A stretch of 64,000 nucleotides of DNA from Carcharhinus longimanus (lineage: Eukaryota), in the NCBI GenBank assembly GCA_030264375.1, contig JASCQW010000032.1:37438910-37502909 (forward strand), in the 5' to 3' direction. Within the stretch, counting starts at the first letter, position 1. The number at the start of each line of letters is the position of its first letter. Below are positions 1 to 64,000 of the stretch, in pieces. Position numbers and translations under genes: made by a program. The notes under the pieces were generated by a model. That model saw only the letters and a list, made by a program, of their open reading frames with translations. It had not been told where the DNA came from and made no database searches.

Positions 1-265
1 CTGATGGGAAAAGACTAGGACTGACAGATTTATGGTTTTGGGCAAAGTTGTGTTGTGGTGGGGACGTGAATGTGAGGAAAAGTTTTTATACAGTGAGAGG
101 TACTGACCTCTAACTTGGTAGTGGAAGCAGGGGCAATTAATGATTTCAAAAGGAAATTGAGTGGATACCTGAGGGAAATATACCTGCAGGAGTACAGGAT
201 TAGAGCAGGGGAATGGGGCTGACTATTGAATTGTTGTACAGAGAGCCAATATTTACTTGATGCTG
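1..265 (+). mobile_element. CR1 LINE 3' fragment
   Basis: Typical CR1 ORF2 end and 3' UTR wording (gtggaagcaggggcaattaatgatttcaaaaggaaattg). Confidence 0.6.
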
Positions 266-289
266 ATTCATTGATGAAATAAGGTCAGT

Positions 290-1540
290 TGAAGCCTGCC
301 TTTGTAACTTGGCCCACCTCATTTCCCAGCACCAGTTTCATCAGTGCCTTCTTCCAAGTTGAATTGGAATATAATGGATAAGGAAGTTCTTATAGATATT
401 TCTTGCCTTCCTTTCCATTTCTGTAGCATTATCCCAATTGATATTTGGGCAATTAAAATCCCCAATGTCATTATTCTGCCTCCATCTCACTCACTATTTG
501 GAGGATGATTGTATCGTATTCCCACATGACTATTTGTGCTTGTAGTTTACCAACCTTATTTAACAGACTTTGTTCACTTACATACATGCATTCTTCACCA
601 CCTTGTATTCCTCATAATTTAAACTCTCTCCAACCACAGTTAAGAACTTTTCCACAAGGACATTATTGCAGCCCTGTGGGGGTGCAACCGTTGCTTTAGA
701 AGCGATGCCTCCTGCCCCAGAAAATGCCCCAAGAATCTGAAGCTGTCAGTCCTGCAGCAGGCTTCAAGTCATACGTTAATGCTTTGTAGATTGCTGTTTC
801 AACTCTGAATAGCCTGTGACAGTAGGGATAATACAGAAGTGATTATCTTTAAAATTCTACTATTTAACTTTGTCCCTAGCTCCTGAAATCTGACTTTACA
901 ACATCAGTACCTGCCCTTCTGTCATTGGTACCAATGTGTCCCCAAATTTATGGCTCACTCTATTCCCTCTGCAGAATATTCTAAATCCTTTTTCTTGCTA
1001 AGTTTAAGTTTATTTATTAGTTACAAGTAGGCTTCCATTCACATGCAATGAAGTTACTGTGAAAATCTTGTTGTCACCACATTCCAGTGCCTGTTTGGGT
1101 ACAGAGGGAGAATTTAGCCTGGCCAATTCACCTAACCTGCACATTTTTGGACTGAGAGAAGAAACTGGAGCAGCTGGAGGAAACCCACACAGACACAGGG
1201 AGAACGTGCAAACTCCACACAGGTAGTGACCCAAGCCAGGAATCGAACCCAGGTCCCAGGTGTTGTGAGGCAGCAGTGCTAACCACTGTGCCACCATGCA
1301 GCCTGTGCTGTCCTTTATCGTAGCACCAGGGAGGTAACATACCTTGCAGCATTTACAGTGATGGTTATAGAAATGCGTATCTGTCTCCCTAACTATGGAA
1401 TCCTTTATATCAACCACATTTCTTTCTTGTTCTTTCCTGTCTACATTGATGCCATGGCCTGCACTGTACTCCTCCAAGGTTCCATCACTTCTAACAGTCT
1501 CCAATACTGATTGCTGGTCCCTGCAGTCTTCAGTCGCCAA
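290..1540 (-). mobile_element. Old CR1 LINE ORF1 (SGNH esterase) and endonuclease fragment, split by a SINE
   Basis: Minus-strand DSIVRETD...CYLPGATIKD, then HIGTND on the far side of the SINE. Confidence 0.7.
1001..1303 (-). mobile_element. tRNA-derived V-SINE (HE1-related, variant tail)
   Basis: Minus-strand head tggcacagtggttagcactgctgcctcaca, B box ggttcgattcc, V-domain gtgtggagtttgcacgttctccc. Confidence 0.88.
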
Positions 1541-1879
1541 ATGAAAAGTACAGTTGTTGATCTCTCATAGAAGGTTTCTGTACTTCCCTGGAGCCTGATG
1601 GTGGTGCTGTTTTACCACTTCGGATATAAACTGCAATTTATTTTCAGTGGTAAAATCTTGCCTCTAGAATATTTCCAAATGCTCCTAAAAACTCCATGTT
1701 ATTCATGTTAAGAATTGAAGCAAGGAATTAACAATGCATTTGGCAACACTTGTGAATATCTGAAACCACCCAGTTTTGAGTAAATTGTGCCAGTCAGTGA
1801 TCCTTCTGTCCATACTTCAAACAGAATGTATAGTTTTCACATAATCTTAGTTCAGCTGGCTGCAGAGTAAAATGGTAAT

Positions 1880-4615
1880 AATTAATGCACAACAAAGATG
1901 GAATGGAAGGTAAACTGTTGTGACTGCAGAATGTGGGAGTTCCTGGACAAGAGTGTGATCCAAGGCAAACACGTTTGTAATATGTGTCAGAGGCTCGAGT
2001 AGCTTCAATTCTGAGTCATTGAGCTGGAGACTGAGCTGCAGACATTGCGATGCACCAGCGAGGGGAAAGCTACCTGGTTACTTGGTTCCAGAAGGTGGTC
2101 ACACCCATTAGGACACAGTCTCTGGATTCATCTAGATTTGATGAATACTCGGACTGGAGGGTGTGACTGAGTGAGGCAGTGAAGGAGATTGATAAGATAC
2201 AAGTGGCGCAGCCTTAGTTTTTTCAACTGACAACAGGTTTGAGTTCTTGTAGCCTGTATGGATGAAAGCAGAGACTGCAGGATGAATGAGCATACTGGCA
2301 ATGATACTGTGGCAAAGGAAGCCATTCAAGTCTGAGTGGGCGTTGAATAGGATTGTGGTGGTAATAGGGGACAGTAGAGTCAGTTGGAGAGGGAATTGAC
2401 ACAGTTCTCTGCAGCAGGAACATGCATATCAACGGCTGTGTTGCTGGCCTGATGCCAGAGTTTGAGACATCTGCCGGGGCTAGGGAGGAAGTTGATCTAG
2501 TTGTGGTTTACATTGGTACATAGGACTAGGAAAGAGGTTGGGGATTAGGAGCAGCTAAGGGCTAAATTGAAACGAAGAACCTCAAAAATAATCTCTGGAT
2601 AATTACCTGAGCTACAAACAAATTTGTGTAGGGTCAATAAGTGCATGGCTCAAACGTGGGATAAATGTGTTTCAATTAATGAGATCTAAGAACTAAATCT
2701 TTGGAATGGCCCTCATTTGAGACAAACTGGGACCAGTGTTCTGTCGATTGGTATAGGTAGGATGGTAGAGAGGGCTTTAACTAAAGAGTGGGAGGAAGAG
2801 ATCATTTGAAAGGAGATGTAGTGAATGCAAGCGTAGTGATGAGATAACAGAGCAGGGGAGTGATTTGGGTAAAGATAACCAGGAATGGACAGAGCATACA
2901 AACTTAAAAGTGCAGCAGCAGATAAGGCTAAAGTTTGCAAAAATAATCAGAAGATGTAATTAATGGCCCTGTACCTGCACAATATTCATAACAAAATAGA
3001 TGAATTGTTAGCACAGATAGAAATATTAATAAGCTGATAGTCATCATTGAGATGTGGTTGCAAAGTGACCAAGGCTGGGACCTGAATATTATATTGTAGA
3101 ATATTTGACATTTGAAAAAGATGGGAAGCTAAGAGAAGCTGGCAGGATAATTCTGTTAATTAAGGATATCATTAGTGCTATAGTAAGAGATGACTTTGGC
3201 TTGAAAGAGATGTAGATTCAGTGACACAATTTGGGTAGAGATGAGATGGCGAAAAAGTAAGAGGCTACTTGTGGAAGTTGTTTATAGGTCTTTGAACAGT
3301 AGTTACATTGTCAGACAAAGTGCGTAGGGAGAAATAAATGGGGCATGTAAGAAAGGTAGTAATCATGGGTGACTTCAATCTACATGTGGATTAGACACAG
3401 AGATTGTCAGAGATAACCTGGAAGATGAGTTCATAGTTTGTGGGAAATTTCTTAAGGCGGTATGTTCTAGGGCCAACCAGAGAGCAGTGATTCTAGACCT
3501 GGCAGTGAACAATGGGACAGGATAAATTTTTTGATAAGATGCTACATCAAATGTTATATCACTAGATAAGATCTTATGAAGGAGGTAGCATATTATCATG
3601 GTTAAAGGATTGGTTAGCTAACAGGAAGCAGAAACTAGGGAAAATGACTCTTTTTCAGGTGGGCATGCTGTAACTAATGGAGTGCCACATGCATCAGTGC
3701 TGAGGCCTCAGCTATTTACAGTTTATATAAATGAATGATTTGGATAAAGGGACTGAATGTGTGGTTGCAAAATTTGTTGACACCAAAGTAGTTAGGAGAG
3801 TGTCTGCACAGGAATATGGACAGGTTACATGAGCAGGCAAAAATTTCATTAAGTGATGTGCAATGTGATTGAGTTTGTCTACTTTGGCAGGAAGCATAGA
3901 AAATTTAAATTGAGGGAGATTGCAGAGCTCAGTGATGCAGAGAGATCTAGGTGACTTGGTACACAAATCAACAAAAGTTGGTGTGCAGGTTTAGCAAGTG
4001 ATTAGGAAAGCAAATGAAATATTAGCATTTATTGCAAGAGGAATGCAATATTAATGCAACTGTACAGGGCATTGATAAGATATCTGGAATAATATGTACA
4101 GTTTTGGTCCCCTTATTTGAAAAAAAAATACAGTTATATGAGAAACAGTTCAGAGGTGATTCATTGCTAGGATGAAGAGCTCATCTTATGACAGGTTGAG
4201 CAGGTTGTTTTTATATCCGTTGGAGTTTAGAAGAATGAATGGTTATCTTATTGAAACACACAAAATCTTGAAGGGACTTGATTGGGCAGAGAGTGAGAGG
4301 ATGTTTCCACTTGAGAGACAAGAATTAGCGGACACAATTCAAGGAGTAAGAGGGCTTCCTTTTAAAATGAGATGAGATCTTTTTTCTTGAACCTTGTTAG
4401 ACTGTGGAATTCTCTTCCACAGAGATCAGCAGACGTCAGGGTCATTGACTGTACTCATAGCAGAGTTAGACGGATTTTTGATGCAAAGGGGAGCCGAGGG
4501 TTCTGAGAGGCAGACAGAAAAGTGGAATTGAGACCACAAACAGATCTTACTGAATGGCAGAGCAGTCTTGAAGTGCTGAATGGCCTACTCTGGTTCCTAA
4601 GTTGAATGTCCCTAT
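1880..4615 (+). mobile_element. Degenerate near-full-length CR1 (HER1-like) LINE with an internal deletion
   Basis: In order: ORF1 esterase remnants, endonuclease (IMGDFNLH at about 3362), RT (GVP-SVL-PQLFTVYIN at about 3680, KF-DTK) and 3' UTR (tgaatggcctactctggttcct). Confidence 0.85.
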
Positions 4616-4749
4616 GAATATTAGCATCCTTGCATGGAGCAATATGTGGGTATGAGTTCAGTTTATGTTACAGCATCAAGTGTAAGCTTCCTTCTGGGTT
4701 TAAAAATTGAAGGTAGTTGTGTGTACATTTTTAGACAAGGTAAAATTAA

Positions 4750-5196
4750 AATACATTTATATAGTGCTTTTAATATTCTTGATGTATCAAAGACTGAAAT
4801 GATTTCCAGCCAATGGCTTACTTTTGAAGTATAGTTAGAGGGATTTTGTCGGTAGATGGCGTAGCCAGTTTGTGCATTGCAAAAGCAAGGAACAGGAATG
4901 GGTAAATGTTCAAATAATCTGCTTTAATGATATTGGCTGATTTGAATCGATATTAGCCAGAACACGAGGGAAACTGTTTTATGCTTGAATCATGCTGTAG
5001 GATCTTTTGTGCCAGCAGAATATGTAGGTGATGCCTCAGTTTATCGTCTGCTGTGAAGGACGATGCATGTGACAACAAAGCATTCCTTCAGTACTGCACT
5101 GAATTGTCAGTTTTGATTATGTGCTCAAGTTTTCAGTGCTGTTTGAAAACACAACCTTCTGGCTTGGAGAGAAGAATGCCGCCCCTGAGCCTAGCT
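4750..5196 (-). mobile_element. DeuSINE (SacSINE1/AmnSINE1-like), old copy
   Basis: Recognisable Deu-domain wording: cattccttcagtactgcactgaattgtcag...gattatgtgctcaag...acaaccttctgg. Confidence 0.7.
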
Positions 5197-6269
5197 TACA
5201 AAAATTCAGTGTTGATGAAAAAAGAGTTTTTTTTTGGTGGTCTGAGAAAAGACACCCTGAAAACTGTTGCTTTGATTATCATGATGTTTGACACTTGCAT
5301 TTTTCTGCACAAGTCTTTGTTTTTTTGACTGATAAATACTGTGATTTTGCAATTGTTCACTCCTGGTTTGTTTCTGTCATCTGTCTAGCAGAAGGAAGCT
5401 TTTACATCTTCATTTAAGAGAAAACAGATATTCACTGTAATGTAGGGATATGGGTATTGAATAATGCATTATGATCTTGCAGCAGGCTCTCTAAACCCAT
5501 TGGTGTACATGAAATTACATTGTATAACTCCTTTATATATCCTGTACTAATATGGCTGAAGCCTGTCAAACTGTTGAGCACTAAAAAAATAGAATTTACT
5601 TGTTAAACTTTTCTGTATACTAAAAACAAATGCTGAGCTAAAAGAAATTGCTGCCCTGGAATTTGCTTTTGTTATATTTATCCATCTAGTTATAGTGTAT
5701 AAATATGTTAAATTCAAATCAGGAGATTGCTGAATGATGGGCCAGTATGGCCCTACTGGTGCAGTTGTTAATCTGATGAAATTCTATTTCTCTCTTGACT
5801 TGAGGATTGTACATACAAAGAATTTGGGCATTAACCCGTGGCTTTTGGATATACCACTTCTGGCACAAAATTGTCTGGAATTTTATTTTAAGTTGTTATT
5901 ATCCAGCCAATCCCAATGATGAAAACCATATAGATAAGTCAGCTGCAAAACATGTATGTTCATATATCCTGCTAAATTTTTCATATGTTTCAAAGTGCAA
6001 TGGATTCGTACATTGAATATTTGCACTACAGAGAGTGCACTGCCAAAGCTAGGATTATGGTGCACTATTGGAGCCGACTTAAAGCTTTACTGTCCATCCA
6101 ATCATGATGCACTTAACCAGAATGTGATGTTCATGCATGATATCCAAAATGGAAAATTGATGGGAAGGAAATAATGTAGAGGAAAAGTTACTTCTGGAAA
6201 ATCAGTCATGATCTGAATTCTAAGGTATCTATTGCTGTTATCTTATGGAACTCTCTCTCCTTTCTCCAG

Positions 6270-6363
6270 GGATAGTAGCAGTGACAGTGATTCCAGCTCA
6301 TCCAGTAGCAGCAGTGGCAGTAGCAACAGCTCTTCCAGCAGCAGTTCAAGCAGTTCAAGTGGA

Positions 6364-6404
<41 letters not shown>

Positions 6405-8791
6405 TGATAGCAGTAGAAGGAGCTCTTCTTCAAGTCCTCAGGATAAAAGAGGCAGATCACCAAGGAATACCAGCAGGAGAAAGGAGGAAAGGCACTTTGA
6501 GAGAAGAGACAGAATTTTCTCACATGGGGACCATCGGATGAGAATATCAGAGCGTGAAAGAAGGGATGAAAAGCTTCCCGCCAGGGAAGAGCGAAGCTCA
6601 AATATCAAACAGTCAGCTTGGTCAAAGGATAGGAGGCTAGAGAGTGACAAAAGACGACGCTCCCCAGAGAGTTCTTGGAAAGAACCTTCAAGAAGCCGTA
6701 GTCCTCAGGAGATATGGCGAAGATACAGTCCAGATTCAAGGAGTAAAATTGATGATAGGAATAGAAGACATAGAAGAAAATCAAGTAGTCTTTCTCCAAG
6801 ACATCAAAGGAGGGAATATAGGTCCAGTTCTAGAAGTCCTCATCGGTCATCAAGAAAGGAGGGTACAACTTCAAAGTTCAGTAGAGTAGAAAAATCTGAC
6901 AGTCACAGAAAAAGTCCAGAGAGTCGGGACAAGAGACCATTGAAAGATACTCGTCCAGCAAGTAACAAGAGTTCTTTACAGGTAGAAGAAAGTTCACGTC
7001 GAACACAAACTAGAAACTATAGTCCTTCGAGGTCAAGGCATTGTCTTTCTCATCATGAGTCAAGGGAGAAAAACCGAGAAAGCAGGAATCCTAGATCAGA
7101 AAGCTCATCTCGTAGCCCTCCTGTAGAAGATGTTAAAAGTTCTAAGAGCTCTGACTCTCATTGTTCAAATACGAGGCACGACTCCCAAAAATACAGTAAA
7201 TTAGTAGAGTCTGATTTGGGGAGAAGGGAAGAAGAATATATTGTTACACAAGGGAGAGGGAATACTTCTGAAAGTCCAGATAGTAATGAGCCAAGCACTC
7301 GATCACCAAGTTATAGAAAACAATCACAGACTGCAGTGAGCTCTGTTAGAGAATGTTTCAGAAATATTAGCCCTGAAAGTACAAAGCAAAAATCTCCAAG
7401 TCCCTCATCAAGAAGTAGAACTGATGAACGTGAATGTACTCCTCGAGCACAGCAACAAAAAGCAGATGATTCACCCTGTTCAAGTGATAGAGAACTGCAG
7501 AAATCAGCATCTGAAAGTCCCAGATCATCTCGAAATGAAATTTCTGATTTTCAAAACAGCAAAGGAGTTCTACCAGACAGTCTAGAAGAAAGTAAAGCTC
7601 CTACAGTGCAGGAAAAAGATAACCAAAAAACAAGTCCTGATCAAGGGAAAAAAAATTGGCCTGAAAGTATTCATTCCACAAGCAAAATAACTCTGTCCTG
7701 CTCTGCCACAAGTTCTGGAAAAGATTTATCTGCAGAGAAGAGTAATGATGAATCAAAATGTCAAGACCTTGATTTGGGGAATAGCAAAAAAGATAGGAGC
7801 AGAAACTCCTCTAAAAGTTCAAGGCGAAGATCATCAAGCACCTCATCGTCGTCGTCATCTTCGTCATCCTCCTCTACTACCTCTTCCTCATCATCGTCAT
7901 CATCTACATCATCTTCATCAACGTCCAGTGAAGAAGAGAATAACGATAAACCAAGTTGTGACCAAGAACAGCCAACATCACTGCACAAACATGAGAAGAA
8001 AGGATCTAATTCAGAGACTTCGCCACTGCACATAAATACAAATAGTGACAGAGGAAGTCCAGATGGGAAGGAAGAAAACAGGTTTCAAGACTTGGAGCCA
8101 TTGAGTGAGAGAAGGATGCTCTGTCTTGCAGACAGTACTGGGAAGATTCCTTCGCGAAGTCATAGTCCTTTGGAAGAGCAATCCCAATATCCAACTTCAT
8201 GTGATGCAATATATGAAAATTTGACGTCCGTGCAGGAAATGCACAGTCCTGATGGAGTATCTTCAAGTGAAAAGAAAGCAGATTATAAAACTGATTCAGA
8301 CACATCGGCATCATCTCCAGTTAGGGTTACGCCCAGTTCTCAAAAAAGTAGAAAGTCTCTGTCAGACACCGAAAGAGCAGATGAAAGGAGCTGTCAAAAA
8401 GTAAGCCCTGACAAGGAACCTGACAGTACTTTGTCATCTGATCCAACAGATGACAAGAACCTGCAAGCCATAAATAGCTCTGAGGTAGAAAATTCAAATA
8501 TTCAGAGTCCACATGTATCCAGTCAAAGGCAGCAGAGTCCCATTTTGGACAGTGAAGAGAGAAAAGAACAAACTCCTCTTCAGAAAAAGAGGCAAAGATC
8601 ATCTTCCTCCGAAAGGATGGTTGGTTCTGGATCTGGATCTGACAGCCCTCGGGAACCTCCTCACAAAATAACATTGAAATCGAGTAGTCCTGTTTCTGGT
8701 TTGAAGACGGGATCAGGGCTTTCTCCCACTGCTTCATCACAAGAGCAGGAACAGGAGGAAGAACACAGCAAAAGACCAAGGGACATGACAG
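6270..8791 (+). CDS. Giant Ser/Arg-rich (RS, SRRM2-like low-complexity) coding exon, about 840 codons; predicted N-terminal extension exon of CWC22 or last exon of an upstream gene
   Basis: Stop-free frame 6232-8838. Polypyrimidine tract and AG (ctctctctcctttctccag, ends 6269) open it in phase 2. Donor ACAG|gtacag after 8791 is phase 1. Contains many RS/SP dipeptides and two poly-Ser tracts. Confidence 0.85.
6271..6420 (+). repeat. Coding (AGC/AGT)n microsatellite, poly-Ser tract 1
   Basis: Pure core gcagcagcagcagcagcagcagcagtagtagtagtagtagt at about 6364-6405. Confidence 0.95.
7831..7930 (+). repeat. Coding (TCN)n repeat, poly-Ser tract 2
   Basis: tcatcgtcgtcgtcatcttcgtcatcctcctct...tcatcttcatca. 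Confidence 0.9.
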
Positions 8792-10214
8792 GTACAGTTA
8801 CTTTTGATTGGATGCACACTTCAACATGCAAAGCTTAGTCATACAATTAACAATGGGGGAACAATGGGCTTTTATCTTGAAAGTTGTGTGATCTGTAAGA
8901 ACGATTCTCTAATTTGAAACCGTTGGAAATAGAGCATTGGAGGGAACCAAACAATACTGTTCAGCCCATTTAATTTTTTATTATCATAGTTATCTGTGGC
9001 TGAGGTGGGTAAATTTTCTTGTACAAGGGATACATATGTACAACGGTAATACGAACCCCCGCCCCCCCAAATCTTAGTACTCTCTGCCCAATTGCTACCC
9101 TGATTTGATTATCCACCTGCCCACTGAATCACTCAGGACTTACCTGTTAATTTCCATTCACTTGCCTGTCCAATCCAAACCTTGGAAACCTTTACACACA
9201 CAAGCTGATGTCATAAAAAGAAGGCATGTTCTCTATGATGCTCCTCTTTACCAATGTTCCTCATGGATGGCTAGCCTGAAGCATTGCTGCTCCTGGCTGG
9301 AAGGATGCTTGGGTGTGATATAATGCTCTTTGCGGTAAGTGGTAATCATCCAAATCTGGGCCAAAGTAAATCAATTTAGAAATGTCGTATATCAGTCTTT
9401 TGTTTCAATGTAGCACTTCATTCAAAAAGCCAATTAGGTATTGTAGCCTTTTTCAGCTTTTTAATATTGTCACTGGCAGCAATTGTGCTATTCTCATTGA
9501 AGCAATGAAGTAATAGACTACTAAAGAATATCAATTTTGTCTTATACTGTGAGATAATTCCAGGGTGGATGCTTCTACTCAAACTTCTAGAAAAGCTGTG
9601 ACCAAAACTTTACCTTTGGAGTTTATCAAGATTCAAACAAGCATTACTTGAGATAATTATGACCCTCAAGGTCACAACCACAGTCATTGCTTATTTGGTT
9701 GGAATCTTGATTCAAGATATACTCAGACTTTTGTCCAGACAACTTGTTTTGGTTCCCAGAGAGACTGGTAGTCTAAAAAAAACTTCTAGGTGATAACTGA
9801 AAGGATAACATGACAGGATTTTACAATTTAAGACTTACTGTAACAGATTAATAGCACTATGGCAAAACACTGTCATGATAGGCAACATGTTTTTAATCTA
9901 CAGAAGATGATTTCCCCTATTCTAACGCAATTGTAAAACCCACAGGACACAGTAATAATTTACACTGACCCTTAAGTAGTCATTCCTCCCATTTTACCCT
10001 AAATTAAAGCAGTCCCAAAACAGACCAATCTTATAAAACCTTTACATTTGTAACATTGTGTATAACTTTAAGGATAATACTTTCTATAATCCTAATTTGG
10101 CTGAAAAGGAATCTTCTTTCTCTTGATAAGCAACCAAACAAAAAAAATTCTTCATATAATTGAATACATCCATCTCAATGCACAATCATAAGGGGCATAC
10201 AACTCTGCCCTTGT

Positions 10215-10810
10215 TAATAGTAATTGATTATGTAGAATTTACAGTAAAGGGGCAGTAAGAGAATGGGCCATTCAGCCAGCTGGTATTTGCACTCCACAAG
10301 AGCATGACCCCGGCACTCCCCTTCATTTGAACCGATCAATGTATCCCTCCATTCCTTGTTCCGTTCCTTTGTGTACTGATCTGGAACCCCCTTCAAATGC
10401 ATCATTGTGGTTTACTTCAGGTTTCAGCACATCCTGATCAATCTCTGGGTGAGGAAATTTCTCCAGAATGATTTTTTAAATTTATTAGTGACTTTCTTGG
10501 ACTTACTACATCTGCCTTCTCCATGTCTACCTTTTCAAACCCCTTTATAATTTTTATGAATTTTAATTTAGTTGACCCCTCAGCCTCTCTGTTCCAGAGC
10601 TGGAGAGTTGCAGTTCAGTCTTTCTCAGTAGCTGTAATCTCTCAATTCTGTTATCATCCTTGTTAATCTTTATGCACCTTCTCCTGTGCCTCTTTTTTCC
10701 TTTGGGAGGATGGAGTATTGTGTTGGAGAGTGGGAGGGTGCTGGATGGATGCATGGAGATCAGAACTGTGCACATGGTACTATATGTGGTTGAGCCAAGA
10801 TGAGTTGTAC
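10215..10810 (-). mobile_element. Old CR1 LINE 3' fragment
   Basis: Reverse-complement CR1 tail and ORF2 end (gggccattcagcc, cccctcagcctctctgttccag). Confidence 0.55.
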
Positions 10811-12887
10811 AATGATAACTTTGTAGCAACATCTATTCTAGTCAATTCCCATGAAACATGTTGAATTCATCAAACTATTTCTTTTTAGCATGCATATAAT
10901 TTTTTAAAATTTACTCATTATTTCACAGTTTTTCTTTATGACTTTTATTTCAATTTAAGCTCCTTCATCCAAGGAGATTAAGTTGCTACTGAAACCTCTA
11001 ATTTCTACTGTGGGTTGGGTGATGAAGGCATGCCAGGAGAGGGCACATTATGAGTTAATCTGTTTGAAGTTAATATCTTATCGACGGCAGTTGGATACTT
11101 TGGTATTTTAAGAATAATGGCTTGGATTTTGCAGACAGCAAAACTGTCAGTATTCGCAGAAAGCAACAGCAGCATTTTGAATCAATACAAGTGCAGGATA
11201 GTGCAGAAGTCCAGAAGCTGTCAGTTATTCTGCACTTTTCCAGAAATACCCTAGACGCCAAGCAATACATGAGAACTTTCATGTTTATGCTGTTTATCTC
11301 AATGCAAGAATCTTTGAAAAAAATCGCGTCTTGTTGAAGGAAACGCAGCTGGGTTTTTACGTGTCCGAACTTCATAATTTCTGTTAAATGCCCTCACTAA
11401 CACTGAAATGCCAATTTCACATTTATAGAATGTCAAATTCCACTGTGATAAAAATTCCATATTTTAAAAAAGGCTATCCTTAGTTTAGCTTTCATGTTAA
11501 TTCAATCATAATCACTTTTCGTTCTCTGAAAATATAAATTAAAAGCGAAGTATATTAAACTGCTTGTAACTTCATGCTTTGCTTTCTGCGAATAATTGAA
11601 TGTGTTTATCTGCATTCCTGACACGATCACCTGTGCACATCAAAACATCTCTTTGACTTGACTCCAAATTTAACCTGCCACTGGGAAAAGGCAACACCTT
11701 GTCAGTGATCTTCAAGCTCAGCAGCAACCCTCTTTGAATCACTGTTGACTGGAAAATCCAGGTCATAATCTTAAAACTGATTTTGGAATTGACCATTCGG
11801 ATGAGTTATGAATACTAAATTGAAATGTTAAGTAGCCCTGGCATGAAAGTTCTGTGTTTTGGGCTGGTGGTCGATACTTTAGAATACCAATGCACATTAA
11901 TATTAGTGCTTTTAATGTATTAAATATTCCAAGGCACTTCATCCTAACTAGTTTCCCACTTCATAAGAGATTCCCAAGTAATTCCATTGTGGCAGTTCAT
12001 TAGTGTAGCGGTGTAACTTGAAATAAGATGGAAAGGTTCGTAACTGTTTTTAAAATTGCGTTCCAAATCTTCGATAATAAGTTATTAGTGGAATAAACCA
12101 AATTAAATTTTGCCCCTTCAGAGGCACATGGTAATATTTCTTTCTTGATCTAAATCCGTTTAGTGTGGATGTAGATAGAATACAGATGAACCAAATTCAG
12201 CAGCTTATGACATTCAGATGCCTCATTTATTGCATTTGAGTTGGGATTGAATCGTGGATCAGTGCTTCCAGAAGATGGCTACAGAGACCATAAATTGTGT
12301 TTCAAACTTGCACTTAAATGCTTCAATTTTTTTAAACATTTAAAACCAGCACTGTTAATTTATTTTAGCATTTTTCAAATGTCTACACCCCTATATATGT
12401 CCAAGTACCTCATTGTATATGTTTTCTTCATCTATGGATGTGGCAAAATCTGTATATAATTCGTAAACCTCATCTTTTTTGTGCAGAATATCATGCCTGA
12501 TTTACAATGTCCTTGGAATAGTCAGAATAAAACTGCAAGTTGGCAGAGCAAGTTCTTTTTAATGAAAAAATGTAATGGGAATAAGTACTTAATATATTTT
12601 CCTAATGAACTCTCCTCTGTAATGTGGCACCGTATTTAATATGAACAGAGGATACTTGAGAAAGCACTGTTAAATAGGAGATTAATTGTCTAATTTGGAA
12701 TCAGTTTGATAGATATGTAGTTAAAGCCTGTAACTAGTTCTACAGCTAATTATGGTTGCATGAACTAATTGTTTTTAACCATTTATTATTTCAGTTCTTT
12801 ATATGTAGCTTTATTTAACTTCTGGTTCAAATTGATTAAAAGTATGGTGCAAAATGTGTTCATAAATATTTTTGAAATTTTGGTCAG

Positions 12888-13078
12888 GCACGGAAATGGC
12901 TGAGAGCTCCCTGAAGGGCAATGGCGAGACCGTTCCTAGCAGAGAAGACACCAGTAATTTGGAGAAACCTGTGAATACAGAAGATGGGGCAATTTCAGGC
13001 AGTTCAGATAGTGAAGAGAGTGCAGCCAGCAGTGGTACAGCTGTCCAAAAAATGAAAAGCAGTGTAGTCCAGATTCAG
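12888..13078 (+). CDS. CWC22: CWC22 exon containing the canonical start MKSSVVQIQ (ATG 13052) and an in-frame upstream ATG (12896)
   Basis: Acceptor ttttggtcag| and donor CAG|gtaaga. MKSSVVQIQ matches the recalled human N-terminus MKSSVAQIK, with 27 coding nt before the donor. The whole exon is open in frame. Confidence 0.9.
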
Positions 13079-13227
13079 GTAAGATTATTCATTAGTCAGT
13101 CTGAAGGCGTTGTGCGGTTATAAGTACCTGAGAACTATTCACTTTCTTAAATAATTGCAATTGTATTATCCATGTGTATTTGAATGAAGTTTCTTGTTCT
13201 TATTACTGGAGTGACTAACTTGAATTT

Positions 13228-13520
13228 AAGAACATAAGAAATAGGAGCAGGAGTAGGCCATCTAGCCCTTCGAGCCTGCCCCGCCATTCAATAAGATNNN
13301 NNNNNNNNNNNNNNNNNNNNNNNNNNNNNNNNNNNNNNNNNNNNNNNNNNNNNNNNNNNNNNNNNNNNNNNNNNNNNNNNNNNNNNNNNNNNNNNNNCAG
13401 GAGTAGGCCATCTAGCCCTTCGAGCCTGCCCCGCCATTCAATAAGATTATGGCTGATCTGAAATGGATCAGTTCTACTTTCTCACTTTCTCCCCATAACC
13501 CTTAATTATCTTGTCTATCA
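13228..13520 (-). mobile_element. Young CR1 3' end spanning a gap
   Basis: taagaacataagaaataggagcaggagtaggccatctagcccttcgagcctgccccgcc; same family as the copy at 33403. Confidence 0.8.
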
Positions 13521-13659
13521 GAATTTAAACTCTGCAACTAAGAAATCCCCCCAAGTCTCACACAATAAAGATGCAACTGTTGAGTGACCTGGTTTCTACG
13601 TGAGGCAACATTGCTAATGGTTCTCTCTTCGGATGTTGTCTCCTCTATATTTGTTGTCA

Positions 13660-14440
13660 TGACCCCTCGACCCCCAGCATCCTTGCAAACTGCCACCCCA
13701 TCTCCAATTCTCTTTCCTATCCACAGTCCTTGAACATGTTGTTCACTGCCAAATCTGTGCTCATTTTTTGCAGAACCTTGAGTTTGAATCCTCCATCAGA
13801 TTTCTGCTTCTGGCGCAGTACTGAAATGTCACTTAGCAAGGTCACATATGACATCCTATGTGACATTGAATATTGGAACCTCATTTTGTCCATATCCATG
13901 CAGTCAGTCAGAGTATCAGTTGTTACGGCTTCTCTTTGCACTCCTCCACGCTTACCTCTCATGTCCCCCAAGGATGAATCCTATATCTCATTTACAAACT
14001 TCTCTTCAGTAACATCATCCAAAAAGTACAGTATGTATTTTCACATATATTCTGACATCTAGCTCTAACTCACCGCCACCTTGCTTGACTCCTCGACTAT
14101 TGCCAAACTATCAGATTGCTTATTACACATCCAGTCCTGGTTGAGCAAACATTTCCTCCAATTAAATATGAGAAAGACTGAAGGCATTCTTCTTGTTTCC
14201 CAGTTCAAGCTCCATTCCCTAGCTGCTGGATCCATCCCTCTCCCTGGCAATAGTCTGAGACTTGTAGCCTGTTTGCAATGTTTGTGTTGCATTTGAAGAC
14301 AAGATGAGCTTCCAATCATATGTTATCGCCATCACGAAAATCACCCATTTCCATCTCCATAACATTGCTCAACTTTGCTTTAGTTTCAGCTAATCTGCTA
14401 TTGAAACCTTCAGTGTGTGAAAGCTTTGGTATTTTAAAAT
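13660..14440 (+). mobile_element. L2-type LINE RT fragment
   Basis: STEMSLSKVTYDILCD resembles HSTETAL-KVTNDIL; HIYSD resembles HMYADD. Confidence 0.7.
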
Positions 14441-14449
14441 TATATTTCC

Positions 14450-15175
14450 ATGAACTGTGAGTATCGCTAGCAAGGTCAAAACTTTGTCGTCTAAGCCTTG
14501 AGAAATGGCAATGAACCCCTGCATTTGCTGGTGTAGGTACTCTCTCATTGCTGTTAGCAAGAGAATTCCAGCTATTTGACTAAGTAGCATTGAACGAAAT
14601 GGCAATTTAGTTCCAACTTGGTGGTGTTCTCCTTGGAAGAAAACTTACAAGTTGCGGTGTTCCCATCTGTCTTCTGCCCCAGTCCTTCGAGATACTTGAG
14701 GTCATAGGCTTGAACGGTACTGTTGAAGCAGGCTTGGTGAGTTGCAGTGCATTTTGCAGATGGTGCACACTGCCGCTTCCATTCTACATGGCGGTGGAGG
14801 AATGAGTGTTCAGGGTGGTGGATGAGATGCCAATCAAGCTGCTTGTTTTGTATTGGATGAAGCCGTGCTGCTTGAATGTCGTTGGAGCTGCAGACATGCA
14901 GGTAACTGGGGAATATTCCTGGCTTGTGTCTTGTGGATGATGAACAGGCTTTTGGGGCATCAGGATGTAAGTTACCTGCTGCAGAATCCCTATTTTTACC
15001 TGAAGTCGTATTCAATTCATTTTTGTTCAGTGGGTGAAGATGTTGATGTCCGAGAATTCAGAGGTGGTCATGCCATTGTATGTTAAGGCTAAATAATTAG
15101 ATTCTCTCTTGTTTGAGGTGACCATTGTTTGCTACCTAGGTAGAGCGCATGTTACTTGCCACTTCAGTGTCAAAG
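14450..15175 (-). mobile_element. CR1-group LINE 3' fragment (family also at 26820-27470 and 62410-63450)
   Basis: IQNKQLDWH and CAPSAKCTA remnants; shared tail with the other copies. Confidence 0.65.
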
Positions 15176-16151
15176 ATTGAATGTCGGCATAGGCAACAAT
15201 GTTGGCACATGGTGTTAGTGTGACTCCGTGGAGGGATGAAAAGGATGGCTGAGGGTTTCTGATTTTTGGCAGAGTGTTCTAAGGGTCCGGTTGGTTTGGA
15301 TTACGAGCCTGCACTTGTGACCTGCAGGAATAGGGGTGTCCTTGTCCTTTACAATTTTCATGGAGTTGGGTCAGCTTTTCAAAGAATTGTGATTCGCGTT
15401 TCCTTAAAAGATTTTGTGAACTATAATCGCATGAAAGAATCTTTCGAAAGATAAGTTGAAATGGTTTTTCTCATACACGTGTGTCAGACTATGGCCCTTG
15501 CATGCCCGTTTACTCAATGGGCACTCTATAGAACCAATAAACCCGACTGAAAGTAGAATTTTTTTGAAAGCTTTAAAGTAAGTAATTTGTTGATGATTTT
15601 CCACTTCTTGATCAAAAATTTAATTTGTACTGCAGTCAATATGTGTCAATTCAGACTTTTAAAGTATCAATAGCAGAAACCGCGAGCACTTGAAATCTCT
15701 TGCTCTTATGTAAATGAGCACGTTACAATTACCAGATGGGTGTCAACCAAGCAATGTTTTCCCGTAGCTCAGGTGTTTCAGTGCTCCAAGAATGCAAAAT
15801 GAGGCTTGGCTGAGAGCTCAGACATTCATTAGAGTCGGATCAGGATCATTTATACCCTAATAAATGAAGAATTCTAATCACTGTCTCTCCATCTAACTTC
15901 TTGCATCCAAGCCCCCTGATGAGCCTATCCCTCTGTGTTGATACCCCCACATTCATGCATGTACCTTTTCTGTCAGCCATCCACGTGCCTCTCGCAAGAA
16001 TATGGTGAGAAATTAGAAAAGTGGAATTAGCTTTTTGGGAGCAGCAGGAAATTGGTACTTGATGAATAAGCTTGAGAGAGGATACAGAATAAATACTTAA
16101 ATTGCTGTCTCTGTTAGATTTTCGTTTTTAATGCAATCTTTATCCTTTCAG

Positions 16152-16219
16152 CTCAATTCCAGTCAGGAGAGGCAAGACAGCCGTAGTCCATGTCGTAGAA
16201 GCTCTTCACCTGAATACAG
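16152..16219 (+). CDS. CWC22: CWC22 exon (LNSSQERQDSRSPCRRSSSPEYR)
   Basis: tcctttcag| ... AG|gtacaa; 68 bp, phase 0 to 2; similar to human ...RNSSPEDR. Confidence 0.85.
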
Positions 16220-16767
16220 GTACAATTTGATTGTATACGTTATCTTGGGTTGTTGCCCTTTAGAACTAACATAGTTCATTGAGCTGAACAAATATTTTCA
16301 AGTTTTGATCAAAGCGCTAAGTGTGTGATTGTTGACATACCTGCAATTTAATTCAGGCGTAGTGCTAAATGCAAAATAGCTTGGATAGTCATTTATTTCT
16401 GCTGTTAAATGCTTCCCATTGGAATAAAAAAAACTCTTGAACCATTGAATCAGTCAGAGTCTTGATGCCAACATCGTTGCAATTTGCTTGTAAATCAGGT
16501 TGAATGCTACTGCCTGCCTTCATTGATGGCATTGTTATTTTCTTATTGGAATTTCTTGTGCAGGTGTTTGCACTGTAAGAATGAAACATGATGAGAGGTT
16601 TTGCAACATTATGTATTTACATGATATTTCTAATGTTTCTGTTCCCATTACATTACATCCTTCAATTTTGTAAAATGATACTTAAGCATATTGTTATTTG
16701 TAGTGTTGTTTTATAAATTATTTATGTGGCCACATCTAAGTCATGTCCTATATGAACCTGTTGAAAG

Positions 16768-16938
16768 TTTGGTTAAGATCAAGTGTGGTATCTGTTCTTA
16801 TCAGTTTAATATCTGATGATATCTGATATCTGGGTACCATATATGGAGTTGATTTTTGGATAGGGTGGGGGCTTGCTCCGTCTGCTCTGCGTGTCAGCCC
16901 GGTGTTGCAGTGTCTCTGGGAACGGTGCACAAAAAAAA
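16768..16938 (+). pseudogene. U2 snRNA retropseudogene, about 15 nt missing at the 5' end, with A-tail
   Basis: tttggttaagatcaagtgtggtatctgttcttatcagtttaatatctgat matches the U2 5' half. The Sm site gatttttgg and the 3' end gggaacggtgcac are present, followed by A8. Confidence 0.93.
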
Positions 16939-17693
16939 GTGTAACATGCAGATTTGACAGGATCAGAGGGGACCTCATGTCACTACAGCACGTCAGGAAT
17001 TGTGACTCTGAAAAGCTAATCTGTTCCAATTTTCAATCTCTACATTAAATTAAAATGATGAATTAATATGAATAAACAGAGTCAGTTGTACAGAACTTGA
17101 ATATTGTTGAAGTGAGATATGTCTCTGAAATTTGTTGTGTTGTACTTATTAGGACAAACGCAAAAAATACCAAATTTTAAACCTTCATAATTTATACTAC
17201 GAGAGGAAAGAAAGGGTGCTGATCGATTGGTAAATCAACAAAAGGTTTTGGTAACATGTCTCCTTTTGGCAGTAAAATGCTTAAAAGATGATTCTTCTAA
17301 AAAACTACATTTAATCATAAACTATGCAAAGGAAATTATTTGTATTTTTCAGAGATCAAACATTCCATTTTCATTTATTTCAAAAAGCAGTTATTGATCG
17401 CCCCTTAAATGTGCCATATCATAAACGTTGTTATTTTTAGTTTGCGTCGGTACAGTATGAAAATAATATTAGAGGGTTCATAATCCCTGAAAGACAGGAT
17501 TGGGAGCCAGATGGACTAACTGCAGCAAAGTGATCAGAGAGTGAAGGAAATTGATTTGCAGGATGTTCAATATNNNNNNNNNNNNNNNNNNNNNNNNNNN
17601 NNNNNNNNNNNNNNNNNNNNNNNNNNNNNNNNNNNNNNNNNNNNNNNNNNNNNNNNNNNNNNNNNNNNNNNNNAAATAGGTTGGACTAAAACC

Positions 17694-17755
17694 TGGTGTT
17701 GTCAGACTTTTTACTGTGTTTACGCCAGTCCAACGCCAGCATACCCACATTATTC
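17694..17755. mobile_element. Penelope-like element terminus next to a gap
   Basis: gttggactaaaacctggtgttgtcagacttttactgtgtttacgccagtccaac, with an internal inverted repeat gttggact/agtccaac. Confidence 0.5.
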
Positions 17756-17869
17756 TGATGATACAGAATCAAGGCGTACCAAATATTAGCAAGCACTGGT
17801 CAAACAAATGTGACCATAAAATAATCAGAAGCTTAGAAAAGAGGGGGGAAAAACCTGATACAAATCCTG

Positions 17870-18167
17870 CATAGAATCCTACATTGCAGAGGGAGGCCAT
17901 TCGGCCCATGGAGTCTGCACCAACCACAAACCCACCCAGGCTCTACTCATGCAATCCCATGCATTTACCCTCCAATCTACTGACATGAGGGTCAATTTAG
18001 CATGGCCAATCCACTTAACCTTTACGTGTTTGGACTGTGGGAGGAAACCGGAGGAACCCACACAGACACAGGGAGAACATGCAAACTCCACACAAGATAG
18101 TGGCTCAAGCCAGGAATGAATCCCTGGTCCCTGGCACTGTGAGGCAGCGGTGCCAGCCACTGTGCCA
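17870..18167 (-). mobile_element. HE1-type V-SINE
   Basis: catagaatcctacattgcagagggaggccattcggccc...ggactgtgggaggaaaccggag...ctgtgaggcagcggtgcc. Confidence 0.9.
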
Positions 18168-18279
18168 ATTTACAGACAGTGCTATAAAATGTAGAGATGT
18201 CAATCTGCAGTTGGAAGAATCGATAGAGACCTGAAAAAGCATAGTTGTAGATGCAAAATTCAACTAAGATATTCTTTCA

Positions 18280-19280
18280 ACATCAATCTGCTTTTATGTT
18301 GCATCTTTTTAATGTAAAAAGCCACCAAAAGGCACTCCATAAATAGTAATTGAAAATGTTATTAAACCTAGAAGGAATAATCTGAAGTTGGTTTTGAAAA
18401 TGTTTTTAAAGGGAGAGAGAGAAGTGTTGGAGGCAAAGTGACTTGGGAGAGAGAATTCCAAAGAGTGAGACTGTTAAAGCTGATCTCAGCAGTGGTCTGA
18501 AGGGAAAGGATTGCACCAGTGATCTGAAACATTGAACCAAAGGATGAGATTGGGGTGTCATCAAGCTGAAGGAGATTGAGTGGGGCGAGACTGTAGAGAG
18601 ATTTGAGTATTAGGATGATTAGTTTAAATTTACAGTGTTTGAGATCTGGGAGCCAGTGTTGGTTATTGTAGATGGGGAAGTGGAAAAAGCTGCTGACAGA
18701 TGCACCTGATGTAATTAAGAGCTCGGGCGACTGTAACAAAGGAAAGGTAAGCAGGAAGCATTCGAATTGTTGAGTTTTCAGTTGACAGCAGCATGGATGA
18801 AGATTTTAACAATGGAGGAATTGAGTTTGGCTGTTTTACATAAGAAATGACAAGCTACCATGTAAAGAGATGAAATATAGTATTGAGCACAGCTTGAGGT
18901 TGTAAGAGTTTTACAGCACAAGAAGAGCCGTTTGGTACTAGAAACAACAAGGCATCCAGCACTGCTCCCTGCGGTACACCACTGGACACAGGCTTTCACC
19001 CTCTGCCTCCTCTCTCTCAGCTGATTTTTGATCCAAATTGCCCTGGATCCCATAGACTCTTAACCACTTTGGCCAGTCCCCCACATGGGACCTTGTCAAG
19101 AGCTTTACTGAAGTCCATGTAGACTACATCAGCTGCACTGATCTCATCAATGCACCTGGTCACTTCTCCAAAAAAATTCGATCAAATTTGTTAATGACAA
19201 AATCTCCCCCTGACAAAGCCATGCTGAGTGTCCATGATTAATTCTTCCTTCTCCGAGTAGAGTTTAATTCTGTCCGAGAA
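18280..19280 (-). mobile_element. Adjacent L2 and CR1 LINE fragments
   Basis: HWLP...FKLIILILKSL...LWNSL (L2 C-terminus) and an RT remnant reading as VYMDFSKALDKVPCG (CR1). Confidence 0.65.
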
Positions 19281-19761
19281 TTTCCTTACCACTGATGTTC
19301 CTCAAATAGGATGATGAGATTTTATTGGTACAGCATTAAATCCTGTAAGAAATGAGAACTTATTGGTGCAGCATTAAATCCTTAAGAGATGAAAACTCTG
19401 AGAAATGCAACAAGAGCCAAATATTGGCCAGGATAAGCAAATTTAATGTGCAGTGTTAAAGTTTTTGTCTCTCACCAAACAAATTCACAACTTTTGCAGT
19501 CCAAGACTGAAATGCTTTTAAAAAGGTAAAGCTTTTCGGACGTGTGATAATAGGGGATGAAACTATTGGGTTATTGGTGATCGCTTGAGGAAATAAAATG
19601 AAAATCCAAATGGAACAGTCAGCTTAGTGATAACTGTAAGCTTGCCTAAAGTATCTCATTTTAAAACTTGAAGTTGCCTCCTTATATGTTCAATCTGGAC
19701 TGCACTTCATCAGAAAAGTGTGGTTTTTGAAAGTGTAACCTTTTATCTTTTTCTTCTCCAG

Positions 19762-19878
19762 GCGTAAAGGTCTTATTAAGTCACGGTCAAGATCGCCAAG
19801 GGATTATCCTGACAGGAATGCCTGTGACCGAGGACCATCTAGTAATGGCAGATATAATGATAGAAATCTGCACCCTAG
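19762..19878 (+). CDS. CWC22: CWC22 exon (RKGLIKSRSRSPRDYPDRN...LHPR)
   Basis: ttcttctccag| ... AG|gtactt; 117 bp, phase 2 to 2; RSPRD motif. Confidence 0.8.
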
Positions 19879-20029
19879 GTACTTTTTTCCTATTTTGAAA
19901 TATGTCGACTATTAATGTCAATGGTTGAGATAATCATAAAAACCTAAAGCTTGAAATAACAATGGTCAGTCAGTCTATATAGTATTTAGTTATTTTGTTT
20001 CGTGTGTTCAGAGTCGCACAGAGCCAAGC

Positions 20030-20910
20030 AAATAACCTCATGAGTGGCTAAACAGAGGTATTTAAGCTCACCTTCAAGTGTAGTAAGCAGCCAGCCCTTG
20101 ACTAGGTGAGTCGTTGTTTGGACTGCACCACAGGTGCAGCCCAAATGGTCTTGGTGACCTCACTATGTTAAATGATTACACAGAGGCTTTGGTCAATTTA
20201 GAAAAGGTTCAACAGGCCCACTGTTGCCCTGGGAGATGAAAGCTGGGTGGACGAACCATTGCATCAGTGACGAGAGGTTTGTGGTGGATGTTTTCTCCCA
20301 CCATGGGACCTCAGCTGCTACTCCTCGACATGGTGAGTTTAACTATGGGGTGGCATGAGGGAAGGCGTGCTGCTGGCTGACTGAGGAAATTATGGAGTAA
20401 GGGCAGCCCTGGGTTCATGAAGACCTTCTCAAGTAACTTACTTGTTGCAATTTTCCTCCTCCTGATGTGGGGTAAGGGCGCAATTTGCTCAGGCTGGGTA
20501 CCAGTTCAGTTGGTCAGAGAAGATGTTTATGCACATCCTTGGATTATGCATTGATAAGTTTGGTGTTGGCAGATTGGTACCATACTGGGGCACAGAATTC
20601 TGCAGTTGAGTATGTAATGGAAAGAGAGGTCCTTCGAGTCTTGACCTTTGACCCGTGATATACCAGCCAGTTTGCTGAAGAGATTGTTGCAGTATTTCAA
20701 TTTTACTGCATTCTTGATAAGTTGTTGTCCATATGTGATAGTTCTCTGAAGGGCGATGCCTCGATAAACAGGTTGAGGATCATGCTGCAGTTTCTGGCAA
20801 CCTTTTGTGTTGGTATTGTGAAGTTAGAATGTGCTGGAGATTATTTTACTGCTGCCTGGTTGTCTTGCATGATGATCTCCTTTGGCCTCCTTTGTGATAT
20901 GATTCACTGA
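20030..20910 (-). mobile_element. Vingi/Ingi-like LINE fragment
   Basis: The minus strand reads KLKYCNNLFSKLAG...RTSLSITYSTAEFCAPVWYQSANTKL, resembling the Vingi motif LRTSALALCYSVAEYCAPVW. Confidence 0.6.
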
Positions 20911-21066
20911 CAGATGCAACATATATTTTCATAGTTTTCACAATAAGCTTTGTCATAATTTATTATGGGAAAGTTTACACAAATGTGATTGGAATTAAGG
21001 TTTTTCATATGAATTGTATTATAAATCTTTTGAGGACTTCACTAGAATAATTGCTTCTTAATTTAG

Positions 21067-21303
21067 AGATAGAGGCAAAGAGAAAAAAATGAACGTGGAT
21101 TGTGAATCAGATCACAGGAAAAGACAAAAATCGCCATCACCTATAACAAGAAATGAGGAAGAAACTGCCATTCAAAGCTCTTCTGAACCACCAACGAAAA
21201 AGAAAAAGGCAGAGTTAGATCCTATATTAACACGGACAGGTGGAGCATATATTCCTCCTGCCCGTCTAAGGATGATGCAAGATCAAATTGCTGACAAAAG
21301 CAG
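21067..21303 (+). CDS. CWC22: CWC22 exon (...KKKKAELDPILTRTGGAYIPPARLRMMQDQIADKS)
   Basis: Hallmark TRTGGAYIPP motif; atttag| ... AG|gtaagt; 237 bp. Confidence 0.97.
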
Positions 21304-21929
21304 GTAAGTGGAAAACAAAGTGAAGATTTGTTCTATTCACTTTGCTAGCTAAAATTTTAAGATATAAAGTGATTGCATGACTGCCCTAAAGTTGTATTCT
21401 CATTTGGCCACAACATTTGATGAAATTTAGTGCTGAGCTCACCTACGTTATGTCNNNNNNNNNNAATCTTCTGCCCCATGCTGAGTGCCATTTCTATTCC
21501 ATCCACCCTCACATTGAAATTGCAGAAGTACTAATTGGTGTGAAGTATGAAGATGGTTTTATGCTCTTGTCTCATCCTCTTTGGATGCTGATTTGGAACT
21601 GGTTCAAGAGTCTATTCCTGTGTATGAGATATTCAGGATTGATTTTAAACTCTGTTCGCAATGATATTGAGCAGTTTTGTATCAGAATATGAATGTTTCA
21701 AACCTTTAATAACCTAATAGCTTTTAAATGTAATTAATATTTAATTTCATTTGGAAACAAAAGTAAATCTGTTTTGTAAATATAGATTATATAACTCGAA
21801 AGAATAAGATTTTACTTCCTTTACGTATTAGTTGAAGTATGACCAACAGTTGTATTGAATCATACTTGTTGCTAATGCTTGCCTCGTGCCCTTGATGAAT
21901 CTTTCAGATAGGAAAAGAACTGAATAATC

Positions 21930-22105
21930 AAAGGCAAAATACTGCGGATGCTGGAATCTGAAAAAAAGAATAGGAATTGCTACAGAAACTCAGCAGGTCT
22001 GACAGCATCTGTGGAGAGAGAATGGAACCAATGTTTCGAGTCAGGTTGACCTTTCGTCAGATGCTGTCAGACCTGCCGAGTTTCTCCAATATTTTCAGTT
22101 ATTGT
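21930..22105. repeat. Palindromic Penelope-derived/MITE-like shark repeat
   Basis: Arms aaactcagcaggtctgacagcatctg (21986-22011) and cagatgctgtcagacctgccgagttt (22058-22083). An older half copy lies at about 24410-24530. Confidence 0.8.
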
Positions 22106-22187
22106 AACTGAATAATTAGTTGGGAGCTTACTCTTGCTCATTGCCTCTGCACCACATATCAAAGTGTCCATTCACCTACAAAGGATA

Positions 22188-22523
22188 TCATAGAATCCCT
22201 ACAGTGCTGGAGGAGACCATTCAGCCCATCAAGTCTGCACCGAAAACAACAATCCCACCCAGGCTCCATTTCCGTAAGCCCACATATTTACCTTGCTGAC
22301 CCTTCTAACCTATGCATCCCAGGACACTAAGGGGAAATTTAGCACGGCCACGCAACCTCACCTGCACATCTTTAGACTGTGGGAGGAAACTAAAGCATCC
22401 TGAGAAACACATGCAAACACAAGGAGAATGTGCAGACTCCACATAATGTGACCTAAGCTGGAATCAAACCCAGGTACCTGGAGCTGTGAGGCAGTGTGCT
22501 GAGCACGGTGCCACCTTGCTGCC
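22188..22523 (-). mobile_element. HE1-type V-SINE
   Basis: Same tail, V-domain and tRNA head as the 17870 copy. Confidence 0.9.
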
Positions 22524-23997
22524 GAGCTGATATTTTCCTGTCTGAGTACTGCATTAATATTGGGCCCAATTGAAATCTTGTTATCAAGTTATCCAGCCTG
22601 AATTTGTACTTGTATCCCACCACGTCTTTTTCTCAAATGGATATCTCTGTCCTGTTGTGGCCAATCTATCCCATTATGCTGCCAGTTCGTTTTTCTTTCT
22701 TTGCAGCCCTCAACATTTGAACACCTGACCTCTGTCATGCCAGATGCCTTCTTCATCAAATTCTTGGATTTTACTCTCTTATGGTATTTACCAATGAATT
22801 TTTCTGGGTGACATGAATTTTTACTTGAATCCATCCTTTCCCCTGTTGCTGACTTCCTTGCCCTTGTTGATCTTCAACATCCATGACAATGTAATATCCT
22901 GAGGCCTTAAATCTCAATCACCAAGATGACTAGTACTCGGCATTTATCCTCAATTCCTTTCTGTTACATGTACTGCAACTATGCCATATCGTTCCACTCT
23001 CTTTCCTTTGAGAAACAACTTCACAATCCTGCACACTGATCCCCTTTGATTACTGTTGGTTACGTCTAGTGCCCTTCTGCTAACAGAGTTCTTATTCCCC
23101 TGCATGCCGCAATGTTTTCCCCAACACCTCCTCTGCAGCCCTCATCAAATGTATCATGAGCCTGAAACTTGCTCCTTGATATTCATCAGACTTGCATTCA
23201 GCCGTTTGCTTACTGACTTCAGCACTATCCCTTTCCATACACTGTTTCCACCTTCTTCAAAAGTACCTTTTGGCGCCGGTAAACCCAAAATGTATCCTAA
23301 TCGTCTTCAGCATTTGCAGTCAACACTGAATCACCATCCTCCTTCTAGTCTTTAAATGTATTTTAATTTTGTAATTCTAGTTCTACCTCTACCATAATTA
23401 CACTATTGACACACCCCAACATGGCTTTCACCCAACCTACAGCACAGAACTGCTTCGATGAAAGCAATAAATAGCATTCTGTACATTGTGTCCATTTATG
23501 TTTCTGTATTTTAATGCTTCCGTGCATTTGTCTCTAATGCACCTCCTCTGCAACTCATTGCTGTAAATCAGGTTTATGATTTTCCAGTCCTGTGTTGCAA
23601 AGTGAGTATCTTCCCTGAAGCTGCCTTTCTTATATAGTATTACTTACCCCTTGACTTCATCCTTGATCTCCTTCTTTTGCTAAGTTACCATTCCATGGCA
23701 GTCTGAAAAGTGGAAGTGAGCTTTCATGAACACAAATCCCAATTCACCTGCAGATACAAATACCTTGGACACATTATTTCCCACTTGGTCATTAGCAGCT
23801 GTTTTTGAGTCACTGTGCCTTTGTTTTCTGGAAGTTGTCAGTGCTTTTCTTGCCCACAGAAGACTTTTGTTTTTATTTTCCCCATGTTAATATCTGTTCT
23901 TTTGTTCCCTTACTTGCTTGGTGTCTACCTTTTTGTAAAGTGCTCTGAGATCCCATTCTCTAATAATGCCATGCTTGTTTCTGTTTTGTTTTTATAG

Positions 23998-24126
23998 TTT
24001 GGCATACCAGCGAATGAGCTGGGAAGCTCTTAAGAAGTCAATTAATGGTCTGATCAACAAAGTGAATGTCTCAAACATAGCTAATATTATTCATGAACTT
24101 CTCCAAGAAAATATTGTTCGGGGGAG
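23998..24126 (+). CDS. CWC22: CWC22 exon, MIF4G start ([23 protein letters not shown]...ENIVRGR)
   Basis: tttatag| ... AG|gtatgt; 129 bp; near-identical to recalled vertebrate CWC22. Confidence 0.97.
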
Positions 24127-24899
24127 GTATGTGTGAATTTCATTTCCATATGTCTTGATCAATTAGTGATGTGTTAAGCTGAGTGAGGATAACTTTGAAG
24201 TTTTGAGCATTTGTGGCTGTTAGAAAACAGGTATAACGTTATTTGGAGTAGGTTCAAAGTTTGCGTCAAATCTAAAAATTCAACAATTCGGTGTTCATTT
24301 TTGAAGGAAACTGTTTTCATTGCAGTGGCATAAAGAAGCATTAAGAGGCTTTCTGTTTTTGTGCCTTTGCATTGATTGTGATGGTTACAAAATCTAAGTA
24401 ATATGTTACTACAAAAGCAAAATACTGGAAATCAGAAATAAAATCAGAAAATGCTGCAAATACTCAACAGGTAAGGAAGCGTCTGATCTGGACAGAGAAA
24501 CATTTAATGTTCCAGGTCAGAACACTTGCTAATTGAATAGTTTCTATTTAGTTAGTACTACATTAATTTACTGGAAATGGATTAAGAGAGCTTAATGAAG
24601 ACATGGAAAATGTTACTAATGGAAGGCCTGATATAAATGGTACTAGAAGTTGAGGATAATTGTGAATTTGACCAACCTGGAATATATTTGGTTTATATTC
24701 CAAATATTTCCCCCTTTTTATATTCAAGAAGTATACTTATTAGAATAATTCTGTATTCCTTCTCAATGCATATATATGTGTTCTTNNNNNNNNNNNNNNN
24801 NNNNNNNNNNNNNNNNNNNNNNNNNNNNNNNNNNNNNNNNNNNNNNNNNNNNNNNNNNNNNNNNNNNNNNNNNNNNNNNNNNNNNTTCTTTCCATCCAG

Positions 24900-25068
24900 G
24901 GGATTGGTTTCTAGATTTGTTATACAAGCACAGACTGCTTCCCCCATATTTACGCATGTTTATGCTGCTCTTGTGGCAATTATAAATTCGAAGTTCCCTC
25001 AAATTGGGGAGCTAATTCTCAAGAGATTGATCCTTAATTTTCGTAAAGGGTATCGCAGAAATGATAAG
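24900..25068 (+). CDS. CWC22: CWC22 exon, MIF4G ([56 protein letters not shown])
   Basis: ccatccag| ... AAG|gtgagc; 169 bp. Confidence 0.97.
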
Positions 25069-25196
25069 GTGAGCAAATATTGGTTTCAAATAATCATATT
25101 TTTGCTGTAACAAAAGCTATAATGAATCTAGTTTAAAAAATATTAGATTTTGTTTTCAGTTGATTTACCAAAAATTATAATATTTTTCCTCTCCAG

Positions 25197-25250
25197 CAAC
25201 TGTGCCTATCAGCCTGCAAGTTTGTAGGTCATCTCGTTAATCAGAATGTT
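25197..25250 (+). CDS. CWC22: CWC22 exon (QLCLSACKFVGHLVNQNV)
   Basis: ttcctctccag| ... GTT|gtaagt; 54 bp. Confidence 0.95.
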
Positions 25251-25567
25251 GTAAGTACAGCTATAAATTCCTGTTTCTGCCAGTGCCTATGTAAAGATGG
25301 TTGTCTGTTCAGTTCCATTTGCAGTTCAGGTGGTTGCCTGCAAACTGGTCCTGACTATTTAGAAGAATTTTGTTGGAAGTTGGGAGTCAGTTTTACACTG
25401 ATTCGTGGAAAAACAAATGAACATCTCAATGAGTTTTTAATAGATTTTTAATTATTCTAGAAGTTTAAGTAGTCCTAAATTGGATGGCCAGTGCACGGTA
25501 TATTTGTTAGTCCTGCAACTCTTAATAGTTAGCTTTTAATCTAAAAGCAAATATGAATTTTTTTAAT

Positions 25568-25950
25568 TGGAGGTGGTGGCGTGGTGGTATCATCTCTAGA
25601 CTAATAATCCGAGACCCAGATTAATGTTCTGGGGACCCTGGTTCAAATCCCACCATGGTAAATGGTGGAATTTGAATTCAATAAAAATCTGGAATTAAAA
25701 GTCAAATGATGACCCTGAAACCATTGTCGATTGTTAAAAGAACCCATCTGATTCACTAATGTCCTTTAGGAAATGTGCTATCCTTACCTGGTTTGGTGTG
25801 CCTGTGGCTCCAGAACCACCGCAATGTAGTTGCCTCTTTAATGCCCCCTGAAAAAGCCTGAAAAGCTACTCAGTTCAAGGGCAAATAGGGAGGAGCAACA
25901 AATGCTGACCTTATACCAGTCCCCACATCCTCTGAAAGATTACGAATAAA
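25568..25950 (+). mobile_element. tRNA-derived SINE, second family, with LINE-derived tail
   Basis: A box ggtggcgtggtggt, B box ggttcaaatccc, tail ccccacatcctctgaaag...aataaa. Homologous to 45640-45970. Confidence 0.8.
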
Positions 25951-26819
25951 TCAGCAAAAATTATACGTGTATTTTTAATTTTTTTTAAATCTACATTTGC
26001 TGAGAATTTGTTGATTAGCTCAGCTGATGAATCAGAAGCTAGAAATCCCAATGTTTCAGATTACCAGTAAATGTATCTTGTTAAATTTTGATTCAGAAGT
26101 CAAATCCAATCCCTGTTCCACCTGTGTATGTTCGCCTCCTTTATGCTTCCACTTCCACTTCCATTTTGTTAACTCTACCTTATCTGCTACTTAAACCTTC
26201 ACCTATACCTGTCTGCCTCCAGATTTTCCAATATGTATCTCACTGTCCNNNNNNNNNNNNNNNNNNNNNNNNNNNNNNNNNNNNNNNNNNNNNNNNNNNN
26301 NNNNNNNNNNNNNNNNNNNNNNNNNNNNNNNNNNNNNNNNNNNNNNNNNNNNNNNNNNNNNNNNNNNNNNNNNNNNNNNNNNNNNNNNNNNNNNNNNNNN
26401 NNNNNNNNNNNNNNNNNNNNNNNNNNNNNNNNNNNNNNNNNNNNNNNNNNNNNNNNNNNNNNNNNNNNNNNNNNNNNNNNNNNNNNNNNNNNNNNNNNNN
26501 NNNNNNNNNNNNNNNNNNNNNNNNNNNNNNNNNNNNNNNNNNNNNNNNNNNNNNNNNNNNNNNNNNNNNNNNNNNNNNNNNNNNNNNNNNNNNNNNNNNN
26601 NNNNNNNNNNNNNNNNNNNNNNNNNNNNNNNCTCAACTCCGGTATCAGCCTAGTAAACCTCCTCTGCACTCCCTCCAAGGCCAAAATATCCTTGCGCAGG
26701 TGCGGCGAGAATCTTTTTTCCAATCAATGCACCTCATAATTTCTAGATTTTTGTCAAGTCTCCCTTCAGCCTCTGCCGCTCAAGTGAAAGTAACCCTAGT
26801 TGTCCAACCTCCTTTTCTA

Positions 26820-27470
26820 ATCCCAACCCCTCATCCCAATGGCATTTCCATTATCCAAACCCCACTGTTAACATCCAGGGCATCATCAGTGACCAGAAAT
26901 TTAATTCAATCAGATATGTAAATGCTGTAGCTATAAGACCAGAAGCTGGATAATCCATGACAAGTGACTCACTTTCTGGTTCTTCAAAGCCTTTTCATTC
27001 ACCCACAAGGCTTAAGTCAGGATTGTGTTGGAATACCCTTCATTTGCCTGATTGAATGCAACTACAACACTGAAGAAGCTCAGCACCGTGCAGGATAAAG
27101 CAGCTTGCTTGACAGGCACCCCACCACCATCCTTAAATATTCATTCCTTTTACTATTGATGTACAGTGGCTACAATGTGTACCATCTGCTGGATACTCTG
27201 CAGTAAGTCATTGAAGCTACTTTGGCAACATTCTCCAAACCCTGGGAGGTGCATGGAACACCAACACCTGTAAGTTCCCTTCCCAAGTCGCACACCATCC
27301 TGACTTGAAACTAAATCATCATTCCTGCATTGATGTTGGGTCACAATCCTGGAACACACCACCTGAAGTGCAGCAGTTCAAAAAAGTGGCTGACCCTCAC
27401 ATTTGCAGCTGCATTTGGGCATTAACAGTAAATGATGGCATTGAGAATTCTGCTTTCATCCTTTGATTTT
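26820..27470 (+). mobile_element. CR1-group LINE 3' fragment
   Basis: caggataaagcagcttgcttgacaggcacccc; same family as 14450-15175. Confidence 0.65.
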
Positions 27471-27835
27471 AAAAGAGTCCTGCTCATGTTTCACCTTCTC
27501 CCCACTAATTTTTATTTGGACCCTGACATGATGGCTTGATTTATGTGACCTTGTTGCACTTGAACACTCACCTTCTTCAGTTCCACCTCATACCCTCTCT
27601 CCTCCTTACTGTGTTCTATGTATCATCCTTCTGCTCCCATGTTGGCGGCAGAACCGTGTCAGTCATCATCAAGCTACTTCATGCTGTGTTTGCTGCACCT
27701 CAAATAACTTAATCTATTTCTGGATCAAATATGTGGCTATTCATTGTTCTTCCTATACTGCTTTAATTTTCCTATCATGCAGCATTTTGGGACATTTGGG
27801 TATGTCAAACTTGATATACAAATGCAAATACAAAT

Positions 27836-28066
27836 CATAGAATCCCTACAGTACTGAAGCAGGCCACTCAGCCCATTGAGCCTGTATGGACAACAATCCC
27901 ACCCAGAACTTATCTCCATAACCCCATGTGTTTACCCTGCTAATTCCCTTAACTTGCAGATCTTGGGACCCTAAGAGGCAATTTATCATGGCCAATCAAC
28001 CTAACCCACACATCTTTGGATTGTGGGAGGAAACCAGAGCACCTGGAGGAAACCCACGCAGACACA
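27836..28066 (-). mobile_element. HE1-type V-SINE truncated by a gap
   Basis: catagaatccctacagt...gaggaaaccagagcacctggaggaaacccacgcagacac. Confidence 0.88.
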
Positions 28067-29324
28067 NNNNNNNNNNNNNNNNNNNNNNNNNNNNNNNNNN
28101 NNNNNNNNNNNNNNNNNNNNNNNNNNNNNNNNNNNNNNNNNNNNNNNNNNNNNNNNNNNNNNNNNNNNNNNNNNNNNNNNNNNNNNNNNNNNNNNNNNNN
28201 NNNNNNNNNNNNNNNNNNNNNNNNNNNNNNNNNNNNNNNNNNNNNNNNNNNNNNNNNNNNNNNNNNNNNNNNNNNNNNNNNNNNNNNNNNNNNNNNNNNN
28301 NNNNNNNNNNNNNNNNNNNNNNNNNNNNNNNNNNNNNNNNNNNNNNNNNNNNNNNNNNNNNNNNNNNNNNNNNNNNNNNNNNNNNNNNNNNNNNNNNNNN
28401 NNNNNNNNNNNNNNNNNNNNNNNNNNNNNNNNNNNNNNNNNNNNNNNNNNNNNNNNNNNNNNNNNNNNNNNNNNNNNNNNNNNNNNNNNNNNNNNNNNNN
28501 NNNNNNNNNNNNNNNNNNNNNNNNNNNNNNNNNNNNNNNNNNNNNNNNNNNNNNNNNNNNNNNNNNNNNNNNNNNNNNNNNNNNNNNNNNNNNNNNNNNN
28601 NNNNNNNNNNNNNNNNNNNNNNNNNNNNNNNNNNNNNNNNNNNNNNNNNNNNNNNNNNNNNNNNNNNNNNNNNNNNNNNNNNNNNNNNNNNNNNNNNNNN
28701 NNNNNNNNNNNNNNNNNNNNNNNNNNNNNNNNNNNNNNNNNNNNNNNNNNNNNNNNNNNNNNNNNNNNNNNNNNNNNNNNNNNNNNNNNNNNNNNNNNNN
28801 NNNNNNNNNNNNNNNNNNNNNNNNNNNNNNNNNNNNNNNNNTCTTCACCCTGAGGTCGAAGGCCTGGATATAAGCCAATGTTGGCTTGTCAGGATCATGG
28901 ACTTCATGATGTTGCAGTGCCCCATCATCTGCTTACAGGTGGCTTTGTGGGCTACCCACATCAAATGAGGGCTGATAACACAAGTGTGACATTTAGTTTC
29001 AGTTTACCATTGGTGTGCAACCACAGAAGGAATTTATCTTCAATGCCCACAATCCTGACAACCCTGTTGTTGCTTTTATCCTTCCAACACTCTCCAATTT
29101 CCTTTGCTTTGGATCCTCTAGACAAAACAACAAGATAGTTGCTCAAGTGGCAAGTGCTACACCCTTGATGTATGGCTTGGCACATGCTACCATCTCACCA
29201 CACAAGATTAGGAATTCTTCAACAAGAACCCTGGAGTCACAAGAAACACTGAAACAATCCATTGGTCTTTTAAAACAGCTTTCACAGATGGAGCTCTCCA
29301 TATTTATTGTGATATGCCCTTTTC

Positions 29325-30560
29325 TTTGATTTGATTTTTGTCACATCTGTTGGCATACAGTGAAAAGTATTGCTTCTGCGCACTATACCAACAAAGCATA
29401 CCATTCATAGAGAAGGAAACGAGAGAGTGCAGAATATAGTGTTACAGTCATAGTTAGGGTTCAGAGAAAGATCAACTTAATGCAAGGTAGGTCCATTCAA
29501 AAGTCTGACGGCAGCAGGGAAGAAGCTGTTCTTGAATCCCTTGGTCTGTGACCTCAAACTTTCATATCTCTTTCCCGACGGAGCAAGGTGGAAGAGTGAG
29601 TGTCCAGGGTGCTTGGGGTCCTTAATTATGCTGGATGCTTTGCTGAGGCAGCAGGAAGTGTGGACAGAGTCACTGGATGCGAGGCTGGTTTACGTGATGG
29701 ATTGGGCTACATTCACCACCTTTTGTAGTTTCTTGCGGTCTTGGACAGAGCAGGAGCCATACCAAGCCGCGAAAGAAGGCTTTCTATGGTGCATCTGTAA
29801 AAGTTGGTGAGAGCTGTAGCCAGTCTTTTGAGAAAGTAGGGGCATTGGTGGACTTTCTTAACTATAGCGTCTGTAGTCCAGGACAGGTTGTTGATGATCT
29901 GGATACTTAAAAACTTGAAGCTCTCGACCCTTTCTACTTCATCCTAGTTGATGTAGACGGGCGTGTTCTCCTCTACGCTTCCTGAAGTTGATGACTATCT
30001 CCTTCGTTTTGTTTACATTGAGGGAGAGATTATTGTTGTAGCACCAGTTCACCAGATTCTCGATCTCATTCCTTTATTCTGTCTTGCCATTGTTTGAGAT
30101 CTGTCCCACTCCGATGGTGTTGTCAGCAAACTTGAAAATCAAATTGGAGGCGAATTTGATCACACAGTCAGGTGTATAAAGAGTATAGTAGGGGGCTGAG
30201 AACACAGCCATGTGGAACACCAGTGTTGAAGATGATTGTGGAGGAGGTGTTGTTGCCTATACTTATTGTGGTTTGTGAATTAGGAAGTTCAGGATGCAAA
30301 TGCAGAGAGAGGAGCTGAGGCTCAGGCCACAGAGTTTGGAAATAAGTTTTGTGGGTATAATAGTGTTGAAGGCTGAGCTGTAGTCAATAGGAGTCTGACA
30401 TAGGTGTATTTTTATCTAGGTGTGTTCCAGGGTTGAGTGCAGGGCCAGGGTGATGGCACCCGCTGTGGACCTGTTGTGGCAGTAGGCAAACGAGTGGATC
30501 CAGGCAGTCCAGGAGACTGGAAGTGATTTTGTGCCATGACTCAACTTCTGAAGCACTCTG
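29325..30560 (-). mobile_element. Rex1/Babar-clade LINE, 5'-truncated
   Basis: Minus-strand [31 protein letters not shown]; (ATCAA)n tail at about 29325-29340. Confidence 0.8.
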
Positions 30561-30689
30561 CAATCTCTGCAGTCTCACAGGAATGAGGCCCCAACTATTA
30601 TCTTCTGGAATCCAGAAGCCACCCGGGGATGGAATGTTTGCAATACATATTTCCAAGAACTATATGCTTTTTAAAAAGGCTGGAAGAAC

Positions 30690-31737
30690 ATTGAATTACT
30701 AGGGCACTTCTTTGAGAACTGACCAGTTTTCCCATTTAAAAAAAGGTTATAAGTTCACTTTGGACTGTTGAGTTGCCATTTTCAGGAAACCAAATGATTT
30801 CAGCTAAATGACCCATAAAGACACCTGAGGAGATGAGAGCGATTTGCTTATTTGAGTTACAATTACTGGAGGAAAATAATTATGTTTCAGAGTCTCAGGC
30901 CCTGATAATTTTATTGGAAACCACCTGACTGCGAGGAGTTTCTGTTTTGAACTTGTGATTTGGACTCAGTTTTGGGAATGAACCAAAAGGGGAAGGTTGT
31001 GCAACTCGCTCTCTCACTACCTTGCCTGAATTCCATTGCAGTTATGTGTCCAGCTACAGGTCCTCATCTCCACATGATTTGAAAGCCTGAGAAGCTGAGC
31101 CAAGAGAGAAGTCTTAAGGACATTGACCCTGCCCTGTTCTCCTCCACACCAAAATTCCTTTGGAAAGAACTTCCAGACAGCTACAAAGACAGTATTCTAT
31201 CTTCACACACAAAATCACCAGATTGACAGCGTCAAACCCCTTCAGATTTTGGATGTAATTTTCCAGCCTCGCTTGCCCCGAAACCAGAAAATCCCACCCG
31301 AGGCCACTGGACTTGCTCTGATCCACATGGCAGGTGGGATGGTAAAATTCCAGCCTTTGTCTTTTCTCATAAGGTTTTCCTATTGGCCAGAAGGTGCTTT
31401 TCTCTTAAACGCCAACCTCTGCAAAGACCCAGTTTGTTTTGTCTTTTGTGTGTAGATATGTTGGAATTTAAAGAGGTATATAGTTACATTTCCAGATTAC
31501 AGATTGTATATTGGCCAGTTTTTGCAAGTTGTTTTCCAAAAGCCGTTTTGTACTAAAGCAATCATTGAGGTTATTGAAAGGCAGCTGGTTAAAATCACTC
31601 TTACTCTAGGTGTAACAGCAGCAAAAATAAATAATTGGTAATTTTGGGTGAGTGAAGTAAACATTTATTCCTGATGTGTGACCTGTGGAATAGCGGGACT
31701 GGAGAAACTGCACACTCCTCTTGTTCCACTTGTAACA
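30690..31737 (+). mobile_element. Possible solo LTR
   Basis: Ends in ...tgtaaca after an aataaa; general LTR-like composition only. Confidence 0.35.
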
Positions 31738-32210
31738 GAAACACGGTGGCCTACATAACAAGGCTTTGCTTTCGTTGAAAGTAACTTCTGAACCTCCCAA
31801 TATGAACCCATCATCTCTTTACATTACATCCATTTCAGACTGCCCGTCACAAAATTGCCTTGGTCAACATCATTCAATGAAGTTACGCACAAAAATTTTC
31901 ACCAACTTCATCCAGCAATATATCAAGAATACAAAAAACCCTTGTAATCCCTGATGTTGCAGATTAAACCATCAGTACTACAAATTCTATATTTGATTCC
32001 ACTCCCTTCTGACCTCAGGGAAAAGTGGTGTAAGCTGCCAGACCAGATAATGATATAGCATTAATAGCAAGGAATTTGAAGGGGGTGGTGGGGAAGATCT
32101 TTTTTGTTCAATGCTCCATGAGAGAAAATAATTATTTTTATAAGTGACATAAATGCTAGATTTTAAAATTATATACCAAAAAAACTACTTGTTTCTTGCT
32201 TCTGAATTAG

Positions 32211-32346
32211 GCTCACGAAGTGCTTTCTCTGGAAATGCTCACATTACTGCTGGAGCGGCCCACAGATGACAGTGTTGAAGTGTCAATTGCTTTTCTGAAG
32301 GAGTGTGGAATGAAGCTGACAGAGGTTTCTCCTCGAGGCATTAATG
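32211..32346 (+). CDS. CWC22: CWC22 exon ([24 protein letters not shown]...VSPRGIN)
   Basis: gaattag| ... G|gtgact; 136 bp; PTDDSVEV motif. Confidence 0.97.
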
Positions 32347-32431
32347 GTGACTGTGCAGCTGAACTCATGTAGCATTTTAGTAACATTAACTCCAATTTTG
32401 CTTCTTGCTCAATTTGTGATTTTTGTTGCAG

Positions 32432-32638
32432 CAATATTTGAACGTCTTCGCAATATCCTTCATGAATCTCAGATTGATAAACGTGTCCAGTATATGATTG
32501 AAGTGATGTTTGCAATTCGAAAAGATGGATTTAAGGATCACCCGATCATACCTGAAGGTCTTGATCTAGTTGAGGAAGAGGATCAATTTACTCACATGCT
32601 TCCTTTGGAAGATGAATATAATCCTGAAGATGTGCTCA
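32432..32638 (+). CDS. CWC22: CWC22 exon ([38 protein letters not shown]...NPEDVL)
   Basis: ttgttgcag| ... A|gtatgt; 207 bp; preceded by an 85-bp intron. Confidence 0.97.
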
Positions 32639-33402
32639 GTATGTATTTGAATAAAATGTTCTATAATTTCCCAACAGCTGCAAATAAACTATGTTGTGTA
32701 CTTGTAAGATTTTGATGCAAGTGTGCTGAATCTTGGCTCTTGATTTTCATCTTTTCAGTTTTATACAGTGGAGATTTAACGTCATGTACAAAATAATGTC
32801 TTGGAACAGTGTGGTGATTACATTAGTGTATAAATAATGCAAATTAATATATATGGATTTATTCAAAGCTACCAACACAGGTGGGCTCATCTTCTAATGG
32901 AATGAGTGATGAGCATTCAGATGTTCACTGCTATTTTGTGTCAGGAGCCAGAGGAAGTCTGGATGCATGTGCTTAACTGAGAAGGTCAGACACCCAGTGG
33001 GCAGAGGTGTGCTGCCTGGACCTCCATGGATGTCTTGAACATTGACCTCACCCTTGTGGACTTGGGCTCAATACCCAAAATTTGTACAGAATATTTGAGC
33101 CGTTAAATCACCTCCACCAACAACACCCATCGCTCAGCCCTCCAGCTGTGTCCACTTCTAATCCATTGGGTAGTTCTTTTAACGCATCAGGTAGTTCTTT
33201 TAACGTCCATTGGGTAAAGAATAGAAAAATGCTGTCAGAACCTGAATGCATTTGTGAGCAGCTGTATCCACTTAATTCATTGACTGAACACACGAAAAAA
33301 TGCACTCAGGCCTAATGCATTTTACTATTTATTTCAAGTACTTTTTGATTTCATGTCAAGACTTTTCTATGTTTCCATACATTAAATTAAAGGCTATACA
33401 TA

Positions 33403-34490
33403 ATAAGAACATAAGAAATAGGAGCAGGAGTAGGCCATCCAGCCCTTCGAGCCTGCCCCGCCATTTAATAAGATCATGGCTGATCTGTCGTGTCTCAGTT
33501 CCACATTCCCACCCTCTCCCCATAACCCTTAATCCCCTCTCTTNNNNNNNNNNNNNNNNNNNNNNNNNNNNNNNNNNNNNNNNNNNNNNNNNNNNNNNNN
33601 NNNNNNNNNNNNNNNNNNNNNNNNNNNNNNNNNNNNNNNNNNNNNNNNNNNNNNNNNNNNNNNNNNNNNNNNNNNNNNNNNNNNNNNNNNNNNNNNNNNN
33701 NNNNNNNNNNNNNNNNNNNNNNNNNNNNNNNNNNNNNNNNNNNNNNNNNNNNNNNNNNNNNNNNNNNNNNNNNNNNNNNNNNNNNNNNNNNNNNNNNNNN
33801 NNNNNNNNNNNNNNNNNNNNNNNNNNNNNNNNNNNNNNNNNNNNNNNNNNNNNNNNNNNNNNNNNNNNNNNNNNNNNNNNNNNNNNNNNNNNNNNNNNNN
33901 NNNNNNNNNNNNNNNNNNNNNNNNNNNNNNNNNNNNNNNNNNNNNNNNNNNNNNNNNNNNNNNNNNNNNNNNNNNNNNNNNNNNNNNNNNNNNNNNNNNN
34001 NNNNNNNNNNNNNNNNNNNNNNNNNNNNNNNNNNNNNNNNNNNNNNNNNNNNNNNNNNNNNNNNNNNNNNNNNNNNNNNNNNNNNNNNNNNNNNNNNNNN
34101 NNNNNNNNNNNNNNNNNNNNNNNNNNNNNNNNNNNNNNNNNNNNNNNNNNNNNNNNNNNNNNNNNNNNNNNNNNNNNNNNNNNNNNNNNNNNNNNNNNNN
34201 NNNNNNNNNNNNNNNNNNNNNNNNNNNNNNNNNNNNNNNNNNNNNNNNNNNNNNNNNNNNNNNNNNNNNNNNNNNNNNNNNNNNNNNNNNNNNNNNNNNN
34301 NNNNNNNNNNNNNNNNNNNNNNNNNNNNNNNNNNNNNNNNNNNNNNNNNNNNCCCCTTAACGAAACCGTGCTGCGTCTGCTGTATCAAGCAATTCCCCTC
34401 AAGATGCCTCGCTATTTCCTCCTTGATGACGGATTCCAACATTTTACCCACAACAGATGTTAAACTAACTGGCCTACAATTCCCTGCCAT
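33403..34490 (-). mobile_element. Young CR1 LINE spanning a gap
   Basis: GNCRPVSLTSVVGKMLESVIKEEI...QHGFVKG on the right flank; CR1 tail on the left flank. Confidence 0.85.
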
Positions 34491-34803
34491 ACAAATGCAT
34501 AACAAAGCACTACAGTTCCATTCCTTGTGCTGCTGACATCAAACAGGGTGTGGTCTTGGCCTCAATAATATCTTTGCAGATGATGCATCCTGCACCTAGG
34601 ACAGTAAGTCCCTTAAGCTCCAGCACAAAAAGATAAGGCTGCACTTTTAAATTGCAGCAAGTACCACAGCCTCAGATGACCAGATGATCTGATCTGTTAT
34701 TTAACAAACTTGACATTTCAAGCATCATCGCAATCACTTTAGTTTTAGTATTATTTAAATTCTATTGGATGTTTTTTCACAATTAAAACTCTTTCAAATA
34801 TAG

Positions 34804-34866
34804 ATGTCTTCAAGATGGATTCGGACTTCCTTGACAACGAACAGAAGTACAAAGATCTAAAAAGAG
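34804..34866 (+). CDS. CWC22: CWC22 exon (NVFKMDSDFLDNEQKYKDLKR)
   Basis: aatatag| ... G|gtaaat; 63 bp. Confidence 0.93.
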
Positions 34867-35229
34867 GTAAATTTTGTAATTCATCATTTCATGAAAAACT
34901 AAAGTCGCCTAAATGTACAGTAGAAGTTAGTGCTTATTTGTCTTTAAAATGGATATGTGTGTGTGAGGATTGAGGATGTAAAAGTAGTTCAGTTAATTTT
35001 TATTCAGCCATTTCTTGAATTCTCACCAGATCAAGATTTATTCTTTTCTCCATGTCATATACTCGTTCTTTGTATGTTGACCATCGGTTCTTTGAGTGAT
35101 CTATGTATAACTGTATTTAAGCTTAAGCACTTCTGGAAACAATGATTCAGACTTCAAGGCAAGTATAACAATAAAGATGTACATTGATCATCACCATTTT
35201 AATGGTTATTATGAATGTCTTCCACACAG

Positions 35230-35337
35230 AAATCCTTGATGAAGGAAGCAGCGACTCTGCATCTGGTGATGAAGAAGCAGGTGGTGATGATGAAGATAGT
35301 GATAATGACAATGATGAGGATGGTGATGAGGAAGAAG
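35230..35337 (+). CDS. CWC22: CWC22 exon, acidic linker (EILDEGSSDSASGDEEAGGDDEDSDNDNDEDGDEEE)
   Basis: tccacacag| ... G|gtcagt; 108 bp. Confidence 0.93.
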
Positions 35338-35989
35338 GTCAGTGGTTTTTCTGTATTGCTTAATTTCAACATGGCAGGTTTTGAACTTCATTTGTTAAGA
35401 ATCCCACTGACGTTAAATGCAAGGGTATCCCAAAACCCAGAAGGGTAACTTGGAACACTGGTTCTTAGTGATATATATTTTTAATTTGGTCTCACGTGAG
35501 AAAAGATATGCAAACCAATAAGAAACACTACAGTCATGTTGTAATCAATTAGTAACGAATTTATTACCCAAACGATAACACTTAAGAAAAAAGATGATAA
35601 TACACTACAACAGCACACTTAACTAGAATAATGTTATACACACGCCAGATCTCAAGTTAACCCTTGTTCCAAACGAATTGCATTTCCAGAATTCTGAGAA
35701 ATGGCCTTTTTCCGAACAGTATCCAATCTTATATAACTGTGAATTAAATCCAACATTTGGTTACCACCCACAGGTTATTTTCTAGGTTTGGGATGACTGT
35801 CTTCTGTTCAGCATAGCAGTTCTTTTCTGTTAGTGTTTTAAAACAGCAGCTTTTAGAAATAATTTGTTTTCGGGAGAGCCGCCTTTCTCCAGCTGAGTGT
35901 GGCTACGATGCTAGCTGCATTTTTCCTGCTGTCACTCCGATATTCTCCTATGGTTATACTGCCCTTTCCCTTTGAAATTAAGCCATCTT

Positions 35990-37130
35990 AGTAATACTGC
36001 AGACCAGCCTTTTAGCATATAGCCACTGCATGAAAGGCTGTGTAGTAAGATAAGAGCCCTGGTGTTGGGGGTAGTTTATTAACATGGATAGTGTATTGGC
36101 TAACTGAGAGAAGTCAGAGAGTTGGGATAAGAGGGACAGTTTCAGGATGATGACCAGAAACTTGCGGAGCATCACAGACATCAGTTGTGGTGCCACAATT
36201 ATTTATTATATATATTGATAACTTGGAATATGGGAAGTGAATGTACTGTGGCTAAGTTTGCTGATGACACAAACAAGTGTGAAGGCAAGTGGTGAGGATG
36301 ACACAAGGAGTCTACAGATGGATATAGATGAGTTTGATAAGTGGGCAGAAGCTTGGCAGATGGAATATAATGTAGGAAAATGTGAAGTTATGTACTTTTA
36401 AATAGGGGAAAGACTGCAGAAAACTGCAGCACAGAGGGATTTGGGCATCATCGTGCATAAATCATAAAAAGCTAATATGAAAGTTCAGTAGGTAATTGGG
36501 AAGCCAAATGGAATGCTGACCTTTATTTCAAAAGGAAAACAATGCCAAAATAGACAGTCTTACTTAAACTGTGCAAGGCACTCATTAGAATATTATGAAC
36601 AGTTTTGGTCCCCTTAACTAAGGGAAAATATACTGACAGTCGAGGTAGCCCAGAGAATGTTCACAAGGTTGATCCTGGCTATGGAGGCATTTTTTCATGA
36701 GGAGTAAATTGGGCCGTCACTCATTGGAGTTTAAAAGAATGAAAGAGGAACTTATTGAGACATAAGATTCTCAGGAGGTTTGACGAGGTAGATGCTGAGA
36801 GGTTGTTTCCCCTTGGGGGAGAGTCTAGGACCAGAGAGCATAATCTCAAAATAAGGGGTCGCCATTTAAGACACATGAGGAGGAATGTCTCCACTGAGGG
36901 AAATGATCTGTCGAATACTTTACCGGCGAAACTGTGGAGCTGGGTCATTAACTATGTTCAAAGCTGAGATAGACAGATTCTTAACTAATAAGGAAATAAA
37001 AGGTTATGGGGAGAAGGCAGGAAAATGGAATTGAGGATTGGATCACATCAGACAATATCTCAATGACTGACAGAGCAGATTCGATGAACTGAATGGCCCT
37101 CTTCTGCTCCTGCCACTTGTGGTCTTATAC
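35990..37130 (+). mobile_element. CR1 LINE RT and 3' portion, apparently inserted in an LTR-like sequence (about 35420-37443)
   Basis: KFADDT at about 36254, LFPLGGESRTREHNLKIRG, and 3' UTR gaatggcccttctgctcct. Confidence 0.85.
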
Positions 37131-39419
37131 AGGTGCAAATTATATTCTTCTTTCTCCACTTTGAACTGACCTCTTCTATAGTTCTAAGAACTATTTCTAT
37201 ACAGCATTGTTTTCCCCCAGTCACTTAGGTAAACACTTGTTATCCTACTGCTTTGTTAATTCGCATAACAAAAACATCCCTCCAGGCAGCTGCACTCAGC
37301 AGTTCCCTTCTTATCCAGTTCTTCATTTTATCCCAATTTCGTTTTTAATCTTGATTTTACTTCATTCTTGAATCTTTTACTCAGTATCTTAACACATTGC
37401 ACAAATGTCACAGTTCCATGACAAATATCATATTTTTATGACACTAAAATGATAACTTTATAAATCTCAGATATTTGTTGCAATAGGCTACAGCATGATT
37501 CCATGGATTGAGTTTTGGCATTTAATGTTGCAAAAATCTTTACCAATACTTAGGCACTATTTATGAATTCAGATTTTAAGGAACCATTTAAAAATATTCT
37601 TATCAGAAAATTATCTTGCCATATTTTTCAAAATGTTAATGTTACAGGGAAGACCACATCTTATTGCCCATCTCTAGTTACTTTGGGAAGTAATGTTCTG
37701 CATTTCCCTTGTATTGTTTAAGTTGCTGGTAACTGATGTTGACAAGTGAATTTCTCAAGTTTGTGATAGTTTGGGAATTCCAAGATATTAACCCAGCAAA
37801 AATGACCAAAAAAAGCGTTGCATTTATATGGTGACTTTTAGGTTCTCCCGAAATGCTTTGTGTCCAAATAAATACTTTGAATAAGCAGCCACTGTTTTAA
37901 CTTAGGAAACAATATGCCATAATTTTAATGCTGTGTCACTTGGAGCTGATGTTTGCTGCTCTTGCCCTTTTTGGTAGAGAAGTAGCAGGAATTAAGGTTT
38001 TGCTGACATGTATTATTAGCATCCACTTTGTTCTGAACGATTTGCTGTCCCTTAGTGATGACTTCTGAAGGCACAGGGTCAATTTCCTCTTATTTACTGA
38101 CAATGCAGAATTTGGCCTGTCAAACACTTCTCTTGAACCTTCCATGGAATTGTCAAATTGCACATTTGACATTAAATCTTGGATGAACCAGAAATTTCTC
38201 CAGCTAATTTAAGGTAATATTTCATGTTGATATTTCACAAACTTGCTTGTTTTTCTTATGATGATCAATTTCCAGAACCATTTCTTTAACAACTGGATAT
38301 TCAGTATTTTAACATACAATACTTAAATATAACTTCTTCTCAAACCCTTTTAACAATGAAAATTCACCCGAAATGCAATATTAGCCATGTCTTTTATTTA
38401 ACAGATCTTTTACATTTTGTGCAACAAAATCCTGTTTATTTTCTATTAACCATGAGTCTGAACTTCTTTAATCTTATTTTCTTGTTCCACTTTTTTGATT
38501 TTTTTTATTGATAACTATATGCAGTTTTTCATATGCCTCTTTAAAGTCTCAGTTTCATTTTCTTTATCCAAGGAACTTTGGTATTAAGCAATGAGATTTT
38601 TGATCTTTTGGCCAGCAAAACATTTGAATTCATTTAAATTAAGTCTTGACTATCATCAATTTCTGTAAAATTTTTGGAGAAGACAATCTTTTGGCATCTG
38701 GTTTAGATTTAATAAAGTGGTGAAATTGTTTCTCTCATGACGCATGAGCTTCGAACAATGGGATTCATTAAAACGTCGAAGCAATCTTTGACACACAATG
38801 CTACAACAGCTTCATTCATTTGAGCCTTGTGGTAGGTAGCTGCCAGGACAGTAGATGGATTGTTTGGAAACTTGAATTATCAATTGCCAAGTATAAAGAG
38901 GTAGAGAAATGTTGGAGCTCCTTTGACTACTGCGCTGCAAGGACAAAATGTTAAGCTAGGTGAACTTATATTGGAAGTCAGACAGAGAAAGAAAAAAATC
39001 TCTTTCGAAGGTACAACTTCATAAATTAGCTATTCAATGTAGAGAACTTAATGTGCTACCAGGGATGGTATAGCATGATTTGTTTTTTCAGTTGTTTTCC
39101 AGAATACAGATATTCGTTCATTTATTGCATCTAAAGTATGTTTTTTATAGTGAACTCTTTAGAGACCAATAATGTTTGAAAGCAAACTTAGAACTTTCTA
39201 GTTAATATTTTATAACTTTTGTATCAAATTACTAAAACAATATTGTCTAAACACTGTTCCCTTTTTATAGGCAACTTAGATAGAGAGGGACATTCCTCTT
39301 TTATGCTTGTAACACATTCGGGCAGACCTGAATTCATTACTTGTTTATTCCAAAAACCAAGTTCAAATTCCAATTGAATCCAGTTGATGCAAGGCATGTT
39401 AGTAGGCTGGAGAAAAATA

Positions 39420-40110
39420 GGACCCTTGTCTTTATCAATCTAGGCATAGATTACAAAAGCAAGGAAGTCATGTTGCATTGAATGGAACTTTGGTGAGGCA
39501 TGCCTAGAGTACTATGTGCAGTTCCGGTTGCCGTCTTCTAGGAAGGATACGATTGCACTGGAAGGGGTGCAGAGACAATTTACCAGAATGCTGCCTGGGA
39601 TGGAATGTTTAAGTTGTGAAGTGGAGTTGGATAAGCTTGGGTTGTTGTTGTTGGAGCAGAGAAGACTGAAGGTTGACCTGATGGAGGCGTGCAAGATAGA
39701 GGGGCATGGACAGAGTAGATATGGAGTGGCTGTACCCCTTAGTTGAAGGGTCAGTCACAAGGGGACACAAGTTGAAGGTGAGTAGGAGGAGGTTTGGGGG
39801 AAGGGGGAGGAGTAGGAAGTTTGGTGGGGTGTGGGGAGAGGGTTGGGGGGAGGTGTGTGAGGAAAAGCTTTTTTACCCAGGGGTTGGTGACAGTCTTTAA
39901 GTGTGCTACCTAGGAGGGTAGTAGTGGTGACTTGCCTTCCTCACATCCTCTGAAAAATACCTGGATGAGCAGTTGGCTCTCCAATACGTTCAAAGCTATG
40001 GGCCAAGTGTTGGTGAATGGGATGAGGTGGGAGGTTAGGAGTTTCAGCATTGTGGTGCAGATTTGATGGGCTGAAGTGCCTCTTCTGCACTGTATGATTC
40101 TGTGATTCTA
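39420..40110 (+). mobile_element. CR1 LINE 3' fragment
   Basis: RKDTIALEGVQRQFTRMLPGM; tail tgtatgattctgtgattctatg. Confidence 0.85.
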
Positions 40111-40973
40111 TGGTTCCCACAAGAAAGACCAGCAAGATCCAAACTGATACGATAGGGCATTTCACCTCACCTTGGGCTTGATCCAATGTCAGATCTCATC
40201 CAAAAGGCCGAGGAACCTGCAGATGTTCATAGGATATACCTCTTCAACCAGAGACAGTCTCCCTCCTGTATCTAGCTGGGGTTGCTCCCCAAATCTAACA
40301 GCCTTTTTTCTCGCTGACTGCAAAGACCTCTGTCCATTGTGATGATATTGATTTTTAGGGAAGTCTGTCATCTGATCTCTCCACTCCTTTCCAATGGTAT
40401 TGTGAAACCTTTAACCTTGCATCCTGGTTGAAATGCTAATTAGCTACCATTGATCTGAACTCCCTTTCAATTTCAAAGTAAGTGGATAGTTCGCAGCCCA
40501 ATAGTTTAAAATTCAGTACCAGCAACACATTTCTGGGACTTTGGAGGACTCCTAGTGTATTTGTGTTAGATTCAGATACTGTTATTGTTGTCTCCAATAA
40601 CAAAATACTTGCACCACCTTCTGTTGCTTTGAACTTGAACGTTGAAGCCACCCAGGTTTACTGTCAGGCAGCCTGTAGAACAGATCACCTGACCACCATC
40701 ATTCACCCTAAATTTAACGATACAGTCCCAAAACATAATCTTATAAATCTCATAATTGTAACTGCCGGCTTGTCAAGGAAAATAGCCAGTTCATCAGTTT
40801 TTGTTTCATTCAATAGGTAATGTAGTGCATTTTTGGAGTTTTGACAACATAACTTCACATCAACTTCCAATAGTATAATGAGACAGTTTCTAAGTTGCTA
40901 AAAAAACTAATCACGTTGCTCTGGTCTGCTCCAAAGAATGAGAAAATAATTTGCCAGCAAGTGAGCTTAAAAT

Positions 40974-41253
40974 CGTAGAATCCCTGCAGTGCAGCAAGAG
41001 GCGATTTGGCCCATCAAGCCTGCACCAACAATAATCACACCCTAGCCCTAGCCATGTAACCCCATGTATTTACCCTGATACGAAGGGACAATTTAGCATG
41101 ACCAATCAACCTAACCCCCACATGTTTGGAGTGTGGGAAGAAACCAGATCAAACCTATGCAGACACAGGGAGAACGTGCAAACGTCACACTGTCACCTGA
41201 GGCTGGAATTGAACTGGGTACCTGGTGCTGTGAGACAGCAGTGCTTGCCACTT
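40974..41253 (-). mobile_element. HE1-type V-SINE just upstream of a CWC22 exon
   Basis: gtagaatccctgcagtgcagc...gacacagggagaacgtgcaaac...gctgtgagacagcagtgc. Confidence 0.85.
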
Positions 41254-41320
41254 GGTGATGTTATTCTCGTGCAGTTTTTAAAATTGAGAAATGAGTTGCA
41301 GTTATTCCATTTCCTTTTAG

Positions 41321-41405
41321 GAGAAAAGAAACTTACCATACATGACAAGACTGAAGTAAATCTGGTTTCATTTCGACGGACTATTTATCTTGCTATCCAA
41401 TCAAG
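41321..41405 (+). CDS. CWC22: CWC22 exon, MA3 start (EKKLTIHDKTEVNLVSFRRTIYLAIQS)
   Basis: ttccttttag| ... AG|gtaagc; 85 bp. Confidence 0.97.
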
Positions 41406-41711
41406 GTAAGCAAATGTGTCAACACTTTGAAAAACTCACTTTAAAATACTTTTTCATGGATCATAGAAAATAAATTTATTTAAAACAAATCTTCATCATG
41501 ACCATATATTTTTCCCTGGAATATTGTTGCCTCATATTATGCAGCGCTTTAAGTTTTAGGATATGTACAGTGAAATAAGTATGAAATGAGTAACTTAGAA
41601 CATTGAGTTGGCCTGAGCTGATGAGTTCAAATTGCAGTGGCTGGAGAAAGTGAAGAGTTTGTTATATTCTCATGATGAGTTTTGGTCTTGGCAGGAAGGA
41701 CATATACACCA

Positions 41712-41900
41712 TGGCACGTAGGCATAGTGATTAGCACCGCTGCCTCATAGCGTGAGGGACCCGGGTTCCATTCCTGGTTTTGCTCATTTTCTGTGTGGAG
41801 TTGGCATGTTCTCCCCATGTCTGCATGGGTTTTCTCTCCAGTCTGAAAGACATGCTGGTCGGGTGCATTGACCCGAAGAGGCGCCACAGTGTGGTGACTC
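41712..41900 (+). mobile_element. V-SINE interrupted by a young CR1 fragment (41905-42011, then a gap)
   Basis: tggcacgtaggcatagtgattagcaccgctgcctca...gtgtggagttggcatgttctcccc, then RGIEYKSRKVLLQLYRALVRPQLEYCVQFW. Confidence 0.8.
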
Positions 41901-43321
41901 ACTTTCTTCCTTTTTATAGCGAGGGGGATAGAATATAAAAGCAGGAAGGTCTTGCTGCAACTGTACAGGGCACTGGTGAGGCCGCAGCTGGAGTACTGTG
42001 TGCAGTTTTGGNNNNNNNNNNNNNNNNNNNNNNNNNNNNNNNNNNNNNNNNNNNNNNNNNNNNNNNNNNNNNNNNNNNNNNNNNNNNNNNNNNNNNNNNN
42101 NNNNNNNNNNNCTCAATAAGTGCATCTGAAAGGATGATGTAGGTGAATGAACTGAATATAAGTATTATTGTTGAGGTAATTACTTGAGTGCGATTGTGTG
42201 TGCCAATTTTATCTTTTTAAGAAGTAAACCTTATTTGTTTTCTATAACCTGAGCTATGCCAAAGCTTTCTGTGACCATTCTTCTGGAAAAAAAGTAAACT
42301 TCTGCACAGCTTTCTGCACCTATGCTGCATATCTCACTGTGTTCATTTAAGGCATAGACCAACAGATGTTTCTGCAGTATTGCTGGATACTTGGTTTGTC
42401 ATGTGTGCACTGTTAAACTTGTACACCTCTCTCATCAAAAAGATAGGATAATTTAATTGTCTTTCCCAACTGAAGCAAGCGAGGACTTTGAAAGTACTGA
42501 ATCAATTGAGACCACATCCAGGTTTCTTGTCCCCATGCCTTTTTACATATTGAGTAAGTAAAAATCTTTTGATTGCAGATTTAACATTAATTCCACACTT
42601 CTATAACCCTTTGTGGAAATAAGTATTTTCTAACTCCTGTCTTGACCTGGCAAGGTTATGTCCCTGTATCCTAGATGTTCCAAGTGTTGGATGAAATGGC
42701 ATCTGCTTGCATCAATGCCAACATCTCCACATCATGCATCAAGGGTGACAGAGGTCACACGACTATTGAAAGCCTATGCACTTCTCCAAACATTCTCCCC
42801 CCTCCACACACTTCATGAAGGAAAACAACCTGCATACACTATTGTTGGCAATTGTAAATCAGGCACATATATGACCTACAGTGAAAAAAAAATCACACGT
42901 CATTGAAGCCTGACCCACATTCATCTGTCACCACACACATTTTGCACGTAATTCTTAAACTGTTCAGGTCGCCTCATGGTTAGTATGCAGGTTGTTATTG
43001 GCTGTTTGTCTCGTGTCTGATCGTTCTAGAATAATGTTGCCTCTCTGGGGAATTTTGTTGCAATGGCGAATGTCACAGCTGTGGTGAATGTTGCCGCTGA
43101 TCCATTGTCTTTGTTTGGGGGCGGGGGTGGGTTGTTGACCTCTGAGGTTGATAGTCATTCATTTCCCTGAATAGTTGGTGAAATTCACATCAGCTGTCTG
43201 CTGTGAAGGAGCAGTTTCTCCAGTTGTATGTATATGTCTGCGTTACGATATATTTGGTTTGTCTTCATCGTATATGATCAAGATGGTGATGTCTCTACGC
43301 GCATCCCAGGTTTTTAAAGTT

Positions 43322-43618
43322 GAAACTTTATTACTGTCATAAGTAGTGTCATTAACACTGCAATGAAGTTACTGTGAAAGTCCCCTAGTCACCACACTCC
43401 GGCATCTGTTCGGATATACTGAGGGACAATTTAGCATGGTCGATGCATCTAACCAGCATGTTTTTTGGACTGTGGGAGGAAACTGGAGAACTTGGAGGGA
43501 ACCCACACAGACGCGGGGAAAACATGTAGACTCTGCACAGTGACCCAAGTCAGGAGTTGAATCCGGGTTCCTGGCTCTGTGAGGCAGCAGTGCTAGCCAC
43601 TGTGCCACCATGCTGCCC
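43322..43618 (-). mobile_element. V-SINE (variant tail, same as 1001-1303) nested in the Gypsy remnant
   Basis: Head gggcagcatggtggcacagtggctagcactgctgcctcacag; tail ttcacagtaacttcattgcagtgttaatg. Confidence 0.9.
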
Positions 43619-43660
43619 TAAAAAAGGAAATTGTACCGGCATGTATTCAAGCAACTTCGT

Positions 43661-43731
43661 AGCTCTGTTGGGAAATTGAACCTCAGTGCCCTGCATGGAA
43701 GGCAGGGATACTAACCCCAATACAATAAGGA
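43661..43731 (-). pseudogene. tRNA-like remnant (tRNA-Asp-like body, TCC in the anticodon loop)
   Basis: Minus-strand TCCTTATTGTATTGGGGTTAGTATCCCTGCCTTCCATGCAGGGCACTGAGGTTCAATTTCCCAACAGAG aligns to recalled tRNA-Asp(GTC) with CpG-type decay. Confidence 0.55.
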
Positions 43732-45639
43732 CTACACTAAGTTGTCAAGAGGATGAGTTTTGTTCAGTGTTGAATATTTTCACTCTGGCTCTCCAATTCT
43801 CAGCAATGATTTGGCAGCTTTATCAAAGTGAAATTTGGCTTTCTGTTTTTTGATTTTGTCATTCATGACTGTTCCCACTTCCGTATGTTTCTGCTGGTGA
43901 AAGAGTTGCTTGGATGCAGCATGACATTAGTCACTTAACTGGACTATTTCCATACCCTCAGTAGATGTGTTCATCCACTTTCGGATTGCCATGTACACAC
44001 CTGTGTTGGGTGCTTTTTGGCAACTTGTCTCAGCCTTTTCCTTTGACTGGGGATAATGTGGAGATGATGTGCTGAATTTCCCAAATCATTTACAAAGCAC
44101 CTGAGTTCTTCACTTGTAAAGTAAGGGTCTTGCTGTTCCCCATTAACGATTGAAATGTGCTTTCAGGCATCGTACAATTTCACTGATGTTGATTGACGTC
44201 TGCTTGTCTAACTCCTGGTAGTTTGTATAGCAGTCAACAATGACACAGTCTTGAATTGCACAGAGAGTGAAGAGATCTACTCTTTCTGGAATGGCATGAC
44301 TTTTGTTTGCTTAACTGAATATTAATTCCAATCACTCGAATGGCTGATGTGGTCCTTGATCTCATCACTCAATTTTAGCCAGTAGAGTACTTCTCTTGCC
44401 TTCTTCAGACTAGACTCCATTTTGATGGCTTGCATGGATCTGCTTCAGCACTTCTTTCTTTTGTACAAGATGCCATCTTGGGCAATCACTTCGTCCCTGT
44501 GTTCCCAATACTCTTTCAACTACAGACGTGTCCTTGACCTGGCCATTCTTTCATCATATTTCCTGCTGCACTTGCTGTAGCATCTCATTGTTCAGTTTGC
44601 TTGCCCTGAGCAAGGCACTGAGCTGTCAGATTCAATGTCTGCGAGATTGATGGCTTCCAGAGCCTGGCATGCTGTTGCTACTCATTGAATTGGAATGATT
44701 TTACACTCTATGCTAGCATCAGCAACTTGCTTCAGAAGGAGCGCAGCTCTTTACAGTATGTTGGCAATGTACATCCACTGTACTTTCAAATTGTATTTCT
44801 GAATTCTTGCCAGATGCTTTGGAGCAGATAGAAGTGGTTTGAAAAAGATGCTTTAAGTGGCTTGTGTGTGGTCTCTCCCAAGCAGGCATTAAGTAAAATA
44901 CTCAAGTAAAGACAATAGCCAGCCATACTCCTGGTTCAGCGTGGTTCAGTTTCCGTTGCCCTCTGGCTGCAAAAGCAACTAATTGTCCTTGATGCATCAG
45001 TGTTGCTGCAAGTCCTGATTCACTGGCATTACACTGCAAGATGACCTCATTGCTGATGTAGCTACTACTTGTTTAATGTGACTGAAAGCTGCTACTTGTT
45101 CCGTGCCCTAAAACCATTCATTGGCCATCCTTTGCAGTCAGTTAAAAGTTCATACAAATTACAATCATAGATATCGCCTTGGTTACTATTCAGAAAAAGC
45201 TTCTTGTTTCTTAAGGTGGAATTGCAAATGTGTTGTAATAATTAATCAGATTAATTTCTCAAATTAATGAGCAGTTTGCTTCACTGTGAAGTTTTCATTG
45301 GGTACAAGCACTTGACTTTTTGCTGAGGACAGATTTTAAAGAATGTTATCTTCATGTACTGTGTACAAAGTATAAAATTAATTCAAGAAGATTTGAAGGT
45401 TGGAATGACAATTGGAATTAAGTGCATTGTAGATTTGGTTCTAAGTTTACTCTGGAACAAAAAGGAGCAAGTTTGAACTTAATAAGAATGCACAATGTTC
45501 TTCCAGAAAGCCTAATCTTAAGGTTATTATTGGGATAATGTTCAATTATGTGGTTCCTTAAGAATCTCTTTTATGGTTTTTGTTATATTTCTCTTTTTAT
45601 AATTTTAAAAATTCATGATTTAAAAATGATTTTGGGTGT

Positions 45640-45970
45640 CACTTATTGGGCCAACATTCAATGCCCATCTCTAACTGTCCTCCATCTCAGAGGGCATTTA
45701 AGAGCCAACCACAAAGCTGTGGATCTGAAGACAGAACAAGTAAGGATGATTTGATTTTCTTCCCTAAAGGACATTAGGCGAACCAGATGGGTTTTTAAAA
45801 TTGATTGTGGTTTCATGATCATCAGTAGACTTTTTTTATAATTCCAGATTTTTATTAAATTCAAATTTCACCATCTGGCATGGTGGTATTTGAACCTGGG
45901 TCATCAGATCTTGCTCTGGGTCACTTAATCACTAGTCCAATGACAATGTCACTACACCACTGCCTCCCCT
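45640..45970 (-). mobile_element. tRNA-derived SINE, second family
   Basis: Reverse complement of the 25568-25950 element. Confidence 0.8.
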
Positions 45971-46319
45971 AAATAACAATCAAAACCTAACACAATATAT
46001 TTAATTTTTCTTTGAGGATGTGCAATAGTTTAACATGTCTATCTCTGGATTTTGACAGAATGCTTGCTGTTGCATTTTTGCGAATTATTTTGCAATGTTA
46101 CCATAACCTGTTTTTCCTCTGAATCTGATTAGTATGTGATAAATGGTTCATACTGGAATGTGTAGAAATGCTTGGTTATATAGATTTATTCTTGGCAGTT
46201 TGAAATTAATCTTGATGCATACAGTAGAAACAGGATTGATGATTTCAAAACTTAGTGAAGAAGAATAAAGATGGTGTTTTGGAATACGTTTGTATGCAGG
46301 AAGGGTTATTTTGACAAGA

Positions 46320-47345
46320 AGTTACTATATAACAAGCATATCCAGAAAGTGGAAACATATGGTATTAAAGTGATGGTGCTAACTTGGGTATTTAAGTAGC
46401 CAAGAGATAAGAAGCAGGGAGCTATGACGAATGGATGTTTTTCTGATGGGAGAGAAGTCTGCGGTGGTGTTCCCTGGGGACATTATTTGTTGTTTTAAAG
46501 GGAATGGCCTTGGCCATAGGGTGGACAATTTCAAAGTTTGCAGATGTTTAAAATTTTGGGAACATTGTAAATAAAGAACAAGCTAATAGCAGATTTTGGA
46601 GGATGTAAAATGGGCAGGCACAAGACAGATGCTGTTTAGTGTAGGGGTGGGTGTGAAGAGATGCAGTTTGTACGGAAGAAAGTTGAGAACCTTAAATGCT
46701 GCTCCTTTGAAGCTATTGCAAGAGCAGGGGAACAGGTGACGGGTGGTGCAGATAGAATCACAAAACTTTGAAGGAGGCGTGGCAAGGTGATGCAGTAGTT
46801 AAGAAAGCATGCAGGATGCATTGCTTTGTAAATAGGGCCACTGAATATGAAAATAAAGTAATCATGCCACAAATTACTAGTTTGGACTCTACTAGAGTAT
46901 TGTGTAACACTTATGGGAGTGGCATGGAGAACCTCATTTACATGGATAGATTGGAATAAGTGTCTTTGTTTTTAAAGCAGAGATGGCTGACGAAGACCTA
47001 AATCAAGGTATTCAAAATTGAGGGCTTTTCATGGAGCAAGAAGGGAAAAAAAACTGCTTTTGGCAGGAGGGTGGATAAAGGGTCATAAATTTAAAATAAT
47101 TGGTAAAAGAACTAGGAAGGAAGTGTTTTCACACAGGTATGATAAGATCTTTAACTCCTCACCTGAAAGAACGGGAGAATCAGATTCCATCAGAGTTTCA
47201 AAAGGCAATTGGACATGTTCTTGAAAGGACTAATTTCCAACATTATGCAGAAAAGCCTTCCGTTTCGGTGCTAATTAGGGCGCTCCTTCAAAGAACTGGC
47301 ACAGGCCCAATGGCCGTCTCCCTGTGCTGTAAGATTCTATGTTTT
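46320..47345 (+). mobile_element. Old CR1 LINE fragment
   Basis: ggtgttccctgggga, aagtttgcagatg and tail ctgtaagattctatg. Confidence 0.65.
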
Positions 47346-49577
47346 GAATACATTAAATAACTACCTTTACTTATATGCACAAACATTTATGCAAATTAAG
47401 GTTCATTATATGAGAAAATGTCAATGCCTATAGATTACTATAACCAGCTGGGGAAATTATTTACTTTGTTTAAAAGTCAAACTGTATTGAGATTATTAAC
47501 AAAAGATGACCTCCTTAGACTATTTAAAACTACAGGTTGTCAAGTTAACTTTAACTAGTGAGCATTGAGTTAAATTTTGAAACCCAATAAGTGCAAGGCT
47601 GCTGCGGAGCACAATCAAAATTTAGACATCTGCTAGTTAGGAGTGAAGTTGAGCATGGTCTTTTGCATTACTGAAGCAGGAATTACTGGAATAAATGTTA
47701 TGACTGGAGACAGAGAAGCAAAGAAAAAGCCTCCAATTATTTAGTTAAGTTCATGATAAAGAACATGAATGAATGATTAATCTGCACAATAAGGTAATGT
47801 GTATGTAGAAAATATTGTCACGTTTCAGGGAATTCTATGTTACTCAAGTCATAATTAACTCATGATTGGAACCACCTTGGAGAAACAAATCACTTTCTGC
47901 TCTTGCACTAAAGAGGAAACAAATTAAGTTGCTGTGAGGCATGCCAATAACTACTACTTTAGTTTGGCAAGCTAAATGAGCTTGAATTAAAGAATCTGAG
48001 TTGTTCAGATTTTTGGCCTTGAGCATTGATGCACAGATCTCCAAGATACCATTTTCTTTCACCTAAAGCAGTATATTTTAATTGATTGCACTTGCCATTT
48101 GGATTTATGGGTTCCACAACTGCTTGTGGAACTGCTTGCAGTTTAACTTATTTCCACTTTGTCTTGAAATATAGCAAACCCGATAGAAAATGAAACACAG
48201 TCTCTAAGAATCAACTTGCTATTCATATCTGGAATTTCTCACTTAAATGCTAAAATCACAGGATGAAATTGTGAAGCTGTATTAATTGTGACATTCTATT
48301 CATCCTTCAGACAATTTCTGCCTGAACTGTGGCATTTACCAATAATTAACAATGTTTTTCTTTCCTCTTTCGTTGTCCATACAGTAAAGACTAGAGATAT
48401 TTGGCTATTGACTGGTGTTGGCTAGTCGCTGGGTGTCTTTTTTGTGTTGGAGCGTCAAATTTATTACTCTTTTGAAATCAATTACGTGGGTACTATTGAA
48501 ATGTTGACCTCACTATATATTGTTAAAAAAACTAAATGTATTGTCAAATCATCCCATGTGTATCATCACATTATTCCATTTGTTGTATAACCTGAAGTTA
48601 CATGGCTTTGTTACCTTTAATATATCTTACTCCCATAGTTGTTGTATGAAGAACCTGGAGTATGGAAAGAGACTTGGCTCAACAAGCTTTGTCCTTTCAC
48701 CAGTGACGCACAATTCACTCTGTGGCAGATTCAACCCAATCTAGTTTATCCTTTAAGAAAATGTTCTGAAAAGTTTGTTCAGCCAAATCTCAAACCACAA
48801 GCAAATTAAGCCCAACTCCAGCATACCTATGCAAAGCTGTGTTTTTCTTTTATTGTCTGTTTAGTATCCTCCACAGCTAAGGAATATTGCCAAGCTGGAT
48901 AGCTTTTAGTGAAATAGTGTGTGTTGTATATTCATTTGAAAATGTGCTTCAGGTTTTTAGCAGGGAAATGCTGGCCAAAGCCCAGGTTTTTACTTGTCTG
49001 TTCTACAAAGGTGGGCCTTCTCCTTGAATCTTGATAGACCTTTAGTGATGGTATTACTAAAGCTGTGTTCGAGATTTACAGGATTCTAGCTCATGAATTA
49101 TATGGGTTCAAGTGTATGATTTGGTAGCTAAGTTTGGATATGATGTTGCCATGCACTTGGTACTTTGGTGCGCCCTAATTGAATGAGTATTGTCACTGCA
49201 TGCAGTGTACAGCGCTGATATTACCTCTGTGTTGAATTCCTTCTTGCAGTGTATTTGCACTTCTGCTTTCACCCTATTGCCATCATTTCTGATGTTTCAC
49301 TCAGGATGACAGCAATTGTGTTACACAAGGTCTTTGGCCAATGCATGTCTGTAAATGCAAGGTTTTGAATGGAAGTTATTGGTTCAGTTCAGTAGAGAAA
49401 AATATGAAGTAGCCCAATTTGGAAACAAAATTTGGAAAACATCTCAAAATGCTACAATTCTAATGGTGCATATCTGTTGAGAGGTCTTGATCTTGATCTT
49501 GAGGAAAAGACAGTAGTGCAATAGGAAAGACCTAAGAGATAGTAGAATTCTCGATTTTTCCATTTGAAGGCATTGAA

Positions 49578-51743
49578 CAGTGGTTCCCAAACTTTTTTCA
49601 CTGGACCACACTTTTGGAATAAAAATTTGCTTGCGCCACACCAAATTTTTTATTGACAAGAAATACATTCAGAAATAAAACAAACAACTCCTACATAGAA
49701 CACAACTACTTTATAATATGATCATGGGACATCCAGAAAGTATAAAACAATGCAACTACATAAAATGTGATTCATTCCCAAAATATACTTATAGATGAGC
49801 CTCTTACATATGTAACCTTAAGTACACAAACTCATTGAGCGGTGTGAGCTTGTTTTTGTCAGGTAATCTCATTTATATTAGGTCTAATATGAGACAAACA
49901 AACACTCATCTCACCAATACAAAGAAACCTTTTTTGGTCTTTGATATTTGTCAGAGCCGAAAATCCCTGTCCACAACAATGTTGTGGAGAACTGTAGAAG
50001 GATAGCTAACGCTCTTGAAGAGATGCGTGGCTACTGTTTCTGGTTGTGTATCCAAAAAGAGTCCAGTAACATAGTCCCGTGTTTCATTTTCAAGGTGCGA
50101 TCACTCAATGCAGGCCATTTCCTCCTCCTCATCCAATGTCAGACCTGAAGAGCTGGAATTTGCAAAGGGTTCTCTAACCCGGTTGAATTTTTCTGTAGAC
50201 AACGATGGAAAGTAATGATCAATCTTTTCTACCAGTGTTGCAAGATGTTCCTGTGTAAGGCCGTACAATTCATTGCACGTTTTGAAACTTTTTACCAGTG
50301 GGAACTTTGAGATTATGTTGCATCGCTCTTCCAAGCCAGAGCTGAAGCTTTTTTTTGAATACAGTTAGTTTGTCTGTAGTTGTGAGGAAATTGTCATCGT
50401 GGCCTTGTATACTGGCATTGAGCACGTTCAACCGCGAAAAAATATCAGCCAAATATGCCAGCTTTGCACACCAGTCATTGTCATCCAGTTGGTGGTACAA
50501 TGGGTTCCCTTCTTGTTCCAGAAATTCTCTTAATTCATTCTTCAGTTCCAATACCTGATTTAAAACTTTTGTGCGGGACATCGAGCGAACCTCCGAGTGC
50601 AGAATTAGGCATTGATGTTTTGATTCCATGTCTTTGCAGAGTTGAGCAAATAATAGCGTCTTTAGTGGTTTTGCTTTGATGAACTTCACAGTGCGCACAG
50701 TCTGATCTAGGACCAACTTCAAATCAGCTACAAGGGTCTTGGTGATTAATGCCTCTCTGTAAAAGTCACTGAGTTGATATTACATCTGGATTTTTCTGTT
50801 TGAATGCTGCCAAGTCTCACATTCCCTGTCATTCATGGCGTTTCATCTGTATGAATTCCAATACAAGAATCGCATGAAATCTCAACTTTTTCCAAATACT
50901 CAGACAAGGTTTGGAAATTATCTCGTCCTCTGGTATGTTTTTCAAGTTCCTTGCAAAATAGAAACTGTGTGATTATTTCATCATTGTGAATGAATCTGAT
51001 ATAGGCAAGCAACTGCTTTTCCACTAATGTCGATTGATTCATCAAATTTGAAATTCTTCATACTTTTGGAAATACGCTTCTCAATATTAGCTGACATATC
51101 AATTTTTCTTCTGCGAATAGTATTATCAGACAAAGGAATTTCCATAACTTCTCTCTGAGCATCATCACCAAACAAAGTTTTCACAATCAAGCTGCAGGCA
51201 GGCTGAATCAATTTTTCACCTATTGTATATGGTTTTGTCTGTTGAACAATCAATTCAGCCACTTGGTAAGATACAATGTGCATCTTATCTGAGGCTGTCA
51301 TTCGTTTTGCGAAATATGATCGTTGGCATTTCTGCTGTTCCAAAAGCCTTTCAAAATATTAAACATCCTTGTTTGCCAGATTTCCATGTTTTGACAACAG
51401 ATGTCTTTTCATCTTGCTTTGGACCATATTGGAATTGGAAAGCATCTCCAGTCCATGTGAAACCGAAACTCAGATAGCTATCCATGTATTGTCGACAAAC
51501 TTCCTTTTTTGGAGATTTGCTTGGGTGTAGAATTAAATGATTCCGCTATTGGTGTAGAATTAAATGACTCTTCAGCACTCTGTTCAAAAGGTGATTCTGG
51601 ATCACAACGTGGACTTGGATCGTCCTCAGCATCACTTGGTGCTCTTGCTCTCACTTATCCATGTTTAAATAATTCTTTGATTGTCCTTGAATCTTCCCAT
51701 CACAATTGCCATCATCTCTTGCCACACCCATTGGGAACCTCTG
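49578..51743 (-). mobile_element. Full-length but inactivated hAT DNA transposon (Buster/Charlie type)
   Basis: TIRs CAGTGGTTCCCAA (49578) and TTGGGAACCTCTG (ends 51743). The 8-bp TSD gcattgaa/gcatagaa has a central TA. Transposase fragments lie in ORFs 50981-51343, 50833-51045, 50270-50722 and 50101-50334 (KPYTIGEKLI, IPLSDNTIRRR, FLFCKEL, LAYLADIF). Confidence 0.93.
49832..51662 (-). pseudogene. Degenerate Buster-family transposase (FAM200/ZBED8/SCAND3-like)
   Basis: Frameshifted and stop-interrupted. N-terminal YLSFGFTWTG motif with a partly deleted BED finger; C-terminal QKQAHTAQ-stop. Confidence 0.85.
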
Positions 51744-54700
51744 GCATAGAACAAAAAAGGCAACAATATACAATAATGTTGAACTTGTATAAGACCAGAA
51801 GTACTGCGTATAGGGAGTATTTCAGTGATGAAGAAAAATCACCAGGTTGTTGGTATTAATAATGGATTGTTGCTTGGTTGAAAAACTTAAGATATTAAGA
51901 CTCTTTACTGGAGTTGGAAAAGTTAAATTGCAAGATAATTAGACTAGCTTCAAGACTATGACAAGTTATGATATGGTACTTAGTGGTTGTTTGCATTGTT
52001 CAGTGAAAAGGTGATGAGGAGGCTCAAATTTTCAATAATCACCATAATAGTGGGATGCTCACAATTTCTATTTTATATTTTTAGAACATGGAATGAGATC
52101 AGGGTTGTGGAAAGAAGCACAGTGCAAACTTAATTGGCTAAATGACTGGCTTGTTCCTCTGCTGTATGATTCCCTTGCAAATTTCATCTCTGATTCCACT
52201 CGTCAATCAAAACTAGCACTCCTTTCTCAAACAAGTATTACAGCTACTCCCTGTCCAAAAACAGGGCACTGATTCTTGGACAAGTTATCCTGATGCATGT
52301 TGTCAATTCATCAATTTTATCCCACCACAGGACTTTGGATTTTTTCATCATATCTCCCTCTTTTTACCAGGACTAATCATGAATGTAACTTTGATTTATT
52401 TTGGGGCCATTTGTACGTACTTGTTGAGCCTATTCCTTCTTGTCAGCCTGGGATTCTTTGACTTGTGCTGAATTATAGTTCCATGGGAATTGGAAGACAT
52501 ATTACTTAGCAAATATTTATTCTGACGTCACATAATCTAATTTTATCATGGATAATATAACAATCTACTTTTAATATCTATGCATAAAACTTCACATAAT
52601 CAAAAGTGAAAACTTGGCTTCCACTTGGAGCAGACAGCTTTCCACATGCCAATCTGCACACATGACCCAAAGCTGCAATAAAACACAAGCAGTTTAAGAT
52701 TACCTATGATTATATACCCATGCGTACCTGGACATGTAAAATCTTACAGTAGAATGCTGAAAACCCATTGAGTATGGTTGTCCACTACTGGATTAGCAAT
52801 CAAGATTTTGGATTTAGATGTTGAGAGATTGTCTCTCTATCTCGCGAGTTGAGAAACAGGATTTCTATTGGCCATTCAGGGGGTTGTGAGGCTTAGTCAG
52901 TGAGAATATTCAAGAGACATTTGGATGCGAAAGCAATGTGGGGCAAGGCAAAGAAAGTGGAATTGAGTAGAGAAGTTTACTCACGATATTGATTAGAGCA
53001 TTCATTTAAGATTATGAAAGGGTTTGTTAGGGTAGAAGGATAGAAAATGACTCCAATGGTGGGAGTCCAAAAACTGATGATATATGGAAAATGGTGACTG
53101 ATGAATCCAGTTGGGAATTTAGGAGAAACTTCTTTATTCAGTGTAATGCTTTACCAGAGAGATTCGTTGTGATAGCAAAGACGTAATAAGGGGAAGCAGG
53201 ACAGGCAAATGAGGAATAAAGCATAGGATATATTGATGGCATGAGATGAAGGCGGCTAGTGAGGCATAAACACTGGCCTGTCTTTGTGAGTTAGACATAT
53301 AATTATGTAACCCATGTGACTCTAATCCCACCTTACATTAACTCTGAATACATTATAGCTAGGAGGGATGGAAAATAAATGTAGCCTTGCAAGCAGTTTG
53401 CTTACTCAGAATATTTTTTAAATGAAAGGCTGCAGTGGGGAGAGCAGAATCTTTTGCATCATCACCAATGATATAGCTCTATAGGCAGTCCTCAGATTTG
53501 CGGCGTGATTAGTTCTTGGAAATAACTGTAAGTCATTACATTGAAAACCGGAACCAATTACCCCGTGGGAGATTGGTTCCAACAATGGAGCAAGGCATAA
53601 TTTTCACCAGCAAATTGCAGTCTCATTTCCTCAAGTTTTAGACGTTCGTCTCAATGCATTCAAACTTCTGCCACAAACCTCCCCATAGTGCAGACAGCTT
53701 GGTTTTGGCTTAAGGCTGGCTACTGCCTCTGGGTGCAGGACACCAAAATTATTCACCACTCTCTGCTTTCTGCGCTATAGCTCGTCGAGGCAATGTGCTG
53801 GTGGATCACAGCAACTGTTGTCCATAGATGGCTGAGCTCCATAACCAGCTGGTGGCCCACGTGTTGAAGTGACTTTCTGACCTGGAGTTATGACCTGGTC
53901 AGAAGGATCAGGGGGCCTGGTATTTCAACAGGAGGTTTCACCACTTTCTCGGCAGCGAAAGTGTTAGCGACCCAATATTATACAGTATATTACTGAATGC
54001 TGGATTATCTGGCTTTGTTTCAGTCAAGACTGCATTTAAGAATATAAGCAGTAGTGTATATGTATAATAAAAATATTAAAGATGAGCTGGCTTGGAGTCA
54101 GTCAAAACTGACATTACTAATTTGCCAAAAGCTGTCAATTATAAGCAGTGTAAGTGCCATTTGTCATAACTTGAATGTTGTAAAGCCAAGCACTGCCTGT
54201 ATCGACAGGGTTATGCTGTGCACACTGCTTCCAGAGCCTCCCAGTAATGACCTCCCACACTCTAGAATAATTTAGTTGGGGGAAAAAAGCTGTTTTTGCA
54301 TTGAACTGGGTATAAATGAAAACCCTCAAAAATTACTATAAGTGAAGCATTTGGCTAACTGGGCCATGCTCAGATTTTCACTTAATTTGCAGTCCATTGT
54401 TGCATTACATTAAAGTGGCAGCAGAATAATTTTTCGATCTGAGTTAAGAGATGTGAGTAGATTGAAGTAATTTGGGAAAGCTGCTCAATGTAACAAAATC
54501 ACAGAACTTGAGGTTGTACCTGTCTTTGAGCCAATGATAGTTCAGCATGTTGATATTTTCCACATCTTGTACACTAAGGATGGAGAGCATTGTTCATTCA
54601 CCCAGAATAGGTAATTCTAACAGTTCAGGCAACACAGTGAAGATCCATAGATTTGCTCCTCAGAGTTTAGCATAGTGCAACAACTGCACTATATGCTGTT

Positions 54701-55183
54701 CATGTAATACGTTAAATATATACAAACAATTGCTTTGAATTTCTGCAGTTACACTAAGAAAACTGAATTGAATGGTAAAAGAAAAAATGGGTTGTGAACA
54801 GAAACTTTATTGAGCAAAGAGGGCCTTAAATGCTGAGGAAGAAAAATTGTGCAACAAAAAACATAGTTATGGTTTCTTGTTTTGAATTTAAATGTTGCTG
54901 AAAATGTTACACAATTTAAGCATGTTGGTGACGCTGAAAGCTTGCAAAAGATTGAATAGAAACATGTCAGTAAATAAATTGTGATCATGATTGTGCCCAA
55001 TTTATTTTCCCTTAATTCAAAACATTACTTAATTGTTAAATGCATTTTTTCTCATTTTGATTTGATTTCTTTACCTGATGCTTAATTTAATTTTTGGTAT
55101 GATTGCAATTTGGATGAATGGCGTATTCACACATTTTGGAGCTTTACTCAATGACACTTAAAGTACTACTTATATTTTTACAG

Positions 55184-55244
55184 TTTGGATTTTGAAGAAT
55201 GTGCTCATAAATTATTGAAGATGGAATTTCCTGAAAGTCAAACT
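55184..55244 (+). CDS. CWC22: CWC22 exon (LDFEECAHKLLKMEFPESQT); last exon visible in the window
   Basis: tttttacag| ... ACT|gtgagt; 61 bp. The next expected exon (KELCNMILDCC...) was not seen before 64000. Confidence 0.96.
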
Positions 55245-55597
55245 GTGAGTATTGATTTGCATGTGCTCAGTTGTCAATAGAAGGTTGGTACAGTGGAAAT
55301 TAAGATATTTAAATGTTGCTGGCACCCATAAGGAACATGACTGATCTAAACTTTGCTGCTACCATATACAGTTTGAGGTCTGTAAGGCTACTAACCATCG
55401 CAAATATCATGATAATGGCAAGATATATGTAGTCTAAAGGCAGGGAAACACATGAAGTTAAGATATTGCATCAGGTGTGTAATTTGAGGTAAACTTTGAG
55501 AATTGACAAGAAGTTGAGTCAATACTTGTTTCATGTTGAGGCATGGTGAGGGTGTGAAACTTATGTCTCAAGGTTTGATTTTGAGACCCATATTCGA

Positions 55598-56370
55598 GTC
55601 ATAGAGGTATACAGCATAGAAAGGGGCACTTGCATCCATCACGTCTACTCGGGTCAAAGACAAACAACCTAACTATTCTAATCCCATTTTCTAGCACCTA
55701 GCCCATAGCCTTGTATGGCTTGGCATCACAAGTGCACAATTAAATACTACTTAAATGTTATGAGGGTCTCNNNNNNNNNNNNNNNNNNNNNNNNNNNNNN
55801 NNNNNNNNNNNNNNNNNNNNNNNNNNNNNNNNNNNNNNNNNNNNNNNNNNNNNNNNNNNNNNNNNNNNNNTCTAGCCCATAGCCTTGTATGGCTTGGCAT
55901 CACAAGTGCACAATTAAATACTAAAATGTTATGAGGGTCTCTGTCTTCACCATCCTTTCATGCAGTGAGTTCCAGACTCCCACCACCCTTTGGGTGAATA
56001 AGTTTTTTTCCTCTCATTCTCTCTAAACCTCCTGCCCCTTACTTTAAATCTATTGCCTCCTAGTCATTGATCCTTCCACCAAAGGGAATAATTTTTTTCC
56101 TGTCCACTCTATCTATGTCCCCCATAATGTTATACACCTCAATCCTGACCCCCCTCAGTCTCCTCTGCACCAAGGAAAACAATCCCAATCTATCCAATCT
56201 GTCTTCATAACTAAAACTGTCCAGCCCAGACAACATCCTGGTAAATCTCCTCAGCCCCCTTTGCAATATCCCTTCTATAATGTGGATTCCAGAACTGCAA
56301 ACAATATGCTAATTGTGGCCTAACCCAATAACCTCCCTGCTATTAAACTCAATGTCTCAACTAATAAAGA
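55598..56370 (-). mobile_element. CR1 LINE 3' fragment spanning a gap
   Basis: RRFTRMLSGLDSFSYEDRLDRLGLFSLVQRRLRG. Confidence 0.85.
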
Positions 56371-57289
56371 CTAATAAATAATATTGCATCAACAACTTGG
56401 AATAAAATTTTGTCAAATTTGTTGGTCCTAAGTCTGAAGTGTTTAAACCACTTGAACAGTTGGATGCCCTGTAAGGAGCCAGAAGCACTTTTCCACTTGA
56501 GTATCTAAGAGGTAATAGATGATCATATCTGTTTGAGTTTTTGAATGTTGTGCATCAATTCCACTGTAAATTGGACACTCTATCACAATTTTTAATTATG
56601 ATTTTTTTCTAATTACCATTCTAAATCAGATATTGTGCAAGTGGTCTCTTTTTGAGGAAAAATTAGCCAAGAATAGAATATTTTCCTTCTGGACCACTTC
56701 CATTTGTTTGTTACAAGGAAAAACATTTGTTTCATAATTAATAAACAAAATCTATAATTCTATAATCAGAGCATTGATGTGTATAGGGTCAGGCAAGAAC
56801 GTTTTAGTAAACCTGGTCAACACTGGGGTTCAAATTTAGTTGCACAAATAACTTTTTATATCTCTCAATTAATTTTTTCCCAGCAAGTTGTGGTTTAATT
56901 AAAATTGCTCATGATTTCTTCCTTGCTTGACTGGCCAGTACCCCATTATATTCATCATTCCATTTTTGTGCTTTATTCCGTCACGTTGGGCCAAAATAAG
57001 CTATTTTCAGAGTTCAACTTGATAATGTACACAATCATTAATCTCTTAAAATCCACTGGAGTACAACCAGACTTCAGTTTCTGTGGTTACTCTATGTAGT
57101 TTTGATGCCAGGCATCAGATAGTAGACCATTTGTTCCATCATCTTTTCCAGCGCCATAATATCCCCATTGTAATAGCAATTCATTTTCAGTTATGTTCAA
57201 TTTTGCTGGGGATCCCTCAGTATATAAATTATCGAATAGGAATCTAGTTGATTATCACTCATCTCGGAAAATAAATATTTTTGAGAAAT

Positions 57290-58050
57290 ATGGTTGTGAT
57301 GATAATGGAGATGCTCCCCCATCCAAAATGAAATATGGAAAGGCCAAAACACTTGTCTCCTGGTCCCACTCCAATCTCAGTTCCCTTGTCACTGACTCCA
57401 TCCCATTTCTTAGCCACTGAGGCCGAATCAGACCATTGCAGCGTTTATGTTCTGTTTGACTGTTCATCACCGGGACCATCTATGTCCATTTAGGTGACAC
57501 CACGTGCCTTCCGTCCTCGAGTTGCTTATTGAAACCCAGAATCCTTTTGCATGATTTTGTAGACTCGAATATTCCAATGCTTTTTTCCACCTCGCCCCCC
57601 GCAAACTTGAAGTTATGCAAAACTTTTCTGCCTAACCTGTATTGAGCTCTGTTCAGCCATACTGCTCTGCTCATTGATCCATGTTGTCTCCCAGTCTGGC
57701 ATCTTGATTTCAAATTCTTTGATGGTGCCTGTCCACCCTATGTTGTAACCATCTCCATTCCTCAGATCTCCACACTCTAGTATTTCTGACCCGTTGTGCA
57801 AGCCCAGTTTTGATTGCTCCATCGATGCCAGTTGGACTTTCAGCTGACTGAATCTTAAGACCGGGAATCCTTTCCCCATCTGTATGCTCTTCTATTCCTC
57901 TTGAAGACATAGCTTAAAACTGACTGAATTTTTTCCATTTTGCAAATGTTTTACCTATCCTAATATTACTAATGTGACTCAGTATCAAGTTTTGTTCAAC
58001 AAAATCATTGTGGGGCACATCAGAATGTTTTACTATGCCAATATGAGTTG
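57290..58050 (+). mobile_element. Old L2-type LINE 3' fragment
   Basis: tccccagtctggcatcttgatttcaaattc and tttcagctgactg...cctttccc remnants. Confidence 0.5.
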
Positions 58051-58759
58051 TTCTAAAAATGTATTTGATTTAGCTAATTATTCTTCCTGAACATAGCATT
58101 GAATGGAACGCATTTCATTATATACTATATTCCCTACATGTGTCTTCGCAATACATGTGGAACAAAGAAAAATTATTTGATTGGCATTAAATGCATTTTC
58201 AAAATATGCTTTCAGAGTCACCTTACTGCACTTCCATTTTGAATATTTACCTAAGTCAGTTTTTGGGGGCATTATAATCTTGGCTAAATGGTATTGCCAT
58301 TTCTCATTTCTGCTACAGTTGTTGACCTACGTTTTTGTTTTAAGTTTGGCTGACTTGTATTATGGAGCAGCTCTGCCGATGCATCATTTTTATTCCATCT
58401 AGTGCTGCAAGATATAATGTGCATGTTTTAAATTAGAGGGAGAAATATAATATTTCTGTACACACTTGAATTCCCAACCAAGCTCTCAATGATACAGATG
58501 GCTTATTATTTCTTTTACCAGTTTCCTATTATTGTAGGAAAACTGGGTCTTTATTTTGCAGTGGGAAGGGAAGGCAAAGAGGAAGCATGAAAATTGTATC
58601 CTTATTGCAGCTCAAGATTGAGAAGATTAAAAAACATGCTCACAGTTTCACAGAAACTTAGCACAAAAGGAAGCCATTTGGTACATTGTATCTATGCTGG
58701 CTTTTTGAAAGAGTAGCCATGCTGAATCTCACAGGCAGCTTTTTGTCTGTGACCTTAAA

Positions 58760-60560
58760 ATCCTCAGAAATGGGAGCAGGCATCCCATAAGAGGTTGGCT
58801 GATCTAATTGTGGTCTTTGGTGCATTTTCCTGCCTACCTCCATAACCTTTGACTATTTGTCAGTCAAAAATTAATTTAACTCACTCCTGAGTGTGTTCAG
58901 TGTCCAGCCTACACTGCTGTCTGGGGAAGACAATTCCAAAGTCTAACAGTTCTAACAGTGAAGAAATTTTTCTTCATCTAGGCCTCAAGTGGGGAGACAC
59001 CTTATTTTTAAAACTGTGCCCCTTAGATCTAGTCTACTCTGTATCCACAAGGGGAAACATCCTTCTAGCATCCACCCTGTCAAGTTCTCCCAGATTCTTC
59101 TGTTCTATTCTTCCAAATTCCAGCGAGTATAGGCCAAACCTGCTCAACCTTTGCTCAAGAAAACCTTTTCATCCCAGGAAGTGAACCTTCATGAACTGCT
59201 TTCAATGCAAATATGTATTTATTTAAGGAGACCAAAACTCTACACAGGACTGCAGGTACACTCACACTAAAGCCATGTACAGCAGTGGCAATACTTCCCA
59301 ACTTTTATAATTTTGTATTGAAGTCCAACGTTCAATTTGTTGCCTTTATCATGTGCTGTCCTTGCATGCTAGCCTTTTGTGTTTCATGTACCAGGGCACC
59401 TAGATCCTTTTGTGCCACAGATTTCTGCAGTTCTTTCATTTGAATAATATTCTTCCTTTCTGTTCTTCCTGTCAAAGTGAACAAGCTGCATTTTTCCGCG
59501 TTATATTCCATCTGCCAAATTTTTGCCTCTTAATTTATTCTATCAATATCCCTTTGCAGACAGTATTTCCTCTTCATAGTTTACTTTTGTTTATGTCATC
59601 AGCAAGCCATGCATTCTATCCCTTCATCCACATCATTGGATTATAAATACCTGAGGCCCTAACACTGACCCATTGGTACTCTACTAGTAATAGCTTGCCA
59701 CTTAAAAACAACCCATTTATCTCAACTCTCTACTTGAGAGAGTAGCTGACCAATCCCCCAAACCATGAGCTTTTGTGCAATAACCGTTTATGTGGCATCT
59801 TATTGAATGCCTTTGGGAAATCATATAAACCACGCTCGACTGGTTCCTTTTTATCACCCTGCTTGTTATATCTTCAAACAACCCAAATCTGTCACAGTTT
59901 CATTTTCACAAAACCATGTTGACTGCCTGATTGATTTATGAGTTTTCAAATATTCTCCTATCTCGTCGCTATTGGATTGCAGCACTTTTTTTAATGACAT
60001 GCACCAGGCTAACTGGCTCATAGTTTACCTGTCTTTCTCATTTTTGCTGTTAGATTTTCAATCTGCTGGGACCTTTCCAGATCCTAGGGAATTTTGGAAG
60101 ATTGGCACACTCCATTATCTCTGCAACCACTTTCTTTAAGACCCTAGGATCGAAGCTATCAGTTCCAGCAGACTTTGCCAACCCTAATCCCATTGAACTG
60201 TTCCTCATGCCCCCCGCCCCGTGCTTTTCTAGTAGTCTCGAGATGCTTTACTGTGACAACGGAATCAAAATGTTCAAAGCCTTTGCCATTCCTTTGCTTT
60301 CCACTATGAATTGTCCAGTCTCACTCTAAAGAACCAGTTCTCACTGTCACTATTCATTTCCTTTATTATATACTTGTTTATGCTTTTACTGTCAATACTT
60401 GTTAGCTGCTAGTTTTTTTCCCTCAACTTTTTGCTTTTTTGTGGTGATTTTTAAAAAATTTTCCAATTTTCTGGTCTAGCATTAATCTTTGCTGCTTTGT
60501 GTATTTCTTCTTTATATTGGATACCATCTTTAAGTTCCTTAGTTTGTCAAGGATGGTGCC
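58760..60560 (-). mobile_element. Old CR1 LINE fragment
   Basis: Reverse-complement 3' UTR (agaaatgggagcaggc) followed by RT remnants. Confidence 0.7.
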
Positions 60561-62409
60561 ACCTATTGAGCACAAGCTGAACAGAATGCGTTCTTACTGT
60601 ACGGAGTGATGCAGACAGCAAATTCTATTTTGTGATTGTTAATCGAGATGCTCCAGTCAAAACAATTATTTTTCTCTGTTAGCTCTTTTTGAGGTTTTCT
60701 CAAGCTAATTTTCAAATTTCTCAAGGCTTTTTTGAATTTCACGGGCTCCTTTTTTCATTCTAATAAACTCCATTATTAAGTGATGCAGTCACATTACCTT
60801 TATTTGTGTTGCTTTTTTTCAATGTTTCCTTCTTCAGATAGATAGCACAAACATCAAACACAAAGATTTTATGATTTAGAGCAGCTCATCCAATTTCAAG
60901 CCAGGGATTAATCAAATCAACATAATAGCAATGATACACAATTAGATGCTAACTCTTTTCCTATTTTCCGCAAAAAAAAGTACATTTAGAAACTGGCGAG
61001 CTGCTGACTTTGATAAAACTGTGTGACTTGCTAGGCCATTTCAGAGGACAATGAAGAGTCAACCACATTAATGCGGGTCTGGCATTGTATATAGGCCAGA
61101 CCAGCGAAGTGTAATTTATTTTCTTCAAGAATATTAGTGCGCCAGAACTTTTTACAACAGCTCAGTTTATTCAATTAACTGAGTTTAAGATCCCTTGTCA
61201 GAAGGAAATTCTGGATTCCTGATGGTCAATTTAGGCTCTAGATAGTTTGATAAGTCAGTTGACCACACTGCTGCTGCTGCTGGTCCCTGTCATGAACTGA
61301 ATTTGTGTCAAATGTAAAAGGAGCTTCCCAGATTTCTGTCTTAACTATTCCAAGTTCTGTGTCCTGATATCCATTATTTCAATACTTTGTACCACATCAT
61401 GCTCCAGGAGCCATATGCACTTGTGTACTCCATGAAGTATGCATCCATACTGTAACTGGGGTCAGCATGATGTGATTCCGAAACCAGTTATAGTGCAAGG
61501 TGTCACTTGAAGCCAAACTGACACTAGAGCAAAGTACAATGAGGCATTTTACAGGAGGGAGTCTTGTCCCGATTCACTCTGGAGACATTGTGGATTGCAC
61601 AATTCCATTGAAAAATTAAACTACTTTCTAACTATGTTATACTTATAAATGCAAATATACTTTTAGGAGCAACTTGTCTAAGGCCAACAATAAATTTAGG
61701 GACAAAAAGACTTATAGATTTTTTGAGTAAATAGAACAACTATATAAATGGTTTAAGGAATGTGAAGTACAAATGGCCCAGAGGAGTAAATGTTTCCCTC
61801 ATATCTTAGCAGCATGGAAGTTAGATTTCAGCTTTAGATGTAGAAAGATTGCTGTACCAGTACTAAATTCTGTACATGTTTGCAGGCGATACAAATTCAC
61901 TCTTACAGGTCTAATGAGTAATTGCCTTGTCTTGTTTCGTTTTGAATAGGATCCACAATTTTAAAACCTCAGTTTATCTGTGTTGTGGCGAATATGCAGC
62001 ATGGAGAAAAACCCCAGGAGTTGTAAGCAGGTTGCTGGCAGTTACAGATCTGAGAAGTCCAATGAGTCTGCTTGGAGTTTGGAGAAACCCTGAGGCAATG
62101 CCAGCTTACTGAAATTAAGGGTTTGCAAAAGAGTAGGACTTATTTGCTTCATGGACTGCAGTCTTGGGAGAATAAATTGAACCTTTGGGTGATGAATCAG
62201 TCCACGTCAGAGCAGTTTTTGGGGAAATTCGGGGGGCCGACACTTTCAAAGTACACAGTTGAAATCCCTTGAGAGCAATGGCATTATAACAGGATTTTGT
62301 GACTTTGTGGTCACTGACCTCTGTGAGTTGCTGAGAAATTCGTGCAATCTGGTTTGGTCACGTTTGCCATTTACTGTGCAGTCTTTGACTGACCACAGAT
62401 TACCTGCTA

Positions 62410-63450
62410 ATTCATGTTTACCACTTGCTCAATGATCTGTGATGTTACGTGCCGTCTAACTCCAGCCTGAATGTTATTGGGTCTTGCTGCATGTAGACAC
62501 GGACTGCTTGTGTGCCTCAGGAGTTGAGAATAGTTTGAAATGCTGCAATCATCAACAAACATCTCCACTTCTGAACTTGTGATGAAGGAAAGATCATTGA
62601 TGAGGCAGCTGAAGATAGCTGGGCTCAGGCCACTACCTGAATAACTCCTGCAGTGATGTCCTGGTCTGAGATGATCAACCTCCAGTTGCGACCTTAGCAC
62701 TCAGTGATTCCCATTGTTTGCAGTTTTGCTCAGACTTCTTGATGATACTATTATCAAATGCTGCTCTGATGTCAAAGACAGTCATTTCATCTCCCCTCTA
62801 AGTTCAGTTCTTTTGTTGATGTTTGAACTCCTGTCAAGACCTGAGTGGCCCTGGTGGAACCCAAACTGGATGTCAGTGAACAGGTTATTGCTGCATAAGT
62901 GTTGTTGACAGCACTGTCGACAGCACTTTCCATTGCTTTACTGATGATTGAGACTAGACTTATGGGTGACTAATTGATTGGGTTGGATTTGCGCTGCTTT
63001 TTGTAGACAGGCATACCTGGACAGTTTTTTGCATTGTCATGTAGATGCCAATGTTGTAGCTGTATGAAAGCAGCTTGGCTAACGGTGCAGCTTCTTCTGG
63101 AGTGTGTAACTTCAGGACTTTTGCTGGAATATTATCAGGCTCCAATCGCCTTCGCAGTATCCATTGCCTTCAGCTATTTTTTCATATCAAAGGTGGCATT
63201 TCTGATGCTGGGGACCTGGGTGAAGGGTGAGGTGGATTATCCATTCGGCAGTTCTACCCGAAGATTGTTGCAAAGTTAGTTGCTTAATAGCCAGCACCAT
63301 TCCTGACTGGATGTGGCAGGAATGCAGAGCATAGACCTGATTTGTTGCTTATGGGATCACTTAGTTCTATCTATTGCATGCTGTTTTCGCTGTTGACATG
63401 CAAGCAGTGTGTGTTGTAATTTCACTAGGTTGAAACCTAATTTTTAGGTC
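62410..63450 (-). mobile_element. CR1-group LINE RT fragment
   Basis: EPDNIPAKVLKLHTPEEAAPLAKL and FSCLINDLSF...MFVDDC. Confidence 0.75.
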
Positions 63451-63499
63451 TGCCTGGTGCTGCTGCTGTCCCACCCTCCTAAACTCTGAATCAGGATTT

Positions 63500-63800
63500 G
63501 GGTAGCACATTGATGCAGTGGTAAGCACTGCTGCCTCAGTGCCAAGTACTCTGGTTCAATTCCAGCTTGCACATTCTCCTCGTGTCTGCAGGGGTTTCCT
63601 CCGTCTGTTCTGGTTTTCTCCCGCAGTCCAAAGATGTGTGGGTTAGGTAAATTGGCCATACTTAAAACATTGCCAATTAGTGTTGGGGGACTAGCAGGTA
63701 GATGCATGGGATTAAGGGGTCAGGGCTTGAGTGGGATTATCATCAGTGCAGGCTTGATGAGCCAAATGGCCTACTTCTGTATGGTCAGGATTCCAGGAAA
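63500..63800 (+). mobile_element. HE1-type V-SINE
   Basis: cagtggtaagcactgctgcctcag...ggttcaattcc...cagtccaaagatgtgtgggttagg. Confidence 0.8.
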
Positions 63801-64000
63801 TCTGTGATAATGCATAGACATGATGGTAATAAGAGTGCGGGATGTGTTGGGCCATGAGGTTACAGATTGTGGTGATAGACAATTCCGCTGCTGCTTTTGG
63901 CCCATAACACCTCATGGAGGCAAAGCTTTGACTTGACTTGCTCGATCTGCTCGAAATCTATCCCATTTAGCATGGCAGTCATGGCATACAATACATTGGA

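Follow-up and report, generated by a model that had tools for sequence, protein, structure and literature searches.

The window analyzed here, a stretch of 64,000 nucleotides from Carcharhinus longimanus, carries 14 of the 21 coding exons of CWC22, all on the forward strand. The gene was modeled from the window and the stretches flanking it. Its coding sequence has 5,445 nt, the sole stop codon being the terminal one, and its 1,814 codons predict a product of ca. 205 kDa. The window begins in the 3' part of intron 1 (1..6269; the whole intron has 18,818 nt). This is followed by exon 2 (6270..8791, 2,522 nt), which codes for residues 5-844 plus split codons at both ends, by intron 2 (8792..12887, 4,096 nt, GT..AG) and by exon 3 (12888..13078, 191 nt), which encodes the Met of a MAES motif (residue 848) and the motif MKSSVVQIQ, starting at residue 900. 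Exons 4-15 (12 exons, 16152..55244) encode what is left of the N-terminal linker, MIF4G, and the beginning of MA3; in the gene model, they have GT..AG boundaries throughout and keep the frame. The 5' part of intron 15 (55245..64000) extends to the window end. Exons 16-21 are located 16.5-24.7 kb beyond the 3' end of the window, also on the forward strand, and code for the rest of MA3, the S-domain, the basic tail and the stop codon.

The gene is an intact, single-copy CWC22 ortholog. One exon from the window matches human CWC22 in the PDB with an E-value of 6e-39. In the CWC22 protein from Mustelus asterias, which is 96.8% identical to our full model (in its 1,811-aa version), MIF4G (PF02854) is followed by MA3 (PF02847), both scoring above the Pfam cut-offs. 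The S-domain and the basic tail are present after MA3, with exon 20 coding for a Ser/Asp run and exon 21 for the tail. From the conservation of the core we infer that shark CWC22 binds eIF4A3 and functions in splicing and in loading of the exon junction complex. A tandem CWC22 duplicate that might have donated a Ser run was considered and rejected, because a core exon (2/2 candidates scored) and the arm encoded by exon 2 have one genome match each, and the self-similarity of exon 20 is confined to the Ser/Asp run.

Exon 2 is a real, spliced, in-frame part of CWC22. The reading frame is free of stop codons from 6271 to 8835, up to a TAG at 8836-8838 that is reached only by reading through into intron 2, while the two other forward frames across the exon contain 21 and 100 stops. 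The 840 stop-free codons compare with at most 199 in 2,000 base shuffles. The acceptor (...ctttctccag/G at 6270) is in phase 2 and the donor (ACAG/gtacag at 8791) in phase 1. Joining to the acceptor of exon 3 (ggtcag/GCACGGAAATG at 12888) preserves the frame and reads T-G-T-E-M-A-E. The Met of MKSSVVQ, which corresponds to the human start, is preceded by 895 whole codons from exons 2-3. The open frame, the splice sites, the joint and the 895 codons had been noted in the first-pass annotation, which also gave the same sum for the 14 exons (4,147 nt, counted as 1+4146), and they were confirmed here.

The junction from 8791 to 12888 had been predicted, and it was found as a GT..AG joint in contigs from four out of four runs, which originate from four studies. 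Exon 2 is covered by contigs of the same four runs. In each run, one contig skips intron 2, and the depth is zero in the bins spanning 8864-9851. The runs are presumed to be RNA, none being recorded as such among the holders listed; we take them as RNA because the GT..AG joints are spliced and the introns are empty. A contig running past the donor at 8791 was found in none of the four. Since the depth over the exon at 12888 is, in all four runs, that of the long contig alone, the long form looks like the main form and not like a rare isoform. The proposal of a giant CWC22 is supported with respect to the size of the encoded protein (about twice the human length). As stated previously, AATAAA does not occur after 8792 until close to 12090 (the first is at 12092), but four ATTAAA within intron 2 (10003, 11538, 11554 and 11919) had not been listed. 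Intron 2 has a GC content of 0.36 and a CpG o/e of 0.26 and is devoid of a CpG island, so that the absence of a CpG-island promoter before 12888 was upheld.

Because exon 2 opens in phase 2, further coding exons had been expected upstream. There is one, but it contributes only 11 coding nucleotides (M-P-R plus two bases of a second R). Exon 1 is located 12.55 kb upstream of the window on the forward strand (L003:7295-7451, with the start codon at L003:7441, which is position 37426350 of contig C32). It begins with 5' UTR and ends with a phase-2 donor (CG/gtgagt), and it reaches at least 80-129 nt further in the 5' direction, across a gap of 100 N. The back-translated pattern of MPRR plus donor has a single match in 264 kb. 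The surroundings (GC 0.64, CpG o/e 0.87) are those of a CpG-island first exon, and a scan of 200 kb upstream revealed a single strong CpG island, at a distance of 12.5-13 kb from the window. By eye, no long ORF with the look of a cellular gene was seen in these 200 kb. Genes composed of small exons could escape such a scan, so the spliced contigs are the decisive evidence on upstream coding sequence. The splice from exon 1 to 6270 is present in two of the three runs examined there (X2 and X3), in contigs that span exon 1 and continue into GATAGTAGCAGT..., which is the window from 6271 onward. These contigs (5,988 and 6,308 nt) equal those with the 8791-to-12888 joint in length and depth. Run X15 covers sequence from intron 1 but not exon 1 and behaves like DNA.

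The N-terminal arm encoded by exon 2 has three segments: a poly-Ser run (residues 5-55), an Arg-rich basic block (residues 56-320, net charge +35), and a Ser/Pro/acidic spacer of nearly neutral charge that contains another poly-Ser run (residues 321-845, net charge -8). FoldIndex is negative in every 51-aa window, so the arm is predicted to be disordered throughout. No Pfam family was matched in exon 2, and an RRM domain is absent from the Pfam scans of exon 2 and of the full Mustelus protein. The exon had been characterized as RS/SRRM2-like. This is overstated: there are 43 RS/SR dipeptides in 840 aa, 26 of them within residues 56-320, where Arg is concentrated, and the longest RS run has 5 residues. 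In the Mustelus N-terminus, RS/SR dipeptides amount to 5.7 per 100 aa, fewer than in most of the CWC22 N-termini listed from bony fish, where they reach up to 19 per 100. As judged from its composition, the arm is only partly RS-like. Atlas feature matches, which are leads only (recognition 1224), score at most 0.85 and include an RBBP6 fragment, an NKTR-like protein, SRRM4, and SRRM2 at 0.75. Among 8,000 scored candidates of 462-1,470 aa, there was no arm annotated as a protein of its own, which is a weak result. A HMMER search with residues 60-844 against 1.84 billion representatives gave 0 matches and is uninformative, because a known relative with 95% identity was not returned either.

That relative is the Mustelus asterias protein, for which RefSeq has two models (XP_078084632.1, 1,811 aa; XP_078084633.1, 1,809 aa). 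A third is available from Stegostoma tigrinum (XP_048390158.2, 1,812 aa). All are database models with the MPRR start, the arm and the core as in C. longimanus, and they differ from ours by substitutions and small in-frame indels only. The C. longimanus gene has every trait of the long form: the MPRR first exon, the 2.5-kb exon 2 and the in-frame joint to the MAES exon. Since RefSeq already lists the long form in two sharks, it is not novel by the criterion that the first-pass annotation had itself set, and as a gene model our reconstruction adds little. A paper on the long form was not found, in a search of mainly open papers; in PMC4482076, Supplementary Figure S7 compares CWC22 sequences and may include long orthologs.

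Human CWC22 (908 aa; PDB 5mqf_T and others) and its bony-fish orthologs share the MIF4G and MA3 core, the S-domain and the basic tail with the shark protein (part of PMC4482076 describes this domain layout) but lack the exon-2 arm. In 40 of the 40 bony-fish proteins listed (at least 994 aa), 223-348 aa precede the core motif TRTGG, compared with about 1,020 aa in sharks. All 40 contain an MKSSV-type motif. The human start motif is thus internal both in fish (position 70-209) and in sharks (about 900).

Exon 2 is under purifying selection, as judged from dN/dS values of 0.31-0.45 (p 0.0003-0.011). The count covers 39 exon-2 differences among 40 rows shown of 49, several being common to more than one run. 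Of these, 19 are synonymous, 20 non-synonymous and none nonsense. The two indels listed, of 6 and 12 nt, are both in frame. Exon 2 is 95% identical to Mustelus and 69-72% identical to Stegostoma CWC22. Within residues 56-200, 122 of 145 residues (84%) are identical in Stegostoma, and 23 of 29 SP sites are shared.

Taking these data together, exon 2 is the spliced, in-frame second exon of a single CWC22 gene with a predicted 1,814-aa protein, and we think it rather probable that the ca. 850 extra N-terminal residues are a noncatalytic disordered arm which tethers CWC22 to nuclear speckles and to SR-coated pre-mRNA in a multivalent manner tuned by phosphorylation. Both the use of the MPRR ATG for translation and the 205-kDa product are predictions, and the speckle role is putative, being deduced from composition. 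According to human work, the essential job (splicing, and escort of eIF4A3 for loading of the exon junction complex) would fall to the MIF4G-MA3 core, whether the N-terminus is present or not. In part of PMC4482076, residues 110-665 of human CWC22 are the minimal functional unit, and deletion of residues 1-109 leaves spliceosome binding unaffected. Composition and conservation suggest that the Arg-rich block (56-320) may provide affinity for speckles and RNA, that the Ser-Pro, RS and acidic-Ser sites may be kinase targets which switch the arm, and that the remainder may be a spacer. Where spliceosomes assemble, CWC22 would become locally more concentrated owing to the arm, an effect also supposed for the SRRM2 and SON tails. 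Targeting to speckles by Arg-rich regions of mixed charge is discussed in part of PMC9410892, and long internal exons show a preference for encoding disordered regions in proteins of nuclear bodies and of mRNA processing (part of PMC9825244). SRRM2/Cwc21 and SON likewise combine a small conserved spliceosome-binding part with a very long, length-variable disordered extension (part of PMC7671692). In contrast to these, shark CWC22 has neither a cwf21 domain nor long RS repeats, and sequence homology was not found. By analogy, its arm may work like the SRRM2/SON tails, without being a member of that family. Against a tether, CWC22 from bony fish and human functions without the arm, and a dN/dS of 0.3-0.45 is also compatible with a weakly constrained spacer.

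In another reading of the same gene model, the arm would be an expansion that is tolerated and for the most part passive. Ser microsatellites and insertions would have lengthened a disordered exon, which is kept open mainly because a frameshift destroys the essential downstream protein. This is consistent with the identity to Stegostoma, which for most of the arm is ~0.67-0.77 in stretches of 100 aa, versus 0.95-1.0 in the core, and with the use of different codon families in the two Ser runs (36 AGY/10 TCN versus 2 AGY/26 TCN), as separate repeat expansions would give. It also fits the dispensability of the human N-terminus in assays (part of PMC4482076) and the variation of N-terminal length in the listed orthologs that are from invertebrates or unnamed (14 to 1,072 aa, the longest being from molluscs). 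However, amino-acid changes are depleted and not only stops, residues 56-200 are highly conserved between two shark orders, and total length is nearly constant (1,809-1,814 aa) among the long shark proteins. We thus regard a passive expansion as doubtful, if well worth considering.

Invertebrate CWC22/nucampholin orthologs can be long as well (Octopus 2,034 aa, Bradybaena 1,816 aa, Candidula 1,659 aa, Drosophila ca. 1,200-1,370 aa) and likewise have long Ser/Arg/acidic N-terminal arms, which reach at least 600 aa in 8 of the 76 listed (invertebrate or unnamed). Among the named mollusc proteins listed, 13 of 18 start with MPR or MPK, most with an early Ser/Asp patch as in sharks. Alignable homology between the shark arm and invertebrate arms was not detected apart from composition (against block shuffles, z did not exceed 2.5 in any of the 15 tested; the Stegostoma arm reaches z 78 in the same test), and the arms of the three listed invertebrate deuterostomes are short (216-281 aa) and lack MPR. 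It is a tentative and rather unlikely speculation that CWC22 already had the MPRR start, the acidic-serine patch and the long disordered arm at its N-terminus in the bilaterian ancestor. Sharks and molluscs would have retained them, and bony vertebrates would have shortened the N-terminus step by step, at first to a start in exon 3 and then, in mammals, to the once-internal MKSSVAQIK. The arm would then be a speckle scaffold of the SRRM2 type built into the exon-junction-complex loader, a job passed to other speckle proteins in bony vertebrates. CWC22 provides a natural experiment, in which the core is near-invariant and the disordered N-terminal arm differs in length, with some 130 aa in human, 220-350 aa in those bony-fish proteins that are long, and at least ca. 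1,020 aa in sharks and octopus. This range opens the question of whether the length of the tail has an effect on the time CWC22 resides in speckles, on loading of the exon junction complex or on exon inclusion. The question of tail length was raised for SRRM2 and SON in a part of PMC7671692 that makes no mention of CWC22.

Exon 2 might also be a regulated switch, with a ratio of forms set by tissue or condition. Its inclusion would yield the 205-kDa form from MPRR, while skipping or use of another first exon would turn MPRR into a short out-of-frame upstream ORF and yield a form of ca. 110 kDa from MAES. The length of exon 2 is not a multiple of 3, and in the skipped frame, MPRR is followed by HGNG and a stop after four codons, overlapping the MAES ATG. 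In RefSeq, isoform X3 (969 aa) from Heterodontus francisci uses the MAES Met of exon 3 as its start. An additional 5' contig of 314 nt occurs in run X1 (depth 18 versus 42), with 183 unexplained nt preceding 6267. Against this, a contig skipping exon 2 is absent from all four runs, X2 and X3 lacking it at the donor of exon 1 as well, although assembled contigs lose rare forms and rare skipping could go unseen. Moreover, the short MAES start is not common to all sharks, because Stegostoma has a Val in place of the Met. We therefore consider a switch improbable.

The suggested read-through fusion of an SRRM2-like or other SR-type gene with CWC22 may draw on the Ser/Asp run at the start of exon 2, which resembles a terminal RS-protein exon, and on the TAG 45 nt beyond its donor, but it is effectively refuted and has hardly any probability left: spliced contigs have only 11 nt of upstream coding sequence, no contig of the four runs continues past the donor at 8791, residues 60-359 have no second genome match, the orthologs from two other shark species begin at the same MPRR, and the cwf21 or zinc-knuckle domain sought upstream has no coding room before MPRR. 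A cwf21 domain (PF08312) is also absent from exon 2, the full Mustelus protein matching only MIF4G and MA3 in Pfam, and the four cwf21 matches in the genome are on contigs C24523, C160, C162 and C190, not on C32. Read-through from two separate genes was rejected as well, there being one CpG-island first exon, no contig end after the TAG and no CpG island before exon 3. Long CWC22 is one gene and not a fusion, and exon 2 should not be annotated as a separate "SRRM2-like" gene.

The Ser/Arg-rich exon 2 (window 6270-8791, forward strand) is a real, spliced and conserved part of one gene, CWC22, and not of a fusion. The first-pass annotation had described it as stop-free; the run without a stop extends from 6271 to 8835, far beyond chance (at most 199 codons in shuffled sequence), and the remaining two frames over the exon contain 21 and 100 stops. 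The claimed splice sites (acceptor 6270, donor 8791 and acceptor 12888, in phases 2, 1 and 1, respectively) were confirmed, as was the exon arithmetic: the window's 14 coding exons add up to 4,147 nt, with 895 whole codons ahead of MKSSVVQ. Intron 2 (8792-12887) has no CpG island, in line with the claimed absence of such a promoter before exon 3 (12888-13078). The claimed absence of AATAAA from the upstream part of this intron holds, this signal being first encountered past the donor at 12092; ATTAAA, however, occurs four times before that position. GAAGA words reach 8.3 per kb in exon 2 vs 0.5-1.0 in the adjoining introns; this density could aid the definition of so long an exon but could equally be a consequence of codon usage.

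Part of exon 2 was found in 20 public sequencing runs from nine organisms. None of these is on record as RNA, and the transcript reading rests on contig behaviour. Four runs, from four studies, were compared at the 8791/12888 joint. In each of them, one contig omits exactly 4,096 nt (GT..AG, 8791 to 12888), so that the proposed junction is present in all four; no contig of these runs continues beyond the 8791 donor. When 100 kb downstream is added, the CWC22 gene comprises 21 coding exons joined at GT..AG throughout, with 5,445 nt and 1,814 codons. The giant form is thus upheld at the level of the gene model, its predicted mass being ~205 kDa vs ~111 kDa counted from the MAES Met in exon 3. 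A contig from run X2 extends 2,998 nt beyond 13078, while the remaining coding sequence is 2,721 nt, leaving room for a short 3' UTR; from its length, we infer that this contig spans the rest of the gene.

The long form is already annotated in related sharks, and the suggested novelty was not borne out. RefSeq models exist for Mustelus asterias (isoform X2, XP_078084633.1, 1,809 aa; 95% identical over exon 2) and Stegostoma tigrinum (XP_048390158.2, 1,812 aa; 69%). The full model is 96.8% identical to Mustelus isoform X1, and the RefSeq proteins matched by exon 2 open with MPRR-DSSSD. The arm-bearing species identified so far are galeomorph sharks; no further cartilaginous fish is among the best 120 of 306 matches (994-3,166 aa) to the MIF4G-MA3 core. 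A literature search found no paper on the long shark form. At the 12888-12896 joint, isoforms X1 and X2 of Mustelus are distinguished by two residues (GT), which suggests a second acceptor 6 nt downstream in that species; the window shows GG, not AG, at this point. In Stegostoma, the MAES Met is replaced by Val.

The arm (~850 extra N-terminal residues) contains no Pfam family, and FoldIndex is below zero in all of its windows. By composition, it consists of a Ser run (residues 5-55), an Arg-rich block (residues 56-320; 54 Arg, net +35, 26 RS/SR) and, for the rest, an extended Ser/Pro/acidic stretch that is close to neutral and includes a second Ser run. The label "RS/SRRM2-like" is apt insofar as the arm is Ser-rich and partly RS-like, but no RS run in it exceeds 5 residues, which falls short of a classical RS repeat. 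Residues 110-665 of human CWC22 suffice to support splicing and to assemble the exon junction complex, and the protein still binds the spliceosome without residues 1-109 (PMC4482076), which makes a catalytic role of the arm unlikely. Long internal exons are described as typically coding for disordered segments in proteins that belong to nuclear bodies or process mRNA (PMC9825244). SRRM2 and SON owe large differences in length to disordered regions (PMC7671692, in a discussion from which CWC22 is absent), and the shark arm is likewise long and predicted to be disordered. SRRM2 contacts CWC22 within the spliceosome, and its disordered regions condense (PMC9410892). We consider it fairly probable that the arm serves as a kinase-tuned multivalent tether, which would raise the concentration of CWC22 at speckles and spliceosomes.

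Exon 2 is under selection; a passive expansion of its arm is the leading alternative to the tether, albeit an unlikely one. Compared with Stegostoma, exon 2 is 72% identical vs 95-100% for the core; residues 56-200 reach 84%, and 23 of 29 SP sites are kept. Substitutions were counted over the 40 rows shown (39 in exon 2 and one in exon 3, with 9 additional rows outside the count). The 39 exon 2 differences comprise 19 synonymous and 20 residue-changing ones and no stops, and both exon 2 indels among these rows keep the frame. The resulting dN/dS is 0.31-0.45 (p 0.0003-0.011), the range being set by the transition weight.

A regulated switch between a long and a short form is doubtful. Heterodontus francisci isoform X3 (969 aa) begins at MAES in exon 3. 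In the four runs, however, the bin of exon 3 has depths of 30.7, 23.3, 10.7 and 34.6 vs 42.5, 32.4, 14.8 and 48 for the long contig. This ratio (0.72) equals the covered share of the bin, and hence there is no second contig over exon 3. The long form predominates; that it is the sole form does not follow, since contigs lose rare forms.

The window occupies positions 37,438,910-37,502,909 of its contig, and a strong CpG island lies 12.5-13 kb ahead of it (200 kb upstream scanned). The back-translated pattern of MPRR plus donor has a single match in 264 kb, at position 7441 of the fetched upstream stretch (L003), within this island. This exon 1 is covered by contigs of runs X2 and X3, which run straight on into 6271 onward and match the lengths and depths of the junction-bearing contigs; the upstream coding share is therefore 11 nt. 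Upstream coding exons had been predicted, and one does exist, but it adds just these 11 nt and no domain. The suggested cwf21 or zinc-knuckle domain was not found upstream of exon 2, the genome's four cwf21 matches all being on other contigs. With so little upstream coding sequence and no contig past the donor, a read-through fusion of an upstream SR-type gene with CWC22 is very improbable.

Contigs of run X1 do not align on exon 1, and run X15 matched intron sequence only. At 6267-6350, X1 has a separate 314-nt contig (depth 18 vs 42 for the main contig) with 183 nt ahead of the exon 2 acceptor, ending in CAG and not aligned on exon 1; these could represent an alternative first exon or a cassette exon within the 18.8-kb intron 1. 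Among four CAG-donor candidates, one, which ends at window 1222 within sequence that looks SINE-like by eye, has 62 codons free of stops in the required phase. The 5' part of exon 1 has a 100-N gap (L003:7165-7325) with the same ~30-nt sequence on either side, probably an assembly artefact; this sequence includes a three-codon upstream ORF (ATG at L003:7302).

The bony-fish and mollusc sets are biased to long proteins (at least 994 aa required). Among the matches listed, the stretch ahead of the core measures 223-348 aa in each of the 40 bony-fish CWC22s, and not one of them begins with MP[RK]; 13 of 18 named mollusc proteins do, and the longest mollusc arms are 941 and 1,072 aa. Beyond composition, none of 15 invertebrate arms tested shows homology to the shark arm, and the three listed invertebrate deuterostomes have short arms without MPR, which counts against an ancestral arm. 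Independent expansion in sharks is judged slightly more probable than retention. In every one of the 40 fish proteins, the motif that opens the human protein lies inside the chain and often lacks its Met, a pattern that fits stepwise trimming. As [MIL][KR]SS[VI][AV]Q[IV] (13043-13078, end of exon 3), it is kept in four shark and all 40 bony-fish proteins within an otherwise fast-changing disordered region, its Met often being Ile or Leu; it could act as a short binding motif and not just mark the human start site.

The minus strand of L003:5162-5935, roughly 1.2 kb ahead of exon 1, is open for 258 codons and stands in head-to-head orientation to the CWC22 promoter. This frame encodes DDE_Tnp_4 in full (PF13359; positions 1-158 of the 158-position profile, E 2.6e-26), is presumably Harbinger/PIF-like and may represent either a young element or a domesticated gene. 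In intron 14 (window 50273-51358, minus strand), two open fragments of 125 and 169 aa, with no Pfam match at E 0.01, resemble by eye a hAT/Buster-type transposase remnant. Broken fragments like CR1-type LINE reverse transcriptase were also seen by eye at ~2900-4500 (intron 1) and in N-flanked stretches at 26000-34500, several beside assembly gaps.
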